Source: Burkholderiaceae bacterium | GTDB lineage: Bacteria; Pseudomonadota; Gammaproteobacteria; Burkholderiales; Burkholderiaceae_C | Assembly: GCA_017992055.1 (NCBI GenBank) | Contig: JAGOPK010000004.1 | Coordinates: forward strand, 112,165 to 176,164 | DNA length: 64,000 nucleotides | Reading direction: 5' to 3' | Part shown: positions 1 to 64,000 of the stretch, in pieces | Layout: every line of letters starts with the position of its first letter | Position numbering within the stretch: the stretch's first letter is position 1 | Notes under the pieces: model-generated | Database searches by the model: none | What the model was told of the DNA's origin: nothing | The model's input: the letters and a program-made list of their open reading frames with translations, nothing else | Program-made: the position numbers and the translations under genes

Positions 1-2
1 AG

Positions 3-392
3 CCGGCGCCGGCCGCGCTGGCCGCCCAGCTGGGCCTGGAGGCCGGCGCGCCGGTGTTCCACACCCGCATCGTGCACCTGGAAAACGAGCTGCCGCTGCA
101 GTGCGAGGACCGCTACGTCAACCCGGCCGCCGCGCCGGACTATCTGGGCGTGGACTTCACGCAGACCACGCCCACGCGCTACCTGCTGCAGGTGGCGCCG
201 CTGTGGCAGGCCCAGTACAGCATCGAGGCCGCCCGGCCCACGGCCGAGGAGGCGCGCCTGCTGGGCATCGCGCCCACCGATCCCTGCCTGGTGGTGGTGC
301 GGCGCACCGTCAATGCCCAGCACCCGATCACGCTGGCGCGCCTGGTGCATCCGGGCCAGCGCTATCGCCTGGATGGAGCGTTTTCGCCATGA
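3..392 (+). CDS. hutC: Histidine utilization repressor (GntR/UTRA), 5'-truncated by window edge
   Basis: UTRA-like C-terminus (PLQCEDRYVNP...DFTQTTPTRYL...LARLVHPGQRY); heads a hutD/I/G/F run with ATGA overlaps. Confidence 0.85.
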   Translation, partial: PAPAALAAQLGLEAGAPVFHTRIVHLENELPLQCEDRYVNPAAAPDYLGVDFTQTTPTRYLLQVAPLWQAQYSIEAARPTAEEARLLGIAPTDPCLVVVRRTVNAQHPITLARLVHPGQRYRLDGAFSP

Positions 393-1249
393 GCCCGGTT
401 GCCCCTGATGACCTGGAGCGCCGCGCCGATGCGCTGGCCACGCCCGAGCAGGTGGCCGCCTACCAGCGCGACGGCGCGGTGCTGCTGCGCGGCCTGCTGA
501 ACCCGGCCGAGCTGGACCTGCTGCGCCAGGGCATCGCCGCCAACCTGGCCACGCCCAGCCCGCGCGCCATCGTCGCCAGCCAGCCCGACGATCCCGGCTT
601 CTTCATCGAGGACTTCTGCAACTGGGCCGACAACCCGGCCTACCGCGGGCTGATCGAGCAGGGCCCGCTGGCCGCCGTGGCCGGCCGGCTGATGCAAAGC
701 CGCACGGCCCGGCTGTACCACGACCACATGCTGAGCAAGGCGCCGGGCACACGCCAGCGCACGCCCTGGCACCAGGACCAGCCCTATTACAACGTCGATG
801 GTGTCCAGAACATCAGCTTCTGGATCCCGGCCGATCCGGTGTCGCGCGCGGCCACGCTGGAATTTGTCGCCGGCTCGCACCGCGGGCCCTGGCTGATGCC
901 GCGCACCTTCCTGGCGAACGAGGCGCGCTGGTTTCCCGAGGGCAGCCTGGCCGAGCTGCCCGACATCGAGGCCGACCGCGCCTCGGCCGCGCCGCAGCAC
1001 CGCATCCTGGGCTGGCCGCTGCAGCCGGGCGATGCCGTGGCCTTCCACATGCTGACCCTGCATGCCTCGGCCGGCACCGAGCCCGGCGCCAACCGGCGCG
1101 TGTTTTCGCTGCGCTTCCTGGGCGACGACATGCGCCATGCGCCCCGGCGCTGGACCACCTCGCCACCATTCCCCGGCCTGGAGGCCGAACTGCCGGCCGG
1201 CGCCGAGATGGACCATCCGCTGTTCCCATTGCTGTGGCAAGCCGCATGA
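389..1249 (+). CDS. Phytanoyl-CoA dioxygenase (PhyH)-family Fe(II)/2-oxoglutarate dioxygenase
   Basis: WHQD (HxD) motif plus distal His in FHMLTLHAS and RRVFSLRF; ATG overlaps hutC stop. Confidence 0.85.
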
Positions 1250-1812
1250 TCGTGCTGCACGCGCCCAGCCAGCCGCCGCAGCCCTGGAAGAACGGCGGCG
1301 GCGTCACGCGCGAGCTGTTCACCGACCGCCCCGGCGATGCCTGGCGGCTGCGCATCAGCCTGGCCGACATCACGCGCGACGGACCGTTCTCGCCGTTTGC
1401 CGGCGTGCAGCGCTGGTTCACCGTGGTGCAGGGCGCCGGCGTGCGGCTGTCGTTCGCCGGTGGCGAGCGGCCGATGACGCCGAGCACGCCGCCGCTGGGC
1501 TTCGACGGTGCGGACGCGCCCGGCTGCCAGCTGATAGCCGGCGCGACGCGCGACCTGAACCTGATGCTGCGTGGCGTGGCCGGCGGCATGGCCGCGGTGC
1601 TGCCCGGCCAGCCATGGGTGCAGCGGGCCGCAGTGCGTGCCCTGTTCAGTGTGCAGCCGGCGCAGCTGCACATCGCTGGCCAGGCCTGGGCCGTCGAGGC
1701 GATGAGCCTGCTGCTGGACACCTCCGCCGACGCTGCCCCCTGGACCGTGCACGGCAATGGCCCGGCCTGGTGGCTGTGGGCCGATCTTCCACCCGACGAG
1801 GCGCCACGATGA
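1246..1812 (+). CDS. hutD: HutD/Ves family protein
   Basis: [12 protein letters not shown]...[24 protein letters not shown] signature. Confidence 0.9.
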
Positions 1813-3044
1813 GCCTGAGCCTGTGGCGCGATGCGCGCCTGGTGAGCATGGACCCGGCCGCGGTGCCGGGCGACACGGACTGGGGCCTGCTGGACGACGG
1901 CGCCCTGGTGGTCGACGGCGAGCGCCTGGCCTGGGTCGGCGCGCTGTCCGACCTGCCGCCGGCGCTGCGCGGCCGCATCGGTGCCGAGCAGGGCCTGGGC
2001 GGCGCCCTGGTCACGCCCGGCCTGATCGATGCCCACACCCACCTGGTCTATGGCGGCCAGCGCGCGCGCGAGTTCGAGCTGCGCCTGCAGGGCGCGAGCT
2101 ACGAGGACATTGCCCGCGCGGGCGGCGGCATCCGCAGCACCGTGGCGGCCACGCGCGCGGCCAGCGACGACGCGCTGCTGCGCTCGGCCATGGCCCGCGC
2201 CCGGGTGCTGATGGCCGAGGGCGTGACCACGATCGAGATCAAGTCCGGCTACGGCCTCAGCGCCGAGCACGAGGCGCGCTGCCTGCGCGTGGCGCGGCGC
2301 CTGGGCCAGAGCCTGGCGCTGACCGTGCGCACCACGTCGCTGGCCGCCCATGCGCTGCCGCCCGAATACGCCGGCCGGGCCGACGACTACATCGAGGCCG
2401 CCACCGGCTGGCTGGCGTCGCAGGCCGCCGAGGGCCTGGTGGATGCGGTCGATGCCTTCTGCGACACCATCGGCTTCACGCCCGCGCAGACCGAGCGCAT
2501 GTTCCAGGCCGCGCAGCGCTTAAGCCTGCCGGTCAAGCTGCATGCCGAGCAGCTCAGCGACCAGGGCGGCGCCGCGCTGGCCGCACGTTATGGCGCCCTG
2601 AGCTGCGACCACCTGGAGCATCTGTCGCCGCAGGGCATCGCCGCCATGGCCGCAGCCGGCAGCGTGGCCGTGCTGCTGCCCGGCGCCTACTACTTTCTGC
2701 GCGACACGCACCTGCCGCCGGTGGCCGGCCTGCGCAGCGCCGGCGTGCCCATGGCCATCGCCAGCGACCACAACCCGGGCTCGTCCCCGGGCCTGTCGCT
2801 GCTGCTGATGCTGAACATGGCCTGCACCCTGTTCCGGCTGACGCCGGCCGAGGCCCTGGCCGGTGTCACCCGCCACGCGGCCCAGGCCCTGGGCCTGGGC
2901 GCCACGCACGGCCAGCTCAGCGCCGGGCGGGTGGCCGACTTTGCGGTCTACGATCTGGAACATCCGGCCGAGCTGGCCTACTGGTTCGGCCACAACCCCT
3001 GCCGGCGGGTGGTGCGCGCCGGTCTCGAACGGAGCGCCGCATGA
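1809..3044 (+). CDS. hutI: Imidazolonepropionase
   Basis: [45 protein letters not shown] motifs. Confidence 0.95.
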
Positions 3045-3847
3045 TCACTGCCGACCGACCCATCTTCACGCTGCACCGCGGCCGCACGCCGCTGCTGGTG
3101 AGCCTGCCGCATGTGGGCACGCAAGTCCCAGGCTGGCTGGCGCCACGGCTGCAGGCCGAGGCCCTGGCGGTGCCGGACACCGACTGGCATCTGCAGCGGC
3201 TGTACGGCTTTGTCAAGGACCTGGGCGCCAGCCTGATCGTGCCCAGCCACAGCCGCTATGTGGTGGACCTGAACCGCCCGCCCGAAAACGCGCCGATGTA
3301 CCCGGGCGCCAACAACACCGAGCTGTGCCCGACGCGGTTCTTCACCGGCGCGCCGCTGTACCGCGACGGCCAGGCGCCCGACGCGGCCGAGGTGGCCCAG
3401 CGCGTGGCCGCGTACTGGAAGCCCTACCACGATGCCCTGGGCGGCGAGCTGGCGCGGCTGAAATCGGCCCACGGCCATGCCATCCTGTTCGACGGCCACA
3501 GCATCAAGGGCGAGCTGCCCTGGCTGTTCGACGGCCGGCTGTGGGACCTGAACCTGGGCACGGCCAATGGTGCGGCCTGCACGCCCGGGCTGCAGGCCGC
3601 GCTGGATGCGGTGCTGGCCGGGCAGAGCCGCTACAGCCACATCAGCAACGGCCGCTTCAAGGGTGGCCACATCACCCGCTTCTACGGCCGGCCCGCTGAA
3701 GGCGTGCAGGCGGTGCAGATGGAGATGTGCTGGCACTGCTACATGGACGAGACGCCGCCCTTCGCCTACCGCGAGGACCTGGCGGCCCAGGTGCAGCCGG
3801 TGCTGCGTGGCCTGGTCCAGGCCATGCTGGCCTGGCAGCCGGCATGA
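3041..3847 (+). CDS. hutG: N-formylglutamate deformylase
   Basis: [50 protein letters not shown]. Confidence 0.93.
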
Positions 3848-5178
3848 GCGGCCCGCACGCCGAGCGCCTGCTGTGGGCGCCCCAGGCCTGGGTGGATGGC
3901 CGCTGGCAGCAGCGGGTGCTGCTGGCCATCGATGGCCGGGGCCGCTGGCAGTCGGTGACGCCCGACCGGGCCTGTCCCGACGGCGCGCGTGCGCTGGCCG
4001 GACCGGTGCTGCCGGCGCTGGCCAATGCCCACAGCCATGCCTTCCAGCGCGCCTTTGCCGGCCTGGCCGAGCGCCGCGACAGCGCCCACGACGATTTCTG
4101 GAGCTGGCGAGACCGCATGTACGGCGTGGCCCTGCGCATCACGCCTGAAGAGCTGGGCACGGTGGCGCGCCAGCTCTATGCCGAGCTGCTGGCCGGCGGC
4201 TTCAGCCAGGTCTGCGAATTCCACTACCTGCAGCACCAGCCCGATGGCCGTCCTTATGCCGGCGAGCATGGCCAGCTGAGCATGGCCCGCGCCCTGGCCG
4301 AGGCGGCGCAGGAGGTGGGCATCGGCCTGACCCTGCTGCCGGTGCTGTACCAGCGCGCCGGCTTCGCCCAGCCGACGCTGCGCCCCGACCAGCGGCGCTT
4401 TGCCACCACGCCGGCCCAGGTGCTGGCCATGCGCGACGGCATCCGCGCCTGGGGCCTGCCCGGCGTCAGCGCCGGCGTGGCCATCCATTCGCTTCGCGCC
4501 GCCGCGCCCGAGTCCATCACCGAGCTGGCGGCCGGCTGCGATGGCGACGCCGCGCCCATCCACCTGCACATCGCCGAGCAGACCGCCGAGGTGGCCGACT
4601 GCCTGGCCGCCACCGGCCAGCGGCCCATCGAGTGGCTGGCCCGGCATGTGGCGCTCGACGCGCGCTGGCAGCTGGTGCATGCCACGCATGCCGAGCCGGC
4701 CGAGATCGAAGCCGTGGCCGCGGCCGGCGCCGGCGTGGTGATCTGCCCCAGCACCGAGGCCAACCTGGGCGACGGCCTGTGCGACCTGCCACGCTGGCTG
4801 GCCAGCGGCGCGGCGCTGAGCGTGGGCACAGACAGCCATGTGGGCCGCGCCTGGCCGGCCGAGCTGCAGCTGCTGGAATACGGCCAGCGCCTGGCGCTGC
4901 GCCAGCGCAATGTGGCGGCCGATCCGGCCGTGCAGCCGTCCACCGCGGCGCGGCTCTACCAGCGCCTGTCCGCCGGCGGTGCAGCAGCGGCGGGCTTTGC
5001 GCGCTGGGGCCTGCAGGCCGGCGCGCGGGCCGACTGGACGGTGCTGGACACCCGCGTCTCGGGCCTGGCCGGCGTGCCGGCCGAGCATTGGCTGGATGCG
5101 CTGGTGTTCAGCACCGCCGCGCCGGCATTTGCCGAGGTGGGCGTGGCCGGGGTTCAGCGCCGCAGCGGCAATCGGTAA
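3844..5178 (+). CDS. hutF: Formimidoylglutamate deiminase
   Basis: NAHSHAFQRAFAG, DDFWSWRDRMY, CEFHYLQH, CPSTEANLGDG. Confidence 0.95.
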   Translation: MSGPHAERLLWAPQAWVDGRWQQRVLLAIDGRGRWQSVTPDRACPDGARALAGPVLPALANAHSHAFQRAFAGLAERRDSAHDDFWSWRDRMYGVALRITPEELGTVARQLYAELLAGGFSQVCEFHYLQHQPDGRPYAGEHGQLSMARALAEAAQEVGIGLTLLPVLYQRAGFAQPTLRPDQRRFATTPAQVLAMRDGIRAWGLPGVSAGVAIHSLRAAAPESITELAAGCDGDAAPIHLHIAEQTAEVADCLAATGQRPIEWLARHVALDARWQLVHATHAEPAEIEAVAAAGAGVVICPSTEANLGDGLCDLPRWLASGAALSVGTDSHVGRAWPAELQLLEYGQRLALRQRNVAADPAVQPSTAARLYQRLSAGGAAAAGFARWGLQAGARADWTVLDTRVSGLAGVPAEHWLDALVFSTAAPAFAEVGVAGVQRRSGNR

Positions 5179-5642
5179 AAGCGCGTGTCCACCGCCATGC
5201 GCACAAACGCCGGCGGCAGCTCGGCGGGGTCGATCTGGTCAAAGCCGTTCTTCTCGTAGAAGCGGTGCGCGGCCAGAAACTGCGCCGTCGTGCCCAGGTA
5301 GATGTGCGACAGCCCGTGGCCGGCGGCCCAGTCCAGCAGGGTGTCCAGCAGGCGCTGCGCCACGCCATGCTCGCGGCCACGCCAGGGCTGGGCCACGAAC
5401 ATCTTGCGCAGCGCCGCCTGGCCCTGGCCGATGTCCTGCAGCGCAATCGTGCCCACGATGCGGCCATCGGCCTCGGCCACCCAGAAGTTGCCGCGGCCGT
5501 GCTGGTAGCAGCCGTGGATGTCGGCCAGGTCCGGCTGGTCGGCCAGCGTGATGGGGATGCCGAACTCGGCCTGCTGGATCGGCAGGATCAGCGCCGCCAC
5601 GGCGGCGCCGTCGGCGGGAACGCAGGGGCGGATGATGGGCAT
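5154..5642 (-). CDS. GNAT-family N-acetyltransferase
   Basis: LRKMFV..WRG.EHGVAQRLL motif A, AAHRFYEKNGF motif B. Confidence 0.9.
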   Translation of the reverse strand: MPIIRPCVPADGAAVAALILPIQQAEFGIPITLADQPDLADIHGCYQHGRGNFWVAEADGRIVGTIALQDIGQGQAALRKMFVAQPWRGREHGVAQRLLDTLLDWAAGHGLSHIYLGTTAQFLAAHRFYEKNGFDQIDPAELPPAFVRMAVDTRFYRLPLRR

Positions 5643-5649
5643 GCTTGGC

Positions 5650-5742
5650 TCAGCCTGCAGACGGACCGAAGCCGCCGATCACGCCGGCCAGTGCGGACGG
5701 CGGGGACAGACAGCACAGCGGGGCGATCGGCAGGTGGCTCAT
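5650..5742 (-). CDS. Possible 30-aa small ORF (MSHLPIAPLCCLSPPSALAGVIGGFGPSAG) upstream of the GNAT gene
   Basis: ATG with GAGG 4 nt upstream; stop 7 nt before the GNAT ATG; no homology recognised. Confidence 0.25.
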   Translation of the reverse strand: MSHLPIAPLCCLSPPSALAGVIGGFGPSAG

Positions 5743-5906
5743 GGCGCCTCAGGAGAGGTCGTAGGAACTCGGCAAAAGAGGCGAGGCATGTGGCCGGCCG
5801 GCTGGCGGCCGCTCCAATCCCAAGCATACGGGTTGTTTCCTAGCCGGCGCGGCCGCGGTTTGCCGCTACCCTCCTGCGCTTGCACAGACAAACCCGGAGT
5901 CCCCCC

Positions 5907-6599
5907 ATGGCACAGTCCATCAGCTTCCAGCGCCCGGATGGGCAAAGCGTCAACGGCTACCTGGCCACACCGGCCTCGGGCAGCGGCCCGGGCGTGGTAG
6001 TGATCCAGGAATGGTGGGGCCTGAACGACCAGATCCGCGGCGTGGCCGACCGCCTGGCCGAGGCCGGCTATGTGGCCCTGGTGCCCGATCTGTACCGCGG
6101 CAAGAGCACGGTCGAGGCCGAAGAAGCCCACCATCTGATGACCGGCCTGAACTTCGGCGATGCGGCCGGCCAGGACGTGCGCGGCGCGGTGCAGCACCTC
6201 AAGGCCGCGGGCTGCGCCAAGGTCGGCGTCACCGGCTTCTGCATGGGCGGCGCGCTGACCCTGCTGACCCTGGCCAATGTGCCCGAGGCCGATGCCGGCG
6301 TGGTCTGGTACGGCCTGCCGCCGCTGGAGTACCTGGACGCCAGCAAGATCAAGGTGCCGCTGCTGGCGCACTGGGCCACGCAGGATGGCGCCTTTCCCAT
6401 CGCCAGCGTCGATGCGCTGGACGAGGTGCTGAAGGGCGCCGGCGTGGCCTACACCGGCCACCGCTACCTGGCCCAGCATGCCTTTGCCAACGAGACGGCC
6501 ACCGGTCGCAACCGCATCGCCATCACCCAGTACGACCCGGCCTGGGCGCAGATCGCCTGGGACCGCACGCTGCGCTTCTTCGGCGCGACGCTGGGCTGA
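5907..6599 (+). CDS. Dienelactone hydrolase family protein
   Basis: VIQEWWGLN, GFCMGG nucleophile elbow, HAFAN. Confidence 0.92.
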   Translation: MAQSISFQRPDGQSVNGYLATPASGSGPGVVVIQEWWGLNDQIRGVADRLAEAGYVALVPDLYRGKSTVEAEEAHHLMTGLNFGDAAGQDVRGAVQHLKAAGCAKVGVTGFCMGGALTLLTLANVPEADAGVVWYGLPPLEYLDASKIKVPLLAHWATQDGAFPIASVDALDEVLKGAGVAYTGHRYLAQHAFANETATGRNRIAITQYDPAWAQIAWDRTLRFFGATLG

Positions 6600-6616
6600 G
6601 CGGCGCGGCCGACGGC

Positions 6617-7528
6617 TCAGTCGGCTTCAGTCTCCGTATCCATGTCCCCGCCATCGGGCTGGGCCTGGGCCGCGGCCCGCGACCAGGCCTGGAACTGCTC
6701 GGGCGTCTCCAGCGTGATGCGGCCCAGCAGGCCCTGGCGGAACTCGTGGATCAGCACCTCGGCCGCCTTCTGCAGATTGAGCTGGCCGCCGGCCAGCACC
6801 GCGCCGCGCTTGCGCGCCAGCCGGGCCAGCAGCTCGTCGGCCGTGGCCTCGGCCGGCGTGTCGATGCCGTAGCGCTGGGCCATGGCCTGCGGATAGCCCG
6901 ACTGCAGGCGCTGGATCAGCTCCAGCGCCACGCTTTCTTCGTCCAGCGCATTGCGGCCCACGGCGCCGCTGGCGGCCAGGTTCCAGCCGCACTCCGGGGC
7001 GGCGATCTTGGGCCACAGCATGCCGGGGGTGTCGAAGATCAGGCAGTCCTGGCCCAGCATCAGCCGCTGCTCGGTCTTGGTGATGCCGGGCTCGTCGCCG
7101 GTCTTGGTGGCGCGGCGCCCGCCCATCAGCGCATTGATGAAGCTGGACTTGCCGACATTGGGAATGCCGCAGATCAGCAGCCGCAGCGGCTTGACGGCGC
7201 TGTTGCGCGTGGGCGCCAGCTCGCGGCAGGCCGCCAGCAAGGCCTTGGCCGGCGCGCGCGTGGCCTGCAGCTCGCGGGCGCGGGTGTGGGGCAGGGCATT
7301 GAAATGCGCCAGCCAGGCGGCGGTGCGCTGCGGGTCGGCCAGGTCCTGCTTGTTCAGCAGCTTCAGCGTCGGCTTGTGCGCGGTCAGCTGCTGCAGCAGC
7401 GGGTTCTGGCTGCTGCCGGGGCAGCGGGCATCGAGCAGCTCGACCACCACGTCGATGCCTGCCTTCATGCGCTCGCGGATGGCCTGCCGCGTCAGGTGCA
7501 TGTGGCCGGGAAACCATTGGATGCTCAA
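6617..7528 (-). CDS. ylqF: Ribosome biogenesis GTPase YlqF/RbgA
   Basis: IQWFPGHM N-terminus; NKQD, GIPNVGKS, DTPG circularly permuted GTPase motifs. Confidence 0.95.
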   Translation of the reverse strand: MSIQWFPGHMHLTRQAIRERMKAGIDVVVELLDARCPGSSQNPLLQQLTAHKPTLKLLNKQDLADPQRTAAWLAHFNALPHTRARELQATRAPAKALLAACRELAPTRNSAVKPLRLLICGIPNVGKSSFINALMGGRRATKTGDEPGITKTEQRLMLGQDCLIFDTPGMLWPKIAAPECGWNLAASGAVGRNALDEESVALELIQRLQSGYPQAMAQRYGIDTPAEATADELLARLARKRGAVLAGGQLNLQKAAEVLIHEFRQGLLGRITLETPEQFQAWSRAAAQAQPDGGDMDTETEAD

Positions 7529-7538
7529 GGCGGTCCTT

Positions 7539-8723
7539 TCAGCGGCTGGCCGCCGGGCTGGCCCGCCAGGCGGCCACGGCCCGGCCCAGCTCGATCACCG
7601 CCAGCGCGTAGTAAGCCGACCAGTTGTAGCGGGTGACGGCATAGAAGTTGGCCGTGCCGGCGATGTGGCTGGGCGCGGCCTCGCCGTTTTGCAGCTCCAC
7701 CAGGGCCAGCGGGCCGGCATGGGCCCGGCCGGCGGCGTCCAGCTCGGCGCCGCGCTCGGCAAACTGCTGGGCGCTGTGCGTGGGCAGGATGTCGCCGGCC
7801 AGCAGGGCCGCACGCGCGGCCGTGTCCACCGGCGGCTTGACGGCAAAGTGCGTGGCCAGGCCACGCTGCCAGCCGTGCTCGGCCAGGTAGTGGGCGATGC
7901 TGCCGATCACGTCGGCGGGGTTGGCCGCCATGTCGATGTGGCCGTCGCCGTCAAAGTCCACGGCAAAACGGTTGATGCTGCCGGGCATGAACTGGCCCAG
8001 GCCCATGGCGCCGGCAAACGAGCCCTTGACCTGCTCCGGCGCCTGGCCCTCGCGCTGCATCAGCGCCAGAAACTGGCCCAGTTCGTCGCGGAAGAAGGGC
8101 GTGCGATCGCGACGACCGCTGGGGAAATCCAGGCTCAGCGTGGCCAGCGCATCCAGCACGCGAAAGCCGCCCATCACCCGGCCGTAGAAGGTCTCGACGC
8201 CGATGATGCCGACCACGATCTCGGCCGGCACGCCATAACGCTGCTCGGCAGCGTCCAGCCAGCGCGCCTGCTGGTCCCAGAAGGCGGCGCCGGCCTTCAG
8301 CCGCTCGGGCTCGATGAAGCGCTCGCGGTAGGCGGCCCAGTTCTTGGCCGTGCCGGCCGGCGGCGGCATGATCAGCCGCTGCACCGCGGCCAGCTGACGC
8401 GCCTGCAGCAGCTGGGCCTCGACCCAGGCGCGCTCCAGGCGGTGCTGCTCGGCGATGGCCGCGGCCAGGGCCAGCAAGGCCTCGCGGCGCTCGGGCAGGC
8501 TGGCATAGCTGGGGCCGTCGGCAGGCTGGGGCTTGGCTGCCCGGGTCGCCTTGCCTGATTTGGCCGATTTGGCCGCCGACTTGCCTGGTTTGCCGGCCTT
8601 CGCGGCCTTGCCAGGCTTGGCCGGCGCCGCCTGCAGCGGCGACATCCCGCCCAGTGCGGCAGCGCAAAACAGCACGGCAAGACGGGCGGCCAGGGCCGGG
8701 CGGAGGCGAAAGTTCAGAAGCAC
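7539..8723 (-). CDS. mltB: Lytic murein transglycosylase B
   Basis: IIGVETFYG, GSFAGAMGLGQFMPGS, VDFDGDGHID, NFYAVTRYNWS. Confidence 0.93.
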   Translation of the reverse strand: MLLNFRLRPALAARLAVLFCAAALGGMSPLQAAPAKPGKAAKAGKPGKSAAKSAKSGKATRAAKPQPADGPSYASLPERREALLALAAAIAEQHRLERAWVEAQLLQARQLAAVQRLIMPPPAGTAKNWAAYRERFIEPERLKAGAAFWDQQARWLDAAEQRYGVPAEIVVGIIGVETFYGRVMGGFRVLDALATLSLDFPSGRRDRTPFFRDELGQFLALMQREGQAPEQVKGSFAGAMGLGQFMPGSINRFAVDFDGDGHIDMAANPADVIGSIAHYLAEHGWQRGLATHFAVKPPVDTAARAALLAGDILPTHSAQQFAERGAELDAAGRAHAGPLALVELQNGEAAPSHIAGTANFYAVTRYNWSAYYALAVIELGRAVAAWRASPAASR

Positions 8724-8730
8724 CGGCCGA

Positions 8731-10791
8731 TTATGTCGGCGCCGTCAGCCGGCCGGCGGCGTCCAGCAGGCGCCGGCTCAGTGCCTTGGGCGGGGCGCGC
8801 AGGGTGCGGACACCCGCGCCGGCCGCCGGCGCATAGCGCAGCCGCTCCAGCTCCAGCAGGGCCTGGGTCAGCTCGGCGGCGGCCGGCTGCGGCTGCAGCC
8901 GCGCCAACAGGCCAGCCAGGGTGCGTGGCCCATGGTGCGGCCGCGCCGCCAGGCCGGCGCGCTGCAGCGCCGCCACCAGGCGCTGCTGCAGGCGCTGCCA
9001 GGGGTCTTGCCGATGGCGGTCCCACCAGGCCCAGCCGGCCGCGGCCAGGGCCAGCGTGGACAGCGCGCCCACCAGCAGGCGCAGCAGCTGGGTCCAGTCC
9101 GGCAGATCGAAGCCCAGGCCCTTGAGCAGGCCCATCTGCTGGCTGCGCGACCAGCCCATGATCCATTGCGTCCAGCGGCTGTCCATCAGCTCCCAGGCCT
9201 GGCGCAGCTGGGCGGCCAGGGCCGGGCTCATGGTGCGCAGCGCGCCGGCCACGAAGCCCGGCCGCGGCGGCAGCGGGCGGCTGGCACGCACCCGCTCGGG
9301 CGCCACCGCGGCCGTGGGATCGGCGCGCAGCCAGCCCTCGCCGGCCTGCCAGAACTCGGCCCAGGCATGGGCATGGCTCTGGCGCACGACGCGAAAGCCG
9401 TCGGCATCGGGCGGCTCGGCGCCCTGGTAGCCGGTGACCACCCGCGCCGGCACGCCCATGCCGCGCATCATGACCACGAAGGCGGTGGCGAAATGCTCGC
9501 AAAAGCCCTCGCGGCCGTCGAACCAGAACTCGTCCACCGCCTCGCGGCCATACAGCCGCGGCGTCATGGTGTAGACGTAGTTGCCCTGGCGGATCTGCGC
9601 CTGCAGCATCGCCGCCAGCGTGCGCGCGTCGGCCTGCGGCAGCTGGCGCCGGGTCTGCTGGGCCCAGGCCAGCGCTCGGGGATTGAAGCCCACCGGCAGC
9701 CGTGTCAGCGCCAGCCGCTCCAGCGGCGCCAGGTCCAGGCCATGCTGGAAGCGGGTGTGGGCCTGGCCCTGCACGCGCAGCCGCTCGCTGATCAGCCGGC
9801 CGGCCTGCCATTGCAGGTCATGGCCCAGCCAGGGCCGGGTCTCGCCCTGGGGCTGCAGCTGCAGGCTGTCGGGCCGGGTGGCCTCCAGCAGCGGCAGCAC
9901 GGCCAGGCGGATGGGCTCGAACAGCACCTCGTAGCGCTGCGGCGCGCCGGCCAGCTGCAGGTCCAGGTCCTGCGGCGGCGGCCAGGCCGAGCGCAGGCCG
10001 GCCTGCCACTCCAGGCCGTCGAAGCGTGACAGCACCGGGCCGCGGAAGTACAGCTCCTGAGGCGGCGGCGCCGCACCGTCAAAGCGGATGCGGAAGGCGA
10101 TGCTGTCGTCGTTGGCCAGGTCGGCCACGCCGCCCATGCGCAGCGTGCCCGACAGGCCGGTGCGGCCCACGCTGTCCTGCGGCAGGCTCCACAGCGGGCC
10201 GAAACGCGGGAACAGCACAAACAGCAGGGCCATCAGCGGCAGGCCCCACAGCGCCGAGCGTGCGGCCAGGCGCGCCGCCTGCCACAGCGGCGGCCGGCCC
10301 ACCGGCATGTTGGACAGCACCAGGGCCGTCAGCAGGCCCCAGGTGGCGGCCAGCATGGCCAGCGTGATGCCCAGCGACTGCGAGTACAGCGCATTCGTCA
10401 GCACCAGGAAGAAGCCGAGGAAGAACACCACCATCGCATCGCGGCGCGCGCGCAGCTCCAGCGTTTTCAGCGCCAGCAGCAGCACCAGCAGCGTGAGCCC
10501 GGCCTCGCGGCCGAGCAGGGTGCGCTCGGTGGCCAGCGTGGCCGCCACCGCGCCCAGCAGCACCGCCAGCACCGGCCAGCGCCCGGGCAGGTTGCGACCG
10601 GCCAGCGCGATCTGCGTGCGCCAGCCCAGCACCACCGCGGTGAGCAGGCCGCACCACAGCGGCAGATGCCACAGGTGCGGCGCCACGGTCAGCGCAATCA
10701 CCGCCAGCTGGAACAGCGTGTCGCGGGTGTCGCGTGGCCAGTGCCGCCATTGCAGCCAGCCCGTGCGGCGCCGACCCGGTGTTGCCAGCAT
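8731..10791 (-). CDS. Membrane transglutaminase-domain protein (DUF3488, TgpA-like)
   Basis: Multi-TM N-terminus; GFCEHFA (Cys), HAWAE (His), RADPT (Asp) triad. Confidence 0.9.
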   Translation of the reverse strand: MLATPGRRRTGWLQWRHWPRDTRDTLFQLAVIALTVAPHLWHLPLWCGLLTAVVLGWRTQIALAGRNLPGRWPVLAVLLGAVAATLATERTLLGREAGLTLLVLLLALKTLELRARRDAMVVFFLGFFLVLTNALYSQSLGITLAMLAATWGLLTALVLSNMPVGRPPLWQAARLAARSALWGLPLMALLFVLFPRFGPLWSLPQDSVGRTGLSGTLRMGGVADLANDDSIAFRIRFDGAAPPPQELYFRGPVLSRFDGLEWQAGLRSAWPPPQDLDLQLAGAPQRYEVLFEPIRLAVLPLLEATRPDSLQLQPQGETRPWLGHDLQWQAGRLISERLRVQGQAHTRFQHGLDLAPLERLALTRLPVGFNPRALAWAQQTRRQLPQADARTLAAMLQAQIRQGNYVYTMTPRLYGREAVDEFWFDGREGFCEHFATAFVVMMRGMGVPARVVTGYQGAEPPDADGFRVVRQSHAHAWAEFWQAGEGWLRADPTAAVAPERVRASRPLPPRPGFVAGALRTMSPALAAQLRQAWELMDSRWTQWIMGWSRSQQMGLLKGLGFDLPDWTQLLRLLVGALSTLALAAAGWAWWDRHRQDPWQRLQQRLVAALQRAGLAARPHHGPRTLAGLLARLQPQPAAAELTQALLELERLRYAPAAGAGVRTLRAPPKALSRRLLDAAGRLTAPT

Positions 10792-10796
10792 GGACC

Positions 10797-11770
10797 TCAG
10801 CTCCAGTCGGCCAGCGCGTCCAGCGCGGCGCGGCGCTGGGCCTCGCCGCCGGCACGTGGCAGCTGCATGCCGGGCAGCTGCAGCGCATAGGCCAGGCCGG
10901 CAGCATCGGCGGCCAGCACCCAGGCGGCCAGGCGCGACAGCCGGGCCTCCGCATCGGCGCCCGAGCCACCACTGGCGGCCCAGTCCAGGCGCAGCGCCTG
11001 GGCGGCCGAGGTCTGCGTATCGCGGCTGACCAGCTCGCCGCTGCGCGCCACCTTCTTCCAGGCCACCTGGCGCAAGGCGTCGCCGCGGCGCCACGGCCGC
11101 ACGCCGTCGAACTCGCTGCCACCGGCGCGGCGCGGCGCGCTGGCCGCGGGCTCGCCGGCGGACTCGCCCAGTGGCAGCGGCGGCGCCGGCCGCTCGGGCG
11201 CCGGCCAGACACGCAGCGTGGCCGCCGGCCGCCACAGCGTCCAGGCGCGGAACAGGCCCAGCGGGAAATGCGTCTCCACCTGCAGCACCGGCACCGGCAG
11301 GCGGCCGCGGCGCGGCGGCGTCCAGCGCAGCCGGGCGACGGTGCTGCCCTGGGCCGGCACGTCGCAGAAGGCCATGCCGTGGCGGCCCGCCTCGTGCAGG
11401 GCCAGGCCCACCGCATGGCGGGCCTGGTCGGGATTGGCCAGCACCACCTCCAGCGTCGCCGGCTCGCCGGCAAACACCGGCGTCAGCGGCCGCAGGTGCA
11501 GCACCAGGCGGCGCAGGTTGGCATGGGTCTGGTGCATGGACACCAGGGCCGCACCGCCGAGCAGAAACGTCAGGCCATAGCCCAGGTTGAGCTGGTAGTT
11601 GATCGAGGCCAGCAGCATCACCAGCAAGGTGGCGGCAAAGCCCCAGCCGGCGCGCGTGGGCAGGATGTAGACGTTGCGCTGGGTCAGCGTCTGCTGTTCG
11701 CGCTCGGGCAGGCGCCTGAGCAGCCAGGCGTCCAGGCGCCGGCCCAGGGCCAGACCCGGCAGGCCGGGGT

Positions 11771-11774
<4 letters not shown>
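10797..11774 (-). CDS. DUF58 domain protein
   Basis: RNVYILPTRAG, FPLGLFRAW, EFDGVRPWRRGD; GTG start overlaps moxR stop. Confidence 0.9.
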
Positions 11775-12700
<926 letters not shown>

Positions 12701-12747
12701 GCGTGGCACCATACCGGAAACCGAAAGACTCCAAGGAGACACGCCGC

Positions 12748-13683
12748 ATGTCCACCGCGTTCTACAGCCATGCCGAGTGCCGTTTGCACGACATGGGCGC
12801 GGGCCACCCCGAATGCCCGCAGCGCCTGGACGCCATCTCCGACCAGCTGCTGGCCTCGGGCCTCGATCTGGCCCTGGCCCACCGCGAGGCGCCGCTGGCC
12901 ACGCTGGAGCAGCTGGAGCGCGCCCACACCGCGCATTACGTGACCCAGCTGAAGGACTTTCTGGAGCAGATCGCCGCCAGCGGCGAAAGCCGCCACCTCG
13001 ATCCCGACACCGTGGCCTGCCCCGGCACCTGGCGCGCCGCGCTGCGCTCGGCCGGCGCGGCCATCGCCGCCACCGAGGCGGTGGTCAAGGGCGAGGTCGA
13101 AAACGCCTTCTGCTCGGTGCGCCCGCCCGGCCACCATGCCACGCGCGACGAGACCATGGGCTTTTGCTTCTTCAACAACGTGGCCGTGGCCGCACGCCAT
13201 GCGCTGGACGTGCTGGGCCTGGAGCGCGTGGCCATCATCGACTTCGACGTGCACCACGGCAACGGCACCGAGGACATCATCGCCGGCGACGAACGGGTGC
13301 TGATGTGCAGCTTCTTCCAGCATCCGCTGTACCCGAACTGCGGCGCCGTGCCCAAGGGCACGAACATGGTCAATGTGCCGATCCCGCCCTACACCCGCGG
13401 CATGGAGGTGCGCGAGATCATCGACGTGATGTGGCTGCCGCGGCTGGAGGAGTTCCGCCCGCAGATGGTCTTCATCTCGGCCGGCTTCGACGCCCACCGC
13501 GAGGATGATCTCGGCCAGCTCGGCCTGGTGGAAGCCGACTACGAATGGATCACCCGGCGCATCAAGGACGTGGCCGACCGCCATGCCCAGGGCCGCATCG
13601 TCAGCGTGCTCGAAGGCGGCTATGTGCTCAGCGCGCTGGCGCGCAGCGTGGTGGCGCATTTGCGGGTGCTGGCGGATGTGTGA
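12748..13683 (+). CDS. Zn-dependent histone-deacetylase-family protein
   Basis: HPECPQRL, RPPGHHA, GFCFFNN, DFDVHHGNGT, SAGFDAH, LEGGY. Confidence 0.93.
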   Translation: MSTAFYSHAECRLHDMGAGHPECPQRLDAISDQLLASGLDLALAHREAPLATLEQLERAHTAHYVTQLKDFLEQIAASGESRHLDPDTVACPGTWRAALRSAGAAIAATEAVVKGEVENAFCSVRPPGHHATRDETMGFCFFNNVAVAARHALDVLGLERVAIIDFDVHHGNGTEDIIAGDERVLMCSFFQHPLYPNCGAVPKGTNMVNVPIPPYTRGMEVREIIDVMWLPRLEEFRPQMVFISAGFDAHREDDLGQLGLVEADYEWITRRIKDVADRHAQGRIVSVLEGGYVLSALARSVVAHLRVLADV

Positions 13684-13755
13684 TGTCTAGACAGGACTCG
13701 GCAAATGTCAACTGTGCAGACAGACTCGGGCGAGCACTGTGTGGCGACGCCAAGA

Positions 13756-13782
13756 AATGAGCGCTCCACATCAGCGCTCGTT
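13756..13782. repeat. Inverted repeat AATGAGCGCT-N7-AGCGCTCGTT overlapping the stop codon of the TIR-methyltransferase gene
   Basis: Read directly; 9/10 Watson-Crick pairs plus one T-G wobble. Confidence 0.75.
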
Positions 13783-15402
13783 GGGCGCCGTACTCGCCGT
13801 CCTCGGTGAGATCAAGTACAGGCCCAGGCCGAAGTTTGTGTTGGCATACCAGTTCACGACTTGCTCATCGACCACGCAGCCAGAATCTTCGACCATCGCC
13901 TCAATCCACGACGACAAGTATTTGCGCGTCAGATAGAGACGCACCGTCTCTCGGTCGTCGACGTCGACAAACTGCCCAGTCGGCACCCGCATGGACAATC
14001 GGTTGCCGGAACAGTTGGTATAGACGGTTCGCACCTCGATGAATCGATCCTTAACGACATGCGGCACGTACGACACCCAGGCGCGATTGGCTGTCAAGTT
14101 GGTGTGGTTCTCCAGGGCGCTGGTCGCGAAGTCGAAGAACGCCGGGATGTTCTGGTACTCGTGTGCCGCCGTTCTGGCGGCGGCTTCGTCGGCGGTTCGA
14201 GTGATTGCCACTTCCAACAGCAATCTGTCTTGGTCGCGAAGCAGCCCAGCCAAGGTTTTCAGCAATCGCGAATCGTCGTCGAAGTTGGCCAGCGTGTTGC
14301 CCAGCAGCGAATAGAGAACAGGCTGATCGCCCACAACCTGGGTTACAACGCCCCAGATCGCATGCGCGTTCTCGGCAGTTGAGAAGTCGATCTGCACCGG
14401 CAGTACACGCGAGCGCGGCAAGTTGCCGTTCTTCAGGCATTCGACGACGCCGACACGCAGCATGTCGCCACTCATGTCGACAGGAAAGAAATAGGCCTGG
14501 GGGTTGCCGGCGAGGATGCAACTGAGAACGACCCGGTCTTTCTCCCCGGTCCCGACGCCGAGGCTGACGTAGTTCTGTGGAGCTTTCAGCAGCTTTTTTA
14601 CCGTCGTCCAGCGTGCCTCGAAGGTCTGGATGCTCCACTTCATGACGAGGTACTTCTTGTCGGTACAGGCGCGGTCCCAAGCCAGCGTAGGCCCAATGCC
14701 CCAATAGGCGAATCCGGAAGGAAATCGTTTCCCGTTGCCATCGGGCGACGGGCCGAGGCTAAGTTCGCGTGCCAATTCGACCGCCTTGTCGGATTGGTCC
14801 TCGCCGATGAAGCACAGCGTCCAGCCCAGACTGGCGTGATCGATCGCCTTGGTAATCGACCTGTCCGCCAATATCGGCCCGGGGTCTTGTCTCTGGGTCT
14901 TGGCAACGACCTTTGCCGCGCCCTGTAGAGCACGCGCGAGCGCAATGAAGTTGCGCTTTGGCGGATAAGGCAGGTGGAGCATCTTCTGGATGCTGAGATA
15001 CAACTTTTCGAGTTGCTTCGGCTCATTCAGTACCAGTCCCTGTTGAGCCAGCAAGGGCATCTTCAGTTCATCCGGTTGCAAACCGCTGTGGCAGATCGGC
15101 ACCACCGGAATGTCCTTCAGGTACGCCGCTCCCGCCTCGAAGTTCACCCACGGCCGACTGATGGACTCACGGCTGCAGAGGACAAAAAGCATGTCTGCGC
15201 GGCGCAGTGCATCACAGATGGTCGCGAACCATTTGTCGCCGAGCGCGATGCTCTCAAGATCTGACGAGACGAAGAACTCGACCTGTCCGCCGAAATCTGC
15301 GGCGATCGCATCCTTCAAGCGCTGCGCAATGATGCCTTCCAGACTGATGTGGCTGATGAAGATGTTGAACTGCGACTTTTCGGGTTTGACTGGGCTCATC
15401 AT
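13771..15402 (-). CDS. TIR domain fused to an EgtD-like (Methyltransf_33-type) SAM-dependent methyltransferase
   Basis: N-term IFISH...GDKW...CSRESISRPWVNFEAGAA (TIR, catalytic Glu); C-term SLGVGTGEK, FPVDMS, IDF, LLGNTLANF, DRLLLEV; visibly more A+T than neighbours. Confidence 0.85.
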   Translation of the reverse strand: MMSPVKPEKSQFNIFISHISLEGIIAQRLKDAIAADFGGQVEFFVSSDLESIALGDKWFATICDALRRADMLFVLCSRESISRPWVNFEAGAAYLKDIPVVPICHSGLQPDELKMPLLAQQGLVLNEPKQLEKLYLSIQKMLHLPYPPKRNFIALARALQGAAKVVAKTQRQDPGPILADRSITKAIDHASLGWTLCFIGEDQSDKAVELARELSLGPSPDGNGKRFPSGFAYWGIGPTLAWDRACTDKKYLVMKWSIQTFEARWTTVKKLLKAPQNYVSLGVGTGEKDRVVLSCILAGNPQAYFFPVDMSGDMLRVGVVECLKNGNLPRSRVLPVQIDFSTAENAHAIWGVVTQVVGDQPVLYSLLGNTLANFDDDSRLLKTLAGLLRDQDRLLLEVAITRTADEAAARTAAHEYQNIPAFFDFATSALENHTNLTANRAWVSYVPHVVKDRFIEVRTVYTNCSGNRLSMRVPTGQFVDVDDRETVRLYLTRKYLSSWIEAMVEDSGCVVDEQVVNWYANTNFGLGLYLISPRTASTAPNER

Positions 15403-15475
15403 GTGTCCTGGAAAGACTGCCCCTTGAGCGCAGTGCGTCGGGATCACCAACCTGCTACCGCGCCTCGCCTCGGCC

Positions 15476-15498
15476 AATGACCTCTGTCAGCGGTCATT
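15476..15498. repeat. Inverted repeat AATGACCTCT-N3-AGCGGTCATT upstream of the TIR-methyltransferase gene
   Basis: Read directly; 9/10 pairs; arms resemble the 13756-13782 hairpin. Confidence 0.75.
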
Positions 15499-15504
15499 CG
15501 CCAA

Positions 15505-15533
15505 ATTCTGAGGTGTCGCGAATCGACTGTCCA
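15505..15533 (-). promoter_or_regulatory. Candidate sigma70 promoter TGGACA-N17-CAGAAT for the TIR-methyltransferase gene
   Basis: 5/6 and 4/6 match to TTGACA/TATAAT with 17-bp spacer. Confidence 0.4.
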
Positions 15534-15656
15534 ACCCCAAGACATGCCAGAGTCTGGCCGCGGCACCGTGATTCGGCAGGACGTCGACCGTGCGCGGCCC
15601 GTTGTCACAACGGATGCCATGGGTGCCGTGCGGCGTGCCCGGCGACAATCTCCGGC

Positions 15657-16979
15657 ATGACCGGTCTCGATACCTTCTCCCGCCTGTTCACCGATCTCTT
15701 GCGGCCCACGGCCCTGGCCGAGCTGGGCGTGCTGGCCGGCTGCCTGCTGCTGTCCTATCTGCTGGTGCGCGTGCTGCGGCCTGCCAGTGCCACGGCCACC
15801 AGCATCCTGTTCGGCGCACGCGGCTTTGACGGCGCGCTGTTCCCGCTGCTGGCCCTGGCCCTGGCGCTGGGCGCGCGGTTTGCGCTGCGTGGCCAGCAGG
15901 TGCCGATCGCGGTGTTCCACCTGGCCGTGCCGGTGCTGGCCAGCCTGGCCATCATCCGCACCGCGGTGCGCGTGCTGCATGCGGCCTTTCCGGCCTCCAC
16001 CGTGGTGCGCCTGGCCGAGCGCAGCTTCAGCTGGTTCGTCTGGATCGTGCTGGTGCTGTGGCTGACCGGCCTGCTGCCGCTGATCCAGGACGAGATGGAG
16101 GCGGTGCAGTGGAAGATCGGCGGCGCCACGGTGTCGCTGCGCAGCCTGGTCGAGGGCGCGCTGACCGCGGTGGCGGTGATGGTGGCCATGCTGTGGCTGT
16201 CGGCGGCCATCGAGTCGCGGCTGATGGCCGCCAGCGGCGTGCACCTGAGCGTGCGCAAGATCGCCTCCAACGCGGTGCGTGCCGGCCTGCTGCTGATCGG
16301 CCTGCTGCTGGCGCTGTCGGCCGCCGGCATCCCGCTGGGCGCGCTGGGCGTGATGGGCGGCGCACTCGGCGTGGGCATCGGCCTGGGCCTGCAGAAGCTG
16401 GCCGCCAACTATGTGAGCGGCTTCGTCATCCTGGCCGAGCGCAGCCTGCGCATCGGCGACATGGTGCGGGTCGACAACTTCGAGGGCCGCATCACCGACA
16501 TCAGCACGCGCTACACGGTGATCCGCGCGGCCAATGGCCGCGAGTCCATCGTGCCCAACGAGCTGATGATCACGCAGCGGGTGGAGAACTGCTCGTTCAC
16601 CGATCCCACGATGGCGCTGAGCACCATGGTGCAGGTGGCCTATGGCACGGCGGTCGAGGCGCTGATGCCGCAGCTGGTGGCGGCGATGGCCGGCGTGCCG
16701 CGGGTGCTGGCCGATCCGGCGCCGTCGGTGCAGCTCAGCAACTTTGCCGCCGACGGCCTGGAGCTGACCCTGGTGTTCTGGATCGCCGATCCCGAGAACG
16801 GCCAGGGCAATGTGCGCAGCGCGGTCAACCTGGCGGTGCTGCGCGCGCTGGATGCGGCCGGCATCGAGATCCCGTTCCCGCAGCGCGTGATGCACACGCT
16901 GGCCCCGCCTGCAGCACCCGCCGCACCCGCCACGATGGCCGCGGCGGCCCAGCCCGCTCAGCCCACCGCGGCCGACTGA
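15657..16979 (+). CDS. Mechanosensitive channel, MscS family
   Basis: GALGVGIGLGLQKLAANYVSG, RIGDMVRV, SIVPNELM, IEIPFPQR. Confidence 0.92.
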   Translation: MTGLDTFSRLFTDLLRPTALAELGVLAGCLLLSYLLVRVLRPASATATSILFGARGFDGALFPLLALALALGARFALRGQQVPIAVFHLAVPVLASLAIIRTAVRVLHAAFPASTVVRLAERSFSWFVWIVLVLWLTGLLPLIQDEMEAVQWKIGGATVSLRSLVEGALTAVAVMVAMLWLSAAIESRLMAASGVHLSVRKIASNAVRAGLLLIGLLLALSAAGIPLGALGVMGGALGVGIGLGLQKLAANYVSGFVILAERSLRIGDMVRVDNFEGRITDISTRYTVIRAANGRESIVPNELMITQRVENCSFTDPTMALSTMVQVAYGTAVEALMPQLVAAMAGVPRVLADPAPSVQLSNFAADGLELTLVFWIADPENGQGNVRSAVNLAVLRALDAAGIEIPFPQRVMHTLAPPAAPAAPATMAAAAQPAQPTAAD

Positions 16980-17710
16980 GCCGATTCCAGCGCCTGCAGG
17001 CAGGCCAGGGTGCGCGCCAGGCGCGGCCCGGGCTGGGCGTCCAGGGTCTGGCGCACCAGGCCCAGCAGGCCGTCGAAGGCCTCGGCCGGCATGCCCGGGC
17101 GGGCCCCGGCCAGCAGGGCCGCCAGGTCCTGCGGCGGCAGGGCGCGCGTGATCCACTGCAGCGACAGCGCCATCTCCTGCGGGTCCAGGCTGGCGATGAT
17201 GCGGCCGTCCAGGGCCAGCAGCTGGGCATCGGAGTAGTGCGCCCACAGCAGCGGGTTGTGCACGCGCTCCTCCTGCTCCATGTGCTCGAAGTTCTCGGCC
17301 ACGAACAGCGCCAGCAGGCGGTACAGCCGGCGTGCCAGCGCGCTGCGCTGGGCCGGCGCCACCTGGCGCAGCGCCTGCACCTGGTCTTCCAGCGAGGCCA
17401 GCGTGTCCAGGTGGCTGACGTGCTCGTCGGCGATGGGCCGGGCGCTGCCGGCCGCGGCGGCTTCCAGCGCCGGATGCAGGAACTCGTTTTCGTGCGCCAC
17501 ATGGCGGCGCAGCTGCAGGCACAGCAGCTCCACCTGGTCCAGCGTGGCCGCCATCGCGTCGGCATCGTCCACGTCCAGCCGGCCGACCTGGCCCAGCGTC
17601 TCGACCATGAACAGGCGCCAGGCGCGGTGGATGGCGCCGTAGATGTCGAAACGCGGGGCGCTGTCGGCGGGCGGCTGGGGCTGGCTGGCTTGGCGGGTCT
17701 GGGGGTTCAT
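16958..17710 (-). CDS. Hemerythrin-domain protein with canonical di-iron ligands
   Basis: IHRAW...HVAHENEF...EHVSH...HMEQEE pattern. Confidence 0.85.
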   Translation of the reverse strand: MNPQTRQASQPQPPADSAPRFDIYGAIHRAWRLFMVETLGQVGRLDVDDADAMAATLDQVELLCLQLRRHVAHENEFLHPALEAAAAGSARPIADEHVSHLDTLASLEDQVQALRQVAPAQRSALARRLYRLLALFVAENFEHMEQEERVHNPLLWAHYSDAQLLALDGRIIASLDPQEMALSLQWITRALPPQDLAALLAGARPGMPAEAFDGLLGLVRQTLDAQPGPRLARTLACLQALESAQSAAVG

Positions 17711-18342
17711 GGAGTCTCTCGCTTCAGGGTTGGGTGGGAAAGGCTTGTGATCTGCGGGCCGTGGGCATTGGCGCCCACGGCCTCCAGCGCCTGGGCCACG
17801 CGGCGCAGGGCCGCCGGGTCCAGGGCCTGGCGCATCCAGTGCAGCAGCGCGGCCTGCTCGTCCTCGTGCAGCCTCGCCAGCAGGCGTTGCAGCAGCAGCA
17901 GGGCAGCGCTGCCGGGATAGGCCAGGGCCAGGGCCGGCGCATCCAGCGCCTCCTGCTCGGCCATCTGGCGGCGCTGCTGGGCCACCAGCTCGCGGGCATG
18001 GCGGGTCAGGCGTTCCAGCAGCGGCCCGCGGCCGGCGGCCGGCGTGCGGGCCAGCTGGCGCAGCTCCAGCATCAGGTCGTCCAGCCGGGCGCAGCTGGCG
18101 TCGCGGGCCAGGCCGCTGCGCCAGCTGGAGCCGGGCCAGCGCGCCTCCAGCGCCGCATGCAGCACCTCGGACTCGCAGCGCATCTGGCTGCGCAGCAGGT
18201 CGGCCAGGGCCTGCCAGCGGGCCAGCAGCGGCTGCGGATCGTGCTCGGCACGCGCCGCCTGCAGGTCCGCCAGGCCCTGGGCCATGGCGCTGCGCAACGC
18301 GCGGTGCGGCAGGCGGTAGAGGTCGCCGGCGTCGTTGCGCAT
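17707..18342 (-). CDS. Hemerythrin-like paralog, most ligands lost (alternative start 18360)
   Basis: DLYRLPHRALR aligns to DIYGAIHRAWR; HxxxE motifs replaced by QMRCESE and QMAEQE; stop overlaps next ATG. Confidence 0.65.
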   Translation of the reverse strand: MRNDAGDLYRLPHRALRSAMAQGLADLQAARAEHDPQPLLARWQALADLLRSQMRCESEVLHAALEARWPGSSWRSGLARDASCARLDDLMLELRQLARTPAAGRGPLLERLTRHARELVAQQRRQMAEQEALDAPALALAYPGSAALLLLQRLLARLHEDEQAALLHWMRQALDPAALRRVAQALEAVGANAHGPQITSLSHPTLKRETP

Positions 18343-18346
18343 GGCC

Positions 18347-19258
18347 TCAGCTGCCGCCATGGCGCGCCGGCAGCGACGACAGGTACAGGTGCAGGGCCGC
18401 GGCATCGGTGTCGCTGAGCTGGCGCAGCGACTCGAAGGGCATCACCGCGATGCTGCTGCCGTCGGCGCGGCGGCCGCTGCGCAGCATGGCCTGCAGGGCC
18501 TGGGCATCGTGGTAGCGCGTGGCCAGCACACCGTCGGCGCCGGGACGCAGATCCGGCGCGGCCGGCCACGACGGCGGTGCGCCCGGGATGCGCCCGCCGG
18601 CCAGCTGGGCGCCATGGCAGCCCACGCACATGGCCGCCACATAGCGCCCATGCTCGATGCTCACCGCCTCGGGCACCGGCTGGGCCGGGGCGCGGCCATG
18701 GTCGATCAGGTCGTGGGCATCGGGGATCTGACCCAGGCCGTAGAGCACGCGCACCGGCAGCGGCAGGCGGATCTCGGCCGCCAGGCCATCGACCGCCGGC
18801 AGCGCACGCACATGGGCCACCAGGGCGCCCAGGTCGGCATCGGTCAGGCCCTGGTAGTCCTGCGAGGGCATCACGCGCACCACGCGGCCGTCGCGCTTGA
18901 CACCGTGGCGCAGCAGGCGGTCCCAGTCGGCCAGGGTGTAGCCCTGGGTGGCGCTGCCACGGCCGGCGGTGAGGTTGGGGCCGCTCAGGCGCAGGCCGCC
19001 TTCGTCGACGAAGTTGCGGCCGGCGCCCTGGGCGCCGTGGCAGTCGACGCAGCCGCGCGTGGCATACAGGTAGCGGCCACGTTCCAGGCTGGCGGCATCG
19101 GTGGGCAGGGCCAGTTTGCGGGCCTCGGCCATGGCGAGGTCCGGGCGGCGTTGCTGGCGCTGCTCGGCCAGCACCAGGCCGGTGGCCACCGTGGCCGCGG
19201 CCAGCGTCGCCAGGCCGGCCAGCGTGACCAGGCCGCGGCGTATCCAGGGGGAGGGCAT
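18347..19258 (-). CDS. Dihaem class I cytochrome c with N-terminal anchor/signal
   Basis: CVDCH and CVGCH, distal Met in VMPS and VMPF; hydrophobic N-terminus after RR. Confidence 0.9.
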   Translation of the reverse strand: MPSPWIRRGLVTLAGLATLAAATVATGLVLAEQRQQRRPDLAMAEARKLALPTDAASLERGRYLYATRGCVDCHGAQGAGRNFVDEGGLRLSGPNLTAGRGSATQGYTLADWDRLLRHGVKRDGRVVRVMPSQDYQGLTDADLGALVAHVRALPAVDGLAAEIRLPLPVRVLYGLGQIPDAHDLIDHGRAPAQPVPEAVSIEHGRYVAAMCVGCHGAQLAGGRIPGAPPSWPAAPDLRPGADGVLATRYHDAQALQAMLRSGRRADGSSIAVMPFESLRQLSDTDAAALHLYLSSLPARHGGS

Positions 19259-19296
19259 GGAGGTTCTCCGTGGGGGATGTTGGCGGGGATGCGGGC

Positions 19297-20061
19297 TCAG
19301 GCCCGCGCCTGCAGCGCGGCACTGGCCGCGGCCAGCTGCGGCCAGCGCGGGCCGACGCGGCCACGCACGGCGATCGCCAGCTGCACCCAGGCCTCGGGCG
19401 CCAGGCCGTCCTGCAGCTCGTGCAGCATCAGCGCCAGCTCGTCGGTGTTCAGCGCATCGGCCATCAGCAGGGCCAGGTCCAGGCGCTCCCAGGGCGGCAG
19501 CAGGGCCTGGGCACGGCGCGCCAGCTGGCGGCGCTGCGCGGCATCGAACAGCACGTCGCGCAGCGGCGCCAGCAACTGCTCCTCGCGCGCCATCATCTGC
19601 AGCTGCTGGGCCACCTGCTGCTCGAAGGCCCGCTGCAGGCGCTGCAGCGCCGCGGCGGCCTGGGCGGGCTGGGCCTGCATCAGCTCATGCGCCAGGCGCT
19701 GGATGCCGGCCGTGCGGGCCAGGTCGTCGAGGTGGTCCTGCAGCGCGCCATCGACCAGGCCGGGCTGGCGCGCGGCCAGGGCCGGCAGCCAGACCTCGCA
19801 GTCGGCGCGGCGGTGACCGTCCAGCACATCCAGCAGGCGTTGCAGGCGCTGCATGGCGCTGCGCACCGACGCCGCATCGGAAACATCCAGCCGGCCCAGG
19901 GTCTGCAGCTGGCGCGACAGCGCATGGCGCAGCGCCTTGTGCGCCGCGGCGCAGGGGTCCCAGGCGCTGCGGGCTGGGTGGGCTGCTGGGTTGGCGGCTG
20001 GGTGGGTGGCCGGGTGGGCGGCAGACGGGCTGGGGCGGACGGCGTCGAGCAGGGCGGTCAT
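19297..20061 (-). CDS. Hemerythrin-like paralog, partly degenerate
   Basis: AHKALR, LGRLDVSD (cf. VGRLDVDD), HRRADCE, DHLDD, MMAREE. Confidence 0.7.
   Translation of the reverse strand: MTALLDAVRPSPSAAHPATHPAANPAAHPARSAWDPCAAAHKALRHALSRQLQTLGRLDVSDAASVRSAMQRLQRLLDVLDGHRRADCEVWLPALAARQPGLVDGALQDHLDDLARTAGIQRLAHELMQAQPAQAAAALQRLQRAFEQQVAQQLQMMAREEQLLAPLRDVLFDAAQRRQLARRAQALLPPWERLDLALLMADALNTDELALMLHELQDGLAPEAWVQLAIAVRGRVGPRWPQLAAASAALQARA
19973..20020. repeat. 4 x 12-bp imperfect tandem repeat encoding (A/T)(H/N)PA units
   Basis: gctgggtgggct / gctgggttggcg / gctgggtgggtg / gccgggtgggcg. Confidence 0.8.
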
Positions 20062-20116
20062 GGCGGCGGAGCGGGGGCGGTGGAACAGAAGCTCCAGTCT
20101 GTCCAGCCCGACCCCG

Positions 20117-20200
20117 CATCACATCGCCCGCAAGAGCCATCACACCGGGCCATCACAGCGGGCCATCGCACCCGGCCAGCGGGCCAGCGGGCCATGGCCC
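20117..20200. repeat. Intergenic direct repeats: 3 x 13 bp G(A/G)GCCATC(A/G)CA(C/G)C plus partial copies
   Basis: gagccatcacacc 20134, gggccatcacagc 20147, gggccatcgcacc 20160; extra CATCAC at 20117. Confidence 0.75.
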
Positions 20201-20210
20201 GCCTGGTGAT

Positions 20211-22967
20211 TCAGCCGCGCGCCGCCTCGTCCTGCGCAAACCACCAGGCCGCGGCCTGGCCGCGGCTGGTCAGGCCCAGCTTGGCCAGCACATTGGCCAC
20301 ATGGCGCTTGACGGTGTGCGGGCTCAGGTCGAAGGCGCGGGCGATCAGCTTGTTGCTGTCGCCGGCGGCGATGCGCTCCAGCACCTCGCGCTCGCGTGGG
20401 CTCAGCACCTCACCGGGCAGGGCCTGGGGTGCGGCCGACAGCGCAGGCTGGGGCCGCACCAGGCTCCGCACGACCGCAGCGCCGGCCTCGCTGGCATCGC
20501 TGGCATCGGTGACGCCATCCACCTCATCGCCCGCTGCGGCCGGCAGGATCGGCTCCAGCCGCCAGCCCACCCGTGCGGCCCAGCGCCGCAGCGGCTCGGC
20601 CAGGGCCTCGGGCAGGTGGGGCTGCAGCCGCGCCTGCAGCGCCGGCGAGGCCAGCTGCTGCAGCGCGCTGCCGCCGAACAGCAGGCCGCCGGGGCCGCCT
20701 TCGGCCAGCGCCCGCTGCAGCGCCGGCGCCAGCACCGCGGCGGCGCCGGCGGCATCGTCCTCGGCCACCAGCAGCGCATGGGCCAGGCGCACCCGCAGCT
20801 CGGCGGCCTGGCCCAGCTGGTCGATCTGCGCCTCCTGCGGCAGCAGCGCACGCCAGCCGGCGATGGCCGCCGCGGGCCGGCCCTCCAGCCAGTGCAGCTG
20901 GGCCGGCAGCGGGCTCAGTGCGGCCAGGCGCTCGCCGGCGGCGCGGGCCTGCTCGGGCAGCAGGGCCGGTTCCAGCCGGTCCAGGCAGGCGCGCAGCAGC
21001 GGGCCATGGTCGCAGATGGCTGCGGCGCGCGCCGCCAGCCTCAGCCCATGCCAGGCCGACCAGGCGCTGCCCAGGGCCCCCGGCTGCTGCAGCGCCGGCT
21101 GCACCAGCGATTCCACCGTCGCCCGCCGGCCCCGCAGCGCCAGCATCAGCGCCTGCTGCTGGCGCACGGTGCGGCGCACATTGGGCGGATCGCCGACCCA
21201 GCGGCAGTCGGCATCGGCCCGGTCCATCAGCGCATCGGCGGCCTCCAGCCGGCCGTCCCAGGTGGCCAGCCAGGCCTCGATCAGCAGGCTGGCGGCGCTG
21301 AGCGCGGTGGGCCGGTCGGCCTCGGCCAGGCGGCGCACGCCCTCGGCATGGCGCTGCAGCGCACCGCGCGTGCCGGGCAGGCCGATGAAGCGCAGGATGG
21401 GCGTGGCCATGTACCAGTACTCGGGCGCGCGCAGCCGCTCCAGCGTGTCCACGGTCTCGTCCAGCACGGGGCCGATGCGGGCCATGGAGCCCATGTCCAG
21501 CGCATGCCAGCTGGAGGCGACCAGCACCAGCACGCGCGTGGCGTCGCTCATGCGCTCGCGGCGCAGCGGTCCCAGCACCGCGCCGCTGGCATCGACCTGG
21601 CCCAGCGCGTTCAGCGCCAGCGCCAGCAGACCCTGGGCCTGCTGGCGCTGGGCCTCGTCCTGGCGCGACTCGGCCAGGGCCAGTGCGCGCCGCGCGGCCT
21701 CGGCCATGGCCGGGAAGTCCCAGCGCGACCAGGCCAGCAGGGCCTTGATGCACTGCAGCGCCGACGAGCTCTGGCGCAGCGCCGGCGCAAAGCCGTCGAG
21801 CAGCTTGTGCACGGTCTGCACCGCGCCCTCGGTCAGCCAGCGCGCGGCGCGCGCCGCCAGCAGCGACTTGGCCGCCGCCTCGTCGCCGGCCTGCAGCAGC
21901 AGGGCCACGCGGCGCTGGGCGTCGGGCTCGGCCGCGGCCGCGCGCTGGCGCAAGGGCAGCAGGTCCAGCGGGCGCTGGCGCTCCAGCTGCTGCTGCAGCG
22001 CGGCGCGGAACAGGTCGTGCAGGCGCAGCGTGCGCTGGGCACCGTCGACGCTGGTGGCGAACAGGCCCAGGCGCTCGACCTCGTCGAGCAGCAAGGCCGC
22101 ATGGGCCTGGCCGGTGACGGCCGCGCAGCGCGCCGCGTCCAGCTCGGGCAGCACCGAGGTGTCGAGCAGAAAGTCGCGCAGCTCGGGGCGCAGCCGGTCC
22201 AGCACCTCGCTGGCCAGGAAATCGAACACATGGCGGTCCACCGCGCCGGCCGGCATCACGCCGTTGCGGCTGGCGTTCAGCGCCAGGCGCAGGCCGGCCG
22301 GCCAGCCCTCGGTGCGCGCATGCAGGCTGAGCACCGCCTCGGCGTCCACGCCATGGCGCTCGCCCAGGGCCTGGGCCTCGGCCGCAGAAAAGCCCAGCTC
22401 GGCCTGGCGGAACTCGGCCAGTTCACCCTGCACGCGCAGCCGCGCCAGCGGCAGGGCCGCCGGGTCGTGGCGGCTGGCCAGCACCAGGGTCCAGCGCTGC
22501 CCCAGGCGTTCGATCAGATGCGCCAGCAGGGCCAGCGCCGGGCCGTCGTGCAGGCGGTGCAGGTCGTCCAGCACGATCACGCCGCGCTCCAGGTCGCAGG
22601 CCTCCAGCGTGTTCACCAGCTCGGTGGCGATCTGCGCCGGCGGCGCGCCGGCCTCGGCCATGGCCACCAGGGCCTCGGGCGCGAGGCGCCAGGGCGGGTC
22701 CTGCGGCTCCAGCGCGGCGATCAGGCATTCCAGCAGGCGCGCCAGGTCGTCGTCCTCGTCCAGCGACACCCAGGCCAGCGGCGGCGCGTTGTCGGCCGCC
22801 AGGGCCTCGGCCAGCGCCGTGGTCTTGCCGAAGCCGGCCGGCGCGCTGAGCAACACCAGGCGGTGCTGGCCCAGCGCGACACGCAGCGCGGCCTGCAGCG
22901 CCGGGCGCTGGATCTGCTGCTGCGGCCGCAGCCGCGGGCACTGGATCTTGGTGCGGGCAAAGGACAT
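20211..22967 (-). CDS. MalT-like STAND ATPase / LuxR HTH transcriptional regulator (ORF is open to 23324)
   Basis: APAGFGKTT Walker A, VIVLDDLH Walker B, C-terminal LSPREREVL...TVKRHVANVLAKLG. Confidence 0.9.
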   Translation of the reverse strand: MSFARTKIQCPRLRPQQQIQRPALQAALRVALGQHRLVLLSAPAGFGKTTALAEALAADNAPPLAWVSLDEDDDLARLLECLIAALEPQDPPWRLAPEALVAMAEAGAPPAQIATELVNTLEACDLERGVIVLDDLHRLHDGPALALLAHLIERLGQRWTLVLASRHDPAALPLARLRVQGELAEFRQAELGFSAAEAQALGERHGVDAEAVLSLHARTEGWPAGLRLALNASRNGVMPAGAVDRHVFDFLASEVLDRLRPELRDFLLDTSVLPELDAARCAAVTGQAHAALLLDEVERLGLFATSVDGAQRTLRLHDLFRAALQQQLERQRPLDLLPLRQRAAAAEPDAQRRVALLLQAGDEAAAKSLLAARAARWLTEGAVQTVHKLLDGFAPALRQSSSALQCIKALLAWSRWDFPAMAEAARRALALAESRQDEAQRQQAQGLLALALNALGQVDASGAVLGPLRRERMSDATRVLVLVASSWHALDMGSMARIGPVLDETVDTLERLRAPEYWYMATPILRFIGLPGTRGALQRHAEGVRRLAEADRPTALSAASLLIEAWLATWDGRLEAADALMDRADADCRWVGDPPNVRRTVRQQQALMLALRGRRATVESLVQPALQQPGALGSAWSAWHGLRLAARAAAICDHGPLLRACLDRLEPALLPEQARAAGERLAALSPLPAQLHWLEGRPAAAIAGWRALLPQEAQIDQLGQAAELRVRLAHALLVAEDDAAGAAAVLAPALQRALAEGGPGGLLFGGSALQQLASPALQARLQPHLPEALAEPLRRWAARVGWRLEPILPAAAGDEVDGVTDASDASEAGAAVVRSLVRPQPALSAAPQALPGEVLSPREREVLERIAAGDSNKLIARAFDLSPHTVKRHVANVLAKLGLTSRGQAAAWWFAQDEAARG

Positions 22968-23430
22968 CGCGGAGACGGCGGCACGGCGTGCCAAGGCAGC
23001 CGGAGGGGCCGGTGGGGCCGGTGGGACGGCCGCCGGAGGCGGCCGCAGCAGCGGCGATGCTACGACCAGCGCCGGCCTGTGCCAGGCCGTGTGCGGCAGC
23101 GCGTCGATGGCGAAGGCGGGGCTGGAAGGCATGCGCGGCATTCTGCGCAGGCGCGGGCGGCCGGTCAGCCGGCGTGCGACGAAACGCTGCCAGAGCCGAT
23201 GACCTGCAGGCCTGGGCTGCTGCCATGGCTCTTGTGGGCTATGCCGTGGGTGATGACAGCACCGGACGACGGCGGCACAGTGGCCGCCTGTCCTGCCACC
23301 CAGCACCCATGATGAGCGCCCCACCGCCGCGACACCGCCAGCTTGGCTGGCACACCTGCGCCCGCTGGGCGCCGCTGATCGTGACCGTCAGCGCGCTGGC
23401 GGCGGCCTGGCCCGAGCTGGGCCGCGAGCT

Positions 23431-24960
23431 TCAGGCCACGGCCACCGGGATCTTGCCGATCTTGGACTGCCAGAGCTTGGGGCCGGTGTTGTGCACGCTG
23501 GTGCCGGACGAGTCGACGGCCACCGTCACCGGCATGTCCTTGACCTCGAACTCGTAGATCGCCTCCATGCCCAGGTCGGCAAAGCCGACCACCTTGGCCC
23601 CCTTGATGGCCTTGGCCACCAGGTAGGCGGCGCCGCCCACGGCCATCAGGTAGGCGCTCTTGTGCTTCTGGATCGCGGCGATGGCGGTGGGGCCGCGCTC
23701 GGCCTTGCCGACCATCGCGATCAGGCCGGTCTGGGCCAGCATCATCTCGGTGAACTTGTCCATGCGCGTAGCCGTGGTCGGGCCGGCCGGGCCCACCACC
23801 TCGTCGCGCACCGGGTCCACCGGGCCGACGTAGTAGATGACGCGGTTGGTGAAGTCCACCGGCAGCGGCTCGCCCTTGGCCAGCATGTCCTGGATGCGCT
23901 TGTGCGCGGCGTCGCGGCCGGTCAGCAGCTTGCCGCTGAGCAGCAGGGTGTCGCCGGGCTGCCAGCTGGCCACCTCGGCCGGGGTCAGCGCATCCAGGTT
24001 GACCTGCTTGCTCTTGTTGTAGTCGGGCGCCCAGCTGACGTTGGGCCACAGGTCCAGGCTGGGCGCCTCCAGGTAGCTGGGGCCCGAGCCGTCGAGCACG
24101 AAGTGCGCATGCCGCGTCGCCGCGCAGTTGGGGATCATCGCGATCGGCTTGCTGGCGGCATGCGTGGGGAAGGTCTTGATCTTCACGTCCAGCACCGTGG
24201 TCAGGCCGCCCAGGCCCTGGGCGCCGATGCCCAGCGCATTGACCTTCTCGTACAGCTCGATGCGCAGCTCCTCCAGCTTGTTGCTGGGGCCGCGCTGCAG
24301 CAGCTCGTACATGTCGATGTCGTCCATCAGCGCCTGCTTGGCCAGCAGCGCGGCCTTCTCGGCCGTGCCGCCCACGCCGATGCCCAGCATGCCCGGCGGG
24401 CACCAGCCGGCGCCCATGGTTGGCACGGTCTTCAGCACCCATTCGACGATGTCGTCGCTGGGGTTGAGCATGTAGACCTTGCTCTTGTTCTCGCTGCCGC
24501 CGCCCTTGGCGGCCACCGTCACGTCGACGGTGTTGCCCGGCACCACCTCCATCTGCACCACGGCCGGCGTGTTGTCCTTGGTGTTCTTGCGCGCGAAGAT
24601 GGGGTCGTCCAGCACGCTGGCGCGCAGCACGTTGTCGGGGTTCAGGTAGCCCTGGCGCACGCCTTGGTTGACGGCGTCCTCGATGGAGCCGCTGAAGCCC
24701 TCCCAGCGCACGTCCATGCCGATTTTCAGGAACACGTTGACGATGCCGGTGTCCTGGCAGATCGGGCGCTTGCCTTCGGCGCACATGCGGCTGTTGGTCA
24801 GGATCTGGGCGATCGCGTCCTTGGCCGCCGGACTCTGCTCGCGCTCGTAGGCGCGGGCCAGGTGGGCGATGTAGTCCGCCGGGTGGTAGTAGCTGATGTA
24901 CTGCAGCGCAGCGGCGATGCTGTCGACCAGGTCTTGCTGGCGGATCGTGGTGGTGCTCAT
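23431..24960 (-). CDS. fumA: Class I fumarate hydratase
   Basis: PICQDTG, AKGGGSEN, GAGWCPPG, GRDAAHKR, AGPTTATRMD. Confidence 0.95.
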   Translation of the reverse strand: MSTTTIRQQDLVDSIAAALQYISYYHPADYIAHLARAYEREQSPAAKDAIAQILTNSRMCAEGKRPICQDTGIVNVFLKIGMDVRWEGFSGSIEDAVNQGVRQGYLNPDNVLRASVLDDPIFARKNTKDNTPAVVQMEVVPGNTVDVTVAAKGGGSENKSKVYMLNPSDDIVEWVLKTVPTMGAGWCPPGMLGIGVGGTAEKAALLAKQALMDDIDMYELLQRGPSNKLEELRIELYEKVNALGIGAQGLGGLTTVLDVKIKTFPTHAASKPIAMIPNCAATRHAHFVLDGSGPSYLEAPSLDLWPNVSWAPDYNKSKQVNLDALTPAEVASWQPGDTLLLSGKLLTGRDAAHKRIQDMLAKGEPLPVDFTNRVIYYVGPVDPVRDEVVGPAGPTTATRMDKFTEMMLAQTGLIAMVGKAERGPTAIAAIQKHKSAYLMAVGGAAYLVAKAIKGAKVVGFADLGMEAIYEFEVKDMPVTVAVDSSGTSVHNTGPKLWQSKIGKIPVAVA

Positions 24961-25058
24961 GGCGTGGTGGGCGAGAGTGGAGGGGCGGCCGTCGGGGGAA
25001 TCCCGAAGTTTAGCGAGCCGCTATGCTGCGCCAAGCGTCATGGGCCAGGGGACGGTTG

Positions 25059-25712
25059 ATGTTCAGCATCTACGGCACCGCGGGGCGGCTGTTCACAGGG
25101 CCGCTGGAGCAGCTGCGCCGCGTGCGCGGCCAGCAGGCGGTGGACCGCGTGGGCGCCATCTCCGACCGCGAGTTGGACTTCCTGCAGGCCTGGACCGAGA
25201 CCGGCGAGGCGCCGCCGCAGCCTGCCCACCCGGCCCCCCTGCCGCAGGAGGCCATGGGCGCCTATGCCAGCGCCGGCAGTGCGCCGCGCCACCGCGTGGC
25301 CACGGTGGCCGAGCTGATGAGCCATCCGGCCCTGAGCCTGGCTGCGGCCATGTCGGCCAGCAGCGCCTGGCGGGCCCTGGCCGGGCAGGGCCTGGGCCAG
25401 GCACCGGTGCTGGACGGCGCCGGCCGCCTGGTCGGCCTGCTGCGCCAGATCGACCTGGCGCCGCCGCCCACGCTGGAGTCCAGCGCGGCGCTGGACGCGC
25501 ACTGGCAGCAGCCGGCCCACGCGCTGATGCGCACGCCGGTGCCGGCAGTGGCCCCCGAGACCGATGTGCGCCACGTCGCCCGGCTGCTGGTGCGGTCGCG
25601 GCTGCCGGGCCTGCCGGTGGTCGACGACGACGGCACGGTGCTGGGCTTCATCTCGCGCAGCGACCTGCTGCGCGCCGTGGCCCAGGACCCGCCGCTGGAC
25701 CTCTGGGCTTGA
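25059..25712 (+). CDS. CBS-domain protein
   Basis: Tandem CBS motifs (APVLDGAGRLVGLL; LPVVDDDGTVLGFISRSDLL). Confidence 0.85.
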   Translation: MFSIYGTAGRLFTGPLEQLRRVRGQQAVDRVGAISDRELDFLQAWTETGEAPPQPAHPAPLPQEAMGAYASAGSAPRHRVATVAELMSHPALSLAAAMSASSAWRALAGQGLGQAPVLDGAGRLVGLLRQIDLAPPPTLESSAALDAHWQQPAHALMRTPVPAVAPETDVRHVARLLVRSRLPGLPVVDDDGTVLGFISRSDLLRAVAQDPPLDLWA

Positions 25713-25791
25713 TCCAGGTCATGTGGCATAGGCGTGCTGCACTGCAGCATGGTTGCCTTCCCACCCGGCTCCCCATCCGGCCCAGGCAGCG

Positions 25792-28503
25792 ATGAGCATC
25801 CGCAACCTCGATTCCCTGTTCGACCCGGCCAGCGTGGTGGTGATCGGCGCCTCCGACCGGCCCGGCAGCGTCGGTGCCACGGTCTGGCGCAATCTGCGCC
25901 GCGGCGGTTTTGCCGGCCGCCTGCTGGCGGTGAACAAGCGCGCACCGCTGCTGGACGGCGTGGCCACCCACACCGATCTGGCCGCGCTGCCGCTGGTGCC
26001 CGAGCTGGCCGTGCTGTGCACGCCGCCGGCCACGCTGCCGGGCCTGGTCGCCGAGCTGGCGGCGCTGGGCACCCGCGCCGCGGTGGTGCTGACGGCCGGC
26101 CTGGACGCCGCCCAGCGCCAGGCCATGCTGGACGCGGCACGGCCGGGCCTGCTGCGCATCCTGGGCCCCAACGGCCTGGGCCTGCAGGTGCCACGCCTGG
26201 GCCTGGACGCCAGCTTTGCCCACACGCTGGCGCTGCCGGGCGAGCTGGCCTTCGTGTCGCAGTCCGGCGCCCTGGTCACGGCCATGCTGGACTGGGCGCG
26301 CGGCCGCGGCATCGGCTTCTCGCAGGTGGTGTCGCTGGGCGAGCATGCCGACGTGGACTTCGGCGACATGCTGGACTGGCTGGCCAGCGATGCCCACACC
26401 CGTGCCATCCTGCTCTACATCGAATCGGTGGACGCGGCGCGCAAGTTCATGTCGGCGGCCCGGGCGGCGGCGCGCAACAAGCCGGTGATCGTGGTCAAGG
26501 CCGGGCGCTCGCCCCAGGGCCGGCAGGCCGCGGCCTCGCACACCGGCGCGCTGACGGTGGCCGACGACGTCATCGACGCGGCCATCCGCCGCGCCGGCAT
26601 GCTGCGCGTGGACACGCTGCAGGACCTGTTCCTCGCCGCCGAGACCCTGGCGCACTGGCACGGCAACCCCGCCGACGAGCTGCTGGTGCTGACCAATGGC
26701 GGCGGCGCCGGCGTGATGGCCGCCGATGCCGCGGCCGCCGCCGGCATCGACCTGGCCCGGCTGCAGCCGGCCACGCTGGCGCGGCTGGACGCGGTGCTGC
26801 CGGCCAACTGGTCACGCGGCAATCCGCTGGACATCATCGGCGACGCGCCGGTGCAGCGCTACCTGGACGCCTGGCGGGCGCTGCAGGGTGAACCCGGCGA
26901 TGCCGCCCACCCGGCCGATCCGGCGGCCCGGGCCGTGCTGTTCGTGCATGCGCCCACCGCCATCGTGCCCAGCGAGCAGATCGCCGCGGCCCTGGCCCCG
27001 GCGGTGCGGCCGGCGCCCGGCCAGCCGCCGCGGCTGCTGGCCAGCTGGCTGGGCGGGCCCGCGGTGGCGCAGGCGCAGCAGATCTTCAGCGAGGCCGGCA
27101 TCGCCTGCTATGCCACGCCCGAGGAGGCGGTGCGCGCCTTTGCAATGGGTGTGGCCTACCGGCGCAACCAGGCCCAGCTGACCGAGGCGCCGCCGGCAGA
27201 TGCGCCGCGGCAGGGCGAATCGGGCGGATCGGACGCGGCGCGTGCCGCGGCACGGGCCCTGGTCGCCAGCGCCCTGGCCCAGGGCCGCAGCCTGCTCGAC
27301 GAGGTCGAGGCCAAGCAGGTGCTGGCGGCCTGGGGCATTCCGGTCGTGCCCACCCAGGTGCTGGCGCCGGACCCGGCCGCCGCTGCCGCTTCGGCACAGG
27401 CACTGGGCTTTCCGGTGGCGCTGAAGATCCTGTCGCCGCAGATCTCGCACAAGAGCGATGCCGGCGGCGTGGCGCTGGACCTGGAGGACGCCGCCGCCGT
27501 GCATTCCGCCGCCCAGGCCATGCTGGCGCGGGTGCGCCAGCTGCGGCCGCAGGCGCAGATCAGCGGCTTCACGCTGCAGCCCATGCTGCGCCGGCCGACG
27601 GCGCGCGAGCTGATCGTCGGCGCCAGCATCGATCCGGTGTTCGGCCCGGTGATGCTGTTCGGCCAGGGCGGTACCGCGGTGGAGGTGCTGGCCGACCGCG
27701 CCATCGCGCTGCCGCCGCTGAATGCGCCGCTGGCCCGCGCGCTGATCGCGCGCACCCGCGTGGCCCGTTTGCTGGGCGCCTGGCGCGACACGCCGGCGGC
27801 AGACCTGCAGGCCGTGCAGGGCGTGCTGATCGCGGTGTCGCAGCTGCTGGCCGATCTGCCCGAGCTGGCCGAGCTGGACATCAACCCGCTGCTGGCCGAC
27901 GAGCACGGCGTGGTGGCCCTGGATGCACGGCTGCGGGTCGATGCCCGCGGCCCGGCCGGCGCCCGGCGCTTTGCCATCCTGCCCTATCCGTCGCAATGGA
28001 CCGAGCGCGTCGACTGGCGTGGCCGCAGCCTGGTGCTGCGCGCCATCCGCCCCGAGGACGAGGCCCGGCACCTGGAGTTCCTGGCCGACCTGGACCCCGA
28101 GGACATCCGCCTGCGCGTGTTCTACAGCCGCCGCAGCATCGAGCGCAGCGAGCTGGCGCGGCTGACGCAGATCGACTACGAGCGCGAGATCGCCTTCGTC
28201 GCCACCGAGATCGACGCCCTGGGCGAGGAGCGCACGCTGGGCGTGGCGCGGGCGGCCATCGACCCCGACAACCACGATGCCGAGTTCGGCATCATCGTGC
28301 GCTCGGCGCTGAAGGGCGCCGGCCTGGGCGAGCTGCTGATGGCCAAGCTGATCCGCACGCTGCGCGAGCGCGGCACGCGCCGCCTGGTGGCCACGGTGCT
28401 GCGCGAGAACCGCCGCATGCTGGAACTGGCCACGACCCTGGGCTTCACGCTGGAGCCGGCCGCGCCGGGCGACGAGGCCCGGGCGATCTGGCTGGCGCTG
28501 TGA
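25792..28503 (+). CDS. pat: Protein lysine acetyltransferase: NDP-forming acyl-CoA ligase-like domains plus C-terminal GNAT
   Basis: LFDPASVVVIGAS, SQSGAL, SHTGAL, ATP-grasp HKSD, PYP, LTQIDYERE, EFGIIVR...GLGE. Confidence 0.88.
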   Translation: MSIRNLDSLFDPASVVVIGASDRPGSVGATVWRNLRRGGFAGRLLAVNKRAPLLDGVATHTDLAALPLVPELAVLCTPPATLPGLVAELAALGTRAAVVLTAGLDAAQRQAMLDAARPGLLRILGPNGLGLQVPRLGLDASFAHTLALPGELAFVSQSGALVTAMLDWARGRGIGFSQVVSLGEHADVDFGDMLDWLASDAHTRAILLYIESVDAARKFMSAARAAARNKPVIVVKAGRSPQGRQAAASHTGALTVADDVIDAAIRRAGMLRVDTLQDLFLAAETLAHWHGNPADELLVLTNGGGAGVMAADAAAAAGIDLARLQPATLARLDAVLPANWSRGNPLDIIGDAPVQRYLDAWRALQGEPGDAAHPADPAARAVLFVHAPTAIVPSEQIAAALAPAVRPAPGQPPRLLASWLGGPAVAQAQQIFSEAGIACYATPEEAVRAFAMGVAYRRNQAQLTEAPPADAPRQGESGGSDAARAAARALVASALAQGRSLLDEVEAKQVLAAWGIPVVPTQVLAPDPAAAAASAQALGFPVALKILSPQISHKSDAGGVALDLEDAAAVHSAAQAMLARVRQLRPQAQISGFTLQPMLRRPTARELIVGASIDPVFGPVMLFGQGGTAVEVLADRAIALPPLNAPLARALIARTRVARLLGAWRDTPAADLQAVQGVLIAVSQLLADLPELAELDINPLLADEHGVVALDARLRVDARGPAGARRFAILPYPSQWTERVDWRGRSLVLRAIRPEDEARHLEFLADLDPEDIRLRVFYSRRSIERSELARLTQIDYEREIAFVATEIDALGEERTLGVARAAIDPDNHDAEFGIIVRSALKGAGLGELLMAKLIRTLRERGTRRLVATVLRENRRMLELATTLGFTLEPAAPGDEARAIWLAL

Positions 28504-29151
28504 TCAGTGGTCGCCGCCCTTGCTGGAGTGCGGCATCAGCCGGTCGGCAGCGGCAATCGCCATCGCCGAGGCCAGGAAGGCGACGTGGATCAGCGTCTGC
28601 CAGATCAGCACCTTCTCCTCGTAGTTGGCGGCATTGATGAAGGTCTTCAGCAGGTGGATGGAGCTGATGCCGATGATGGCCGTGGCCAGCTTGACCTTCA
28701 GCACCGAGGCATTCACATGGCTCAGCCATTCGGGCTGGTCGGGGTGGCCTTCCAGCTGCAGCCGCGACACAAAGGTCTCGTAGCCGCCGACGATGACCAT
28801 GATCAGCAGGTTGCTGATCATCACCACGTCGATCAGGCCCAGCACCACCAGCATGATGATGGTCTCGGACAGCTTCTTGATCGGCTCGTAGCCCAGCACC
28901 GTCTTGCCGTCCGGCGCCAGGATGGCCGTGCCCTTGTAGCCCAGGCTGTTGACCAGGCTGGCCAGCGCATCGGCATTGCCGAAGGCGGCCTCGATCAGGT
29001 GCACCAGCTCCACCCAGAAGTGGTACACGTACACCGCCTGCGCCAGGATCAGCCCCAGGTACAGCGGCAGCTGCAGCCAGCGGCTGGCAAAGATCAGGCT
29101 GGGCAGCGGCGGCAGTTTCTTGTTCACGGGGATCTTGGGCGGTTGTGCCAT
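28504..29151 (-). CDS. TIGR00645/UPF0114 (YqhA-like) membrane protein
   Basis: [43 protein letters not shown]. Confidence 0.88.
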
Positions 29152-29224
29152 GGCGGTGCGGGCGGGTGACAGCGGGGCGCCTGCCAGGGCCGGCAGACGG
29201 GGGAAATCCCATGGATTCTAGGTT

Positions 29225-29236
29225 TGACGTGTGTCA
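29225..29236. promoter_or_regulatory. Palindrome TGAC-N4-GTCA upstream of acs
   Basis: Read directly; matches the GAC-N4-GTC motif described for CrbR/ErdR-type acs activators. Confidence 0.4.
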
Positions 29237-29384
29237 GGCTGGCGCGGCAGCCCGGCTCCGGGCGGGGCCCAAGCCCTGGCACTGCACTTGCCGAGCAAGC
29301 CCGTCGTAAGTGTCCATGCCTAAGGTGCGGACCCAGCGAACCCCATCCGATTTTTGTTTGTTCGACGTTTTCCAGGAGACATGC

Positions 29385-31367
29385 ATGAGCGCTGACCAAG
29401 GGTCCACCGAGCTGAAGATCTACCAGCCGCCGCAGGCGCTGGTGGACCAGGCCCATGTCTCGGGCATGGCCGCCTACGAGGCCCTGTGCCAGCGGGCCGA
29501 GGCCGACTACGAAGGCTTCTGGGCCGACCAGGCCCGTGCCCTGCTGAGCTGGAAGACGCCGTTCACCAAGGTGCTCAACGACAGCGAGGCGCCGTTCTTC
29601 AAGTGGTTCGAGGACGGCACGCTGAACGCCAGCTACAACTGCCTGGACCGCAACATCGAGCGCGGCCTGGGCGACAAGACCGCGCTGATCTTCGAAGCCG
29701 ACGGCGGCGAGGTCACCAAGGTCAGCTACAGCCAGCTGCTGGCCAAGACCTGCCAGATCGCCAACGGCCTGAAGAGCCTGGGCCTGGTCAAGGGCGACCG
29801 GGTCATCATCTACATCAGCATGTCCATCGACGGCGTGGCCGCGATGCAGGCCTGCGCCCGCCTGGGGCTCACGCATTCGGTGGTGTTCGGCGGCTTCTCG
29901 GCGCAAAGCCTGCGCGACCGCATCGAGGACACCGGCGCCAAGGCCGTGATCACCGCCGACCAGCAGGTGCGCGGTGGCAAGCACCTGCCGCTGAAGAGCA
30001 TCGTCGACGAAGCCCTGGCGCTGGGCGGCTGCGACTCGGTGAAGACGGTGCTGGTGGTCAAGCGCACCGGCGCCGACATCGCCATGGTCGCCGGCCGCGA
30101 CCGCTGGATGGCCGAGCTGGTCGATGGCCAGCCCACCAGCTGCGAGCCCGAGTGGGTGGGCGCCGAGCATCCGCTGTTCCTGCTCTACACCAGCGGCTCC
30201 ACCGGCAAGCCCAAGGGCGTGCAGCACAGCACCGGCGGCTATCTGCTGCATGCGGCGCTGACCACCCAGCTGACCTTCGACCTGAAGGCCGACGACGTGT
30301 TCTGGTGCACCGCCGACATCGGCTGGGTCACCGGCCACACCTACATCACCTACGGCCCGCTGGCACTCGGCGGCACCGAGATCGTGTTCGAGGGCGTGCC
30401 CACCTATCCGGACGCCGGCCGCTTCTGGCAGATGATCGCCAAGCACAAGGTCAGCATCTTCTACACCGCGCCCACCGCCATCCGCAGCCTGATCAAGGCC
30501 GCCGAGAGCAACCCGGCCGTGCATCCCAAGAGCTACGACCTGACGTCCCTGCGCATCCTGGGCTCGGTGGGCGAGCCCATCAACCCGGCCGCCTGGGAGT
30601 GGTACCACGCCAACGTGGGCGGCGGCCGCTGCCCCATCGTCGACACCTTCTGGCAGACCGAGACCGGCGGCCACATGATCACGCCGCTGCCGGGCGCCAC
30701 GCCGATGGTGCCGGGCTCGTGCACGCTGCCCTTCCCAGGCATCCAGGCCGCGGTGGTGGATGAAACCGGCAAGGACGTGCCCTGGGGCCAGGGTGGCATC
30801 CTGGTCGTGAAGAAGCCGTGGCCGAGCATGATCCGCACCATCTGGGGCGACCCCGAGCGCTTCAAGAAGAGCTACTACCCCGAGGACTTCAAGGGCAAGT
30901 ACTACCTGGCCGGCGACGGCGCCATCCGCGATGCCAAGACCGGCTACTTCACCATCACCGGCCGCATCGACGACGTGCTCAACGTCAGCGGCCACCGCAT
31001 GGGCACGATGGAAATCGAAAGCGCCCTGGTCAGCTGCACCGAGCTGGTGGCCGAGGCCGCGGTGGTGGGCCGGCCCGACGACACCACCGGCGAGGCCATC
31101 TGCGCCTTCGTGGTGCTGAAGCGCCCGCGCCCCAGCGGCGACGAGGCCAAGGCCATTGCCAAGCAATTGCGCGACTGGGTGGGCAAGGAGATCGGGCCGA
31201 TCGCCAAGCCCAAGGACATCCGCTTCGGCGACAACCTGCCCAAGACCCGCAGCGGCAAGATCATGCGCCGCCTGCTGCGCAGCATCGCAAAGGGCGAGGC
31301 CATCACCCAGGACACCAGCACGCTGGAGAACCCGGCGATCCTGGATCAGCTGAGCGAAAACAACTGA
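29385..31367 (+). CDS. acs: Acetyl-CoA synthetase (AMP-forming)
   Basis: [40 protein letters not shown]. Confidence 0.97.
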
Positions 31368-31396
31368 GGCAGCGCCGGCGGGTGGGAGCCCGCCGC

Positions 31397-31888
31397 TCAG
31401 CCTGCCAACCGCGCCAGCGCCCACTGCAGCGCGCGGGCGTCGCTGCTGGCGCGGTGGCGGGTGATGCCCAACTCGCCGAAGGCCGCATGGCGCAGCCGGT
31501 CCAGCTCGGGCCGGCTGGGCTCGGGCAGCAGCTGCAGCACCGACTCCAGGCGGAAGCTGGGGCTCAGATCGGCGGCATCGAACAGCCGGCCCAGCCACGG
31601 GTAGTCGTGGGCCCAGGCATCGCTGTAGACGGTGAGGCCGGCCAGGTCGTGGTTCAGGCGCCGGGCCACTTCCAGCACCGGCCGGCCCTGGCTGTGCAGC
31701 AGCGCCGACGAGATGCCATGCACGCGCTCGGCCGCCGCATCCCAGTGCCGCCAGTCGGCCTCGGGCCGCACCAGGGTGCACCAGGCCTGGCCGTCGCCAC
31801 GCACGTAGCCGATCTCGATCGGATAGCCGCCGGGGCCGAAGCCCGAGGCCTCGATGTCCAGGATACAGGGCGGCAGCGTCGGTGGCAT
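31397..31888 (-). CDS. Small DEDDh-type 3'-5' exonuclease family protein
   Basis: LDIEASG (ExoI), HRASSDA (ExoIII). Confidence 0.75.
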   Translation of the reverse strand: MPPTLPPCILDIEASGFGPGGYPIEIGYVRGDGQAWCTLVRPEADWRHWDAAAERVHGISSALLHSQGRPVLEVARRLNHDLAGLTVYSDAWAHDYPWLGRLFDAADLSPSFRLESVLQLLPEPSRPELDRLRHAAFGELGITRHRASSDARALQWALARLAG

Positions 31889-31918
31889 GGGCACCGACGA
31901 TAACCCGGGATCAGAAAG

Positions 31919-31947
31919 GACACAGCCCCGCGGCGCGGGGCTGTGTC
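31919..31947 (-). terminator. Intrinsic terminator after the cytochrome c gene
   Basis: 13-bp stem gacacagccccgc/gcggggctgtgtc, 3-nt loop, followed by ctttct on minus strand. Confidence 0.65.
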
Positions 31948-31988
31948 GTCGGACCGGGGCAGGCCGGGCATCGCACCCGGCCGGGCAC

Positions 31989-32294
31989 TCACTTGGTGGA
32001 CAGCACCCAGGCCGCCAGGGTCTTGGCCTCGTCGGCGGTGACGTTGTTGGCCGGCATCGGCACCTGGCCCCAGGCGCCCACGCCACCCTTCTGGATCTTG
32101 TCGGCCAGCTTGGCGGCGGCGTCCTTCTGGCCGGCGTACTTGGCGGCCACATCCTTGTACGAGGGACCGACCAGCTTCTTGTCGATCGCATGGCAGGCCA
32201 TGCAGGCCTTCTTGTTGGCCAGGTCCTGGCTGGCGAAGGCCGGCGCGCTGACGGTCACGGCGGCCAGGGCGGCGATGAGGGCAATCTTCTTCAT
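31989..32294 (-). CDS. Cytochrome c551/c552
   Basis: Signal peptide, CMACH, GVGAWGQVPMP. Confidence 0.92.
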   Translation of the reverse strand: MKKIALIAALAAVTVSAPAFASQDLANKKACMACHAIDKKLVGPSYKDVAAKYAGQKDAAAKLADKIQKGGVGAWGQVPMPANNVTADEAKTLAAWVLSTK

Positions 32295-32455
32295 GGGATC
32301 CGGATCCTTTCGAGTCGTGTCATGCCCGGGCAGGGCGGGACAGTGGGCAGATGGCTGAGCTACAGTCTCCAGCAACGGATTCTATGCACCCCGGGTTGAC
32401 GCCAGGCTGTCGGGGCCTGATCGGTACACGGGGGCGATGTGAAAGAAGCAAGACC

Positions 32456-32710
32456 ATGTGGTTTGTGCTGATCGGCGTGCTGCTGCTGGGCCTGAAGCTG
32501 GCCGGGCTGGGCCCGGTGGCGGCCTGGTCCTGGTGGATCGTGCTGGCGCCGTTCGGCCTGGCCGCGCTGTGGTGGGCCTTTGCCGACAGCATGGGCATCA
32601 CCCGCGGCATGGCCATGCGCCGGCAGGACGAGAAGGTCAGGCGCCGCCGCGAGCAGCAGGCCGAGAAGCTGGGCCTGCGCCCGCCGGGCGGCGGGCGCGG
32701 CAAGCGCTGA
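32456..32710 (+). CDS. TIGR04438-type Trp-rich small membrane protein
   Basis: MWFVLIGVLL..LKL..GPVAAWSWWIVLAPF..WWAFAD pattern. Confidence 0.8.
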   Translation: MWFVLIGVLLLGLKLAGLGPVAAWSWWIVLAPFGLAALWWAFADSMGITRGMAMRRQDEKVRRRREQQAEKLGLRPPGGGRGKR

Positions 32711-32800
32711 GAGCGCCGGCCGAGCGCCCGGCCGCTCCGAAGCCGGCCGGCGACCCGCTCGGCGGGTGGCGGCGCGTACCCGCGGCGCCGGGTGCTCCAG

Positions 32801-34483
32801 TTACTCGAACTTGTCCAGCACCGCGCCAGCGCTGGCGCTGGCGGCATTGTGGGCAAACTTGGCCAGCACGCCGCGGGTGTAGCGCGGTTTGGGCTGCACC
32901 CAGGCGGCCTTGCGGCGCGCCAGCTCGTCGGCGGGCACATTCAGCTCCAGCAGCAGCTGGTGGGCATCGATGGTGATCGAGTCACCCTCCTGCACCAGCG
33001 CGATGTTGCCGCCTTCGTAGGCCTCGGGCGCCACATGGCCGACCACCATGCCCCAGGTGCCGCCCGAGAAGCGGCCGTCGGTGATCAGGCCCACGCTTTC
33101 GCCCAGGCCCTGGCCGATCAGCGCGCCAGTGGGCGCCAGCATCTCGGGCATGCCCGGGCCGCCCTTGGGGCCCAGGTAGCGCAGCACCATCACGTCGCCG
33201 GCCTTGATCTGGTTGGCCATGATCGCGGCCAGCGCGCTCTGCTCGTCGTCGAACACCCGCGCCGGGCCGGTGATGACCGGGTTCTTCAGCCCGGTGATCT
33301 TGGCCACGCAGCCCTCGGGGCTGAGGTTGCCCTTCAGGATGGCCAGATGGCCCTGGGCATACAGCGGGTTGCTGACCTTGCGGATCACCGGGTTGTCGGC
33401 GGCCAGCGGCGGCACGTCGGCCAGGTTCTGGGCCACGGTCTTGCCGGTGATGGTCATGCAGTCGCCGTGCAGCAGGCCGGCGTCCAGCAGTTCGCGCATC
33501 ACCTGCGGGATGCCGCCGGCGCGGTGCAGGTCGATGGCCAGGAACTGGCCGCTGGGCTTCAGGTCGCAGAGCACCGGCACCTTGCGGCGCACGCGCTCGA
33601 AGTCGTCGATGGTCCACTCGACCTCGGCCGCATGGGCAATCGCCAGGAAGTGCAGCACCGCATTGGTGGAGCCGCCGGTGGCCATGATCACCGCGATGGC
33701 GTTCTCGATGGCCTGCTTGGTGACGATGTCGCGCGGCTTCAGGTCGGCCTTCACCGCCTCCACCAGCACCGCGGCGGCCTGCTTGACGCTCTCCACCACC
33801 TCATCTTCGACGTTGGCCATGGTCGACGAGTAAGGCAGGCTCAGGCCCAGGGCCTCGAACGACGAGCTCATGGTGTTGGCGGTGTACATGCCGCCGCAGG
33901 AGCCGCTGCCGGGGATGGCGCGGTGCTCGATCTCGCAGAAGTCCTCCTGGCTCATCTTGCCGGCCGAGAACTGGCCCACGGCCTCGAACACGCTGACGAT
34001 GTTCAGGTCCTGGCCCTTGTACTTGCCCGGCAGGATGGTGCCGCCGTAGACGTAGAGCGCCGGCACGTTGGCGCGCAGCATGCCCATCATGCCGCCGGGC
34101 ATGTTCTTGTCGCAGCCGCCGATGACGATCACGCCGTCCATCCACTGGCCGCCGACGCAGGTCTCGACGCAGTCCGAAATCACTTCGCGCGACACCAGGC
34201 TGTACTTCATGCCCTCGGTGCCCATGGCCATGCCGTCGCTGATGGTGGGCGTGCCGAAGATCTGCGGATTGGCGCCGGCCAGCTTCAGGCCTTCCACCGC
34301 GGCATCGGCCAGGCGCTGCAGGCCCGAATTGCAGGGCGTGATCGTGCTGTGGCCGTTGGCCACGCCGATCATCGGCTTGCCGAAGTCGCCGTCCTGGTAG
34401 CCCATGGCGTAGTACATGGAGCGGTTGGGCGCGCGGGCCACGCCTTCGGTGATGTTCTTGGAGCGGCGGTTGAACTGGGCCAT
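32801..34483 (-). CDS. ilvD: Dihydroxy-acid dehydratase
   Basis: [40 protein letters not shown]. Confidence 0.95.
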
Positions 34484-34582
34484 GGGGCTCTCCTGGCAGC
34501 AGGCTGGGCGGGTTGTGGTCACAACGGGAGCGGGCATTGTCCGGCCGGCATACCATTGCGTCCAATCGATTGATAACCGAGA

Positions 34583-34605
34583 TTTGATCTGTCACGCATA
34601 TCAAA
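34583..34605. promoter_or_regulatory. LysR-type T-N11-A box TTTGAT-N11-ATCAAA between divergent ilvD and lysR
   Basis: Perfect 6-bp inverted repeat with 11-bp spacer. Confidence 0.6.
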
Positions 34606-34612
34606 CACCGGG

Positions 34613-35518
34613 GTGGAGCTGCGCGTCTGGCGCCAGTTCGCCATGCTGGCCGAAGAACTGCACTTCGGCCGCGCCGCGGCGCGCCTGCACATGACCCAGC
34701 CGCCGCTGACCCAGGCCATCCAGCAGCTGGAGCGCCAGCTGGGCGTGCGCCTGTTCGACCGCCACCAGCGCGCGGTGGCGCTGAGCCCGGCCGGCGCGGC
34801 CCTGCTGCCGGCCGTGCGCCGCCTGCTGGCGGCCGCCGACGAGCTGCCGCGCCTGGCCCAGGCCGCCGCCGACGGCCGCGTCGGCCAGCTGCGCCTGGCC
34901 TTCGTCTCCAGCATCGCCTACGGCCCGCTGCCCGAATGGCTGCGCGACTTCCGCGAGGCCCAGCCCGAGGTGGCGGTGCAGCTGCGCGAGGCCACGCTGG
35001 ACGTGCAGCTGGACGCCTTCGCCGCCGACGAGATCGACGCCGGCTTTGTGCTGCATGCGCCGGCCGCGGTGCCGCCGGGCTTTGCCGCCTGGCGCGCGCT
35101 GAGCGAGCCGCTGGTGCTGGCCCTGCCCGAGCGCCATGCGCTGGCCGGTGTGCAGCGGCCGCTGAGCATGGCCGAGGTGGCCGGCGAGCCGCTGCTGATC
35201 TTTCCGCGCGAGATCGCGCCTTCGCTGTTCGACGCCGTGCTGGCCGCCTGCCGTGCCCATGGCGCCACGCCGCGCATCGCCCAGCAGGCCATCCAGCAGC
35301 AGACCCTGGTCAACCTGGTGTCGGCCGGCATCGGCCTGGCCTGGGTGCCCGACAGCGTCACCCGGCTGCAAAGGCCCGGCGTGGTCTACCGCCGCGTGGC
35401 CGATGCCGGCCTGATGGCCGAGACCAGCCTGATCTGGCGCGAGCCGGCGCTGCCGGTGGTGGCGCGCTTCCTGGCCCAGGTGCAGGGACGGGGGCAGGAG
35501 CAGGGTGGGGCGGGCTGA
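34613..35518 (+). CDS. LysR-family regulator divergent from ilvD
   Basis: [30 protein letters not shown]. Confidence 0.92.
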
Positions 35519-35571
35519 CACAATCGCGCCGGCGCCGAACTGGCGAAAGAACCGACGAAAGAACCGCGACG

Positions 35572-36375
35572 ATGCTGGTGCATCCCCAATTCGATCCGAT
35601 CGCCCTGAGCCTGGGCCCGCTGCAGGTGCACTGGTACGGTCTGACCTATCTGGTGGCCTTCGGCCTGTTCCTGTGGCTGGCCGGCCTGCGCGTGCGCCAG
35701 CCGCAGTTTGCCAACGCCGGCTGGACGCGCCGCGATGTCGAGGACCTGCTGTTCTGGGGCGTGCTGGGCGTGGTGCTGGGCGGACGCATCGGCTATGCGC
35801 TGTTCTACAAGCCGGCGCACTTTCTGGCCCATCCGCTGGAGGTGTTTGCGGTCTGGCAGGGCGGCATGTCCTTCCATGGCGGCATGCTGGGCGTGATCGT
35901 GGCGATGGCGCTGTTTGCGCGGCGCCGTGGCCGGCGCTGGCTGGAGGTGACCGACCTGATCGCCCCGGCCGTGCCCACCGGCCTGGCCAGCGGCCGCATC
36001 GGCAACTTCATCAACGGCGAGCTGTGGGGCCGGCCGGCCGATCCTTCGCTGCCCTGGGCGATGGTGTTCCCGCAATCGGGCAAGAGCATGCCGCTGCATC
36101 CGTCGCAGCTCTACCAGTTCCTGCTCGAAGGCCTGCTGCTGTTCGTGCTGCTGTGGATCTATGCGCGCCGGCCACGGGCCACCGGCCAGGTGTCGGGCGC
36201 GTTCCTGTTCGGCTATGGCGTGTTCCGCTTCATCGCCGAATACTTCCGCGAGCCCGATGCCCACCTGGGCCTGCTGGCCCTGGGCATGAGCATGGGCCAG
36301 TGGCTGTGCCTGCCGATGATCGCCGCCGGCGCCGCGCTGTGGGCCTGGAGTGGCCGCAACAGCCGCAGCCTGTGA
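35572..36375 (+). CDS. lgt: Prolipoprotein diacylglyceryl transferase
   Basis: [44 protein letters not shown]. Confidence 0.96.
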
Positions 36376-36391
36376 TCGAAGCGAGAGCGTG

Positions 36392-37126
36392 ATGCGACAA
36401 ATCTTCCTGGACACCGAAACCACCGGCCTCGAAGCCAACAACGGCGACCGCCTGGTCGAGATCGGCTGCATCGAGATGGTCAACCGCCGGCTCACCGGCA
36501 ACACCCTGCACCTGTACCTGAACCCCGAGCGCAAGGGCAACGAAGAGGCGATCAAGGTCCACGGCCTGACCGATGACTTCCTGGCCGACAAGCCGAAGTT
36601 CGCCGAGGTCGCGCCGCAGGTGCTGGACTTCATCCGCGGCGCCGAGGTCATCATCCACAACGCGGCCTTCGACGTGGGCTTCCTCGATGCCGAGTTCGGC
36701 CGGCTGAAGCTGGGCCGCACCGCGGACCTGGTCGGCAAGGTCACCGACACGCTGCTGATGGCACGCGAGATGTTCCCGGGCAAGGCCAACTCGCTGGACG
36801 CGCTGTGCCGCCGGCTGGAGGTCGACAACAAGCACCGCACCTTCCACGGCGCCCTGCTCGATGCCGGCCTGCTGGCCGAGGTCTACATCCGCCTGACGCG
36901 CGGCCAGGACTCGCTGGTGATCGGTGACGACGAGGCCCATGGCAGCACCGGCCATGCCGGCCTGCAGTCCAGCGGCGCGGTGGACCTGAGCGGATTTGCG
37001 CTGGCCGTGATCGAGCCCACGGCCGAGGAAGCCGCCGCCCACGAGGCCCTGCTGGCCGACCTGGACAAGGCCAGCGGCGGCAAGACCTTGTGGCGGAACT
37101 TGGCAACTGAAAAAGCTGTGGCATAA
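36392..37126 (+). CDS. dnaQ: DNA polymerase III epsilon subunit
   Basis: LDTETTG, IHNAAFD, HGALLDA. Confidence 0.95.
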   Translation: MRQIFLDTETTGLEANNGDRLVEIGCIEMVNRRLTGNTLHLYLNPERKGNEEAIKVHGLTDDFLADKPKFAEVAPQVLDFIRGAEVIIHNAAFDVGFLDAEFGRLKLGRTADLVGKVTDTLLMAREMFPGKANSLDALCRRLEVDNKHRTFHGALLDAGLLAEVYIRLTRGQDSLVIGDDEAHGSTGHAGLQSSGAVDLSGFALAVIEPTAEEAAAHEALLADLDKASGGKTLWRNLATEKAVA

Positions 37127-37127
37127 T
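37100..37127 (+). promoter_or_regulatory. Sigma70 promoter TTGGCA-N16-CATAAT (extended -10 TG) for the tRNA transcript
   Basis: Close consensus match overlapping the dnaQ stop. Confidence 0.6.
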
Positions 37128-37136
37128 CCGAGCTTC

Positions 37137-37207
37137 GCTGTTGCACAGACCCTTCGGTGCAACAGCCGATCCGGAAGACGGACAGACCTGATCCCAGATA
37201 GGGCAGG
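37137..37207 (+). other. Structured leader (three hairpins) upstream of tRNA-Val
   Basis: GCTGTTGCAC/GTGCAACAGC 10-bp stem; TCCG-GAAGA-CGGA; CCTG-AT-CCC-AGATA-GGG-CAGG. Confidence 0.45.
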
Positions 37208-37219
37208 CCAGCGAATTCC

Positions 37220-37294
37220 GGGCGGTTAGCTCAGCGGTAGAGCACTGCCTTCACACGGCAGGGGTCGCAGGTTCGAACCCTGCACCGCCCACCA
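37220..37294 (+). tRNA. tRNA-Val (anticodon CAC)
   Basis: Cloverleaf: GGGCGGT acceptor, D arm AGCTCAGCGGTAGAGC, CTGCC-TTCACAC-GGCAG, GGTTCGAACCC, encoded CCA. Confidence 0.96.
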
Positions 37295-37320
37295 AGATTC
37301 CTCATGTGAATCAACGACAT

Positions 37321-37344
37321 ACGGCACCTTCGGGTGCCGTTTTC
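37321..37344 (+). terminator. Intrinsic terminator after tRNA-Val
   Basis: ACGGCACC-TTCG-GGTGCCGT followed by TTT. Confidence 0.8.
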
Positions 37345-37373
37345 GTTTGTGGTGTGGGAAAAGTGGGGAAGAG

Positions 37374-37518
37374 CACCATCGCCGTCTGGATGTCCACAAG
37401 GACCGCATCGACATCGCCACCGCAGATGAGGGCCGAGTTGGCGAGGTGCGGTACGGGGGCCGGATCGGCGGCGATCTGGCGTCGCTGGACACGGCGTTGC
37501 GCCGCTTGATCTCGCGGG
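37374..37518 (+). pseudogene. IS110-family transposase N-terminal fragment
   Basis: LDVHKDRIDIATADEGRVGEVRYGGRIGGDLASLDTALRRL resembles the IS110 DEDD start; no start codon, truncated. Confidence 0.75.
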
Positions 37519-37787
37519 CCTCGAAAGCTGCCTCGGGCGCAGAAGACATGGATGGCGGTGGCCTTCTCCCGGAACGGGCGTTCCGGGCGCTGAACTGGGT
37601 GTGGCCGAAGGAAAGCCCACATCCGGCGATGTGTTGCGTGACATCGCAGTCGACCGTTCGCCGTTCGTCGGGCTCGCCGGTCGATCGCGCGCCGAACTCC
37701 AAGAGGACGGAGGGACGCACATGGCCCGTACCTTCGCCGAAGGCCTCGTCGTCGATGAAGGTCTGGGACACCCTGACGCCGCAGTAG
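37517..37787 (-). pseudogene. AbiEii/AbiGii-type nucleotidyltransferase internal fragment with two frameshifts
   Basis: GTGHVRPSVLLEFGARSTGEP..CD, then PDVGFPSATP, then RPERPFREKATAIHVFC, each in a different frame. Confidence 0.75.
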
Positions 37788-37922
37788 CAGGGCGTGCTCA
37801 AGGAATGCGGGGTCCAGAGCCGGGACGCCGTTCGCAAGGCCAACCGCGAGAAGGAGGGCGCCAGCCTGGCCTTTCTGAAAGCGCAGGGGATGGCGGTCAA
37901 TGAGATCTCGGGTCCGGACGCC
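37788..37922 (+). pseudogene. TRAP substrate-binding protein (DctP) C-terminal fragment
   Basis: VLKECGVQSRDAVRKANREKEGASLAFLKAQGMAVNEIS resembles the DctP C-terminal helix. Confidence 0.55.
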
Positions 37923-38897
37923 TCACCGTTGAACCAGCAAGCCGAATCGTTCGGCTTCCGACCGAAACCGGGTCATCTCTGCGTCGATCCTCTCCTGCAG
38001 CGCCCTTCCATGGAGCGCTGCCGGCTCAAGACCGCGGCCGCGAACCGCCATCGCGTGAGCTGACGTGCCCAGCCACTCGGCGAGACGCGCGGTCACTGCC
38101 GCAAGCTCGACCTCCGGATGGTCGGCGGATGCGTACACGCCGCGCAGGATCGGCCAGCGCACATCGGCGCCTTGCTCGAGTGCCGTGGGCACGGTGGCCA
38201 GCGGTCCGGCCAGCCGACGCTCGGACAGTGCGGCCAGCAGCCGCAGCGGGGCGCCAGCTGCCAGTTGCTCGGACAGTTCAGCCGCATCGCCGCACAGCAC
38301 CTGCACATGGCGACCCGACAGCGCGCGCAGCGCATCACCGCCCCCTTCGAAGGCCACGATGCGCAGATTGCGATGGCTGATGCCCGCGGATCGGGCCAGC
38401 AGCGCGGCCTTCATCCAGTCCTGACTTCCGATCGTTCCACCGGCGGCAAAGGCCACCGCCGATGGCTGGCGGCCCACCGCGTCGAGCAGCTCGCGCAAGC
38501 TGCGCCACGGCGCGTCGCGGTGCACCGCGACGACGCCATGGTCCAGCGCAACGGCGGCCACCCAGCGGATGCGCTCCGGCCGCCAGGGTCCGAACCGGCC
38601 CTGCGCCAGGTTGAGCAGGGTTCCGCTCGAAAAGGCGATCAGTTCGCGGGGCTGCTGGCGTGCGCCCCGGACCACCTCGGCGTAGGTCAGCGCGCCGATG
38701 CCACCGGGCTGGTAGACGATCCCTGGGGCCGAGTTCGGCCCGGCCAGCACGTCGCGCACCAGTTGGCAGGTGACGTCGAAACCGCCGCCCGGCTTGGCAG
38801 GCACCACGCACTGGAGCGCAGAACCTGCCCGCACCGGCATCGCCGTCAGGGCGGCCGGCAGCACGCAGCCCATCGACAGCCACTGGCGTCGCCTCAT
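37923..38897 (-). CDS. tctC: Tripartite tricarboxylate transporter substrate-binding protein (TctC)
   Basis: PAKPGGGFD, GGTIGSQD, AFEGGGDAL, WPILRG; coupled to tctE. Confidence 0.85.
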   Translation of the reverse strand: MRRRQWLSMGCVLPAALTAMPVRAGSALQCVVPAKPGGGFDVTCQLVRDVLAGPNSAPGIVYQPGGIGALTYAEVVRGARQQPRELIAFSSGTLLNLAQGRFGPWRPERIRWVAAVALDHGVVAVHRDAPWRSLRELLDAVGRQPSAVAFAAGGTIGSQDWMKAALLARSAGISHRNLRIVAFEGGGDALRALSGRHVQVLCGDAAELSEQLAAGAPLRLLAALSERRLAGPLATVPTALEQGADVRWPILRGVYASADHPEVELAAVTARLAEWLGTSAHAMAVRGRGLEPAALHGRALQERIDAEMTRFRSEAERFGLLVQR

Positions 38898-40276
38898 GTC
38901 GCGCCCCACACCAGGTAGGCGCGCAGCCCGCGCCCATCGTCACCGGGCTCAAGCACCAGGAGGCCGCCGTGGCGCTCGGCCACCGCGCGAGCCATCGCCA
39001 GCCCGAGCCCGGAGCCCCGGCTGCCACGTCCCTTTGCGAAACGTTCCCCGGCGCGGGCCTGCACATCCGCGGCCAGGCCCGGGCCGGCATCGACGACGCC
39101 CAGCCGCCAGCGTGTCGCCGATTCGGCCCCCGCCTCGATGGTGACCGGCCCCGCGCCATGGAGCAGGGCGTTGTGCGCGAGGTTGAGCAGCGCCTCACGC
39201 AGTTGCAGCCGGTCGCCATGCGCCGGCAGCAGCGCATCGCCCAGGTCGTCGACGCCGAAATCGATGCCGGCCGCGCGGGCCTGCGGCAGCAGCATCAGGG
39301 CCACCTCGCGGGCCAGGCCATGCAGGTCGAACATCTCGGGCTGCAACGGGCCCGAGTCGGTGCGTGCCAGCGCAAGCAGCTGGTTGGTCGCGCGGGTCGC
39401 GTGATCCAGCTCGTCGGAGAGTGCCTCGATCGCGGCCCGGGCCTGTGCCGGGTCCACCTCGCGACGGGCGTAGTCCAGCTGGGCGCGCAGCGTGGTCAAG
39501 GGTGTCCTGAGCTGGTGCGACGCGTCGTCCAGGAAGCGGCGGCGCTGGTCCAGCAGCGTGGACGTGCGGGTGATCTGGCCGTTGATGGTGTCGACCAGCG
39601 GCACCAGGTCCTGCGGCAGCCCGTCGGCAGGCAGGGGCCGCAGATCGTCGGGGGCCCGGCGGGCGGTGGCTTCCGCCAGGCGCCGCAACGGCAGCAGCGC
39701 CCAGGTCGACACCAGCGCCACGCCGATCACCAGCGTTCCCAGCAGCACGGCATCGCGCGCCACGGCCTGGCGCACGAAGGTGCGTGCGAACCGCTCGCGC
39801 GCATCGGTGGTTTCGGCGACCTGGATCAGGACTCGCTTGGAGCCACCGACCGGCGGTTCGAGCGGGCGGCGCAGCGCGCCCACGCGCACGGGCTGCCCGA
39901 GGTAGGCCGCGTCATAGAACTGGGGCTCGCCGTCCTTGAGCGGCCTGGCGGGCAGTGGCAGATCGGGCGACCCGATCTCGACCAGGCCATCGTCGGTCGC
40001 GACGCGGTAGTGCACCGTGCCGCTGGCGGTCAGCTCGAAGAACTCGAACAGCCGGTAGGGCTGCTCCACCGACAGGCCGCCCGAAGCGGTGGAGACGTTC
40101 AGGTCGAGCCCCTTGATGGCGCCCAGCAGCGACCGGTCGAACGCCGCATCGGCAGCACGGATGGCGTCCCCGCGGGTCGTCCACAGGCCCACGCCCAGGA
40201 CGAGCAGGGCGCCGGGAATCAGCAGGCGCAGCAGCCGCGCCCTAAGCGTTGCGTGCCGGTCCCGCTTCCAGCGCAT
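38894..40276 (-). CDS. tctE: TctE-like sensor histidine kinase
   Basis: FLDDASHQLRTPL H box, NLAHNAL N box, DAGPG, GSGLGL. Confidence 0.88.
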   Translation of the reverse strand: MRWKRDRHATLRARLLRLLIPGALLVLGVGLWTTRGDAIRAADAAFDRSLLGAIKGLDLNVSTASGGLSVEQPYRLFEFFELTASGTVHYRVATDDGLVEIGSPDLPLPARPLKDGEPQFYDAAYLGQPVRVGALRRPLEPPVGGSKRVLIQVAETTDARERFARTFVRQAVARDAVLLGTLVIGVALVSTWALLPLRRLAEATARRAPDDLRPLPADGLPQDLVPLVDTINGQITRTSTLLDQRRRFLDDASHQLRTPLTTLRAQLDYARREVDPAQARAAIEALSDELDHATRATNQLLALARTDSGPLQPEMFDLHGLAREVALMLLPQARAAGIDFGVDDLGDALLPAHGDRLQLREALLNLAHNALLHGAGPVTIEAGAESATRWRLGVVDAGPGLAADVQARAGERFAKGRGSRGSGLGLAMARAVAERHGGLLVLEPGDDGRGLRAYLVWGAT

Positions 40277-40922
40277 AGCCCAGGCCCCGATAGGTGACGA
40301 TCTGCACGCCACTGCCCTCCAGCCGGCGGCGCACGCGGTGCATCAAGGTGTCCAGCGCGGCCGGCTGCACTTCGTCCTCGTCGCTGAACACGCGGTCCAG
40401 CAGCTGCTGGCGCGACAGCGGCTCACCGCTGCGGGCGATCAGCGCACGCATCAGTGCATGCTCGCGCGGCGACAGTTGCAGCACCTCGTCGACCAGGGTG
40501 AACTGGCGGTGCACGGCATCGAATTGCAGCGGGCCGCAGGCCAGGCGTGGCCGCTCGCTGCCACGCGAGCGCCGGATCAGCGCGGTCAGGCGCGCTTCCA
40601 ACTCGGCCAGCGCAAACGGCTTGGGCAGGAAGTCGTCCGCGCCTTCGTTCAGGGTGCTGACACGCTCGGACAGCGAGTCTCGGGCCGTCAGCACCAGCAC
40701 GGGCACGGGACTGCGCCGTTCGCGCAGCCGGCGCAGCACCTCGTGGCCACTGCGCCCCGGCAGACCCAGGTCGAGCACGACGGCGTCGTAGTCGTCCTGG
40801 CCGAGCGCCTGCTCGACCAGGCGACCATCGTCGCGCCAGTCCACGCGAAAGCCGGACTGCTCCAACGCCTTGCTGAGCCATTCGCCCAGGGCGTGTTCGT
40901 CTTCGGCCAGCAGGATGCGCAT
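40242..40922 (-). CDS. tctD: TctD-like OmpR-family response regulator
   Basis: RILLAED, VLDLGLP, DDFLPKPF, VTYRGLGY. Confidence 0.9.
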   Translation of the reverse strand: MRILLAEDEHALGEWLSKALEQSGFRVDWRDDGRLVEQALGQDDYDAVVLDLGLPGRSGHEVLRRLRERRSPVPVLVLTARDSLSERVSTLNEGADDFLPKPFALAELEARLTALIRRSRGSERPRLACGPLQFDAVHRQFTLVDEVLQLSPREHALMRALIARSGEPLSRQQLLDRVFSDEDEVQPAALDTLMHRVRRRLEGSGVQIVTYRGLGYALEAGPARNA

Positions 40923-41026
40923 GGCCGGGATTCTGGCCCGGCGCGCGACACCCGCTGAAAGGCAACTGAGAGGTTCAGCGTCGCACAGTCGCGAACGTTC
41001 ACACCCAGACCCAACCGGAGACACGA

Positions 41027-42016
41027 ATGCAAGACCTCATCCTCGGCCGCCGCCGCCTTCTGCAACTGGGCGCCGCTGCAGGCACGGGCCTGCTGGCGGC
41101 GCAACGCGCCGCCGCCGCCGATGCCTGGCCGAGCCGGGCCATCCGCTTCGTCGTCCCGTTTGCACCCGGCGGCAGCAGCGAGATCGTGGCCCGGACCACG
41201 GCGCTGGAACTGGGCAAGGCGCTGGGCCAGTCGGTGTACGTCGACAACAAGCCGGGCGGCGCTGGCAACGTGGCCATGCAGGAGGTGGCGCGTGCCGACG
41301 ACCACACCATCGTCCTGGGCCACATCGGCACGCTGGCAGTCAATCCGTACATCTTCGACAAGCTGCCCTACGACCCCGTCAAGGACTTCCGGCCCATCTC
41401 CTTGCTGGCCAAGGTGCCCAGCCTGTACCTGGTGCGTCCGGAGCTGCCGGTGAAGAACCTGAAGGAGCTGATCGCCTACGCCAAGAAGAACCCGGGCAAG
41501 CTGAACTACGGATCGGCGGGCAACGGCAGCGCGGGCCACCTGGCGATGGAGTACCTCAAGATGGTCAGCGACACCTTCATGCTGCACGTGCCCTACCGCG
41601 GCACGGGGCCGCAGCTGACCGACTTGCTGGCCGGCCGGCTGGATGCGGCCTCCGTCGGCGCCCCAGCGGTGCTGCAGTTCATCAAGGCCGGCAAGCTGCG
41701 CTGCATCGCCACCGGCACCGCGCAGCGCATCCCGCAGCTGCCCGACGTGCCGACGGTGGCCGAACAAGGCTATCCCGGCTTCGAGATGACGCAGTGGTAT
41801 GGCGTGATGGCACCGGCATCCCTGCCGCAGGCCGCTGCGGACAAGCTCGCCGCCGCGGCCGCAGCGGCGGTCAAGCAGCCAGGCTCGACCGAAAAGTTCA
41901 ATGCCGAGGCGGCCATCGGCGTCGGCGGCACGCCTGCTGAGTTCGCAAAGTTCATCGCCGCTGAGCAGCAGCGATGGAAGCAGGTGGTGGTGCGGGCAAA
42001 GATCAAGCCGGACTGA
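41027..42016 (+). CDS. Bug/TctC-family substrate-binding protein with Tat-like signal
   Basis: RRRLL, VPFAPGG, VDNKPGG, YGSAGNG, HVPYRG. Confidence 0.92.
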   Translation: MQDLILGRRRLLQLGAAAGTGLLAAQRAAAADAWPSRAIRFVVPFAPGGSSEIVARTTALELGKALGQSVYVDNKPGGAGNVAMQEVARADDHTIVLGHIGTLAVNPYIFDKLPYDPVKDFRPISLLAKVPSLYLVRPELPVKNLKELIAYAKKNPGKLNYGSAGNGSAGHLAMEYLKMVSDTFMLHVPYRGTGPQLTDLLAGRLDAASVGAPAVLQFIKAGKLRCIATGTAQRIPQLPDVPTVAEQGYPGFEMTQWYGVMAPASLPQAAADKLAAAAAAAVKQPGSTEKFNAEAAIGVGGTPAEFAKFIAAEQQRWKQVVVRAKIKPD

Positions 42017-42041
42017 CTCGCGCGAGCCCATGGGGCCCAGG

Positions 42042-42056
42042 TGTTGAGACTCAACA
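42042..42056. promoter_or_regulatory. Palindrome TGTTGAG-A-CTCAACA
   Basis: Perfect 7-bp inverted repeat; left half identical to the 46523 operator read on the minus strand. Confidence 0.45.
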
Positions 42057-42106
42057 GCTGGCTCCACCTCCACCCAGACAGAAGGAAGACAGCGCCGGCA
42101 ATTCGC

Positions 42107-42151
42107 TTGACCTTTAAATCAATGCAAAGTAATGTAGTGCACGGACATTAC
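42107..42151 (+). promoter_or_regulatory. Promoter TTGACC-N17-TAATGT overlapped by operator GTAATGT-N9-ACATTAC
   Basis: Read directly about 30 bp upstream of the opine dehydrogenase ATG. Confidence 0.6.
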
Positions 42152-42181
42152 TGGCCGGCCGGGCCGGCATCGGGACACACG

Positions 42182-43255
42182 ATGAAGATTGCAGTGCTGG
42201 GTGGTGGGCATGGCTGTTATGCGGCCGCAGCGGATCTGTCGTTGAACGGGCATGAGGTCCGGCTCTGGCGGCGGGATGCGGCGGCTCTGTCGGCCGTCGT
42301 GCAGGCCGGGAGCATCCGCCTGAAGGACGCCGACGGCGCGCGCGACGTGCCTGTCGCCTTGGCCACGGCAGACATCGGCCAGGCCCTGCGTGATGCCGAG
42401 CTCATCGTGCTGCCGACGCCGGCGCTGGCGCAGGCCGACATCGCACGCGCCATGGCACCGCATCTGCGCGATGGCCAGGTGGTGTTCCTGCCACCGGGCA
42501 CCTTTGGCAGCGTCGTGATGTCGCGTATCGTGCGCGCTGCCGGCAACCGGGCCGACGTCGCCTGGGCCGAGACCGGCACGCTGCCCTACCTGGCCCGCAA
42601 ACACGGCGAGCGCGAGGTCAACCTCACCATCCGCGCCATCCGCCTGCCCACGGGCGTGTACCCGCAGCGCAAGTCCGATGCGGCGATCGAAGTCATCCGC
42701 CGTGCCTACCCGGCCGTGCACGCCTGCGGCGATGCGCTGTCGGGCGCGCTGATGAACGCCGGCCCGGTGATCCATCCGCCGCTGATGGTGATGAATGCCG
42801 CGCCGCTGCAGCACTTCGAGCGCTGGGACATCCACAACGAGGGCACCCAGCCCGCCGTGCGCGCGGTCACCGACCGCCTGGACCAGGAGCGCATCGCGGT
42901 GCGCGAGGCCTTCGGCTATGGCGGCCCCCACTATCCACTGGCCGACCACTACAACAACGACCAGTGGATGTACGGCGACGCGCACAAGCGGCTGGTGAAG
43001 TCGGGCGACTGGCGCGAGAACATCGACCTGCACCACCACCGCTACATCGCCGAGGACACCGAGCTCGGCCTGGCCTTCCTCGCCTCGGCCGCCCGGTATG
43101 CGGGCGTCGACGCGCCGGTGGCCCACGGCCTGCTGGCCATCGTCGGCGGTTTCCTCGGGCGCGACCTGCGTCAGGGGCCACGCAGCTTCGAGGCGCTGGG
43201 GCTGGCCGGGCTGTCGATTGACACCCTGCAACGCAGGCTTGCCGATGGCGAATGA
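42182..43255 (+). CDS. NAD/NADP octopine/nopaline (opine) dehydrogenase family protein
   Basis: IAVLGGGHG, AETGTLPY, NAGPVIHPPL, HRYIAED..GL. Confidence 0.88.
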   Translation: MKIAVLGGGHGCYAAAADLSLNGHEVRLWRRDAAALSAVVQAGSIRLKDADGARDVPVALATADIGQALRDAELIVLPTPALAQADIARAMAPHLRDGQVVFLPPGTFGSVVMSRIVRAAGNRADVAWAETGTLPYLARKHGEREVNLTIRAIRLPTGVYPQRKSDAAIEVIRRAYPAVHACGDALSGALMNAGPVIHPPLMVMNAAPLQHFERWDIHNEGTQPAVRAVTDRLDQERIAVREAFGYGGPHYPLADHYNNDQWMYGDAHKRLVKSGDWRENIDLHHHRYIAEDTELGLAFLASAARYAGVDAPVAHGLLAIVGGFLGRDLRQGPRSFEALGLAGLSIDTLQRRLADGE

Positions 43256-44270
43256 TCCGCACACGGCCGCAGCCGCGGCCAGGCCGCCGCGCTTCGCGGC
43301 CGTCGGCGCCGGGCGCATGGGCCGCGGCATCGCGATCGCGTTCGCCTATGCCGGGCACCGCATCGCCCTGGTCGACCTGCGCCCGCGCGATGCCGCGGCC
43401 TGGGAGCGGCTGTGCCAGGAGGCGCGGGCCGAGATCCTGGGCGCGCTGCAGGGCCTGGCCGCGATGGGCGTCGTCAGCGAGCAGCAGGTCGGACACATCG
43501 CGGCGCGCGTCGAACTCGTCCGCGCACAGGATGCGCCGGCGGCCCTGGCAGCCGCGGAACTGGTGTTCGAGGGCGTGCCGGAAACCCTGGCCGCCAAGCG
43601 CGAGGCCTTCGACTGGCTGAACCGCCATTGCCGCGACGACGCGGTGCTGACCTCCACCACCAGCAGCATCCTGGTCACGCAGCTGGCCGGGCTGGTCCGG
43701 CTGCCGCAGCGCTTTCTCAACATCCACTGGCTGAACCCGGCCTACGTGATCCCGGTGGTCGAGCTGAGCTGCCATCCGGGCACCGACCCGGACGTGCTCG
43801 ACCGCACGCGCGACATCCTGACGGGCATCGGCAAGCTGCCGGTGGTCTGTGGCGCCACGCCGGGCTACATCGTGCCGCGGCTGCAGGCGCTGATCATGAA
43901 CGAGGCCGCCCGCATGATCGAGGAAGGCGCCGCCACCGCCGAAGAGATCGACAAGGCCACGCGCTACGGCCTGGGGCTGCGCTTCGCGGCGCTCGGCGTG
44001 GTCGAGTTCATCGACTTCGGCGGCTGCGACATCCTGCATCACGCCAGCCGCGAGATGGCGCAGAGCATCGACGCGGCCCGCTATGCGGCCCCGGCCATCG
44101 TGGACGACATGATGGCCGGCAACCGGCTCGGCCTGAAGACGGGCAGCGGCTTCTACGACTATGCGGGGCGCGACCTGGCGGCCTACCGGCGCGACGTGCT
44201 GGGCCGCACGCTGGGCATGCTGCGCCATGCCGGCATGCTGCACCCGCCCAGCGACGAGACGCTGCCGTGA
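43245..44270 (+). CDS. 3-hydroxyacyl-CoA dehydrogenase family protein
   Basis: VGAGRMGRGIA, EGVPETL, STTSS, HWLNP, PGYIVPRLQ. Confidence 0.88.
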   Translation: MANDPHTAAAAARPPRFAAVGAGRMGRGIAIAFAYAGHRIALVDLRPRDAAAWERLCQEARAEILGALQGLAAMGVVSEQQVGHIAARVELVRAQDAPAALAAAELVFEGVPETLAAKREAFDWLNRHCRDDAVLTSTTSSILVTQLAGLVRLPQRFLNIHWLNPAYVIPVVELSCHPGTDPDVLDRTRDILTGIGKLPVVCGATPGYIVPRLQALIMNEAARMIEEGAATAEEIDKATRYGLGLRFAALGVVEFIDFGGCDILHHASREMAQSIDAARYAAPAIVDDMMAGNRLGLKTGSGFYDYAGRDLAAYRRDVLGRTLGMLRHAGMLHPPSDETLP

Positions 44271-45073
44271 CGACGGCCCTGCGGCGCGCTTTCGTCGACC
44301 TGCCTGCCGGGCCCGTCCACTACGCCAGCTGCGGCGCGCCCGACCTGCCGGCGGTGCTGCTGCTGCACCAGTCGCCGCGCAGCTGGCGCGAATATGCGCA
44401 GGTGCTGCCGCTGCTGGGCCGCCGCTGGCATGCGGTGGCCATGGACACGGCCGGCTTCGGCGACTCGGCGCCGCTGGCCGCGCCGGCCTCGATCGAGCAG
44501 TACGCGCAGGTCGCCTGGGCGCTGGTCGATGCGCTGCGGCTGGCGCCGGTGCACATCGTCGGCCACCACACCGGCGGCGTGATCGCCATCGAGATGGCCG
44601 CCGCCCGGCCCGGCGAGGTGGCCTCGCTGGTGCTCTCGTCGACGCCGTTCACCGACGCGGCGTTCCGCCACGCACGGGCCCAGCGGCCGCCCATCGACGA
44701 GGTGCCGCCCAGCGACGACGGCAGCCACCTGGCCGCGCTGTGGCAGCGGCGCCAGGGCTTCTACCCGCCGGGGCGCCCTGCGCTGCTGCAGGCTTTTGTG
44801 CGCGATGCGCTGGCGGTGGCCGACCCCGAGGACGGCCACCGCGCCGTCGCCGCCTACCGCATGGAAGACCGCATCGCCCGCGTCCACCAGCGCGCCTGCA
44901 TCCTGCGCGCGACCGACGACCCCTTCGCCGCGCCGCATGCCGCCGAGCTGGCGCAGCATCTGCCGCAGGCCGGCATCGTCGACATCCCCGGCGGCATGGT
45001 GCCGCTGCCCGACCAGATGCCCGAGGCCTTTGCCGCGGCGGTCGAGGCCTTCCTGGCCGGGGCGCCGGCATGA
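44267..45073 (+). CDS. Alpha/beta-hydrolase-fold protein with non-canonical active site
   Basis: LLHQSP, DTAGFGDS, GHHTGG at the nucleophile elbow; GTG start overlaps upstream stop. Confidence 0.8.
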   Translation: MTTALRRAFVDLPAGPVHYASCGAPDLPAVLLLHQSPRSWREYAQVLPLLGRRWHAVAMDTAGFGDSAPLAAPASIEQYAQVAWALVDALRLAPVHIVGHHTGGVIAIEMAAARPGEVASLVLSSTPFTDAAFRHARAQRPPIDEVPPSDDGSHLAALWQRRQGFYPPGRPALLQAFVRDALAVADPEDGHRAVAAYRMEDRIARVHQRACILRATDDPFAAPHAAELAQHLPQAGIVDIPGGMVPLPDQMPEAFAAAVEAFLAGAPA

Positions 45074-45936
45074 GGGCCCTGCGCATCCACGGCTGGGGCC
45101 AGGCGCCGGTGCTGGAGACGCTGCCCGACCCGGTGCCGGCCCCGGGCCGCAGCATCGTGCGGATGGCGGCGGCCACCGTCGGCCACATCGACCGCACCGT
45201 GGCCGCCGGCAAGTTCATGTCGCCGCTGCGGCCGCCCTACATCCCCGGTGTGGAAGGGGCGGGCATCGTCGTCGGCGGCGACCGCTTTGCCGCGGGCCAG
45301 CGGGTCTGGGTGCGCGGCGGCGGGCTGGGCAACCGCAGCGACGGCACCTGGTGCGAGCTGATCGACGCCCCCGACGGCGCCGTCGGCGAACTGCCCGACG
45401 GCATCCCGTTCGAGCTGGGCTCGGCCTTCTTCTCGCCCTGTGCGTCGGCCTGGGTGGCCGTGCACGGCGTCGGCGCGCTGCGCGCCGGCGAGCGCGTGGC
45501 CGTCACCGGCGCCAGCGGCGCCGTCGGCACGGTGGCCGCGCAGCTGGCGTGCGAGGCGGGTGCGACGCTGGTCGGCTCGCCCGGGCCCGGCGCCACCGTC
45601 GACCTGCTGATCGACACCGTGGGCGGCACTGTGCTGGAGGCCCTGCTGCCGGCCGTCGAGCCCGGCGGCCGGGTGGTGCTGGTGGGCTATACCGCGGGCG
45701 AGTCGCTGTCCGTCTCGCTGCCCTGGCTGCTGCAGCGCGACGTGCGCCTGCTGCCGCTGAACATGTACCGACGCGAGGCCGAGGGCAGGGCGGCCCAGCC
45801 CGAACTGCTGGCCCGGCTGGCGGACGGCCGCATCACGGTGGCGACGCGCAGCTTCCCCATCGGCGAGGCGGCAGAGGCCCTGGCTTGGATAGGCCAGCGG
45901 GGCCATCGCGGCCGGGCCGTGCTGGTGCCCGATTGA
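45070..45936 (+). CDS. Quinone oxidoreductase / MDR-family protein (short)
   Basis: PYIPGVEGAG, VTGASGAVG, DTVGG, GRVVLVG. Confidence 0.8.
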   Translation: MRALRIHGWGQAPVLETLPDPVPAPGRSIVRMAAATVGHIDRTVAAGKFMSPLRPPYIPGVEGAGIVVGGDRFAAGQRVWVRGGGLGNRSDGTWCELIDAPDGAVGELPDGIPFELGSAFFSPCASAWVAVHGVGALRAGERVAVTGASGAVGTVAAQLACEAGATLVGSPGPGATVDLLIDTVGGTVLEALLPAVEPGGRVVLVGYTAGESLSVSLPWLLQRDVRLLPLNMYRREAEGRAAQPELLARLADGRITVATRSFPIGEAAEALAWIGQRGHRGRAVLVPD

Positions 45937-45964
45937 GGCCGGGCTGAGGCCGGGCTGAGGCCGG
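45934..45964. repeat. About 2.8 x 11-bp tandem repeat TGAGGCCGGGC between convergent genes
   Basis: Read directly. Confidence 0.7.
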
Positions 45965-45979
45965 CCAGCCCTCGGCCGC

Positions 45980-46462
45980 TCAGGCGTCGGGGTCTTCGAG
46001 CTCGGTCCCGGGGGTCACGGCGTGCAGCTCGATCATCTGCCGCAGCGTCGTCTTCAACTCCTCGGCACGCGCCAGGCCGAAAGGCTCGAGCACGCGGTGC
46101 TCATGCTCGCGTGCCAGCGTGATCAGCTGCGAGATGGTGCGGGCGCCGCTGCGGGTGATGCGCACCAGCGTGATGCGGCGATCACTGTCGTGGGGCAGGC
46201 GTTCGACCTGCCCCTTGGCTTCCATGCGATCCAGCAGGCGGGTCACGGTCGGCTGCTTGGTCACCGTGGTCTGCGCCAGCTCGCCGATGCTGATCGGCAC
46301 GCCGTCGGCCAGTGTCGCCATGACCCGCCATTCGCTGACCGAGAAGCCGTGCTGCCGCGCCACGACGTGGAACTCGGCAGAGATGAGCTGGCTGGCCTGG
46401 GCCAGCAGCGCAGGCAGGTAGTCGTCCACGAAACGGGTGGGATTGGCGCGGCGTGAGTTCAT
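45980..46462 (-). CDS. MarR-family regulator (IadR-like position), divergent from the catabolic operon
   Basis: DYLPALLAQAS, SEWRVMATL, KQPTVTRLLDRME, DRRITLVRIT. Confidence 0.88.
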   Translation of the reverse strand: MNSRRANPTRFVDDYLPALLAQASQLISAEFHVVARQHGFSVSEWRVMATLADGVPISIGELAQTTVTKQPTVTRLLDRMEAKGQVERLPHDSDRRITLVRITRSGARTISQLITLAREHEHRVLEPFGLARAEELKTTLRQMIELHAVTPGTELEDPDA

Positions 46463-46522
46463 CGCCGGCCATCCTACCTCTGGCATGACGCTTGCTGATC
46501 CTAGGGGAATTCATGATTGTGG

Positions 46523-46546
46523 ATATGTTTATGTCTCAACATAATT
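46523..46546. promoter_or_regulatory. Candidate MarR operator ATATGTTTATGTCTCAACATAATT
   Basis: AT-rich imperfect palindrome in the divergent intergenic region; 18/24 identical to reverse complement of 58847-58870. Confidence 0.7.
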
Positions 46547-46590
46547 CATGGTCGAAGGGCGCCTCATCTGCACCTCCTTGAGAACGGGTC

Positions 46591-48765
46591 ATGGCCGAAA
46601 GATCGTTTGTCGAAGAAGTCAAGAAGCTGCGGCTGAAGCAGGGCGAGGTCTTCCGCGGTGAAGGCATCCTGGCGGTCACCAAGGCGCTGCTGGAGTCCGG
46701 CGTGTCGTACGTGGCGGGCTACCAGGGCGCGCCGATCTCGCATCTGATGGATGTGCTGGCCGACGCGCAGGACATCCTGTCGGAGCACGGCATCCGCTTC
46801 GAGAACAGCGCCAGCGAGGCCACGGCCGCCGCCACGCTGGCCGCCTCGGTCAACTACCCGCTGCGCGGGGCGGTGACCTTCAAGGCGACGGTGGGCACCA
46901 ATGTCGCCTCCGATGCGCTGGCCAACCTGGCGTCCGGCGGCGTCACCGGCGGCGCGCTGATCATCGTCGGCGAGGACTACGGCGAGGGCTCGTCCATCAT
47001 GCAGGAGCGCAGCCATGCCTTCGCGATGAAGTCGCAGATGTGGCTGCTCGATCCGCGGCCCAACCTGCCCAGCATCGTCGCCATGGTGAAGCAGGGCTTC
47101 GAGCTGTCCGAGGCCAGCCACACCCCGGTGATGGTGCAACTGCGCATCCGTGCCTGCCATGTGCACGGCCAGTTCGTGGCCGCCGACAACCGCCGCGCCG
47201 ACTTCACGCTGAAAGAGGCGCTGGAGCAGCCGCGGCGCGATGTCGACCGCATCGTGCTGCCGCCGGCCAGCTTCCTGCACGAGCAGGAGAAGGTGAAGCA
47301 GCGCTGGCCGGCGGCCGTGCGCTTCATCGAGCAGCGTGGCCTCAACGAGTTCTTCGCCGAGGGTGCCGACGACATCGGCATCATCGTGCAGGGCGGTTGC
47401 TACAACACCCAGGTGCGGGCGCTCGAGCGTCTGGGCCTGGCCGACGTCTACGGCCGCACCAGGCTGCCGCTGTACGTGATGAACGTGGCCTATCCCGTCA
47501 TCGAGAGCGAGGTGCTGCGCTTCTGCGAAGGCAAGCGCGCCGTGCTGGTGGTGGAGGAGGGCCAGCCCAACTTCGTTGAGCAGAACCTGGCCACCATCCT
47601 GCGCCAGGCCGGCAGTGGCACGGTGCTGCATGGCAAGGACCTGCTGCCGGTGGCCGGCGAATACACCGCCCAGGCGCTGGTCGGCGGAACGCGGGCCTTC
47701 TGCGAGAAGTACGGCCGCCTGCCGAGCGTGCCCACGGTGCCAGCGCCGGTCGCGCCCCAGCCGCCGCGCAAGATCATCCCGCTCATCAGCCAGGCCGATC
47801 TGCTGCCGCTCTCCAGCAGCGTGCACGCCCGCCCGCCGGGCTTTTGCACCGGCTGCCCCGAGCGCCCGATCTTCAGCGCGATGAAGCTGGTGCAGAAGGA
47901 CCTGGGCGAGCACCATGTCAGCGCCGACATCGGCTGCCACCTGTTCTCCATCCTGCCGCCGTTCAACATCGGCAATACGACCATGGGCTACGGCCTGGGC
48001 AGCGCTGGCGCCGCCGCGTTGAACGCACCGGCCGGCAAGCGCGCGATCTCGGTGATGGGCGACGGCGGCTTCTGGCACAACGGCCTCACCAGCGGCATCG
48101 CCAACGCGGTGTTCAACCAGAGCGACAACGTGACCGTGGTGGTGGACAACAGCTACACCTCGGCCACCGGCGGGCAGGACATCCTGTCGTCGAAGGCGCT
48201 CAATGCCACGCGCAGCACCGGCCACCTGATCGAGAAGGCAGTGCGTGGCGTGGGCGTCGAATGGGTGCGCACCATCCGGCGCACCTACGACGTGGCCGGC
48301 ATGCGCGACGCGCTGCACGAGGCGCTCACCACCAAGGAGAAGGGCCCCAAGGTCATCATCGCGCAGTCGGAGTGCATGCTGAACCGCCAGCGCCGCGAGA
48401 AGCCGCAGGTGCGCAAGGCGATTGCCGAGGGCAAGCGCATGGTGCGCGAGAAGTTCGGCGTCGACCCCGACACCTGCACCGGCGACCACTCCTGCATCCG
48501 GCTGTCGGGATGCCCCTCGCTGTCGATCAAGCCCAACCCCGATCCGCTGCGCACCGACCCGGTGGCCACCGTGCTCGAGACCTGCGTGGGCTGCGGCGTG
48601 TGCGGCGAGGTTTCGCATGCCGCCGTGCTGTGCCCGTCGTTCTACAAGGCGCAAGTGCTGAGCAACCCCAACGCCTGGGACCGCCTGCGCGAGCGCCTGC
48701 GCCAGACCGTGATCGGCTGGATGCAGCGCCGCGATGCCGCACGCCGTGCGCGTTTTGCCTTCTGA
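46591..48765 (+). CDS. iorA: Indolepyruvate:ferredoxin oxidoreductase-like alpha subunit
   Basis: GYQGAP, FCTGCPER, DIGCH, GDGGFWHNG TPP motif, C-terminal ferredoxin Cys motifs. Confidence 0.9.
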   Translation: MAERSFVEEVKKLRLKQGEVFRGEGILAVTKALLESGVSYVAGYQGAPISHLMDVLADAQDILSEHGIRFENSASEATAAATLAASVNYPLRGAVTFKATVGTNVASDALANLASGGVTGGALIIVGEDYGEGSSIMQERSHAFAMKSQMWLLDPRPNLPSIVAMVKQGFELSEASHTPVMVQLRIRACHVHGQFVAADNRRADFTLKEALEQPRRDVDRIVLPPASFLHEQEKVKQRWPAAVRFIEQRGLNEFFAEGADDIGIIVQGGCYNTQVRALERLGLADVYGRTRLPLYVMNVAYPVIESEVLRFCEGKRAVLVVEEGQPNFVEQNLATILRQAGSGTVLHGKDLLPVAGEYTAQALVGGTRAFCEKYGRLPSVPTVPAPVAPQPPRKIIPLISQADLLPLSSSVHARPPGFCTGCPERPIFSAMKLVQKDLGEHHVSADIGCHLFSILPPFNIGNTTMGYGLGSAGAAALNAPAGKRAISVMGDGGFWHNGLTSGIANAVFNQSDNVTVVVDNSYTSATGGQDILSSKALNATRSTGHLIEKAVRGVGVEWVRTIRRTYDVAGMRDALHEALTTKEKGPKVIIAQSECMLNRQRREKPQVRKAIAEGKRMVREKFGVDPDTCTGDHSCIRLSGCPSLSIKPNPDPLRTDPVATVLETCVGCGVCGEVSHAAVLCPSFYKAQVLSNPNAWDRLRERLRQTVIGWMQRRDAARRARFAF

Positions 48766-48789
48766 TTGCCTTCTGATCGGGAACGAGCG

Positions 48790-50286
48790 ATGACCCACCA
48801 ACCGATCAAGATCGCGATTCTCGCCATGGGCGGCGAGGGCGGTGGCGTGCTGGCCGACTGGATCGTCGACCTCGGCGAGGCCAACGGCCACATCGCGCAG
48901 ACCACCTCGGTGCCCGGCGTTGCGCAGCGCACCGGCGCCACCATCTACTACGTCGAGCTCTATCCCGAGCGGCAGGCCGAGGCCGACGGCGGCCAGCCGG
49001 TGCTGGCACTGATGCCGCTGCCCGGCGACGTGGACGTGGTGCTGTGCTCCGAGCTGATGGAAGCCGGCCGTGCAGTGCAGCGCGGCCTGGTCAGCGCCGA
49101 CCGAACCACCCTCATCGCCTCCACGCACCGCGTCTACTCCATCGGCGAGAAGAGCGAGATGGGCGACGGCCGCGTCGACAGCCGCCAGCTGCTGGCCCAT
49201 GCCGACCAGGCCGCGCGCCGCTTCGTGCACTTCGACATGGCCGAGGCCGCGGCGCGCAACGGCAGCGTCATCAGCGCGGTGCTCTTCGGCGCGCTGGCCG
49301 GCACCGGCGTGCTGCCCTTCACGCGAGAGCAGTTCGAGGCCACCATCGAGCGCGGCGGCGTCGGCGTCAAGCCGAGCCTGAAGGCGTTCGGCGCCGCGTT
49401 CACCCGCGCGCAGGGCGGCGACGCAGAGCCGGCCGCCGCGGCGCCGGCCGTGCCGCCGCCCCGCGCCGCGCACCCCGGGGTGCAGGCACTGGTGGAGCGC
49501 GTGGTCAACCACTTTCCCGCCGAGGCGCGCACGCTGCTGCTCGAAGGGGTGCGCCGCCTCGTCGACTACCAGGACATCGACTACGCCAATCTCTACCTCG
49601 ACCGCATGCAGGCCGCGTGCGCGCTGCCCGACCTGCCGGGCCGCACGCTGGCCTGCGAGCTTGCGCGCCACCTGGCGCTGTGGATGTCGTATGAAGACAC
49701 CGCCCGCGTGGCGCAGCTCAAGACGCGCGCCAGCCGCTTCGAGCGTGTGCGCGGCGAGGCGGGCGTGCAGGCGGACCAGCTGATCGCCATCAACGAATAC
49801 CTGCACCCGGGCCTGCGGGAGATCTGCGAGACGCTGCCGGGGCCGCTGGGCCGCTGGCTGCAGCGCTCGGCGCCTGCGCGGCGCCTGGTCGAGCGCTTCA
49901 CGCGTCAGGGCCGGGTGGTGCAGACCAGCTCGCTGCGCGGCTTTCTGATGCTGAGCGCGGTGGCGGCGGCGCGCCACTGGCGCCGCAGCACCACGCGCTA
50001 TGCCGAGGTGGACGGGCGCATCGCCACCTGGCTGGCGCACATCGCCGAGACCGCGGCCACGTCGCCCGCGCTGGCGGTCGAGATCGCGCAGTGCCAGCGC
50101 CTGGTGAAGGGCTACAGCGAGACCTACGACCGCGGCCTGCGCAACTACGACACCGTGATGGCCGCGGTGCGGCGTGCCGGCGCTGCGCTCCCGCCCGCGA
50201 CGCTGAAGGCCTGGCGCGATGCGGCGCTGTCCGACGAGCATGGCAAGGTGCTGCAGGCGTCGCTGCAGCAGCACGCGGTGGCCTGA
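48790..50286 (+). CDS. iorB: Indolepyruvate oxidoreductase-like beta subunit (extended)
   Basis: AMGGEGGGVL, SVPGVAQRTGAT, LWMSYED, RLVKGYSET. Confidence 0.88.
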   Translation: MTHQPIKIAILAMGGEGGGVLADWIVDLGEANGHIAQTTSVPGVAQRTGATIYYVELYPERQAEADGGQPVLALMPLPGDVDVVLCSELMEAGRAVQRGLVSADRTTLIASTHRVYSIGEKSEMGDGRVDSRQLLAHADQAARRFVHFDMAEAAARNGSVISAVLFGALAGTGVLPFTREQFEATIERGGVGVKPSLKAFGAAFTRAQGGDAEPAAAAPAVPPPRAAHPGVQALVERVVNHFPAEARTLLLEGVRRLVDYQDIDYANLYLDRMQAACALPDLPGRTLACELARHLALWMSYEDTARVAQLKTRASRFERVRGEAGVQADQLIAINEYLHPGLREICETLPGPLGRWLQRSAPARRLVERFTRQGRVVQTSSLRGFLMLSAVAAARHWRRSTTRYAEVDGRIATWLAHIAETAATSPALAVEIAQCQRLVKGYSETYDRGLRNYDTVMAAVRRAGAALPPATLKAWRDAALSDEHGKVLQASLQQHAVA

Positions 50287-50287
50287 C

Positions 50288-51304
50288 ATGAGCAATGCTT
50301 CGATGAACCCTGTCGCCTCCGCTCCGCTGTTCCTGCGCGTCGTCGAGGCGCGCATGCTGAACCCGCTGATCCGCATGCTGCGCCTGGCGCAGCCGGACGG
50401 CGCCGCGCTGCCCGCCTGGTCGCCGGGCTCGCACATCAAGCTCAGGGTGACGCTGCCCGACGGTTCCACCGACTGGCGCCAGTACTCGCTGATCGACTTC
50501 GACGGCAAGGCTGGCACGCCCGGTTTCGTGCCCACGCACTACACCATCGCCGTGCGCCGCGAGCAGGCTGGCCGGGGTGGCTCGCGCTTCATGCACGAGC
50601 ACCTGGAGGCCGGGGCGGCGATCGAGGTGGAGCCGCCGCGCAACGACTTCGAGCTGCAGCCGGCAGGCGGCGCCACGGTGCTGCTCGCCGGCGGCATCGG
50701 CATCACGCCGCTGGCGAGCATGGCCGCGCACTGCCAGGCTGCCGGCCGTCCGCTGCAACTGCACTACGCCGGCCGCAGCCGCGCGCTGATGGCCTTCCTG
50801 CCCGAGCTCGAAAGCCTGCTGGGCGCGCGCCTGCACGTGCATGCCGACGAAGACGCCGGCGGCCAGGTGTTCGACGTCGGCGCGCTGCTCGATGGCCTGG
50901 GGCCCGACGACCATCTCTACGTCTGCGGCCCCAAGCCGCTGCTGGACGGCGTGCTGGCCGCCACCCAGGCGCGGCACTGGGCCACTGGCCGCGTGCATTT
51001 CGAGCTCTTCACCGCGCCGGTGGCGGCGGCCGGCGACCAGCCGTTCGAGGTGGAGCTCGCGCAGTCGGGCCAGACCTACACCGTGCCGGCCAACCAGACC
51101 CTGCTCGACTGCCTGATCGAGCATGGTTGCGATCCGATGTTCGACTGCAAGCGCGGCGAATGCGGCGTCTGCGCCACGCCGGTGATCGCGGGCGAGATCG
51201 ACCACCGCGACTACGTGCTGACCTCGTCCGAGAAGGACGGCGGCAAGGTGATCCAGATCTGCGTGTCGCGCGCCAAGGGCCGACGGCTGGTCATCGACCT
51301 GTAG
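50288..51304 (+). CDS. iadC: PDR/VanB-type FMN/[2Fe-2S] reductase
   Basis: RQYSL, GRGGS, LAGGIGITP, CGP, CKRGECGVC...C; symbol from synteny with iad locus. Confidence 0.85.
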   Translation: MSNASMNPVASAPLFLRVVEARMLNPLIRMLRLAQPDGAALPAWSPGSHIKLRVTLPDGSTDWRQYSLIDFDGKAGTPGFVPTHYTIAVRREQAGRGGSRFMHEHLEAGAAIEVEPPRNDFELQPAGGATVLLAGGIGITPLASMAAHCQAAGRPLQLHYAGRSRALMAFLPELESLLGARLHVHADEDAGGQVFDVGALLDGLGPDDHLYVCGPKPLLDGVLAATQARHWATGRVHFELFTAPVAAAGDQPFEVELAQSGQTYTVPANQTLLDCLIEHGCDPMFDCKRGECGVCATPVIAGEIDHRDYVLTSSEKDGGKVIQICVSRAKGRRLVIDL

Positions 51305-51343
51305 AGGCCACGGCGGCCGAATACCCGAGCAGAGGAGCAACAC

Positions 51344-52669
51344 ATGATCTCGTATCGCGCAAACCCCGACGCCGTGCGAGCCCTGGTCCGCGCGGACCGG
51401 GTGCACCGGGACCTGTACATCAGCCAGGAACTGTTCGAGCTGGAGCAGGAGCACTTCTTCGCCAACACCTGGAACTATCTGGGCCACGACAGCCAGATCC
51501 CCAAGCCGGGCGACTACATCACCAACGAGCTCGCCGGCCAGCCGGTGATCGTGGTGCGCCACAGCGACGGCTCGGTCAAGGTGTTGAAGAACCGCTGCGC
51601 GCACAAGGGCTCGCGGCTGGTCAGCGAGCCCTGCGGATCGACCGGCAAGTTCTTCCGCTGCCCCTACCACGCATGGACCTTCAAGACCGATGGCGCGCTG
51701 CTGTCGATCCCGCTGAAGAACGGCTACGAGGGCACGGCGCTGCACGAGTGCGAAGCCGCCAAGGGCCTGGTGGCCGTGCGCCACGTGCGCCTCTACCGCG
51801 GCTTCATCTTCGCCAAGCTCAACGACGTCGGCCAGGACTTCGAGGAGTACTTCGGCGACTCGCTGTCGTCCATCGACAACATGGCCGACCGCTCGCCCGA
51901 AGGCCAGCTCGAGATCGCCGGTGGCTGCCTGCGCTTCACGCACCAGTGCAACTGGAAGATGTTCGTCGAGAACCTGAACGACACCATGCACCCGATGGTG
52001 GCGCACGAGTCCTCGGCCGGCACGGCCAAGACCATGTGGGCCGACAAGCCGGCCGATGCGCCCAAGCCCATGGCCATCGAGCAGTTCGTGCCCTTCATGT
52101 CGGACTACAAGTTCTTCGAAGGCATGGGCGTGCGCGCCTACGAGAACGGCCACAGCTTCTCGGGCGTCAACTTCAGCATCCACAGCAAGTACTCCGGCAT
52201 TCCCGAGTACGAGCAGGCGATGAAGGCCGCCTACGGCGAGGAGCGCGCCGCTCAGATTCTCGGCATGGCGCGCCACAACACCGTCTACTACCCCAACCTC
52301 ACCATCAAGGGTGCGATCCAGGCCATCCGCGTGGCCAAGCCGGTGTCGGCCGACCGCACCATCGTCGAGAGCTGGACCTTCCGCCTCAAGGGCGCGCCCG
52401 AGGAACTGCTGCACCGCACCACGATGTACACGCGGCTGATCAACTCGCCCTTCTCGGTGGTGGGCCATGACGACCTGCATGCCTACCGCGGCATCCAGGC
52501 GGGGCTGCACGCCAGGGGCAATCACTGGATCAGCCTGCACCGCAACTTCGACCCCGCCGAAGGGCAGGCGCGCGAGCAGACCGTCATCGGCACCAGCGAG
52601 CTGCCGATGCGCAACCAGTACCGCGCCTGGCTCAAGCACATGATGATGACGATGGAGGCGCGTGCATGA
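51344..52669 (+). CDS. iadD: Rieske aromatic oxygenase alpha subunit
   Basis: NRCAHKG...CPYHAW, ENLNDTMHPMVAH, HDD; symbol from synteny. Confidence 0.85.
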   Translation: MISYRANPDAVRALVRADRVHRDLYISQELFELEQEHFFANTWNYLGHDSQIPKPGDYITNELAGQPVIVVRHSDGSVKVLKNRCAHKGSRLVSEPCGSTGKFFRCPYHAWTFKTDGALLSIPLKNGYEGTALHECEAAKGLVAVRHVRLYRGFIFAKLNDVGQDFEEYFGDSLSSIDNMADRSPEGQLEIAGGCLRFTHQCNWKMFVENLNDTMHPMVAHESSAGTAKTMWADKPADAPKPMAIEQFVPFMSDYKFFEGMGVRAYENGHSFSGVNFSIHSKYSGIPEYEQAMKAAYGEERAAQILGMARHNTVYYPNLTIKGAIQAIRVAKPVSADRTIVESWTFRLKGAPEELLHRTTMYTRLINSPFSVVGHDDLHAYRGIQAGLHARGNHWISLHRNFDPAEGQAREQTVIGTSELPMRNQYRAWLKHMMMTMEARA

Positions 52670-53154
52670 CCCCGCAAACCGTTGGCTCCGGCGACCTGAT
52701 CGCCTTTGTCGTGCACGAGGCGCGCCTGCTCGACGAGAAGCGCTTCGAGGAGTGGAACGCCCTGTTCACCGACGAGGCCTACTACTGGGTGCCGCTGACG
52801 CCCGGCCAGCCCGACGGCCTGAGCCACACCTCGCACATGTACGAGGACAAGCTGCTGCGCGAGCTGCGCATCCAGCGGCTGAAGAGCCCGCGCGCCTTCT
52901 CGCAGCTGCCACCCAGCCGCTGCCAGCACCTGCTGCAGGTGCCGGTGGTCGACCAGGCCGATGCCGCGGCCAACCGCTTCGTGCTGCGCACGCCGTTCCA
53001 CTACAGCGAGTCGCAGGGCGACGAGATCCAGTTCCTGGTCGGCACCGCCTGGCACCACCTGAGCGTGGTCGACGGCGCGCTGCGCATGACGCTCAAGCGC
53101 GTCGACCTGATCAACAGCGATGCGGCGCTGCTGGCGGTGCAACTCTTCATCTGA
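52666..53154 (+). CDS. iadE: Ring-hydroxylating oxygenase beta subunit
   Basis: EARLLDEKRFEEW, YWVP, RAFSQ.PPSR, KRVDLIN; symbol from synteny. Confidence 0.85.
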   Translation: MTPQTVGSGDLIAFVVHEARLLDEKRFEEWNALFTDEAYYWVPLTPGQPDGLSHTSHMYEDKLLRELRIQRLKSPRAFSQLPPSRCQHLLQVPVVDQADAAANRFVLRTPFHYSESQGDEIQFLVGTAWHHLSVVDGALRMTLKRVDLINSDAALLAVQLFI

Positions 53155-53156
53155 CC

Positions 53157-54797
53157 ATGGCGTCCACCTCTGCACACAGCACGGTCCACGGCGCCTTCGT
53201 GGCCTCGGCCGGCCGCACGCCGGCGGGCGACTTCCTGTTCCTGGAGCCGGTGACGGCCGAGGTCTATGGCCTGCCGCCGGGTGCGATCCGCTGGGACGAG
53301 GCCGCGCGCCAGGTCGAGGCGCTGCGCGCGGCCTATGCCTCGGCCGGCTGGGGCCATGGCCACCGCGTCGGCCTGCTGCTGGAGAACCGGCCCATCTTCC
53401 TGTACCACTGGTTCGCGCTCAATGCGCTGGGCGTGAGCGTGGTGCCGATCAATGCCGAGATGCGCTCGGCCGAGCTCAGCTACCTGATCGGCCACAGCGA
53501 GATCGGCCTGGTGGTGACGCTGGCACACCGGGCCGACGACCTGCAAGCCGCCGCGGCGCAGGCCGGGCGCCCACTGCACACGATCGTGGCCGAAGCCACG
53601 CACATGCCTGCGCCGCACGCGCCCGCGCCGCTGGCGGGCCAGCCGGTGGGCCTGGCCAGTGAATGTGCGCTGCTCTACACCTCGGGCACCACCGGCCGAC
53701 CCAAGGGCTGCATGCTAGCCAACGCCTACTTCCTGCGCGCTGGCGAGTGGTACGCCTCGCTGGACGGCGTGTGCAGCTACCGCCGCGATGCGGAGCGCGT
53801 GATGACGCCGCTGCCGCTGAACCACGTCAACGCGATGGCGTTCTCGACCATGGTGGTGCTGGTCGGCGGCGGCTGCCTGGTGCAGCTCGACCGCTTCCAT
53901 CCGAAGTCGTGGCTGCAGAGTGCACGCGACAGCCGCGCCACCATCGTGCACTACCTCGGTGTGATGCCCGCCATGCTGCTCTCGGCGCCCGAACAGCCGG
54001 CGGATCGCGATCATGCGATCCGCTGGGCCTTTGGCGCCGGCGTCGATCGCAAGAACCACGCCCCGTTCGAGGCGCGCTACGGCTTTCCACTGGTCGAGGC
54101 CTGGGCCATGACCGAGACCGGCGCGGCCGCCTGCATCATGGCCAACCATGAGCCGCGCCATGTGGGCAGCAATTGCTTCGGGCGCTGCGAATCCTTCGTC
54201 GAGATCCGGCTGGTTGGCGACGACGGTGCCGAGGTGCCCGACGGCACCCCGGGCGAGTTGCTGGTGCGTTCGAGTGGCACCGATCCCAGGCGCCACTTCT
54301 TCCGAGGCTACCTGAAGGACGAGGCCGCCACCGCCGAGGCCTGGGCCGGCGGCTGGTTCCACACCGGCGACGTCGTGCGGCGGGATGCCGACGGCAGCCT
54401 GTTCTTCGTCGACCGCAAGAAGAACGTGATCCGCCGCAGCGGCGAGAACATCTCGGCCGTCGAGGTGGAGAGCGTGCTCAACCAGCATGCGGCGGTGAAG
54501 GCCTCCGCCGTGGCGGCCACGCCCGACACGGTTCGCGGCGACGAGGTGCTGGCCTGCATCGTGCTCGATACCGAGGCCGGTGTGCAGCCGGGTGAGGCGC
54601 TGGCGGCCGACATCGTGCGCCATGCGCTGGCCCAGCTGGCCTACTACAAGGCGCCCGGCTACGTGGCCTTCGTGCCGGCGCTGCCGCTGACACCGTCGCA
54701 GAAGATCCAGCGCGGTGAACTGCGCCAGCTCGCTCAGGCGCTGCCCGGCCAGCCGGGCTGCTTCGACCTGCGTGCGCTGAAGAAGAGGCAGGACTGA
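53157..54797 (+). CDS. iadF: Acyl-CoA ligase (AMP-binding)
   Basis: YTSGTTGRPKG, WAMTETG, WFHTGD, RRSGENIS; symbol from synteny only. Confidence 0.8.
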   Translation: MASTSAHSTVHGAFVASAGRTPAGDFLFLEPVTAEVYGLPPGAIRWDEAARQVEALRAAYASAGWGHGHRVGLLLENRPIFLYHWFALNALGVSVVPINAEMRSAELSYLIGHSEIGLVVTLAHRADDLQAAAAQAGRPLHTIVAEATHMPAPHAPAPLAGQPVGLASECALLYTSGTTGRPKGCMLANAYFLRAGEWYASLDGVCSYRRDAERVMTPLPLNHVNAMAFSTMVVLVGGGCLVQLDRFHPKSWLQSARDSRATIVHYLGVMPAMLLSAPEQPADRDHAIRWAFGAGVDRKNHAPFEARYGFPLVEAWAMTETGAAACIMANHEPRHVGSNCFGRCESFVEIRLVGDDGAEVPDGTPGELLVRSSGTDPRRHFFRGYLKDEAATAEAWAGGWFHTGDVVRRDADGSLFFVDRKKNVIRRSGENISAVEVESVLNQHAAVKASAVAATPDTVRGDEVLACIVLDTEAGVQPGEALAADIVRHALAQLAYYKAPGYVAFVPALPLTPSQKIQRGELRQLAQALPGQPGCFDLRALKKRQD

Positions 54798-55963
54798 TGG
54801 CACGACGCAGCTATGAAGACGTGGCCGTGGCCGTGCCGGTCACGGTGCCCTACCAGCGCTTCTCCACCGACGGCGCGCACTGGTTCCTCGGCCAGGCGCT
54901 GCGGGCGCTGGTCGATGCCGGCGGCGTCGCCAAGGAGCAGATCGACGGCCTGTGCCTGTCGAGCTTCTCGCTGGTGCCCGACACGGCCGTGGGCGTGACC
55001 CAGCACCTTGGCCTGTCGCCGCGCTGGCTGGACCATGTGCCCACCGGCGGCGCCTCGGGCGTGATGTGTCTGCGCCGTGCGGCGCGGGCGGTGCAGGCCG
55101 GCGATGCCGACATCGTGGCCTGCGTGGCCGCCGACACCAACCATGTGGACTCGTTCCGCCAGACGCTGGGCGCGTTCAGCCACTTCTCGCGCGACGCCAC
55201 CTATCCCTACGGCTCGGGCGGGCCGAACTCGATCTTCGCGATGATCACGGCGCACTACATGCGCCGCTTCGGCGCGCGCCGCGAGGACTTCGGCCGCATC
55301 GCCGTCGCGCAGCGGGCCAATGCCCTGCTCAATCCGAATGCGATGTTCAAGAAGGCGCTCACGCTGGACGAGTACATGTCGGCGCGACCCATCTCCGAGC
55401 CGCTGCATCTGTTCGACTGCGTGATGCCCTGCGCCGGCGCCGAGGCCTTCTTGGTGATGAGCGTGGCGCGGGCGCGCGAGCTGGGGCTGGAGCATGTGCT
55501 GATCCGCGGCGCCATCGAGCGGCACAACGCCTTTGCCTCCGACCCGATCATGGTGCGCGGCGGCTGGCGCCAGGACCGCGACGAGCTGTATGCCCAGGCC
55601 GGCATCCGTCCCGCCGACATCGACTTCATCCAGACCTACGACGACTATCCCGTCATCGTGATGATGCACTTCGAGGACCTGGGCTTCTGCGAGAAGGGCG
55701 AAGGCCCGGCCTTTGTGCAGGCGCACACGCTCACGCACGACGGCAGCTTTCCCAACAACACCAGCGGCGGCCAGCTCTCGGCCGGCCAGGCCGGTGCGGC
55801 CGGTGGCTTTCTCGGCATGACCGAAGCGATACGCCAGCTCACCGGCCAGGCCGGTGAGCGCGCCGTGCCCGATGCGCAGCTCGGCCTGGTGGCCGGCTTC
55901 GGCATGGTGACCTACGACCGCTGCCTGTGCACCGGCGCGGTGATCCTGGGGAGATCCTCATGA
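54797..55963 (+). CDS. iadG: Thiolase-fold protein lacking thiolase catalytic residues
   Basis: TGGASG in place of CASG, YDDY, NTSGGQLSAGQ; symbol from synteny only. Confidence 0.78.
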   Translation: MARRSYEDVAVAVPVTVPYQRFSTDGAHWFLGQALRALVDAGGVAKEQIDGLCLSSFSLVPDTAVGVTQHLGLSPRWLDHVPTGGASGVMCLRRAARAVQAGDADIVACVAADTNHVDSFRQTLGAFSHFSRDATYPYGSGGPNSIFAMITAHYMRRFGARREDFGRIAVAQRANALLNPNAMFKKALTLDEYMSARPISEPLHLFDCVMPCAGAEAFLVMSVARARELGLEHVLIRGAIERHNAFASDPIMVRGGWRQDRDELYAQAGIRPADIDFIQTYDDYPVIVMMHFEDLGFCEKGEGPAFVQAHTLTHDGSFPNNTSGGQLSAGQAGAAGGFLGMTEAIRQLTGQAGERAVPDAQLGLVAGFGMVTYDRCLCTGAVILGRSS

Positions 55964-57213
55964 CGATGCCCTTGATGCGCCCCAGGCGCAAGAACCCGGT
56001 GCTGCGCACACGGCAGTTGAACCTGCCGCCGTGGGCGCGTGGCCGCGTGGCACTCGGCATCACCGCGGCGGCGGCCGAAGGCCGCTTCGAGCTGCAGGTG
56101 TGCGAGGAATGCGGCACGGTGCAGTACCCGCCGCGCGAGGCCTGCCACAAGTGCCTGTCGGTGGCACTGCGCTGGCGCGAGCAGAGCGGCGAGGGCGAGT
56201 TGCTGAGCGCGACCACGCTGCACCACAGCAACGACCTGTTCTTCCGCGAGCGGCTGCCGTGGCGGCTGGGCATGGTCGAGCTCGACGCCGGTCCGACGCT
56301 GATGGTGCATCTGCACGGCGAGGTGGCCGATGCGCCGCAGCGCGTGCGCGTGGGGGCCCGGCTCGACCGGGCCGGACAGGCGGTACTGATCGGCTTTCCA
56401 GACGAAGGGACGGCACACATGGCCGACGACAAGATGCTTCGCGAGATGACCAGCGACCCGAAGTTCCGCAAGGCGCTGGTGACCGACGGCAAGTCGCCGG
56501 TGGGCCAGGCCATCGTGCGCGCCCTGGTCAAGGCGGGCGCCGACATCGTGTGGGTGGGCCATGCCGAGCCCTGGAAGAAGCTGCCCGGCCTGGACGATAT
56601 CGGCCAGCTGCCGCAGGTGACGCTGGTGCCGCTGGACGTGACCAACGGCCGCTCGGTCACCGAGCTGGCCGGCGAGCTGGGCGGCAAGGTCGACATCGTC
56701 ATCAACAACGCCGAGCTGCACCGCAGCTTCGGCATCGGCGCGCGCCGCGGCACCGACGTGGCCAAGGCCGAGATGGACATCAACTACTTCGGCCTGCTGC
56801 GACTGGCCCAGGAGTTCGGCCCGGCGCTCAAGGGACGCTCGGCCGACGGTGTCTCGCATGCCACGGCCTGGGTCAACCTGCTGTCGATCTACGCGCTCTC
56901 CAACTTTCCCCCGCACGGCACCTTCAGCGCCAGCAAGGCGGCCGCCTACTCGCTGGCGCAGTGCCTGCGTGCGGAGATGCGCCCGGCCGGCATCCGCGTG
57001 ATCAATGTCTTCCCGGGCCCGATCGACGACGACTGGAACCAGCACATGCCGCCGCCCAAGCTGACGCCGGAAGCGCTGGCCTCGGCCATCGTCAAGGCGC
57101 TGCGCGACGGCGTCGAAGACGTCTACCCCGGCGACGTGGCCCAGGAGTGGCTGCAGCGCTGGCGCGACAACCCCAAGGTCCTCGAGCGCGAGATCGCGAC
57201 CAACGGCGGCTGA
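55960..57213 (+). CDS. iadH: DUF35 (zinc ribbon + OB fold) fused to a degenerate SDR domain
   Basis: CEECG..YPPR..CHKC; SDR part has TDGKSPVG and FSASK; symbol from synteny only. Confidence 0.78.
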   Translation: MTMPLMRPRRKNPVLRTRQLNLPPWARGRVALGITAAAAEGRFELQVCEECGTVQYPPREACHKCLSVALRWREQSGEGELLSATTLHHSNDLFFRERLPWRLGMVELDAGPTLMVHLHGEVADAPQRVRVGARLDRAGQAVLIGFPDEGTAHMADDKMLREMTSDPKFRKALVTDGKSPVGQAIVRALVKAGADIVWVGHAEPWKKLPGLDDIGQLPQVTLVPLDVTNGRSVTELAGELGGKVDIVINNAELHRSFGIGARRGTDVAKAEMDINYFGLLRLAQEFGPALKGRSADGVSHATAWVNLLSIYALSNFPPHGTFSASKAAAYSLAQCLRAEMRPAGIRVINVFPGPIDDDWNQHMPPPKLTPEALASAIVKALRDGVEDVYPGDVAQEWLQRWRDNPKVLEREIATNGG

Positions 57214-57235
57214 GCGCCGGCAGGAGCACAAGCAC

Positions 57236-58042
57236 ATGAGCAGCACCACCAAGAGCAAGGCCGGCGCGCTGGCGGCCCTCGTCAGCGCGCTGGGCCAGGG
57301 ATCGATCAGGGTCATCGACCTCACGCAGACGCTGACGCCCGACTTCCCGCAGATCGCGCTGCCGCCGGAGATGGGCCAGTGCTGGCCTTTCCGCATCGAG
57401 GAGGTCTCGCACTACGACGAGCGCGGCCCTGGCTGGTACTGGAACAACTTCTCCTGCGGCGAGCACACCGGCACCCATTTCGACGCGCCCATCCACTGGA
57501 TCTCGGGCCGCGACCTGCCCAACAACTCGGTCGACACCATCCCGGTGCAGCACTTCGTCGCGCCGGCCTGCGTGATCGACTGCTCCCCGCAGGTCAAGGA
57601 CGATCCCGACTACCTGCTGACCATCGCCGACATCGAAGGCTGGGAGGCGGAACACGGCCGCATCCCCAAGGGCGCATGGGTGCTGATGCGCACCGACTGG
57701 TCCAAGCGCCACGATCCCGAGGCCTATCAGAACTTCGACGAGACCGGCCAGCACACGCCCGGCCCCAGCGCCGAGGCCGTGCGCTTCCTGGTGGAGCAGC
57801 GCGACGTGCTGGGTTTCGGTTCCGAGGCCATCGGCACCGACGCCGGCCAGGGCTACCACCTGCGCCCGCCGTATCCCTGCCACTACTACATGCACGGCGC
57901 GGGCCGCTACGGCCTGCAGTGCCTGAGCAACCTCGATCTGCTGCCGCCCGCGGGCGCGGTGCTGATCTGCCCGCCGCTGAAGATCGAGAAGGGCAGCGGC
58001 AGCCCGCTGCGCGTGCTGGCCCTGGTGGAGACCCCGGCATGA
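57236..58042 (+). CDS. iadI: Cyclase-family amidohydrolase, isatin hydrolase-like
   Basis: WYWNNFSCGEHTGTHFDAPIHW (HxGTHxDxPxH); symbol from synteny only. Confidence 0.82.
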   Translation: MSSTTKSKAGALAALVSALGQGSIRVIDLTQTLTPDFPQIALPPEMGQCWPFRIEEVSHYDERGPGWYWNNFSCGEHTGTHFDAPIHWISGRDLPNNSVDTIPVQHFVAPACVIDCSPQVKDDPDYLLTIADIEGWEAEHGRIPKGAWVLMRTDWSKRHDPEAYQNFDETGQHTPGPSAEAVRFLVEQRDVLGFGSEAIGTDAGQGYHLRPPYPCHYYMHGAGRYGLQCLSNLDLLPPAGAVLICPPLKIEKGSGSPLRVLALVETPA

Positions 58043-58776
58043 GCGGCGCGGCCACGCGCGGCACGGCCGTCGTCACCGGCGGCAGCGCCGGCATCGGCAA
58101 GGTCATCTGCCAGGACCTGCTCGATGGCGGCTGGGAGGTGGTGTCGCTGGCCCGCCGTCGCACCGACATCGACCACCCGCGCCTGCACAGCATCGAGGTC
58201 GACCTGGCCGACCGGTCCGCGACGGCGCAGGCCGTGGCCGACATCGCCCGGCGTTTCCAGGTCACCACCGTCGTGCACAACGCGGGCGTGATCCGCCCGG
58301 CGCTGCTGGCCGAGGTGAAGCTCGACGACCTCGATGCCCTGCTGGACCTGCACCTGGGCTGCGCCATCCAGCTGGTGCAGGCCTCGCTGCCGGCGATGAA
58401 GGCGGCCGGCTTTGGCCGGGTGGTGTTGCTGTCGTCGCGGGCGGCGCTGGGCCTGGCCACGCGCACCAGCTACTCGGCCACCAAGGCCGGCATGCTGGGC
58501 ATGGCGCGCACCTGGGCGCTGGAGCTCGGCGCGCTGGGCATCACGGTCAATGTCGTGGCCCCCGGCCCGATCCGCACCGACATGTTCTACGACGTGGTCG
58601 AGGCGGGCAGCGAGAAGGAGCGGGCGCTGGCGGCCAGCATCCCGGTGCGCCGTCTCGGCGAGTCGGCCGACGTGGCACGGGCCGTGCGTTTCTTCGTGGA
58701 GCCGGCCAACAGCTTCGTCACCGGACAGGTGCTTTACGTGTGTGGTGGCACCAGCGTGGGGAGCCTCGCACTCTGA
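58039..58776 (+). CDS. iadJ: Short-chain dehydrogenase/reductase
   Basis: VTGGSAGIG, HNAG, YSATK, NVVAPGPIRT; symbol from synteny only. Confidence 0.8.
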   Translation: MSGAATRGTAVVTGGSAGIGKVICQDLLDGGWEVVSLARRRTDIDHPRLHSIEVDLADRSATAQAVADIARRFQVTTVVHNAGVIRPALLAEVKLDDLDALLDLHLGCAIQLVQASLPAMKAAGFGRVVLLSSRAALGLATRTSYSATKAGMLGMARTWALELGALGITVNVVAPGPIRTDMFYDVVEAGSEKERALAASIPVRRLGESADVARAVRFFVEPANSFVTGQVLYVCGGTSVGSLAL

Positions 58777-58822
58777 GCGGGCCTGCGCGTTTCCACTGAT
58801 CGAACTCCTGTGTTTGCACCTC

Positions 58823-58870
58823 TTGCTGCCGTGATCCTGTGCCGCTAATATTGTTTAGACCTAAATATTT
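58823..58870 (+). promoter_or_regulatory. Promoter TTGCTG-N17-TAATAT overlapped by operator AATATTGTTTAGACCTAAATATTT (58847-58870)
   Basis: TTTAG-AC-CTAAA dyad; second copy of the 46523 motif. Confidence 0.7.
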
Positions 58871-58947
58871 GATAACTCATTGGAGTGGTGACCAGCAAGC
58901 CGTCGGGGCATCACCACCGTCTTCCCTCCGTCGATAAAGGTATTGCC

Positions 58948-60114
58948 ATGAAAGCCTTCTCTGTCCTGCGCACCGTGGCCGCCTCGGCCCTCGCGAGCCT
59001 GCTCTCGGCGGGCGTCTCCACGGCGCTCGCCGCCGACTACAAGGTGGGATTCATCACCTCGCTGTCCGGCCCGGTGTCCTCGCTCGGCATCCCGTACCAG
59101 AAGGGCATCCAGGCGGCGGTGAGCTACAAGGCCGACATCGACGGCAAGAAGATCCAGCTGATCCAGCTCGACGATGCCTCCGACCCGAGCACCGCTGCGC
59201 GCAATGCGCGCAAGCTGATCGAGGAAGACAAGGTCGACGTGATCATCGGCACGGCCGGCTCGCCCGGTGCGCTGGCCATCGCCGCGGTGGCGCGCGAGAC
59301 CAAGACGCCGCTGATCTCCATCGCCAATGCCAACCTGCCGGGTGAAGACGGCGCCTGGATGGTCACGCTGCCGCAGCCTGCGCCGCTGATGGTGAGCGCG
59401 GTCGTCGACGCGATGAAGAAGTCCGGCGTCAAGACCGTCGGCTACATCGGCTTCTCCGACGCCTGGGGCGACCTGGTGTACGACGCGCTGCAGAAAAGCG
59501 TCGAGAAGGCCGGCATCAAGGTCGTGTCCAACGAGCGCTACGCACGCGCCGATGCCTCGGTGACGGGCCAGGTGCTGAAGATCGTCGCGCTGCGCCCGGA
59601 TGCGGTGATCACCGGCACCTCCGGCACGCCCGGCGCGCTGCCCTACATCGCCCTCAGCGAACGTGGCTTCAAGGGCCAGATCTACGGCATGCATGCCCTG
59701 ATCAACCCCGACTTCGTGCGTGTGGGCGGCGCCTCGGTGGAGGGCCTGCTGGCGCCCACCGGCCCGGTGGTGGTGGCCGAGCAGCTGGCCGCCGCCAACC
59801 CCATCCGCAAGGTGTCGCTGGACTTCCGTGCCGCGTACACCAAGGCCAACGGCGCCGCGCCCACCGACGCCTTCTCGGCCTACTCCTTCGATGCCTGGCT
59901 GATCTTCCTGGACGCGGCCAAGCGCGCATCGGCCAAGGCCGAGGCCGGCACGCCGCAGTTCCGCGTCGCGCTGCGCGATGCCATCGCCAGCACCCAGGAG
60001 CTGGTCGGTACGCACAGCGTCTACAACTTCAAGCCCACCGACCGCTACGGCTCCGACGAGCGCTCGCGCGTGGTGGTGCGCCTCGAAAAGGGCCAGTGGA
60101 AGCTGGTGCCCTGA
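58948..60114 (+). CDS. Branched-chain-type ABC solute-binding protein (IadK2-like)
   Basis: SLSGPVSSLGIPY, LDDASDP, ERYARAD, GTHSVYNF. Confidence 0.88.
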   Translation: MKAFSVLRTVAASALASLLSAGVSTALAADYKVGFITSLSGPVSSLGIPYQKGIQAAVSYKADIDGKKIQLIQLDDASDPSTAARNARKLIEEDKVDVIIGTAGSPGALAIAAVARETKTPLISIANANLPGEDGAWMVTLPQPAPLMVSAVVDAMKKSGVKTVGYIGFSDAWGDLVYDALQKSVEKAGIKVVSNERYARADASVTGQVLKIVALRPDAVITGTSGTPGALPYIALSERGFKGQIYGMHALINPDFVRVGGASVEGLLAPTGPVVVAEQLAAANPIRKVSLDFRAAYTKANGAAPTDAFSAYSFDAWLIFLDAAKRASAKAEAGTPQFRVALRDAIASTQELVGTHSVYNFKPTDRYGSDERSRVVVRLEKGQWKLVP

Positions 60115-60172
60115 GGGCCGCCACTCCAGTCGCCCAAGCCACCTGCCTGCCGTGCAACCGAAAGGAACGTCG

Positions 60173-61315
60173 ATGCCCCCGTTCACGCGTCTTGCCGCCC
60201 TGGCCTTGTCCGCCGGGCTTGCCGTTGGTTCCGCCGCGGCCGACCTCAAGGTCGGCGTGATCAGCTCGTTGTCGGGGCCGGTGTCGGCGCTCGGCATTCC
60301 CTACGAGAAGGGCATCCGCGCTGCCCAGGCGCAGCTGCCCGTGATGGCGGGCCGCAAGGTGGAGGTGATCGTGCTCGACGATGCCTCCGACCCCACCACG
60401 GCGGCGCGCAATGCCCGCAAGCTGGTGACGGAAGACAAGGTCGACGTGCTGATCGGAACCTCCGGCGTGCCCGGCGCCATGGCGATCGCCGCCGTGGCGC
60501 GCGAACTCAATACGCCGCTGATCTCGCCGACGCCGCTGTCGCTGCCCGGTGCCGAGAACGCATGGACCGTGTCCGTATCGCAGCCGTTCGAGCTGATGGT
60601 CGCCGGCGTGGTCAAGCGCATGGCCGCATCCAATGTGAAGACGGTGGCGTTCATCGGCTTCTCCGATGCGCTGGGCGACCTGGCCTACGACTCGCTCGTG
60701 AAGGCCACCGGCCCTGCAGGCATCAAGATCGTCGCCAACGAGCGCTATGCCCGCAGCGATTCGTCGGTGGCCGGCCAGGTGCTCAAGATCGTCGCGCAGC
60801 GGCCCGATGCCGTCTTCGCCGGCAACTCGGGCACGCCCGGCGCTCTGCCCTACATCGCGCTGGCCGAGCGCAGCTACAAGGGGCTGATCTACGGCACCCA
60901 TGGCCTGATCAATGCCGACTTCGTGCGCGTGGGCGGCGCCTCGATCGAAGGCCTGCAGGTGCCCAGCGGCCCGGTGCTGGTGGCCGAGCAGCTGCCGGCC
61001 GGCAACCCCATCCGCAAGGTGTCGATGGACTTCCGCGCGGCCTATCAAAAAGTGCATGGCGCCGCGCCGGTTGATGCCTTCTCGTCCTATACCTACGACG
61101 CCTACCTGCTGCTCGCCGACGCGGCGAGCCGCGCCAAGGGCGAGCCGGGCACGCCGGCCTTCCGCCAGTCGTTGAAGGACGCGATCCTGAGCACGCGCGA
61201 GCTGACCGGCACGCACGGCATCTACAGCTTCAGGCCCGACAGCCGCTACGGCTCGGACGAGCGCGGCGTGGTGGTGGTGCGCATGGTCAAGGGCCAGTGG
61301 ACGCTGGTGCCCTGA
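60173..61315 (+). CDS. Second paralogous ABC solute-binding protein
   Basis: SLSGPVSALGIPY, LDDASDP, ERYARSD. Confidence 0.88.
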   Translation: MPPFTRLAALALSAGLAVGSAAADLKVGVISSLSGPVSALGIPYEKGIRAAQAQLPVMAGRKVEVIVLDDASDPTTAARNARKLVTEDKVDVLIGTSGVPGAMAIAAVARELNTPLISPTPLSLPGAENAWTVSVSQPFELMVAGVVKRMAASNVKTVAFIGFSDALGDLAYDSLVKATGPAGIKIVANERYARSDSSVAGQVLKIVAQRPDAVFAGNSGTPGALPYIALAERSYKGLIYGTHGLINADFVRVGGASIEGLQVPSGPVLVAEQLPAGNPIRKVSMDFRAAYQKVHGAAPVDAFSSYTYDAYLLLADAASRAKGEPGTPAFRQSLKDAILSTRELTGTHGIYSFRPDSRYGSDERGVVVVRMVKGQWTLVP

Positions 61316-61346
61316 GCACGGGCCCGGACGCGCGAGGACACCGCCA

Positions 61347-62660
61347 ATGCCGAGCTACCGCGACGACCCCGGGGCCCTGCTGGCACTGGTGCAGGACCGG
61401 CGTGTGCACCGCGACCTGTACCTGAGTGAGGAAATCTTCGCGCTGGAGCAGGAGCGCTTCTTCGCCCGCACCTGGCAGTACGCCGGCCATGCGAGCGAGG
61501 TGCCGCAGCCCGGCGACTTCCGCACGCTGGAGGTGGCCGGCCGGCCGCTGCTGATGGTGCGCCAGGCCAACGGCGCCATCGGCGTCTTCTACAACCGCTG
61601 CGCGCACAAGGGCGCACAGCTGGTCACCGACGAGTACGGCAACACCGGCCGCTTCTTCAAGTGCCCGTACCACGCCTGGACCTACAAGCTCGACGGCGCG
61701 CCGCTGGCCATTCCGCTGAAGGCCGGCTACGAAGGCACGGGCCTCGCGGAATGTGAGTCCGGCCGCGGCCTGGTGCCGGTGGCCGGGCTGGGACTGCATC
61801 GCGACTTCGTCTTCGTGCGCCTCGCGTCCGAGGGCCCGGCCTTCGCCGACTACTTCGACGGCATCCTGCATGCCATCGACAACATGGTCGACCGCTCGCC
61901 CGAGGGCCGGCTGACCGTGGCCGGCGGCGTGCTGCGCAGCGTCGTGCACTGCAACTGGAAGATGTACCTCGAGAACATCAACGACACGGTGCATCCGATG
62001 TCGACGCACGAGTCGGCCACGCAGGCGGCCGGCGCGCTGTGGCAGGGCCAGCCGGCCGATGCCCCCAAGCCGATGGCGATGGAGCAGATCCTGCCCTTCG
62101 GCAACGGCTACGACTTCTTCGACCAGATGGGCGGCCGTGTCTACCCCAATGGCCACAGCGTGCTGGGCACGCGCTTCAGCATCCACTCCGGCTACGGCCG
62201 GCTCGAGGACTACGAGGCGGCGCTGCGTGCATCGCTGGGCGAGGCCCGTGCCAACGAGGTGCTGCAGCGCTCGCCGCAGAACGCGGTGCTGTTCCCCAGC
62301 CTCTCGGTCAAGGGCTCGCCGCAGGCCATCCGCGTGATCCGACCGCTGGCCGCCGACCGCACGCTGATCGAGGCCTGGAGCCTGCGCCCCGAGGGCGCGC
62401 CCGACCTGCTGCTGCAGCGCTCGATGAGCTACAACCGGCTGGTGTTCTCGCCGATGTCGGTGGTGGCACACGACGACCTGCATCTGTTCGAAAGCATGCA
62501 GCAGGGCCTGCGTGGCGAAGGCAACGAATGGGTCAGCCTGCATCGCGGCTGGTCCGCCGGCGAGAGCGACACGGCGGTGCAGGACACCAACGGCACCAAC
62601 GAGCTGCTGATCCGCAACCAGTTCCGCGCCTGGGCGCGGTGGATGGGGGCGGCGGCATGA
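61347..62660 (+). CDS. Second Rieske oxygenase alpha subunit (IadD paralog)
   Basis: NRCAHKG...CPYHAW, ENINDTVHPMSTH, HDD; colinear with 51344-52669. Confidence 0.9.
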   Translation: MPSYRDDPGALLALVQDRRVHRDLYLSEEIFALEQERFFARTWQYAGHASEVPQPGDFRTLEVAGRPLLMVRQANGAIGVFYNRCAHKGAQLVTDEYGNTGRFFKCPYHAWTYKLDGAPLAIPLKAGYEGTGLAECESGRGLVPVAGLGLHRDFVFVRLASEGPAFADYFDGILHAIDNMVDRSPEGRLTVAGGVLRSVVHCNWKMYLENINDTVHPMSTHESATQAAGALWQGQPADAPKPMAMEQILPFGNGYDFFDQMGGRVYPNGHSVLGTRFSIHSGYGRLEDYEAALRASLGEARANEVLQRSPQNAVLFPSLSVKGSPQAIRVIRPLAADRTLIEAWSLRPEGAPDLLLQRSMSYNRLVFSPMSVVAHDDLHLFESMQQGLRGEGNEWVSLHRGWSAGESDTAVQDTNGTNELLIRNQFRAWARWMGAAA

Positions 62661-63136
62661 CGGGCGCGCTCACGCCCGAGGAGTTCATCGCCCACGAGGC
62701 CGCGCTGCTGGACGAGCGCCGCTTCGACGACTGGCTGGCGCTCTTTGCCGAGGACGGCCGCTACTGGGTGCCGCTGCAGGGCGCGGCCCAGGCCGACGAG
62801 ATCACGCACAACTCGATCGCGCTGGAAGACCGGCTGCTGCTGGCGCTGCGCGTGCGGCGCCTGAAGAACCCGCGCGCGCATTCGCAGCACCCCGCCAGCC
62901 ACTGCCAGCACATCCTGCAGCGCCCGCAGCGTCTGGAGGACGGCGCCGGCGGGGAGCTGCGCATGAAGACTCCCTTCCTCTACGTCGAGGCGCGCGGCCC
63001 GCAGCAGCTGATGCTGGCTGGCACCTGCGTGCACCGGCTGTGCAGGACCGGCGGTGGCGCCTGGCTGATCCGCGAGAAACGCGTGAACCTGCTCAACCCG
63101 GGGCAACCGCTGCCGGCGATCCAGTTGTTCATCTGA
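62657..63136 (+). CDS. Second oxygenase beta subunit (IadE paralog)
   Basis: EAALLDERRFDDW, YWVP, KRVNLLN; ATGA overlap. Confidence 0.88.
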   Translation: MTGALTPEEFIAHEAALLDERRFDDWLALFAEDGRYWVPLQGAAQADEITHNSIALEDRLLLALRVRRLKNPRAHSQHPASHCQHILQRPQRLEDGAGGELRMKTPFLYVEARGPQQLMLAGTCVHRLCRTGGGAWLIREKRVNLLNPGQPLPAIQLFI

Positions 63137-63178
63137 CCGCTGACGAATCCGAATCCCCTAGCTGCTTGGAGGCAGACG

Positions 63179-64000
63179 ATGAAGAAGATGGTGAAGTTCC
63201 TGACCCGCTTCGTGTCCGCGAGCGCGCTGCTGATCGCTGGCGTGCCGGCCCTCGCGGCCGACCTCAAGGTCGGCCTCAGCGTGTCGCTGTCAGGCCCCAA
63301 CTCGTCGCTGGGCGTGCCCTATGCCAAGGGCATGCAGGCCGCGCTGGCCCACAAGGGCGAGATCAATGGCCGCAAGATCCAGCTCATCGTGCTCGACGAC
63401 GGCTCCGACCCCACGACGGCCGGTCGCAATGCGCGCAAGCTGGTCAACGAGGACAAGGTCGACATCCTGATGGGTACTTCCGGCGTGCCAGCCGCCATTG
63501 CGATGGCGCAGGTCGGGCGTGATGCCAAGGTGCCGATGATCGGCCTCACGCCGATCCAGCTCAACCCGGCCGAGAACCCGTGGGTGGTGACCGTGGCGCA
63601 GCCCACGCAGCTGATGGTGGATGCGGTGGTCGCGCGCATGAAGCGCGATGGCGTCAAGACAGTGGGCTACATCGGCTTCTCCGACGCCTGGGGCGACCTG
63701 GTCTACAACGCGCTCAATGCGGCGGCGGGCCCGGCGGGCATCCAGGTGCTGGGCAACGAGCGCTATGCGCGCTCCGATGCCTCGGTCACCGGCCAGGTGC
63801 TGAAGCTGCTCGGCATGCGCCCGGACGCGGTGATGACCGGTGGCGCGGGCACGCCGGGCGCCTTGCCCTTTCTCGCGCTGCAGGAGCGCGGCTTCAAGGG
63901 CAAGGTCTATGGCCAGCACGGCCTGATCAACCCCGACTTCATCCGCGTCGTCGGTGCCGCCGGCCAGGAGTCGCTGATGCCCACCGGCCCGATCATCGTG
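63179..64000 (+). CDS. Third paralogous ABC solute-binding protein, 3'-truncated by window edge
   Basis: Hand-translated MKKMVKFLTRF...SLSGPNSSLGVPY...LDDGSDP...ERYARSD (absent from ORF track). Confidence 0.85.
   Translation, partial: MKKMVKFLTRFVSASALLIAGVPALAADLKVGLSVSLSGPNSSLGVPYAKGMQAALAHKGEINGRKIQLIVLDDGSDPTTAGRNARKLVNEDKVDILMGTSGVPAAIAMAQVGRDAKVPMIGLTPIQLNPAENPWVVTVAQPTQLMVDAVVARMKRDGVKTVGYIGFSDAWGDLVYNALNAAAGPAGIQVLGNERYARSDASVTGQVLKLLGMRPDAVMTGGAGTPGALPFLALQERGFKGKVYGQHGLINPDFIRVVGAAGQESLMPTGPIIV

Follow-up and report, generated by a model that had tools for sequence, protein, structure and literature searches.

The genome of a Burkholderiaceae bacterium harbours, within the window of 64,000 nucleotides that was analysed as a whole, a gene encoding a TIR domain fused to an EgtD-like methyltransferase (13771..15402, minus strand; 543 aa, TGA stop at 13771-13773). 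With slightly better than even confidence, we assign this gene to a conflict family that is undescribed and horizontally mobile and most likely acts in anti-phage abortive infection. The family would combine an EgtD-fold sensing or switching module with an interchangeable killing module, here the TIR domain, and the window gene would be its version in a single polypeptide. Defence, NADase activity and methyl transfer are inferred, as are the kind of ligand and which module controls the other. The fusion of an N-terminal TIR domain with a full class I methyltransferase had been recognised in a sequence-only reading of this DNA; Pfam, Foldseek and the structural model agree on it.

The fusion gene is the longest ORF at the locus and has AGGA 4-5 nt 5′ of its ATG, read in the sequence as a Shine-Dalgarno-like motif (15406..15409, minus strand, placed 4 nt from the ATG). 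A sigma-70-like promoter match, TGGACA-17-CAGAAT (15505..15533, minus strand), which is a consensus match only, lies 5′ of the gene, and a terminator-like hairpin with a weak T-tail (13759..13779, minus strand) overlaps its stop codon. Together with these promoter-like and terminator-like sites, the TIR-methyltransferase gene is the sole gene of an inserted cassette of 1971 bp (13684..15654), delimited by an empty-site contig and by GC content, with presence/absence polymorphism. No second credible ORF was found within the cassette, and an Rfam scan of it detected no RNA family, SAM riboswitch included. The cassette is flanked by a Hist_deacetyl-family backbone gene (12703..13683, plus strand; Pfam Hist_deacetyl, 3e-87) and by a backbone gene for an MscS-family mechanosensitive channel (15657..16979, plus strand; Pfam MS_channel_2nd and MS_channel_3rd), and the wider neighbours in the window include MoxR and hemerythrins.

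The gene had been described as A+T-richer than its neighbours and as interrupting two co-oriented backbone genes, and both observations hold. The cassette possesses a GC content of 59.1% compared with 72.9% and 74.6% in the flanks, and a GC3 of 0.75 compared with 0.89-0.93, and is the kilobase with the lowest GC in the window. Both flanking genes are on the plus strand, and a contig of a 98.7%-identical environmental strain (run X27) joins position 13683 to 15655 without the intervening 1971 nt, and no letters are shared at the joint; in that strain the MscS ATG lies 2 nt past the deacetylase stop. The empty site is one contig in one run, and the 13683/15655 joint was not reproduced in runs X18, X19, X34 and X33, for which a narrower stretch was compared. 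No flanking repeats, convincing target-site duplication or terminal inverted repeats were found at the cassette ends. A variant of the fusion protein differing by 1 aa (P0001, called from the second Met) was recovered between these flanking sequences from 28 metagenome samples. Near-identical small contigs in a soil metatranscriptome would point to expression, although contaminating DNA is a possible source of them. The fusion gene was acquired horizontally, and the cassette is foreign and accessory.

The TIR domain (residues ~12-125; 15028..15369, minus strand) was identified by Pfam, PADLOC, a PDB match and the model, and belongs to a 'FISH...PWxNFEAGA...CHSG' subfamily. Pfam TIR_2 (PF13676) covers residues 14-107 with 37.5 bits against a cut-off of 28, the PADLOC TIR-TM model matches the TIR part with 5.5e-8, and among PDB sequences the NADase AbTIR matches best. 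The glutamate of the WxxxE motif, noted earlier as intact, is E89 of W85-V-N-F-E89 (codon 15136..15138, minus strand), the predicted catalytic residue. It aligns with the Glu of the AbTIR catalytic motif WTNYE, and all of 49 TIR relatives have both E89 and W85. From these sequence features, the TIR domain of the fusion protein is predicted to cleave NAD+. It is followed by a helical linker (residues 128-172; 14887..15021, minus strand), seen in the secondary structure and pLDDT of the model, and then by a low-confidence hinge at residues 173-179. The same TIR subfamily occurs as a promiscuous N-terminal module on many C-terminal domains, often beside mobile-element genes; a tblastn search of plasmids revealed TIR-domain relatives only, and no methyltransferase fusions.

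Similar to the single-chain or two-gene TIR abortive-infection systems, including ThsB, TIR-TM, retron-TIR and AbTIR-type, the window protein possesses a TIR_2 domain with the S..W...E motif. However, it lacks ThsA, reverse transcriptase, pAgo, STING and a TM segment, and none of these systems contains a methyltransferase, the partner of the window TIR. Thoeris was rejected as an assignment (ThsB_TIR 16.7 against 21.2; PADLOC ThsB models with E of at least 2e-3; no ThsA-like neighbour), and so was retron-TIR (Retron_TIR 20.9 against 600, over the TIR part alone). No reverse transcriptase, CD-NTase, cyclase or short pAgo, as required for retron-TIR, CBASS, Pycsar or SPARTA, was detected in the cassette or its flanks.

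The remaining part of the protein is an EgtD-fold class I SAM-dependent methyltransferase module (residues 183-535; 13798..14856, minus strand), identified by Pfam, Foldseek and profile comparison. Pfam Methyltransf_33 (PF10017) covers residues 225-513 with 49.2 bits against a cut-off of 23, so that the HMM and structure searches proposed in the earlier reading returned both TIR_2 and Methyltransf_33 above their cut-offs and an EgtD-type fold by Foldseek. The AlphaFold2 model of the fusion protein, built with an MSA, has a mean pLDDT of 92.4 and a pTM of 0.75, and was used in place of a model from the single sequence (pLDDT 36). In Foldseek, EgtD was the best match by far (E=2e-18, TM 0.70-0.79), the next methyltransferases being found at ~1e-9, and the profile match to PDB EgtD had E=1e-9. 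Identity to EgtD is low, at 18-20%.

Conservation was counted in 75 full-length representatives, one per 50%-identity cluster. SAM motif I, SLGVGTGEK (residues 280-288; 14539..14565, minus strand), and motif IV, GNTLANF (residues 368-374; 14281..14301, minus strand), were both located where they had first been read in the sequence. In motif I, G282 and G284 do not vary, and 74/75 representatives retain G286 and K288. In motif IV, LLGNTLANF lies opposite EgtD FLGSTIGNL, and N373, the equivalent of EgtD N166, is kept in 73/75. An R493-K494-Y495 signature (13918..13926, minus strand) lies opposite EgtD C285-K286-F287 in the profile alignment and is retained as R in 74/75, K in 73/75 and Y in 72/75. 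Besides SAM motif I, N373 and RKY, residues D309, D339, G368-N369-T370 and S/T492 are kept in at least 96% of the representatives, as are Y233, W242 and Y251, the equivalents of EgtD Y39, F47 and Y56. The core signature GxGxGxKD, (P)VDxS, DF(S), LLGNTxANF, ExA, AxxEY and (S/T)RKY is complete in the window protein and at least 96% conserved across the 75. Since the SAM and pocket residues are conserved to this degree, the module is under selection as a ligand-binding enzyme. In the favoured reading, it binds SAM and is probably catalytically competent. The strict conservation of the catalytic pocket is more typical of a fixed-substrate enzyme than of an arms-race sensor, which is a point against the conflict reading. 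The alignment by eye of the EgtD motif TEVSCKF with LYLTRKY was reproduced by the profile alignment, with T492 opposite EgtD S284 and Y490 opposite E282, the His-specifying Glu. Position 490 is variable among the 75 representatives (Y in 42, L in 13, D in 4, and others).

Relatives were collected with a core-only alignment as seed for the genome scan and with HMMER in a representative library; a genome scan seeded with the single window protein gave no matches. The methyltransferase module forms a family of its own, well conserved and comprising at least 75 clusters at 50% identity. Its members come from Actinomycetes, cyanobacteria, Solirubrobacterales and Ktedonobacteria, and a few from Burkholderiales. 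Of the 55 genome loci, at least 50 have the methyltransferase as a stand-alone gene, with the gene of a conserved 2-TM protein directly after it. This partner, of 190-225 aa, is co-oriented and abutting or overlapping in 44 of the loci, with a divergent homolog in six more, and possesses a conserved cytosolic helical domain of ~130-170 aa. The usual form of the family is a two-gene operon of methyltransferase and 2-TM protein. Forty-two representatives are fused to other domains, namely TIR_2 in nineteen (N- or C-terminal), CHAT in three, HTH in two to three, and EAD11, PNP_UDP_1, Metallophos and Trypsin_2 in one each, and fused partner domains match the PADLOC effector models CBASS PN effector, chat and RT-protease. 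Fusion to TIR is a derived state, found in a minority of the sampled genome loci, and is the commonest fused form. The gene had been proposed as a candidate single-gene system; its architecture is real and undescribed, but the single-gene organisation is not the usual one.

The combination of a constant core with swappable effectors suggests a conflict or abortive-infection system. CBASS, Pycsar and the STAND/NLR-like systems with EAD adaptors likewise combine one core with alternative effectors, in an operon or a fusion. However, the core of the present family is an EgtD-fold methyltransferase instead of a CD-NTase, a cyclase or a STAND NTPase, and cyclic-nucleotide sensor domains are not found in it. 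The effector domains TIR, CHAT, trypsin, PNP and EAD11 also figure in the published account of conflict systems in multicellular bacteria (PMC8195603), a work in which an EgtD-like methyltransferase is not mentioned. In agreement with the earlier statement that no characterised system has this architecture, the methyltransferase and effector family has no name in PADLOC v2, NCBIfam (June 2026) or the searchable literature, and a search of the literature on EgtD-like or Methyltransf_33 proteins in defence, with TIR or with phage, revealed nothing relevant. With PADLOC v2.0.0, the stand-alone cores and 2-TM partners gave no matches at E<=0.1, and the window protein, at E<=1, gave matches in the TIR part only.

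The window protein shares with EgtD (4PIM, 4UY6, 7SCF) the two-lobed fold and SAM motifs I-IV, and the equivalents of EgtD Y39, F47, Y56, N166 and S284 are conserved in the family. On the other hand, the E282 equivalent is mostly Tyr or Leu in the family, the R-K-Y signature is family-specific, the module is fused to or paired with effector domains, and no ergothioneine genes are nearby; egtA/B/C/E were absent from the window neighbours and from the top neighbour families of homolog loci. An assignment as EgtD ortholog (TIGR03438) was rejected at 39.9 bits against an equivalog cut-off of 290.9, with relatives at 31-45 bits and with Y490 at a variable position, though the N166 and S284 equivalents are kept; the EasF family (TIGR03439) was rejected at 16.8 bits against 205.55. 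It is very unlikely that the protein is an ordinary biosynthetic methyltransferase for amino-acid betaines, of EgtD or EasF type, with a regulatory or inert TIR. Its relatives are annotated automatically as 'L-histidine N(alpha)-methyltransferase', the fold and motifs are EgtD-like, and the neighbours are often metabolic genes. Nevertheless, the scores lie far under both cut-offs, no genes of the egt or another pathway are linked to it, the gene lies in a foreign cassette that varies between strains, and there is no metabolic rationale for fusions with TIR, CHAT, trypsin, PNP or EAD11, nor for the pairing with the 2-TM protein.

Two modes of action had been suggested for the fusion, namely that the methyltransferase senses or modifies an infection-linked molecule and gates the TIR, or that it methylates the TIR product. 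Gating fits the occurrence of the same core with many alternative effectors, whereas product methylation is unlikely as a general logic, because most members lack a TIR and are paired with membrane, protease, phosphorylase or phosphoesterase partners. A joint chemistry of this kind, in which methylation of nicotinamide, ADPR or an amino-acid-ADPR conjugate would yield a signal or block phage NAD+ salvage, is highly improbable. An amino-acid-ADPR conjugate, His-ADPR, is known from type II Thoeris, the window protein carries both domains in a single chain, free aromatic amino acids are ligands of the EgtD fold, and TIR is the most frequent fused partner (19/42). Against this, the core function cannot depend on TIR products when most members have no TIR, the His-specifying Glu is not conserved, and no gene for a Macro or SLOG receiver lies close by.

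By analogy with CBASS, Pycsar and Thoeris, the methyltransferase could instead act as a signal generator, making on infection a diffusible methylated small molecule, e.g. an N-methylated amino-acid derivative, which would activate the partner. The near-invariant SAM motifs and the EgtD-like pocket imply that a single conserved substrate is really turned over, the family occurs most often as a minimal operon of enzyme and 2-TM protein resembling minimal CBASS and Pycsar, and the cytosolic helical domain of the 2-TM partner could bind a ligand. We consider this reading unlikely, as the fused effectors do not share a SAVED, CARF, cNMP, SLOG or Macro sensor domain, and as allosteric control in cis accounts more simply for direct fusion within a single chain, at the N or the C terminus.

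The closest fusion homologs are found in differing contexts, beside aconitase, NACHT, VapBC and integrase genes, and in cyanobacterial loci the gene pair has a lower GC3 than its neighbours. Among 24 homolog neighbourhoods, integrases were present in three and JetA in two, and the 140 neighbours across these loci are mostly ordinary metabolic, transport and regulatory genes. The association of the family with defence islands is weak. Of the checks proposed earlier, PADLOC gave no model for the core, and the neighbourhoods contained mostly ordinary genes with occasional defence or integrase genes. The weak defence-island signal and the ordinary neighbours are points against the conflict reading. 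A search of 2.9 M viral contigs gave no relatives, and hence there is no signal of carriage by phages; a fold search of BFVD returned generic methyltransferase matches only.

In Micromonospora, the pair of methyltransferase and 2-TM genes is syntenic in ~10 species. A housekeeping role specific to this lineage could explain the pattern as well, a further point against the conflict reading. This synteny, the bias of the family to Actinomycetes, filamentous cyanobacteria, Ktedonobacteria and Solirubrobacterales, and the match of its effector set to the multicellular-bacteria conflict systems (PMC8195603) would suit a non-immune role in regulated cell death, kin conflict or development in bacteria of multicellular type, or a self-stabilising addiction cassette resembling a toxin-antitoxin system. 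Such a role is quite unlikely for the window gene, considering that both the window host and L003 belong to unicellular, Burkholderiales-like lineages which acquired the gene horizontally; moreover, systems of this type and phage defence are not mutually exclusive.

For the favoured reading as an abortive-infection system, the following mechanism can be proposed. In the resting state, the methyltransferase module would keep the TIR domain inactive. A change, linked to infection, in ligand occupancy or turnover at the pocket for SAM or an amino-acid-like substrate would alter the conformation or oligomeric state of the protein. The TIR domains would then assemble, and E89-dependent NAD+ cleavage would drain NAD+ and halt the infected cell. 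In PrrC/EcoprrI, an effector is kept latent under a partner containing a SAM-dependent methyltransferase and is freed when infection perturbs this partner. To our knowledge, there is no homology between PrrC/EcoprrI and the present family; the former contains a DNA methyltransferase and the latter a small-molecule EgtD type, and a guard role by this analogy is speculative. More specifically, though rather doubtfully, the EgtD-like module may be a new immune sensor which reads methylation metabolism. It would either guard the SAM pool, firing once SAM degradation by phage enzymes leaves the cofactor site empty, or convert an infection-specific amino-acid-like metabolite to a methylated second messenger.

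Bacterial immune-signalling chemistries have so far been dominated by nucleotides. If the family is an immune system, it would introduce small-molecule methyltransferases of EgtD type as a new class of core enzyme controlling TIR, caspase-like, protease and membrane effectors. If the sensor reading is true, small-molecule methyl transfer would join these chemistries, and the window gene would be a self-contained TIR-armed version. The gene is a handy entry point, being a self-contained 2-kb cassette with a natural empty-site control, and its predicted mutation targets are E89 in the TIR domain, G282, G284 and D309 for SAM binding, and N373 for catalysis. The description of the family would also correct the common mis-annotation of its members as histidine methyltransferases, and would give a partner and a context to a conserved hypothetical 2-TM protein of Actinomycetes and cyanobacteria.

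The minus-strand ORF at 13771-15477 possesses an ATG at 15402 with AGGA upstream, which gives a protein of 543 aa. The TIR and methyltransferase fusion proposed in the sequence-only reading was confirmed, as both domains passed the curated Pfam cut-offs: TIR_2 at residues 14-107 (37.5 bits, cut-off 28), and Methyltransf_33 at residues 225-513 (49.2 bits, cut-off 23). The positions assigned there to two minus-strand motifs were exact, namely E89 of the TIR motif W85-V-N-F-E89 (codon 15136-15138), and SLGVGTGEK (residues 280-288, 14539-14565). GNTLANF occupies residues 368-374.

In the AlphaFold model, obtained from a 113-sequence alignment (mean pLDDT 92.4, pTM 0.75), an alpha/beta domain resembling TIR (about residues 12-125) is followed by two long helices (128-172), a disordered hinge (173-179), and a two-lobed methyltransferase (183-535). 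The top Foldseek matches in the PDB were exclusively chains of the L-histidine N-alpha-methyltransferase EgtD (E=2e-18 to 8e-16, TM on target 0.70-0.79), in agreement with the EgtD-like fold suggested previously; generic class I methyltransferases ranked below, at about 1e-9. The profile of the methyltransferase family matched EgtD at 1e-9. In the alignments, Y39, F47, Y56, N166, and S284 of EgtD correspond to Y233, W242, Y251, N373, and T492 of the window protein. The His-specifying E282 of EgtD corresponds to Y490, so the replacement of this Glu, read before by eye, is also found here. Identity with EgtD was rejected by NCBIfam (39.9 bits, equivalog cut-off 290.9 bits), as was identity with the related methyltransferase EasF (16.8 vs 205.6 bits), and the relatives likewise remained under these cut-offs. 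A Pfam scan of the flanking genes could not detect ergothioneine genes near the window gene.

The HMMER scan of 1.84 billion representatives revealed 3544 matches, the best 150 of which comprised TIR-only proteins and about 100 proteins with the methyltransferase module at 30-56% identity. Over 75 full-length representatives, conservation of 96% or more was found for motif I (G282, G284, G286, K288, D289), motif II (D309), motif III (D339), motif IV (G368-N369-T370, N373), the further core positions D392, E397, E415-Y416, and T434, the stretch S/T492-R493-K494-Y495, and the pocket aromatics Y233, W242, and Y251. At position 490, equivalent to EgtD E282, the residue varies among these 75 (Y in 42, L in 13, D in 4, F in 3, and others). 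Conserved SAM motifs and pocket together with a variable position 490 argue for a core that would be enzymatically active, or would at least bind SAM and substrate obligatorily, with a single conserved ligand other than histidine. The ligand, we infer, probably resembles an amino acid whose side chain is hydrophobic or aromatic.

Roughly half of the representatives stand alone, as proteins of 370-400 aa. Among the 42 with extensions of 80 aa or more, Pfam identified as partner domains TIR_2 in 19 (N- or C-terminal, of several TIR subtypes), CHAT in 3, HTH in 2-3, and EAD11, PNP_UDP_1, Metallophos, and Trypsin_2 in one each. Two further representatives possess N-terminal TM helices. The PNP, CHAT, and trypsin partners matched PADLOC effector models, and no PADLOC model matched the methyltransferase core. 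The earlier proposal that the methyltransferase acts on TIR products is unlikely as the general logic of the family, because most members possess no TIR.

Residues F15, S17, H18, G55, W58, W85, E89, G91, P102, and C104 were 100% conserved in 49 relatives of the TIR subfamily. The best solved relative in the subfamily profile search is the NADase AbTIR, and with PWVNFEaGA aligned opposite DWTNYELDG of AbTIR, E89 falls by alignment on the catalytic Glu, which we take to be E208. The same TIR module is found N-terminal to many unrelated C-terminal regions, and can therefore be regarded as a promiscuous effector module. The 2.56-Mb replicon of Paraburkholderia caribensis MBA4 encodes a 358-aa protein of this subfamily (L001:5998-7074, 40% identity), with an unrelated C-terminal region, and with a serine recombinase and an IS66-family transposase on either side; the stretch is without annotation in PLSDB. 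Another TIR protein of the subfamily (L002:2983-3732) is encoded on the 4.6-kb Klebsiella quasipneumoniae plasmid pRHBSTW-00138_8, of small mobilisable type; its gene is among the seven annotated there, next to rep and a CcdAB pair.

With one genome per GTDB species, 55 core loci were found, in Micromonospora, Streptomyces, Actinophytocola, Actinokineospora, Frankia, filamentous cyanobacteria, Solirubrobacterales, a Ktedonobacteraceae MAG, a Methanoperedens fragment, and one Burkholderiaceae MAG. In 44 of the 55, the gene after a stand-alone core lies on the same strand, overlaps the core or starts within about 90 bp of it, and encodes a protein of 190-225 aa. This conserved partner family, directly downstream of the stand-alone methyltransferase (190-250 aa across loci; L005:11131-11709, L009:11173-11751, L020:11143-11775, L047:11013-11750, and about 46 more loci), possesses hydrophobic N-terminal helices, one or two by simple hydropathy scan and two by eye, and a conserved helical cytosolic domain. 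After the TM helices come an 'AERWAA..RE' helix, 'VYPRL..SA.D.A..SG', and 'LH.WR....FN.RL.L.E'. In six Solirubrobacterales loci the homolog is divergent and shares this layout. Pfam, PADLOC, and NCBIfam gave no match to the partner, annotated at source as "hypothetical protein".

The pair of core and partner is syntenic within Micromonospora. No conserved context beyond it was found among 140 neighbours in 24 loci, which matched 166 Pfam families. JetA (in 2), mad2 (in 4), and kinases were the few PADLOC matches, integrases occurred in 3 of the 24 neighbourhoods, and most neighbours belong to transport, regulation, and metabolism. The surroundings of the fused relatives vary: the TIR fusion of L003 adjoins aconitase, and P0002, P0007, and P0006 adjoin a NACHT protein, VapBC, and an integrase, respectively. 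No relatives were detected in IMG/VR viral contigs, and the defence-island association of the family is weak.

In the window, of about 71% G+C, the lowest kilobase is 14001-15000 (59.4%). The insert at 13684-15654 has 59.1% GC vs 72.9% and 74.6% in the flanks, and the gene a GC3 of 0.75 vs 0.89-0.93 for its neighbours, consistent with the A+T-richness claimed for it. GC3 is alike in both halves (0.735 and 0.761 for TIR and methyltransferase), which indicates that the fusion predates acquisition. Cyanobacterial pairs of core and 2-TM partner also show lower GC3 than their neighbours (L009:9956-11751, 0.35/0.27 vs about 0.5; L012:9965-11787, 0.26/0.17 vs about 0.3), which suggests horizontal acquisition there too. 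The insert harbours a promoter-like site (15533-15505) and a terminator-like hairpin (13779-13759) that overlaps the stop codon, both on the minus strand; it was found to contain no second credible ORF, and neither repeats, a recombinase, nor an RNA family.

Both flanking genes are on the plus strand; 12703-13683 encodes a Hist_deacetyl protein, and the gene with its ATG at 15657 a channel of the MscS family. In the groundwater metagenome run X27, a 521-nt contig (depth 9.7) matches 13300-13683 with 5 mismatches and then passes directly to 15655; the 1971 nt between are missing from it, and the two sides share no letters where they join. Only 2 nt thus part the deacetylase stop from the MscS ATG in that strain, an empty site showing that the gene interrupts two co-oriented backbone genes, as had been claimed. 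X27 also contains low-depth contigs identical to the insert, therefore both alleles coexist. Given the 2-nt spacing, deacetylase and MscS are probably co-transcribed in the empty-site allele; the cassette parts them, and must either provide the MscS promoter or disturb it. Between the same flanks, 28 metagenome samples contained a 1-aa variant of the protein. Four small contigs of the soil metatranscriptome X15 (13710-15486, 0-2 mismatches to the gene) might hint at in-situ transcription, or at DNA carry-over. A purely metabolic role for the family does not fit, being at odds with the partner domains and with a strain-variable foreign cassette.

Other minus-strand genes of the window include a typical MoxR / DUF58-like / TgpA backbone operon (8731-12742), with a MoxR-type AAA_3 ATPase (11771-12742), then an ORF (10797-12191) that encodes at most 464 aa and has no Pfam match, and a TgpA-like transglutaminase membrane protein (8731-11235). 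A hemerythrin cluster (16958-20061) encodes two hemerythrin-HHE proteins (16958-17710, 19297-20061), an unassigned ORF of 232 aa that looks like a paralog (17707-18405), and a di-haem cytochrome c (18347-19258). The 1037-aa ORF at 20211-23324 ends by eye in a LuxR/GerE-type HTH (…REREVLERIAAGDSNKLIARAFDLSPHTVKRHVANVLAKLG), and resembles a putative MalT-type large ATP-dependent regulator. The sole tRNA, tRNA-Val (CAC) (37220-37294, plus strand), lies in a lower-GC kilobase (37001-38000, 64%); further GC dips are at 24-25 kb, 28-30 kb, 46-47 kb, and 51-53 kb.

Across the family, a constant core with intact catalytic residues is joined to alternative domains, as operon partner or as fusion at either end. 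In the immune and conflict systems of bacteria, the 2-TM, TIR, CHAT, trypsin, PNP, phosphoesterase, and EAD adaptor domains are known to act as executioners, and such a pattern, by analogy, marks conflict systems that combine a sensor or enzyme with an effector. Because the fused effectors share no ligand-receiver domain, control of the effector in cis by the methyltransferase module would be the simplest reading; the same observation stands against the main alternative, a diffusible methylated signal produced by the methyltransferase. No name or description of the core family, the 2-TM partner, or the fusion was found in PADLOC v2.0.0 or NCBIfam release 20 (June 2026), nor in source annotations and the full-text literature, where a very recent description is possible; these results uphold the earlier statement that no characterised system with such an architecture is known. 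By analogy, we rate the family as belonging with effector-swapping abortive-infection or conflict systems, in which the methyltransferase core would be the new part, without precedent.

What the first reader, a model, noticed from the sequence alone, without database searches (positions are those of the whole stretch)
16958..22967. MalT-like regulator + three hemerythrin-fold genes + dihaem cytochrome c module
Seen: five co-oriented genes (STAND-LuxR regulator, hemerythrin-like, dihaem cytochrome c, hemerythrin-like, hemerythrin), the last three tightly coupled. Known: hemerythrins bind O2/NO or metals at a di-iron site, and MalT-type regulators are ligand-activated. Inference: an uncharacterised O2/NO/iron-responsive redox module linking cytoplasmic di-iron proteins to an exported haem carrier.
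Basis: partly seen in the sequence, partly recalled or inferred. Interest (0 to 1): 0.65.

Follow-up and report, generated by a model that had tools for sequence, protein, structure and literature searches.

The report
MalT-like-controlled hemerythrin and cytochrome c operon
This is a real, conserved and unstudied gene unit of freshwater and soil Betaproteobacteria: a large ATP-dependent LuxR-type activator and a conserved promoter and operator signal that probably lets it switch on iron-binding hemerythrin-like proteins and a two-haem cytochrome c, and this genome has three hemerythrin copies, two of them without their iron-binding residues.

Summary
Five co-oriented minus-strand genes lie between fumA and mscS: a MalT-like STAND-LuxR regulator, HrA, a membrane-anchored dihaem cytochrome c, HrB and HrC.

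The unit is co-conserved. Of 69 related loci with enough flank, 30 carry a c-type cytochrome directly after the Hr gene. MalT-like genes, cytochrome c and a newly found cis-element co-occur (odds ratios 9-13).

The element is ATGGCTC-N4-GGSCGATG-N21-ASACT, preceded by extra TGGCYC boxes. It occurs once in the window, 35 nt upstream of HrA. In more than 120 metagenome contigs it mostly precedes Hr or cupin-Hr(-cytochrome c).

The Hr family is large and uncharacterised (917 clusters at E<=1e-30). Its nearest solved relative is the iron/O2-sensing FBXL5 hemerythrin domain.

HrC keeps all ligands. HrA and HrB lost most, yet stay under purifying selection.

The 'redox link' between cytoplasmic Hr and exported cytochrome is not supported. 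The proteins sit in different compartments and the cytochrome is dispensable in relatives, so the only link shown is shared regulation. The signal (O2, NO or iron) remains untested.

This is a new variant of known kinds, of moderate interest.

The parts
20211..22967 (-). MalT-like STAND ATPase / LuxR-HTH transcription activator (918 aa)
   Evidence: Pfam GerE 65.7 bits and AAA_22. NCBIfam MalT scores 216.7 bits against a cut-off of 537. Orthologues at 38-49% identity lie next to Hr in 29 of 69 loci. The start at 22967 fits the tblastn alignments, which begin at residues 1-3.
20122..20195 (-). Operator array. ATGGCCC-type boxes lie at 20195-20189, 20166-20160 and 20153-20147, with weaker CTGGCC[CG] copies between them. 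The array ends in the 19-nt imperfect inverted repeat ATGGCTCTTGCGGGCGATG at 20140-20122.
   Evidence: Sequence and a 13-nt tandem repeat. The 19-nt element is conserved on the Hr strand in about 40 of 87 related loci. The composite pattern occurs once in the window against 0.00 expected. The consensus of 137 sites is.
20096..20101 (-). -10-like hexamer CAGACT (family consensus gACACT), at a fixed spacing: 21 nt separate the operator from the conserved ASACT core. The operator's proximal half-site falls where a -35 box would be.
   Evidence: Anchored alignments. Pattern matches. That this is a promoter is an inference from conservation and spacing.
19297..20061 (-). HrA: a hemerythrin-like paralogue in the ancestral Hr position. 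It retains family positions H28, H70, H97 and E147. It has changed E74 to D, H79 to L, H100 to D and H143 to M. It carries an N-terminal HPA-rich repeat.
   Evidence: Close homologues exist only in L090 and L091. dN/dS against L091 is 0.35.
18347..19258 (-). Membrane-anchored, periplasm-facing dihaem cytochrome c (303 aa; CVDCH and CVGCH, each followed by a VMP motif that probably supplies the Met ligand)
   Evidence: Pfam. The best PDB matches are haem domains 1-2 of the trihaem cytochrome subunits of fructose, glucose and alcohol dehydrogenases. There are more than 1200 homologues.
17707..18360 (-). HrB: the most degenerate paralogue. It keeps only family positions H28, E74 and H79. Alternative starts are at 18342 and 18405.
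   Evidence: The AF2 model has pLDDT 89.5 and the same helix pattern as HrC, but no significant PDB match. dN/dS against L091 is 0.49.
16958..17710 (-). HrC: a canonical member of the two-domain Hr family. All invariant ligands are present (H28, H70, E74, H97, H100, H143, E147). Its start overlaps the HrB stop (ATGA).
   Evidence: The AF2 model has pLDDT 93.6. The FBXL5 Hr domain is the best match by sequence (E 8e-7) and by fold (TM 0.81-0.84).

Best explanation
**What the unit is.** The five genes are one regulatory unit that is conserved in Sphaerotilaceae-type Burkholderiales.

**How it is probably switched on.**
- The MalT-like STAND ATPase/LuxR activator most likely binds an array of TGGCYC boxes.
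- The array ends in an inverted pair, ATGGCTC-N4-GGGCGATG, which sits where a -35 box would be.
- From there the regulator would activate a promoter with a gACACT-type -10. This resembles class-II activation, as MalT does at its own boxes.
- The promoter drives the operon HrA - cytochrome c - HrB - HrC.

**What the products are.**
- The Hr proteins are cytoplasmic and have two domains: an FBXL5-type di-iron four-helix bundle and a small helical C-terminal domain.
- The cytochrome is a signal-anchored, periplasm-facing, His/Met-type dihaem electron carrier.
- Only shared regulation links the two. No electron path between them is evident.

**What I think the Hr proteins do (inferred).**
- They act as iron- or oxidant-sensitive switch or adaptor proteins that work through protein contacts.
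- The likely target is the activator itself, as feedback, in the way MalK and MalY act on MalT.
- I think this more likely than a catalytic role.
- In this lineage the ancestral Hr was duplicated on both sides of the cytochrome gene. HrA and HrB then lost their metal ligands but remained selected. HrC supplies the only intact di-iron site.

**Shown:** gene content, paralogy, synteny, the conserved cis-element and its association with MalT-like genes, the fold, and the ligand status.

**Inferred:** that the regulator binds the element, that the element is a promoter, that the genes are co-transcribed, the nature of the signal, and the sensor/adaptor role.
For: **Synteny**
- The order fumA - malT-like - [cupin] - Hr - cytochrome c - mscS (convergent) recurs in L025, L037, L053, L056 and L069. 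The close relatives L090 and L091 have the order MalT-like - HrA-like - cytochrome c - HrB-like - mscS, without an HrC copy.

**Co-occurrence in 69 loci with enough flank**
- Cytochrome with MalT-like gene: odds ratio 12.6, p=6e-6.
- Operator with MalT-like gene: odds ratio 9.0, p=6e-5.
- Operator with cytochrome: odds ratio 10.7, p=2e-5.

**The operator-promoter composite**
- It occurs once in 64 kb against 0.00 expected.
- It is found in 29 of 91 loci, always on the Hr strand.
- Of 90 non-redundant metagenome sites, 47 are followed directly by Hr and 11 by the cupin that precedes Hr.

**Family tree**
- Module-type and solo-type Hr separate cleanly.

**Points favouring a sensor/adaptor role**
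- FBXL5 Hr is the nearest solved relative by sequence and by fold.
- Both Hr subfamilies sit beside signalling-type proteins. Module-type Hr sits beside MalT-like genes. Solo-type Hr sits beside a PNPOx-GAF protein in 27 loci.
- The ligand-poor HrA and HrB are kept under purifying selection (dN/dS 0.35 and 0.49). They are the only Hr copies in the L091 locus.
- A published precedent exists: the hemerythrin-like MsmHr represses the SigF response (PMC4295536).
- In BTSL2, one of three packed Hr folds lacks iron (PMC12022348).
Against: - There is no direct evidence that the regulator binds the element, or that the Hr proteins touch the regulator.
- Hr is the commonest product of the regulated promoter. 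In R. gelatinosus it is the only adjacent target (L019). That fits an effector as well as a feedback modulator.
- The rare fusions of the family are to enzyme-like domains (GST, SnoaL), not to signalling domains.
- Solo-type Hr proteins work without any MalT-like neighbour.
- The survey covers only the best 80 of at least 548 loci and is not corrected for phylogeny.
- The element was defined on the same loci in which it was first counted. The metagenome scan is an independent check.
- Co-transcription is not shown.
Confidence: 0.45

Rival explanations
1. The regulatory architecture is the same, but the Hr proteins are the effectors. They would be RIC/YtfE-like cytoplasmic di-iron proteins that donate iron to damaged Fe-S enzymes, or that turn over nitrite, NO, O2 or H2O2. 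The cytochrome c would be an independently useful, co-induced periplasmic electron carrier. The unknown signal would be sensed by the MalT-like protein itself.
For: - Hr or cupin-Hr is the first gene after 58 of 90 operator sites.
- HrC has weak RIC, YtfE and DnrN similarity, and two family members carry the source name 'YtfE (RIC family)'.
- GST-Hr and Hr-SnoaL fusions exist.
- A GST gene lies downstream in L081 and SnoaL genes lie in L001.
- The Polyangiaceae solo locus L004 sits among globin, FNR-like reductase, Rrf2, MOSC and nitrite/sulfite reductase genes.
- Class I fumarase, an oxidant-sensitive Fe-S enzyme, is the conserved upstream neighbour.
- YtfE is reported to repair such enzymes and to reduce nitrite (PMC9268430 and PMC9052748).
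Against: - The RIC score is 20.9 bits against a cut-off of 204.7, and there is no ScdA_N domain.
- The nearest structure is FBXL5; no YtfE/RIC structure is among the 50 best fold matches listed.
- HrA and HrB lack the metal site yet are conserved, and L091 has only these copies.
- The fumA adjacency may be plain core-genome synteny.
Confidence: 0.3
2. This is a microoxic respiration aid. HrC would bind O2 as bacteriohemerythrins do (P. aeruginosa Mhr, Methylococcus Hr). It would be co-induced with a dihaem cytochrome c that feeds a high-affinity oxidase.
For: - The cytochrome has weak CcoP-like matches.
- An Anr-regulated O2-binding hemerythrin that supports microoxic fitness is published (bioRxiv 10.1101/802934, listed).
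Against: - The Hr family is closest to FBXL5, and no O2-carrying hemerythrin is among the 50 best fold matches listed.
- The family carries an extra C-terminal domain.
- No oxidase genes are in the module.
- The regulator is MalT-like, not of the FNR/Anr type.
- The cytochrome resembles dehydrogenase subunits more than CcoP (E 2.6e-13 against 3e-3).
Confidence: 0.1
3. The genes are neighbours without a functional tie. In this reading the conserved order reflects only inherited core-genome synteny between fumA and mscS.
For: - fumA and mscS flank the locus in many relatives whether or not MalT-like or cytochrome genes are present (for example L012 and L013).
- The statistics are not phylogenetically corrected.
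Against: - The operator/promoter element travels with Hr, cupin and cytochrome genes in contigs with other flanks.
- MalT-like genes occur upstream, divergent or downstream of the same pair (L001, L026, L008).
- The genes are translationally coupled in the window.
Confidence: 0.05

Closest known systems
FBXL5 hemerythrin-like domain (human iron/O2 sensor; PDB 3U9J, 3V5X-Z)
   Same: It is the best sequence match (E 8e-7) and the best fold match (TM 0.81-0.84, rmsd 2.0-2.6 A over about 154 columns). The H / HxxxE / H / HxxxE ligands align.
   Different: The window's proteins are bacterial and stand alone. They have no F-box or LRR part. They carry an extra C-terminal domain of about 90 aa and five short helices with no structural match. 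Any partner would be a transcription factor, not a ubiquitin ligase.
E. coli MalT and its regulon
   Same: The regulator has the STAND ATPase plus LuxR-HTH architecture. Its probable target is an array of short repeated boxes placed at or over the -35 region of a promoter that lacks a -35 box. MalT is controlled by regulon-encoded protein partners (MalK, MalY); that point is textbook knowledge, not tested here.
   Different: It is not the MalT equivalog (216.7 bits against a cut-off of 537). The box sequence is TGGCYC/ATGGCTC, not GGGGAKGAGG. The ligand is unknown. The targets are Hr, cupin, c-type cytochromes and secreted proteins.
RIC / YtfE / ScdA di-iron proteins
   Same: Both have a cytoplasmic HHE-type di-iron four-helix bundle, and some sources name family members as RIC.
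   Different: The ScdA_N domain is absent and the family scores are far below cut-off. The domain order differs. The regulator is not NsrR or FNR.
BRUTUS / BTSL2 triple hemerythrin iron sensors of plants (PMC12022348)
   Same: Both have three Hr folds working together, one of which has lost its di-iron centre, with a proposed iron- and redox-sensing role.
   Different: In the plant proteins the three folds lie in one polypeptide of an E3 ligase. Here they are three separate genes, and two of the three are degenerate. No interaction between them has been shown.
Trihaem cytochrome c subunits of membrane-bound fructose, glucose and alcohol dehydrogenases (PDB 7W2J_C, 8HDD_B, 8GY2_B)
   Same: Haem domains 1 and 2 align over residues 50-299 (E 2.6e-13 to 2.4e-10). 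The CxxCH motifs and downstream MP (Met-Pro) motifs are shared.
   Different: The window's protein has two haems, not three. It has an N-terminal signal anchor. No dehydrogenase subunit genes lie in the locus.
MsmHr of Mycobacterium smegmatis (PMC4295536)
   Same: It is a stand-alone bacterial hemerythrin-like protein that modulates a transcription-factor-dependent stress response.
   Different: It belongs to a different Hr subfamily, acts on a sigma-factor pathway, and has no cytochrome partner.

Membership tests
Hemerythrin / HHE cation-binding domain (Pfam PF01814) | Profile score at or above the gathering score (25.3 bits) | tested here: inconclusive
   HrC scores 30.5 (met). HrA scores 25.1 (just below). 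HrB scores 15.5 (not met). All.
Hemerythrin / HHE cation-binding domain (Pfam PF01814) | Four-helix bundle fold | tested here: met
   The HrC model (pLDDT 93.6) superposes on FBXL5 Hr with TM 0.81-0.84. The HrB model has the same helix pattern, but its best PDB hit has E 0.23, so for HrB the fold rests on paralogy.
Hemerythrin / HHE cation-binding domain (Pfam PF01814) | Complete H / HxxxE / H / HxxxE di-iron ligand set | tested here: not met
   The set is met only by HrC. HrA has lost H143 and H100 and changed E74 to D. HrB has lost H70, H97, H100, H143 and E147.
Hemerythrin / HHE cation-binding domain (Pfam PF01814) | Actual binding of two iron atoms | not testable with these tools
   This needs purified protein, with metal analysis and UV-vis, EPR or Moessbauer spectroscopy.
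RIC / YtfE (NCBIfam TIGR03652, NF008221) | Equivalog score above cut-off, and an N-terminal ScdA_N domain | tested here: not met
   HrC scores 20.9 bits against 204.7, and 17.4 against 254. No ScdA_N hit was found.
MalT (NCBIfam NF003420 equivalog) | Full-length equivalog score of at least 537 bits | tested here: not met
   The score is 216.7 bits, covering mainly residues 6-443.
MalT-like / LAL STAND-LuxR regulators (architecture class) | N-terminal P-loop STAND NTPase, a helical sensor region and a C-terminal GerE/LuxR HTH | tested here: met
   AAA_22, nSTAND_NTPase5 and NB-ARC hits at residues 33-153, and GerE at 65.7 bits over residues 854-907. Walker A GFGKTT and Walker B VLDD are read. 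Relatives carry WHD_MalT.
MalT-like / LAL STAND-LuxR regulators (architecture class) | Binds repeated boxes in front of its target promoter | tested here: inconclusive
   A conserved box array co-occurs with the regulator gene (odds ratio 9.0) and lies before the operon. Binding itself was not tested.
Trihaem cytochrome subunit of membrane-bound quinone-reducing dehydrogenases | Three CxxCH haem sites and adjacent catalytic subunit genes | tested here: not met
   The protein has two CxxCH motifs. It aligns only to haem domains 1-2. No dehydrogenase genes are in the locus.
Class I c-type cytochrome domains (Pfam PF00034, PF13442) | Profile scores above the gathering score, with CxxCH | tested here: met
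   PF13442 scores 58.4 against 27 and PF00034 scores 58.3 against 21.3, with two matched stretches each.

The most novel reading that the evidence does not exclude
The three Hr proteins assemble into a hetero-oligomeric iron/oxidant sensor. It would have one metal-competent subunit (HrC) and two ligand-poor 'pseudo-hemerythrin' subunits (HrA and HrB), as a bacterial multi-gene counterpart of the three-fold BRUTUS/BTSL2 and FBXL5 sensors. This complex would gate the MalT-like activator. Cytoplasmic iron or redox status would thereby be coupled to the expression of periplasmic c-type cytochromes and envelope proteins in a bacterial family known for Fe and Mn oxidation.
Probability: 0.12. Interest if true: 0.75.

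Novelty: new variant of a known kind. Interest (0 to 1): 0.45.

Why it matters
**A large unstudied family.** The two-domain, FBXL5-like hemerythrin family has at least 917 clusters at 50% identity with E<=1e-30. It is found across many Proteobacteria, and I found no published study of it.

**A ready handle for experiments.** The work gives the family a defined regulator and a precise, testable operator and promoter sequence. It also identifies a tractable host, because Rubrivivax gelatinosus carries the minimal MalT-like - operator - Hr unit.

**What follows if the sensor reading is right.** If the Hr proteins prove to be iron or oxidant switches acting on a STAND activator, this would be a bacterial parallel to eukaryotic hemerythrin-based iron sensing. 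It would also be a rare case where the signal input of a LAL/MalT-type regulator can be worked out.

**Pseudo-hemerythrins.** The ligand-less but selected paralogues are a natural example of pseudo-hemerythrins.

Tried and rejected
I therefore could not make a whole-genome count of operators, or look for other Hr or MalT-like copies in the window's own genome.
- **RNA evidence** did not help. Only metagenome-type RNA-Seq runs hold pieces of the locus. Laying them gave isolated exact fragments of 150-215 nt in the cytochrome c, HrA and MalT-like genes. No piece spans a junction, so co-transcription stays open.
- **The window's own 13-nt repeat core** (TG[TC]GATG) is not conserved upstream of Hr in relatives. 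The conserved unit turned out to be ATGGCYC boxes plus the 19-nt element.
- **A sigma-54 promoter reading** of TGGCTC...GGGCG was considered and dropped on inspection. The GG-to-GC spacing is 9 rather than 10, and a conserved -10-like hexamer follows at a fixed 21 nt.
- **An RNA hairpin reading** of CC-TTCG-GG was dropped because the element lies upstream of the inferred -10.
- **The standard promoter and terminator scan** found nothing useful.
- **HrB fold search** against the PDB gave no significant hit.
- **dN/dS against L090** is not usable because dS is saturated or constrained.
- **Pfam on other genes behind the operator** gave little. The hits were PEP-CTERM, a PLD-like domain, PSCyt1-like dihaem proteins and many proteins with no family.
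- **Literature searches** combining hemerythrin with MalT, LuxR or cytochrome c, and with Rubrivivax and related genera, found no study of this unit.
- **The 1098-aa 'fusion' P0330** has no Pfam domains, so I did not use it as evidence.

Full report
**1. What is in the window**

The region has 73-78% G+C. Its real genes all lie on the minus strand.

- A class I fumarase gene sits at 23431-24960.
- A 463-nt gap follows.
- The MalT-like gene is at 20211-22967 and encodes 918 aa. It has Walker A GFGKTT, AAA_22, nSTAND and NB-ARC hits, and GerE at 65.7 bits. NCBIfam MalT scores 216.7 bits, well below the equivalog cut-off of 537.
- A 149-nt spacer follows.
- HrA is at 19297-20061.
- A 38-nt gap with a GGAGAA ribosome-binding site follows.
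- The dihaem cytochrome c gene is at 18347-19258.
- HrB starts 4 nt after the cytochrome stop, or 14 nt before it, depending on the start chosen.
- HrC starts within the HrB stop (ATGA).
- A convergent MscS-type channel gene at 15477-16979 overlaps the HrC 3' end by 22 nt.

Pfam Hemerythrin scores are 30.5 bits for HrC, 25.1 for HrA and 15.5 for HrB, against a gathering score of 25.3. The three proteins are paralogues at 30-34% identity.

Only the cytochrome has a hydrophobic segment, at residues 13-31. In relatives its N-terminus reads M-x-[KR]-W-[IL]-[KR]-R, then a hydrophobic stretch, then GERK. I read this as an uncleaved signal anchor, so the haem domains would face the periplasm (inference).

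The caveat is that only HrC is a fully credentialled hemerythrin domain.

**2. The Hr family**

- HrC belongs to a two-domain family of 225-250 aa. Sources mostly call its members hypothetical.
- A profile search of 1.84 billion cluster representatives found 917 clusters at E<=1e-30 and 2186 at E<=1e-10.
- Seven family positions are invariant: H28, H70, E74, H97, H100, H143 and E147.
- The nearest solved structure is the iron/O2-sensing hemerythrin-like domain of human FBXL5. It is the best match by profile (E 8e-7) and by fold.
- The HrC model has pLDDT 93.6 and superposes with TM 0.81-0.84 and rmsd 2.0-2.6 A.
- Residues 161-249 form five short helices with no structural match.
- No YtfE/RIC or O2-carrying hemerythrin is among the 50 best fold matches listed. 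RIC family scores are far below cut-off.
- Rare fusions join the family to GST or SnoaL domains.

**3. Synteny**

I therefore used the look-up of encoding contigs and one scan of GTDB species genomes. That scan found at least 548 loci, and the best 80 were kept.

Most of the 80 come from Sphaerotilaceae-type Burkholderiales. The genera include Rubrivivax, Piscinibacter, Ideonella, Rhizobacter, Roseateles, Aquabacterium and Caldimonas.

I ran tblastn with the window's proteins against these loci. I also searched for CxxCH-bearing ORFs after each Hr gene. Among 69 loci with enough flank:

| Feature | Loci |
|---|---|
| c-type cytochrome directly after Hr (dihaem of about 300 aa, or a related monohaem form of 160-205 aa) | 30 |
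| MalT-like gene within 8 kb | 29 |
| Both of the above | 22 |
| None of cytochrome, MalT-like gene or operator | 27 |

- The recurrent order is fumA - malT-like - [cupin] - Hr - cytochrome c - mscS (convergent). It is seen in L025, L037, L053, L056 and L069. The window is therefore this ancestral locus.
- The MalT-like gene can also lie downstream (L001, L026) or be divergent (L010, L036).
- R. gelatinosus (L019, L014) has MalT-like - Hr - mscS with no cytochrome. The cytochrome is therefore an optional member.
- In a maximum-likelihood tree, 29 'solo' Hr proteins form one cluster. The module-type Hr proteins make up the rest.
- Solo-type Hr genes have a different conserved neighbour. It is a convergent PNPOx-GAF protein of about 450 aa plus a protein of about 163 aa, seen in 27 loci.

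**4. A conserved operator and promoter**

- The window's 13-nt tandem repeat at 20136-20178 is not conserved as such.
- Aligning the MalT-Hr spacers revealed the conserved unit. It is a 19-nt element, ATGGCTC-y-N2-y-GG[GC]CGATG. This is an imperfect inverted repeat.
- One to several (C/G)ATGGCCC boxes precede it. A gACACT or cAGACT hexamer follows it at a fixed spacing, with 21 nt between the element and the conserved ASACT core (consensus of 137 sites).
- The proximal half-site falls where a -35 box would be. I read this as class-II activation (inference).
- The composite ATGGCTC-N4-GGSCGATG-N21-ASACT occurs once in the 64-kb window, at 20140-20096 and 35 nt upstream of the HrA start. The expectation from shuffles is 0.00.
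- It occurs in 29 of 91 loci, always on the Hr strand. It lies before Hr or before the cupin gene that precedes Hr.
- In the 69 loci, the operator associates with MalT-like genes (odds ratio 9.0, p=6e-5) and with the cytochrome (odds ratio 10.7, p=2e-5). The cytochrome associates with MalT-like genes (odds ratio 12.6, p=6e-6). None of these tests is phylogenetically corrected.
- An independent exact-pattern scan of metagenome contigs returned at least 120 contigs.

Of 90 non-redundant metagenome sites with at least 600 nt downstream:

| First gene after the site | Sites |
|---|---|
| Hr | 47 |
| Cupin | 11 |
| MalT-like gene | 2 |
| 339-aa secreted protein | 1 |
| Other genes | 29 |

- Most of the 29 'other' sites keep the extra upstream box.
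- They precede secreted or lipoprotein genes. These include a dihaem 'LPERLSDTGLY' cytochrome with a monohaem cytochrome c, PEP-CTERM and PLD-like proteins, and an NmrA-like protein.
- A few look like chance hits, because they lie in low-G+C or coding sequence (L104/L193, L162/L188/L202, L186).

The MalT-like family therefore appears to control a cytochrome-rich envelope regulon whose commonest member is Hr.

**5. The triplication**

- HrA has close homologues in only three Logan contigs.
- L091 is 75-91% identical to the window at the protein level. It reads MalT-like end - five boxes at 12-13-nt spacing - HrA-like - cytochrome c - HrB-like - mscS. It has no HrC.
- L090 is about 50-70% identical and has the same order.

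Ligand status at the invariant family positions:

| Protein | Ligand status |
|---|---|
| HrC | All positions present |
| Window HrA | Keeps H28, H70, H97 and E147; changed E74 to D, H79 to L, H100 to D and H143 to M |
| Window HrB | Keeps only H28, E74 and H79 |
| L090 copies | Both keep nearly the full set |

- Ligand loss is therefore recent and lineage-specific.
- dN/dS between the window and L091 is 0.35 for HrA, 0.49 for HrB and 0.23 for the cytochrome. The degenerate copies are selected genes, not pseudogenes.
- In the tree, HrA and HrB form fast-evolving clades. HrC sits on a long branch whose position is unresolved. I cannot say whether HrC was gained here or lost in L091.
- An HrB model has pLDDT 89.5 and repeats the helix pattern of HrC. 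It finds no significant PDB match. The model also leans on an alignment dominated by canonical family members.
- Degenerate extra Hr copies have arisen elsewhere too (L010, L066).

**6. The cytochrome**

- Its best solved relatives are haem domains 1-2 of the trihaem cytochrome subunits of membrane-bound fructose, glucose and alcohol dehydrogenases (E 2.6e-13 to 2.4e-10).
- It has only two CxxCH motifs. Each is followed by a VMP motif, which probably supplies the Met ligand.
- No dehydrogenase genes are nearby.
- The family has more than 1200 members in the word-indexed search.

**7. Interpretation**

Shown:
- A conserved unit consisting of a MalT-like gene, the operator/promoter element, Hr and an optional cytochrome and cupin.

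Inferred:
- The regulator binds the boxes and activates the promoter.

The reasons are:
- The compartments differ.
- The cytochrome is dispensable.
- A cupin-cytochrome operon exists without Hr (L180).

For the Hr proteins, I weigh a sensor/adaptor role slightly above an effector role. The reasons for the sensor/adaptor reading are:
- The nearest relative, FBXL5 Hr, is a sensor domain.
- Both Hr subfamilies sit beside signalling-type proteins.
- Ligand-less copies are retained.
- There are published precedents in MsmHr (PMC4295536) and BTSL2 (PMC12022348).

The points for a RIC-like effector role are:
- Hr is the main promoter product.
- The rare fusions are to GST and SnoaL domains.
- The solo locus L004 lies among nitrite- and NO-related genes.
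- The upstream neighbour is an Fe-S fumarase.

The data do not decide between the two. Responsiveness to O2, NO or iron is untested. The RNA runs were uninformative.

**8. Novelty**

- I found no paper on this unit.
- The component kinds are all known: LAL/MalT-type activators, hemerythrin-like proteins and class I cytochromes c.
- The new elements are their conserved combination, the defined operator, the FBXL5-like bacterial family and the pseudo-hemerythrin paralogues.
- I rate it a new variant of a known kind, with moderate interest (0.45).

Noticed in passing
L009, L018, L031, L042, L070, L084, L086 and 20 more loci (about 8700-10550 in locus coordinates): Solo-type members of the Hr family are almost always followed by a convergent pair. 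One partner is a protein of about 450 aa with PNPOx_N and GAF domains plus an unassigned C-terminal 100 aa. The other is a protein of about 163 aa with no Pfam family. This looks like a second, unstudied conserved partnership of the family. It is absent from the window.
   Followed up: partly
L098, L103, L121, L156, L181, L184 (metagenome contigs): The same operator/promoter element precedes a secreted dihaem protein of about 350 aa. It starts with ...LPERLSDTGLY..., has CTGCH and CGHCH motifs, and gives a weak PSCyt1 hit. A monohaem cytochrome c related to the module's cytochrome usually follows it. This suggests a wider cytochrome-rich envelope regulon.
   Followed up: partly
window 19972-20022 (HrA codons about 14-30): A 12-nt tandem repeat (4.2 copies) encodes an HPA(T/A)-rich N-terminal extension of HrA. 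It is longer and different in the L091 orthologue, so this low-complexity tail evolves quickly.
   Followed up: no
P0299, P0289, P0031: There are rare natural fusions of the Hr family to a GST (at the N-terminus) or to a SnoaL-like domain (at the C-terminus). GST and SnoaL genes also lie next to some module loci (L081, L001).
   Followed up: partly
window 13771-15477 (-): A TIR plus EgtD-like methyltransferase fusion gene sits in an island of about 59% G+C, directly beside the mscS gene. Earlier notes of this scan already treat it.
   Followed up: no
window 16958-16979: The HrC and mscS coding regions converge and overlap by 22 nt, with no terminator-like hairpin between them. L091 shows the same kind of overlap between HrB-like and mscS.
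   Followed up: no
L064, L075, L130, L137 (two operators each): Some relatives carry two copies of the operator/promoter. One precedes a cupin gene plus a 339-aa secreted protein with no Pfam family. The second precedes Hr-cytochrome c.
   Followed up: partly
L010 7290-7943; L066 3055-3576 (P0056): Other lineages independently carry an extra, degenerate Hr-like gene just upstream of the canonical one. In these copies the HxxxE region is missing.
   Followed up: partly

What the first reader, a model, noticed from the sequence alone, without database searches (positions are those of the whole stretch)
53157..57213. Ligase + Cys-less thiolase + DUF35/pseudo-SDR suggests a retro-aldol side-chain cleavage
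Seen: the thiolase-fold protein has GGASG instead of CASG (55046-55060), Gln instead of His in GGQLSAGQ, and a YDDY motif. Its partner is a DUF35 domain fused to an SDR whose YxxxK is FSASK (56923). Known: Ltp2-ChsH2(DUF35) is a thiolase-fold retro-aldolase acting on a tertiary beta-hydroxyacyl-CoA. Inference: dioxindole-3-acetyl-CoA is cleaved to isatin + acetyl-CoA, feeding the adjacent isatin-hydrolase-like gene; the SDR domain is probably structural or regulatory.
Basis: partly seen in the sequence, partly recalled or inferred. Interest (0 to 1): 0.65.

Follow-up and report, generated by a model that had tools for sequence, protein, structure and literature searches.

The report
Auxin side-chain retro-aldolase, misnamed thiolase
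Three adjacent genes of a known bacterial auxin-degradation (iad) operon, called a "ketothiolase" and an "alcohol dehydrogenase" in the literature, look instead like a CoA ligase plus a cysteine-less thiolase-fold retro-aldolase that cuts the acetate side chain off dioxindole-3-acetyl-CoA to give isatin and acetyl-CoA.

Summary
All the motifs are at the stated coordinates, and the genes are iadF, iadG and iadH of a complete iad (indole-3-acetate degradation) operon.

- **IadG.** It is an SCP2-thiolase-fold protein with Gly at the nucleophile-Cys position. Its best sequence and fold matches in the PDB are the two known thiolase-fold aldolases, CtSal (9MYR) and TcLtp2 (6OK1). It keeps their catalytic-base Tyr (Y281). 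It has Asp283 where Sal has the acid Cys and Ltp2 has His, and Gln where Ltp2 has its second Tyr. The YDD[Y/F] motif marks a separate, well-supported clade with no characterised member found. Every clade member whose neighbours I inspected sits next to a DUF35 gene.
- **IadH.** It is a C4-zinc-ribbon/OB (DUF35) domain fused to an SDR fold. The fold's Gly-loop, NNAG motif, Tyr and, in alphaproteobacteria, Lys are degenerate, while the IadG motifs stay invariant.
- **IadI.** The next gene scores E = 1e-113 against crystallised isatin hydrolase A.

Published genetics place IadF/G/H directly after dioxindole-3-acetate. The retro-aldol reading is therefore well supported by inference, though it has not been tested biochemically. 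It corrects the published "ketothiolase + alcohol dehydrogenase, reductive removal" assignment. I rate it a new variant of a known enzyme kind, of moderate interest.

The parts
53157..54797 (+). iadF: AMP-forming acyl-CoA synthetase, proposed dioxindole-3-acetate:CoA ligase
   Evidence: Pfam AMP-binding and AMP-binding_C. Motifs YTSGTTGRPKG, TGD and SGENI are present. NCBIfam gives only sub-threshold generic acyl-CoA ligase hits. Its stop overlaps the iadG start as TGATG. Published delta-iadF accumulates C10H9NO4 most strongly.
54797..55963 (+). iadG: Cys-less SCP2-thiolase-fold protein, proposed retro-aldolase catalytic subunit
   Evidence: Pfam Thiolase_C_1. PDB phmmer best hits are 9myr_A CtSal (3e-50), 4u4e, then 6ok1_A TcLtp2. 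The AF2 model (pTM 0.85) has Foldseek top hits 9myr_A and 6ok1_A. It falls in the YDD clade.
55046..55060 (+). GGASG: Gly85 at the position of the thiolase nucleophilic Cys
   Evidence: Position 85 is Gly in 59 of 63 family sequences aligned. CtSal has Gly at the same position, and the Sal paper equates it with the SCP2-thiolase nucleophile position (PMC12329534).
55637..55648 (+). Y281-D282-D283-Y284: proposed catalytic base Tyr281 and proposed acid Asp283
   Evidence: Aligns with CtSal Y302-D-C304-Y and TcLtp2 Y294-D-H-F. YDDYPV is invariant in the 75 scored orthologs from 80 loci and in 5 alphaproteobacterial orthologs.
55757..55789 (+). NTSGGQLSAGQ: Gln326 and Gln331, equivalent to CtSal Gln347/Gln352; no Ltp2-type second Tyr and no thiolase His
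55960..57213 (+). iadH: DUF35 (zinc ribbon + OB fold) fused to a degenerate SDR-fold domain
   Evidence: Pfam zf-ChsH2, OB_ChsH2_C and adh_short. The ATG at 55960 overlaps the iadG stop as ATGA. iadH lies directly downstream of iadG in nearly every locus that extends past iadG. AF2 model pLDDT 79, pTM 0.80.
56101..56154 (+). C4 zinc ribbon of the DUF35 domain (CEEC...CHKC)
   Evidence: The four Cys are invariant in 27 aligned orthologs and in alphaproteobacteria. phmmer matches 6ok1_B ChsH2(DUF35) at 4.6e-7 and 9myr_B at 2.4e-6.
56470..57210 (+). SDR-fold pseudo-enzyme domain: TDGKSPVG for TGxxxGxG (56482-56505), NNAE for NNAG (56704-56715), FSASK for YxxxK (56923-56937)
57236..58042 (+). iadI: isatin hydrolase (Mn-dependent cyclase family), which consumes the proposed aldolase product
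   Evidence: Pfam Cyclase. phmmer E 1.3e-113 to PDB 5NNA and 1.8e-113 to 5NNB, both isatin hydrolase A, and 2.9e-113 to 5NMP.
50291..53154 (+). iadC (reductase), iadD and iadE (Rieske oxygenase alpha and beta): upstream steps that oxidise IAA
   Evidence: Pfam; literature.
58039..58776 (+). iadJ: canonical SDR, makes C10H9NO4 according to the literature
   Evidence: Pfam adh_short_C2. ATGA overlap with the iadI stop. Intact TGGSAGIG and YSATK. Literature.
45980..46486 (-). iadR: MarR-family regulator of the locus
   Evidence: Pfam MarR.

Best explanation
Window 45.9-59 kb is an iad (aerobic indole-3-acetate degradation) operon. Within it, iadF-iadG-iadH encode a side-chain-removal module that works in two steps.

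Step 1 (inferred): IadF, an AMP-forming ligase, converts dioxindole-3-acetate (3-hydroxy-2-oxindole-3-acetate, C10H9NO4) to its CoA thioester.

Step 2 (inferred): a complex of IadG with the N-terminal DUF35 domain of IadH cleaves this tertiary beta-hydroxyacyl-CoA by a retro-aldol reaction.
- IadG is a thiolase fold with no nucleophilic Cys.
- Tyr281 of the invariant YDDY motif deprotonates the C3 hydroxyl.
- The C3-CH2 bond breaks, giving the C3 ketone (isatin) and the acetyl-CoA enolate.
- The enolate is protonated, most likely by Asp283. This residue occupies the site of the acid/base Cys of SCP2-thiolases and of Cys304 of the bile-acid aldolase Sal.
- No free CoA and no NAD(P)(H) are consumed.

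Step 3: isatin is hydrolysed by the adjacent IadI, a close homologue of crystallised isatin hydrolase A, to isatinate. This pulls the reversible aldol equilibrium forward.

The C-terminal SDR-fold domain of IadH is not an oxidoreductase. It is a conserved non-catalytic appendage, probably a scaffold or oligomerisation module.

The gene anatomy, homology, motif conservation, synteny and identity of IadI are shown here. The substrate, the products, the roles of the catalytic residues and the physical complex are inferred.
For: Fold and family:
- Best PDB sequence hits are CtSal 9myr_A (E 2.9e-50) and TcLtp2 6ok1_A (2.9e-42).
- The AF2 model's top Foldseek hits are 'Sal-Shy(DUF35) aldolase' and 'Ltp2-ChsH2(DUF35) aldolase'.

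Active site:
- Gly85 sits at the nucleophile position.
- Y281 aligns with Sal Tyr302 and Ltp2 Tyr294, and D283 with Sal Cys304.
- Q326 and Q331 align with Sal Gln347 and Gln352.
- Residue roles in Sal and Ltp2 come from PMC12329534.
- The motifs are invariant in the 75 scored orthologs from 80 loci and in 5 alphaproteobacterial orthologs.

Partner:
- The IadH N-terminus is zf-ChsH2 + OB_ChsH2_C and hits 6ok1_B and 9myr_B.
- The C4 cysteines are invariant.
- iadG and iadH are adjacent in nearly every locus that extends past iadG, and their stop and start overlap.
- All 10 ORFs downstream of other YDD-clade genes carry CxxC...CxxC.

Product sink:
- IadI matches isatin hydrolase A (5NNA/5NNB) at E 1e-113.
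- The Roseibium aggregatum operon MarR-iadCDEFGHIJ encodes a cyclase that matches crystallised 5NNB over its full length (257 aa, E 7e-176).

Genetics from the literature:
- Deletions of iadF, iadG and iadH in V. paradoxus CL014 abolish anthranilate and accumulate C10H9NO4. C8H7NO3 (the formula of isatinate) is detected downstream.
- V. paradoxus orthologs in my loci are 76-89 % identical.

Chemistry (established knowledge): the beta-carbon is a tertiary alcohol. It cannot be oxidised to the beta-keto group that thiolysis needs, so retro-aldol is the available C-C cleavage.

Precedent: the ibuprofen pathway is described as ligase + Rieske dioxygenase + IpfDE retro-aldolase (PMC9195938).

Dead SDR domain:
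- TDGKxxxG replaces TGxxxGxG, and NNAE replaces NNAG.
- F and Y interchange at the Tyr position, 56 to 16.
- In alphaproteobacteria the YxxxK position reads FSASN, VSVSH, FDASQ, TAASA or YSVSQ, and the Gly-loop has no conserved Gly.
Against: - No enzyme assay exists. Substrate and products are inferred.
- The only metabolomics paper reports C8H7NO2 (the formula of dioxindole) as what accumulates after IadFGH and in delta-iadI, not C8H5NO2 (isatin), and calls the step 'reductive'. I explain this as adventitious reduction of accumulated isatin, but I have not shown it.
- IadG lacks both known catalytic acids, Ltp2 Tyr344 and Sal Cys304. The role of Asp283 rests on position only, and I could not measure distances in the model.
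- Parts of the AF2 model near the active site have low confidence: residues 116-141, 199-204 and 327-330 have pLDDT < 50.
- Within Burkholderiales the SDR-fold domain is as conserved as the rest of IadH, with Ser309, Lys326 and Asn275 invariant. It therefore has some selected function that I cannot name.
- The IadG-IadH complex is inferred from homologues and synteny.
Confidence: 0.77

Rival explanations
1. The SDR-fold domain of IadH is an active NAD(P)H-dependent reductase. IadFGH would then carry out a 'reductive removal' of the side chain and release dioxindole (C8H7NO2), as the published pathway scheme states. Dioxindole would be re-oxidised to isatin or processed directly by IadI.
For: - The preprint reports C8H7NO2 accumulating in delta-iadI and in a strain expressing iadCDEFGH_JK2.
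- Classical B. japonicum work lists dioxindole before isatin (cited).
- Within Burkholderiales the domain is highly conserved, with Ser309, Lys326 and Asn275 invariant, and 16 of 72 orthologs have Tyr.
- The nearest structure, 5U4S, also lacks the Tyr (LSASK) yet binds NADP.
- A related DUF35-SDR fusion in locus L084 has intact TGSTGGIG and YCASK.
Against: - In the window the two glycines of TGxxxGxG are Asp and Pro, and NNAG is NNAE. This places conserved acidic residues where the dinucleotide binds.
- The Tyr position is Phe in 56 of 72 orthologs.
- In alphaproteobacterial operons, including the one that encodes crystallised isatin hydrolase A, Tyr, Lys and every loop Gly are lost while the IadG motifs stay invariant.
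- IadI is an isatin hydrolase, and C8H7NO3 equals isatin + H2O, not dioxindole + H2O.
- An iadG-like gene in L097 is followed by a stand-alone DUF35 with no fused SDR.
Confidence: 0.08
2. IadG is a genuine ketothiolase (EC 2.3.1.16), as annotated and as stated in the literature. It would cleave a beta-ketoacyl-CoA thiolytically with free CoA.
For: - Database names: 'thiolase family protein' and 'acetyl-CoA acetyltransferase'.
- The preprint's assignment.
- The fold is a thiolase fold.
Against: - There is no nucleophilic Cys: Gly85 is invariant.
- There is no acid/base Cys: the HDCF position reads YDDY.
- There is no GHP His: it is Gln.
- All NCBIfam thiolase models score far below their cut-offs, with a best of 222 bits against a cut-off of 421.
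- The substrate's beta-carbon is a tertiary alcohol that cannot become a ketone.
- CtSal, with the same Gly, is stated to be unable to catalyse thiolysis.
Confidence: 0.02
3. IadG/IadH(DUF35) is an aldolase-type or otherwise non-thiolytic enzyme, but it acts on a different thioester or does different chemistry than proposed. Candidates include a CoA ester of another C10 intermediate, a decarboxylation like the weak malonyl-CoA decarboxylase activity of TbSLP, and CoA-ester hydrolysis coupled to spontaneous cleavage.
For: - No member of the YDD clade has been characterised.
- IadG lacks both known acid residues.
- CoA-bound intermediates were not detected in the published metabolomics.
- Two unrelated ligase types (60-83 % and about 35 % identity) accompany iadGH in different loci.
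- Other YDD-clade genes sit in non-iad contexts.
Against: - The knock-out phenotypes place F, G and H between C10H9NO4 and the C8 compounds.
- The G-H-I (isatin hydrolase) linkage is the most conserved part of the locus across two proteobacterial classes.
- Loss of exactly C2 from a beta-hydroxy acid is what a retro-aldol reaction delivers.
Confidence: 0.12

Closest known systems
CtSal-CtShy(DUF35) bile-acid side-chain aldolase of Comamonas testosteroni (PDB 9MYR; PMC12329534)
   Same: - Best sequence hit (E 2.9e-50) and best fold hit for IadG.
- SCP2-thiolase fold, with Gly at the nucleophile position.
- YDxY motif with the catalytic-base Tyr, and both Gln residues (Gln347/352 = Q326/Q331).
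- Releases acetyl-CoA.
- The partner is a DUF35 domain fused to another domain.
   Different: - Sal's essential acid Cys304 is Asp283 in IadG. In Sal itself, C304A, C304S and C304H are all inactive.
- NTHGG is NTSGG in IadG.
- Sal's substrate is a secondary alcohol on a steroid side chain and gives an aldehyde. IadG's proposed substrate is a tertiary alcohol on an oxindole ring and gives a ketone.
- Sal's DUF35 has a C3H1 zinc site and is C-terminal to an active MaoC hydratase. IadH's DUF35 is C4 and N-terminal to a dead SDR fold.
- The two lie in different clades.
TcLtp2-ChsH2(DUF35) steroid C17 side-chain aldolase (PDB 6OK1)
   Same: - Thiolase-fold aldolase with no catalytic Cys.
- Tyr of the YDxx motif acts as base.
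- The substrate is a tertiary beta-hydroxyacyl-CoA and yields a ring ketone, the closest chemical analogy to dioxindole-3-acetyl-CoA giving isatin.
- C4 zinc-ribbon DUF35 partner.
   Different: - Ltp2 uses a second Tyr (Tyr344) as the acid and His296 in YDHF. IadG has Gln/Gly and Asp at those positions.
- Ltp2 releases propionyl-CoA.
- Different clade.
IpfF / IpfAB / IpfD-IpfE of the ibuprofen pathway (Sphingomonas Ibu-2, Rhizorhabdus wittichii MPO218 pIBU218)
   Same: - Same module logic outside steroid metabolism: an aryl-alkanoate CoA ligase, a Rieske oxygenase, a thiolase-like protein and an OB-fold protein.
- The literature describes the cleavage step as a retro-aldolase that releases an acyl-CoA from a ring tertiary alcohol.
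   Different: - IpfD is only 32 % identical to IadG. It carries YDAF plus an Ltp2-like Tyr (GFY) and lies outside the YDD clade.
- IpfE has no zinc-ribbon cysteines and no SDR fusion.
- In ipf, CoA ligation precedes oxygenation. In iad it follows oxygenation.
iad locus of Variovorax paradoxus CL014 (Conway 2022; Ma 2023; Jiang et al. preprint 2025/2026)
   Same: - Same operon: MarR, iorAB-like genes, iadCDEFGHIJ and solute-binding proteins.
- V. paradoxus orthologs in my loci are 76-89 % identical for F, G and H.
   Different: - The window comes from another Comamonadaceae lineage. The best matches are Pseudacidovorax and unnamed Comamonadaceae at about 88 %.
- The literature assigns IadG as a ketothiolase and IadH as an alcohol dehydrogenase. 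Sequence evidence contradicts both labels.
SCP2-type thiolases with DUF35 partners (BbsAB benzoylsuccinyl-CoA thiolase, archaeal thiolase/HMGCS/DUF35, PhlABC)
   Same: Same fold and the same DUF35 partnership.
   Different: These enzymes keep the nucleophilic Cys and perform Claisen-type or thiolytic chemistry. IadG has none of the catalytic Cys or His residues.

Membership tests
Thiolase-fold retro-aldolases with DUF35 partner (Ltp2/Sal kind) | SCP2-thiolase-like fold | tested here: met
   Pfam Thiolase_C_1 at 1.7e-37. AF2 pTM 0.85. Foldseek TM 0.84 to 9myr_A and 0.81 to 6ok1_A, ranks 1-3.
Thiolase-fold retro-aldolases with DUF35 partner (Ltp2/Sal kind) | Nucleophilic Cys of thiolases absent (Gly at that position) | tested here: met
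   GGASG with Gly85, invariant in orthologs.
Thiolase-fold retro-aldolases with DUF35 partner (Ltp2/Sal kind) | Catalytic-base Tyr at the first position of the YDxx motif | tested here: met
   Y281 aligns with Sal Tyr302 and Ltp2 Tyr294. It is invariant.
Thiolase-fold retro-aldolases with DUF35 partner (Ltp2/Sal kind) | Known catalytic acid: Ltp2 Tyr344 or Sal Cys304 | tested here: not met
   The Tyr344 position is Gln331 (or Gly333 in the phmmer alignment). The Cys304 position is Asp283. Asp is chemically competent, but this has not been tested.
Thiolase-fold retro-aldolases with DUF35 partner (Ltp2/Sal kind) | Adjacent or fused DUF35 (zinc ribbon + OB fold) partner | tested here: met
   Pfam zf-ChsH2 at 1.5e-11 and OB_ChsH2_C at 1.5e-15. 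Hits to 6ok1_B and 9myr_B. The C4 cysteines are invariant. iadG-iadH adjacency holds in nearly every locus that extends past iadG.
Thiolase-fold retro-aldolases with DUF35 partner (Ltp2/Sal kind) | Phylogenetic placement inside the Ltp2 or the Sal clade | tested here: not met
   FastTree on 63 sequences gives an exact split of YDD[YFT] (28 sequences) against the rest (35, including CtSal, TcLtp2 and IpfD), with SH-like support 1.0.
Thiolase-fold retro-aldolases with DUF35 partner (Ltp2/Sal kind) | Retro-aldol cleavage of a beta-hydroxyacyl-CoA, and a physical heterotetramer | not testable with these tools
   Support is indirect only: published knock-out metabolite profiles and the adjacent isatin hydrolase.
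True thiolases (EC 2.3.1.9 / 2.3.1.16) | Nucleophilic Cys, acid/base Cys and oxyanion His | tested here: not met
   The three positions are Gly85, Asp283 and Gln331. Thiolase_N is below the Pfam cut-off (17.4 vs 26.4 bits). All NCBIfam thiolase models score below their cut-offs.
Classical SDR oxidoreductases (C-terminal domain of IadH) | Rossmann-type SDR fold | tested here: met
   Pfam adh_short at 4.3e-22. Foldseek 5u4s with TMt 0.87.
Classical SDR oxidoreductases (C-terminal domain of IadH) | TGxxxGxG dinucleotide loop and NNAG motif | tested here: not met
   The loop is TDGKSPVG and the motif is NNAE. The loop is further degraded in alphaproteobacteria, for example TDLRNPNTPA and TDARSSLALP.
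Classical SDR oxidoreductases (C-terminal domain of IadH) | Catalytic Ser-Tyr-Lys(-Asn) tetrad | tested here: not met
   Tyr is Phe in the window. The F:Y ratio is 56:16 in Burkholderiales. Tyr and Lys are lost in most alphaproteobacterial orthologs. Ser, Lys and Asn are retained in the window.
iad auxin-degradation locus (Variovorax type) | Gene set and order MarR / iorAB-like / iadC-D-E-F-G-H-I-J / solute-binding proteins | tested here: met
   Pfam on all genes. Colinear with Variovorax and Pseudacidovorax loci. Gene list from the literature.
Isatin hydrolase (IadI, the product sink) | Close homology to biochemically and structurally characterised isatin hydrolase | tested here: met
   E 1.3e-113 to 5NNA and 5NNB (the latter solved with isatinate).

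The most novel reading that the evidence does not exclude
IadG founds a third catalytic class of thiolase-fold aldolases, a Tyr/Asp dyad in the motif YDD[Y/F], and would be the first shown to act on a non-steroid heteroaromatic substrate. The whole YDD clade would then be a widespread, unrecognised family of acetyl-CoA-releasing side-chain lyases for aryl- and heteroaryl-alkanoates. The clade holds at least 28 clusters at 50 % identity, is always paired with a C4 DUF35 gene, and is often paired with an acyl-CoA ligase. On this reading the conserved dead SDR fold of IadH has been recruited as a scaffold that tethers the aldolase to other Iad enzymes and channels the reactive isatin to its hydrolase.
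Probability: 0.45. Interest if true: 0.7.

Novelty: new variant of a known kind. Interest (0 to 1): 0.55.

Why it matters
**A gap in the auxin pathway.** The iad pathway is how Variovorax and many other root and marine bacteria remove auxin and restore plant root growth, and it is now being engineered into other strains. Its middle steps are assigned in the literature from database names only ("ketothiolase", "alcohol dehydrogenase", "reductive removal"). These labels are chemically impossible for a tertiary alcohol, and the sequences contradict them. A correct assignment has practical consequences:
- it says which genes and cofactors a minimal transplanted pathway needs: ATP and CoA, with no NAD(P)H for this step;
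- it predicts that two carbons of IAA enter central metabolism as acetyl-CoA;
- it explains the tight G-H-I linkage, in which the reactive isatin is consumed at once.

**Enzymology.** This would extend thiolase-fold aldolases beyond steroids and add a Tyr/Asp variant to the known Tyr/Tyr and Tyr/Cys variants. It would also flag a large uncharacterised clade as candidate side-chain lyases and C-C bond-forming biocatalysts, since 3-substituted 3-hydroxy-oxindoles are valued chiral scaffolds.

Tried and rejected
- **Distant relatives.** The top 120 hits of the search for homologous proteins with IadG were all at least 83 % identical orthologs. I used the representative search and plasmid tblastn to reach distant relatives.
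- **Short contigs.** Several YDD-clade representatives sit on contigs too short to give context beyond the next ORF.
- **pIBU218.** Two 25-50 kb stretches were read before the ipf cluster was found (then 66).
- **Is IpfD a YDD-clade member?** Rejected. It carries YDAF plus an Ltp2-like Tyr.
- **Is the SDR after the stand-alone DUF35 in L097 the unfused counterpart of the IadH SDR domain?** Rejected. It resembles IadJ, with intact motifs and the same C-terminus.
- **Could C8H7NO2 arise because the aldolase acts on the diol C10H11NO4-CoA, with IadJ acting afterwards?** Rejected. The published delta-iadJ strain accumulates C10 compounds, not C8H7NO2.
- **Literature searches.** Searches for a prior retro-aldol or dioxindole-3-acetyl-CoA proposal found nothing in the searched library. 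Subscription-only papers could not be searched.
- **Active-site geometry.** The AF2 models could not be used to measure it, because no coordinates are returned. No multimer prediction was available to test the IadG-IadH interface.

Full report
**1. What is there**

The window has about 70 % G+C. Between 45.9 and 59 kb it carries, on the + strand:
- a MarR gene (45980-46486, on the - strand);
- an IorA/IorB-like 2-oxoacid:ferredoxin oxidoreductase pair (46591-50286);
- a PDR-type reductase (50291-51304);
- Rieske oxygenase alpha and beta subunits (51344-53154);
- an AMP-forming ligase (53157-54797);
- a thiolase-fold protein (54797-55963);
- a DUF35+SDR fusion (55960-57213);
- a cyclase-family protein (57236-58042);
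- a canonical SDR (58039-58776);
- solute-binding proteins.

This is the gene content and order of the iad auxin-degradation locus of Variovorax (gene list in PMC12852158; PMC12633357). The nearest sequenced relatives of the thiolase-fold gene are Pseudacidovorax and unnamed Comamonadaceae at about 88 %, with Variovorax at 84-86 %. The finding's three genes are therefore iadF, iadG and iadH.

The genes are translationally coupled:
- iadF/iadG overlap as TGATG;
- iadG/iadH overlap as ATGA, which makes 55960 a better start than the GTG at 55927;
- iadI/iadJ overlap as ATGA.

**2.

Every motif is at the stated coordinates: GGASG at 55046-55060, YDDY at 55637-55648, GGQLSAGQ at 55766-55789 and FSASK at 56923-56937. 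Pfam confirms AMP-binding (+C), Thiolase_C_1 with only a sub-threshold Thiolase_N, and zf-ChsH2 + OB_ChsH2_C + adh_short.

**3. IadG is an aldolase-type member of the thiolase fold, not a thiolase**

Its best matches among solved structures are 9MYR chain A (E 2.9e-50), 4U4E, and 6OK1 chain A (2.9e-42).
- 9MYR is the Sal-Shy(DUF35) bile-acid aldolase.
- 6OK1 is the Ltp2-ChsH2(DUF35) steroid aldolase.
- An AlphaFold2 model (pTM 0.85) returns the same two as the top Foldseek hits.

The JBC 2025 paper on Sal (PMC12329534) defines the catalytic residues:

| Enzyme | Base | Acid | Other |
|---|---|---|---|
| Ltp2 | Tyr294 of YDHF | Tyr344 | His296 as oxyanion residue |
| Sal | Tyr302 of YDCY | Cys304 | Gln347 and Gln352 support; Gly at the thiolase nucleophile site |

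Reading the alignments with those numbers gives the following for IadG:
- Gly85 sits at the nucleophile site.
- Tyr281 is the base Tyr.
- Asp283 sits where Sal has Cys304 and Ltp2 has His296. In SCP2-thiolases the HDCF acid/base Cys occupies this site.
- Gln326 and Gln331 match Sal's two Gln.
- There is no equivalent of Ltp2 Tyr344.

IadG therefore cannot do thiolysis. It has the aldolase base, and it has a carboxylate exactly where relatives place the group that protonates and deprotonates the acyl-CoA alpha-carbon. All NCBIfam thiolase models score far below their cut-offs.

**4. Conservation and phylogeny**

I fetched 80 genome loci at 69-88 % identity. In them GGASG, YDDYPV, NTSGGQLSxGQ and FDCVMPC are invariant or nearly so. 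The same holds in Roseibium, Shinella, Sulfitobacter, Ruegeria and Agrobacterium plasmid orthologs at about 60-65 % identity.

An exhaustive HMMER search of 50 %-identity representatives showed that many relatives at 34-64 % identity also carry YDD[Y/F]. I built a FastTree of 63 sequences. It included IadG, CtSal and TcLtp2 (aligned regions only), 4U4E, and IpfD and an Ltp2-like protein from pIBU218.
- One branch, with SH-like support 1.0, separates all 28 YDD sequences from the other 35 (YDCF, YDAF, YDSF, YDCY, YDHF and others).
- All characterised enzymes lie on the non-YDD side.
- Position 85 is Gly in 59 of 63 sequences.

IadG is thus a member of a third, uncharacterised clade.

I inspected nine other YDD-clade representatives (ten downstream ORFs). 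The next ORF always carries a CxxC...CxxC zinc ribbon. An AMP-ligase often precedes the gene (L084, L087, L099).

**5. IadH**

The N-terminal 150 residues are a ChsH2-type DUF35. They match Pfam and hit 6ok1_B and 9myr_B. The four zinc cysteines are invariant, which makes the site C4 as in ChsH2, not C3H1 as in Shy.

The C-terminal 250 residues fold as an SDR. The best match is 5U4S, a B. cenocepacia SDR solved with NADP (TMt 0.87). The domain is nonetheless degenerate:
- TGxxxGxG reads TDGKSPVG, NNAG reads NNAE, and YxxxK reads FSASK.
- Among Burkholderiales orthologs the Tyr position is F in 56 and Y in 16.
- In alphaproteobacterial operons it reads FSASN, VSVSH, FDASQ, TAASA or YSVSQ. The Gly-loop there keeps no conserved glycine.

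This drift, set against invariant IadG motifs in the same operons, is the signature of a pseudo-enzyme.

Two further observations fit this. A related DUF35-SDR fusion in locus L084 still has canonical motifs. An iadG-like gene in L097 is followed by a stand-alone DUF35.

Within Burkholderiales the domain is still strongly conserved, so it does something. A scaffold role is my guess, not a result.

**6. The product sink**

IadI matches crystallised isatin hydrolase A (5NNA, and 5NNB solved with isatinate) at E 1e-113, and R. solanacearum isatin hydrolase (5NMP) equally well.

The Roseibium (Labrenzia) aggregatum plasmid carries MarR-iadC-D-E-F-G-H-I-J. Its cyclase matches the 5NNB chain over all 257 residues (E 7e-176). 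The biochemically defined isatin hydrolase is therefore the gene immediately after iadG-iadH.

The G-H-I block is the most conserved part of the locus:
- Castellaniella has it with no oxygenase or ligase genes within the fetched flanks.
- Shinella has F-G-H-I with no oxygenase genes alongside.

**7. Fit with published genetics**

In V. paradoxus CL014, deletion of iadF, iadG, iadH or iadI abolishes anthranilate and accumulates C10H9NO4, assigned as dioxindole-3-acetate. The iadF deletion accumulates it most strongly. C8H7NO3 (the formula of isatinate) and C7H7NO appear downstream.

The authors could not detect the intermediates between these points. They inferred from annotations that IadG is a ketothiolase and IadH an alcohol dehydrogenase, and that the two perform a 'reductive removal' yielding C8H7NO2.

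Dioxindole-3-acetyl-CoA has a tertiary hydroxyl on the beta-carbon. It cannot be oxidised to a beta-keto thioester, so thiolysis is excluded on chemical grounds as well. A retro-aldol reaction gives isatin (C8H5NO2) + acetyl-CoA, and isatin + H2O gives C8H7NO3.

The reported C8H7NO2 is most simply dioxindole formed by non-specific reduction of isatin that piles up when IadI is missing. This is the main loose end.

**8. Comparison with the known**

By mechanism the module is the same kind as Ltp2-ChsH2 and Sal-Shy. It is also the same kind as the ibuprofen IpfF/IpfAB/IpfDE system, which the literature already describes as ligase, dioxygenase and retro-aldolase.

IadG is not a member of any of those clades. 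IpfD is 32 % identical, carries YDAF plus an Ltp2-like Tyr, and its IpfE partner lacks the zinc ribbon.

The new elements are:
- the Tyr/Asp motif;
- the oxindole substrate;
- the DUF35-dead-SDR fusion;
- the correction of the published assignment.

I found no paper in the searchable library that mentions dioxindole-3-acetyl-CoA or an aldolase role for IadG/H. Subscription-only literature could not be checked.

**9. Verdict**

- Confidence in the retro-aldol mechanism is about 0.77.
- Novelty: a new variant of a known kind.
- Interest: 0.55.

Noticed in passing
window 61347-63136: A second Rieske oxygenase alpha/beta pair, paralogous to iadDE, lies between solute-binding-protein genes. No reductase of its own is visible in the window.
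   Followed up: no
window 46591-50286: The IorA/IorB-like 2-oxoacid:ferredoxin oxidoreductase (iadA/iadB) heads the operon. Isatinate is an aryl-glyoxylate, so it could be this enzyme's substrate and give 2-aminobenzoyl-CoA. The published minimal pathway (iadC-K2) does not need it.
   Followed up: no
L084:1-9170 (Logan DRR493918 contig): This locus holds two YDDY thiolase-like genes. It also holds a DUF35-SDR fusion with intact TGSTGGIG and YCASK motifs, a stand-alone DUF35 and an AMP-ligase. A TPP-dependent decarboxylase and an aldehyde dehydrogenase complete it. The last two would fit isatinate to 2-aminobenzaldehyde to anthranilate, matching the C7H7NO intermediate in the literature.
   Followed up: partly
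loci L018, L024, L033, L047, L049, L050, L053, L065, L080: In these iad loci the ligase next to iadG is only 34-37 % identical to the window's IadF. The other loci have 60-83 % orthologs. Two different ligase lineages therefore serve the same G-H-I module.
   Followed up: no
L006, L020 (Castellaniella); L093 (Shinella plasmid); L096 (Agrobacterium pusense plasmid): iadG-H-I, with or without iadF, occurs with no Rieske oxygenase genes alongside in the fetched stretch. This suggests a stand-alone module that converts dioxindole-3-acetate to isatinate. Such a module could feed on oxidised auxin made by plants or by other microbes.
   Followed up: no
L097:12-2403: An iadG-like YDDY gene (45 % identity) is followed by a separate 155-aa DUF35 gene and then an IadJ-like canonical SDR. 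This version of the module has no pseudo-SDR fusion.
   Followed up: partly
L092:1939-5557 (pIBU218): Next to the ipf cluster lies a second pair: an Ltp2-type protein (YDHF + GEAY) and a C4 DUF35, with an enoyl-CoA hydratase and a CaiB-type CoA-transferase. This looks like a complete hydratase/aldolase side-chain module.
   Followed up: no
window 58039-58776: iadJ most likely starts at the ATG at 58039, which overlaps the iadI stop as ATGA. This is 15 nt upstream of the coordinate I first used.
   Followed up: yes
window 42041-44270: An opine-dehydrogenase-family gene and a 3-hydroxyacyl-CoA dehydrogenase gene, preceded by a TctC-type binding-protein gene, lie just upstream of the iad locus. 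Their function is unknown.
   Followed up: no
PDB 5U4S vs window 56470-57210: The nearest solved relative of the IadH SDR fold is a stand-alone B. cenocepacia SDR crystallised with NADP. It also lacks the catalytic Tyr (LSASK) but keeps TGADRGLG. A Tyr-less SDR subfamily may therefore exist whose chemistry is undescribed.
   Followed up: no
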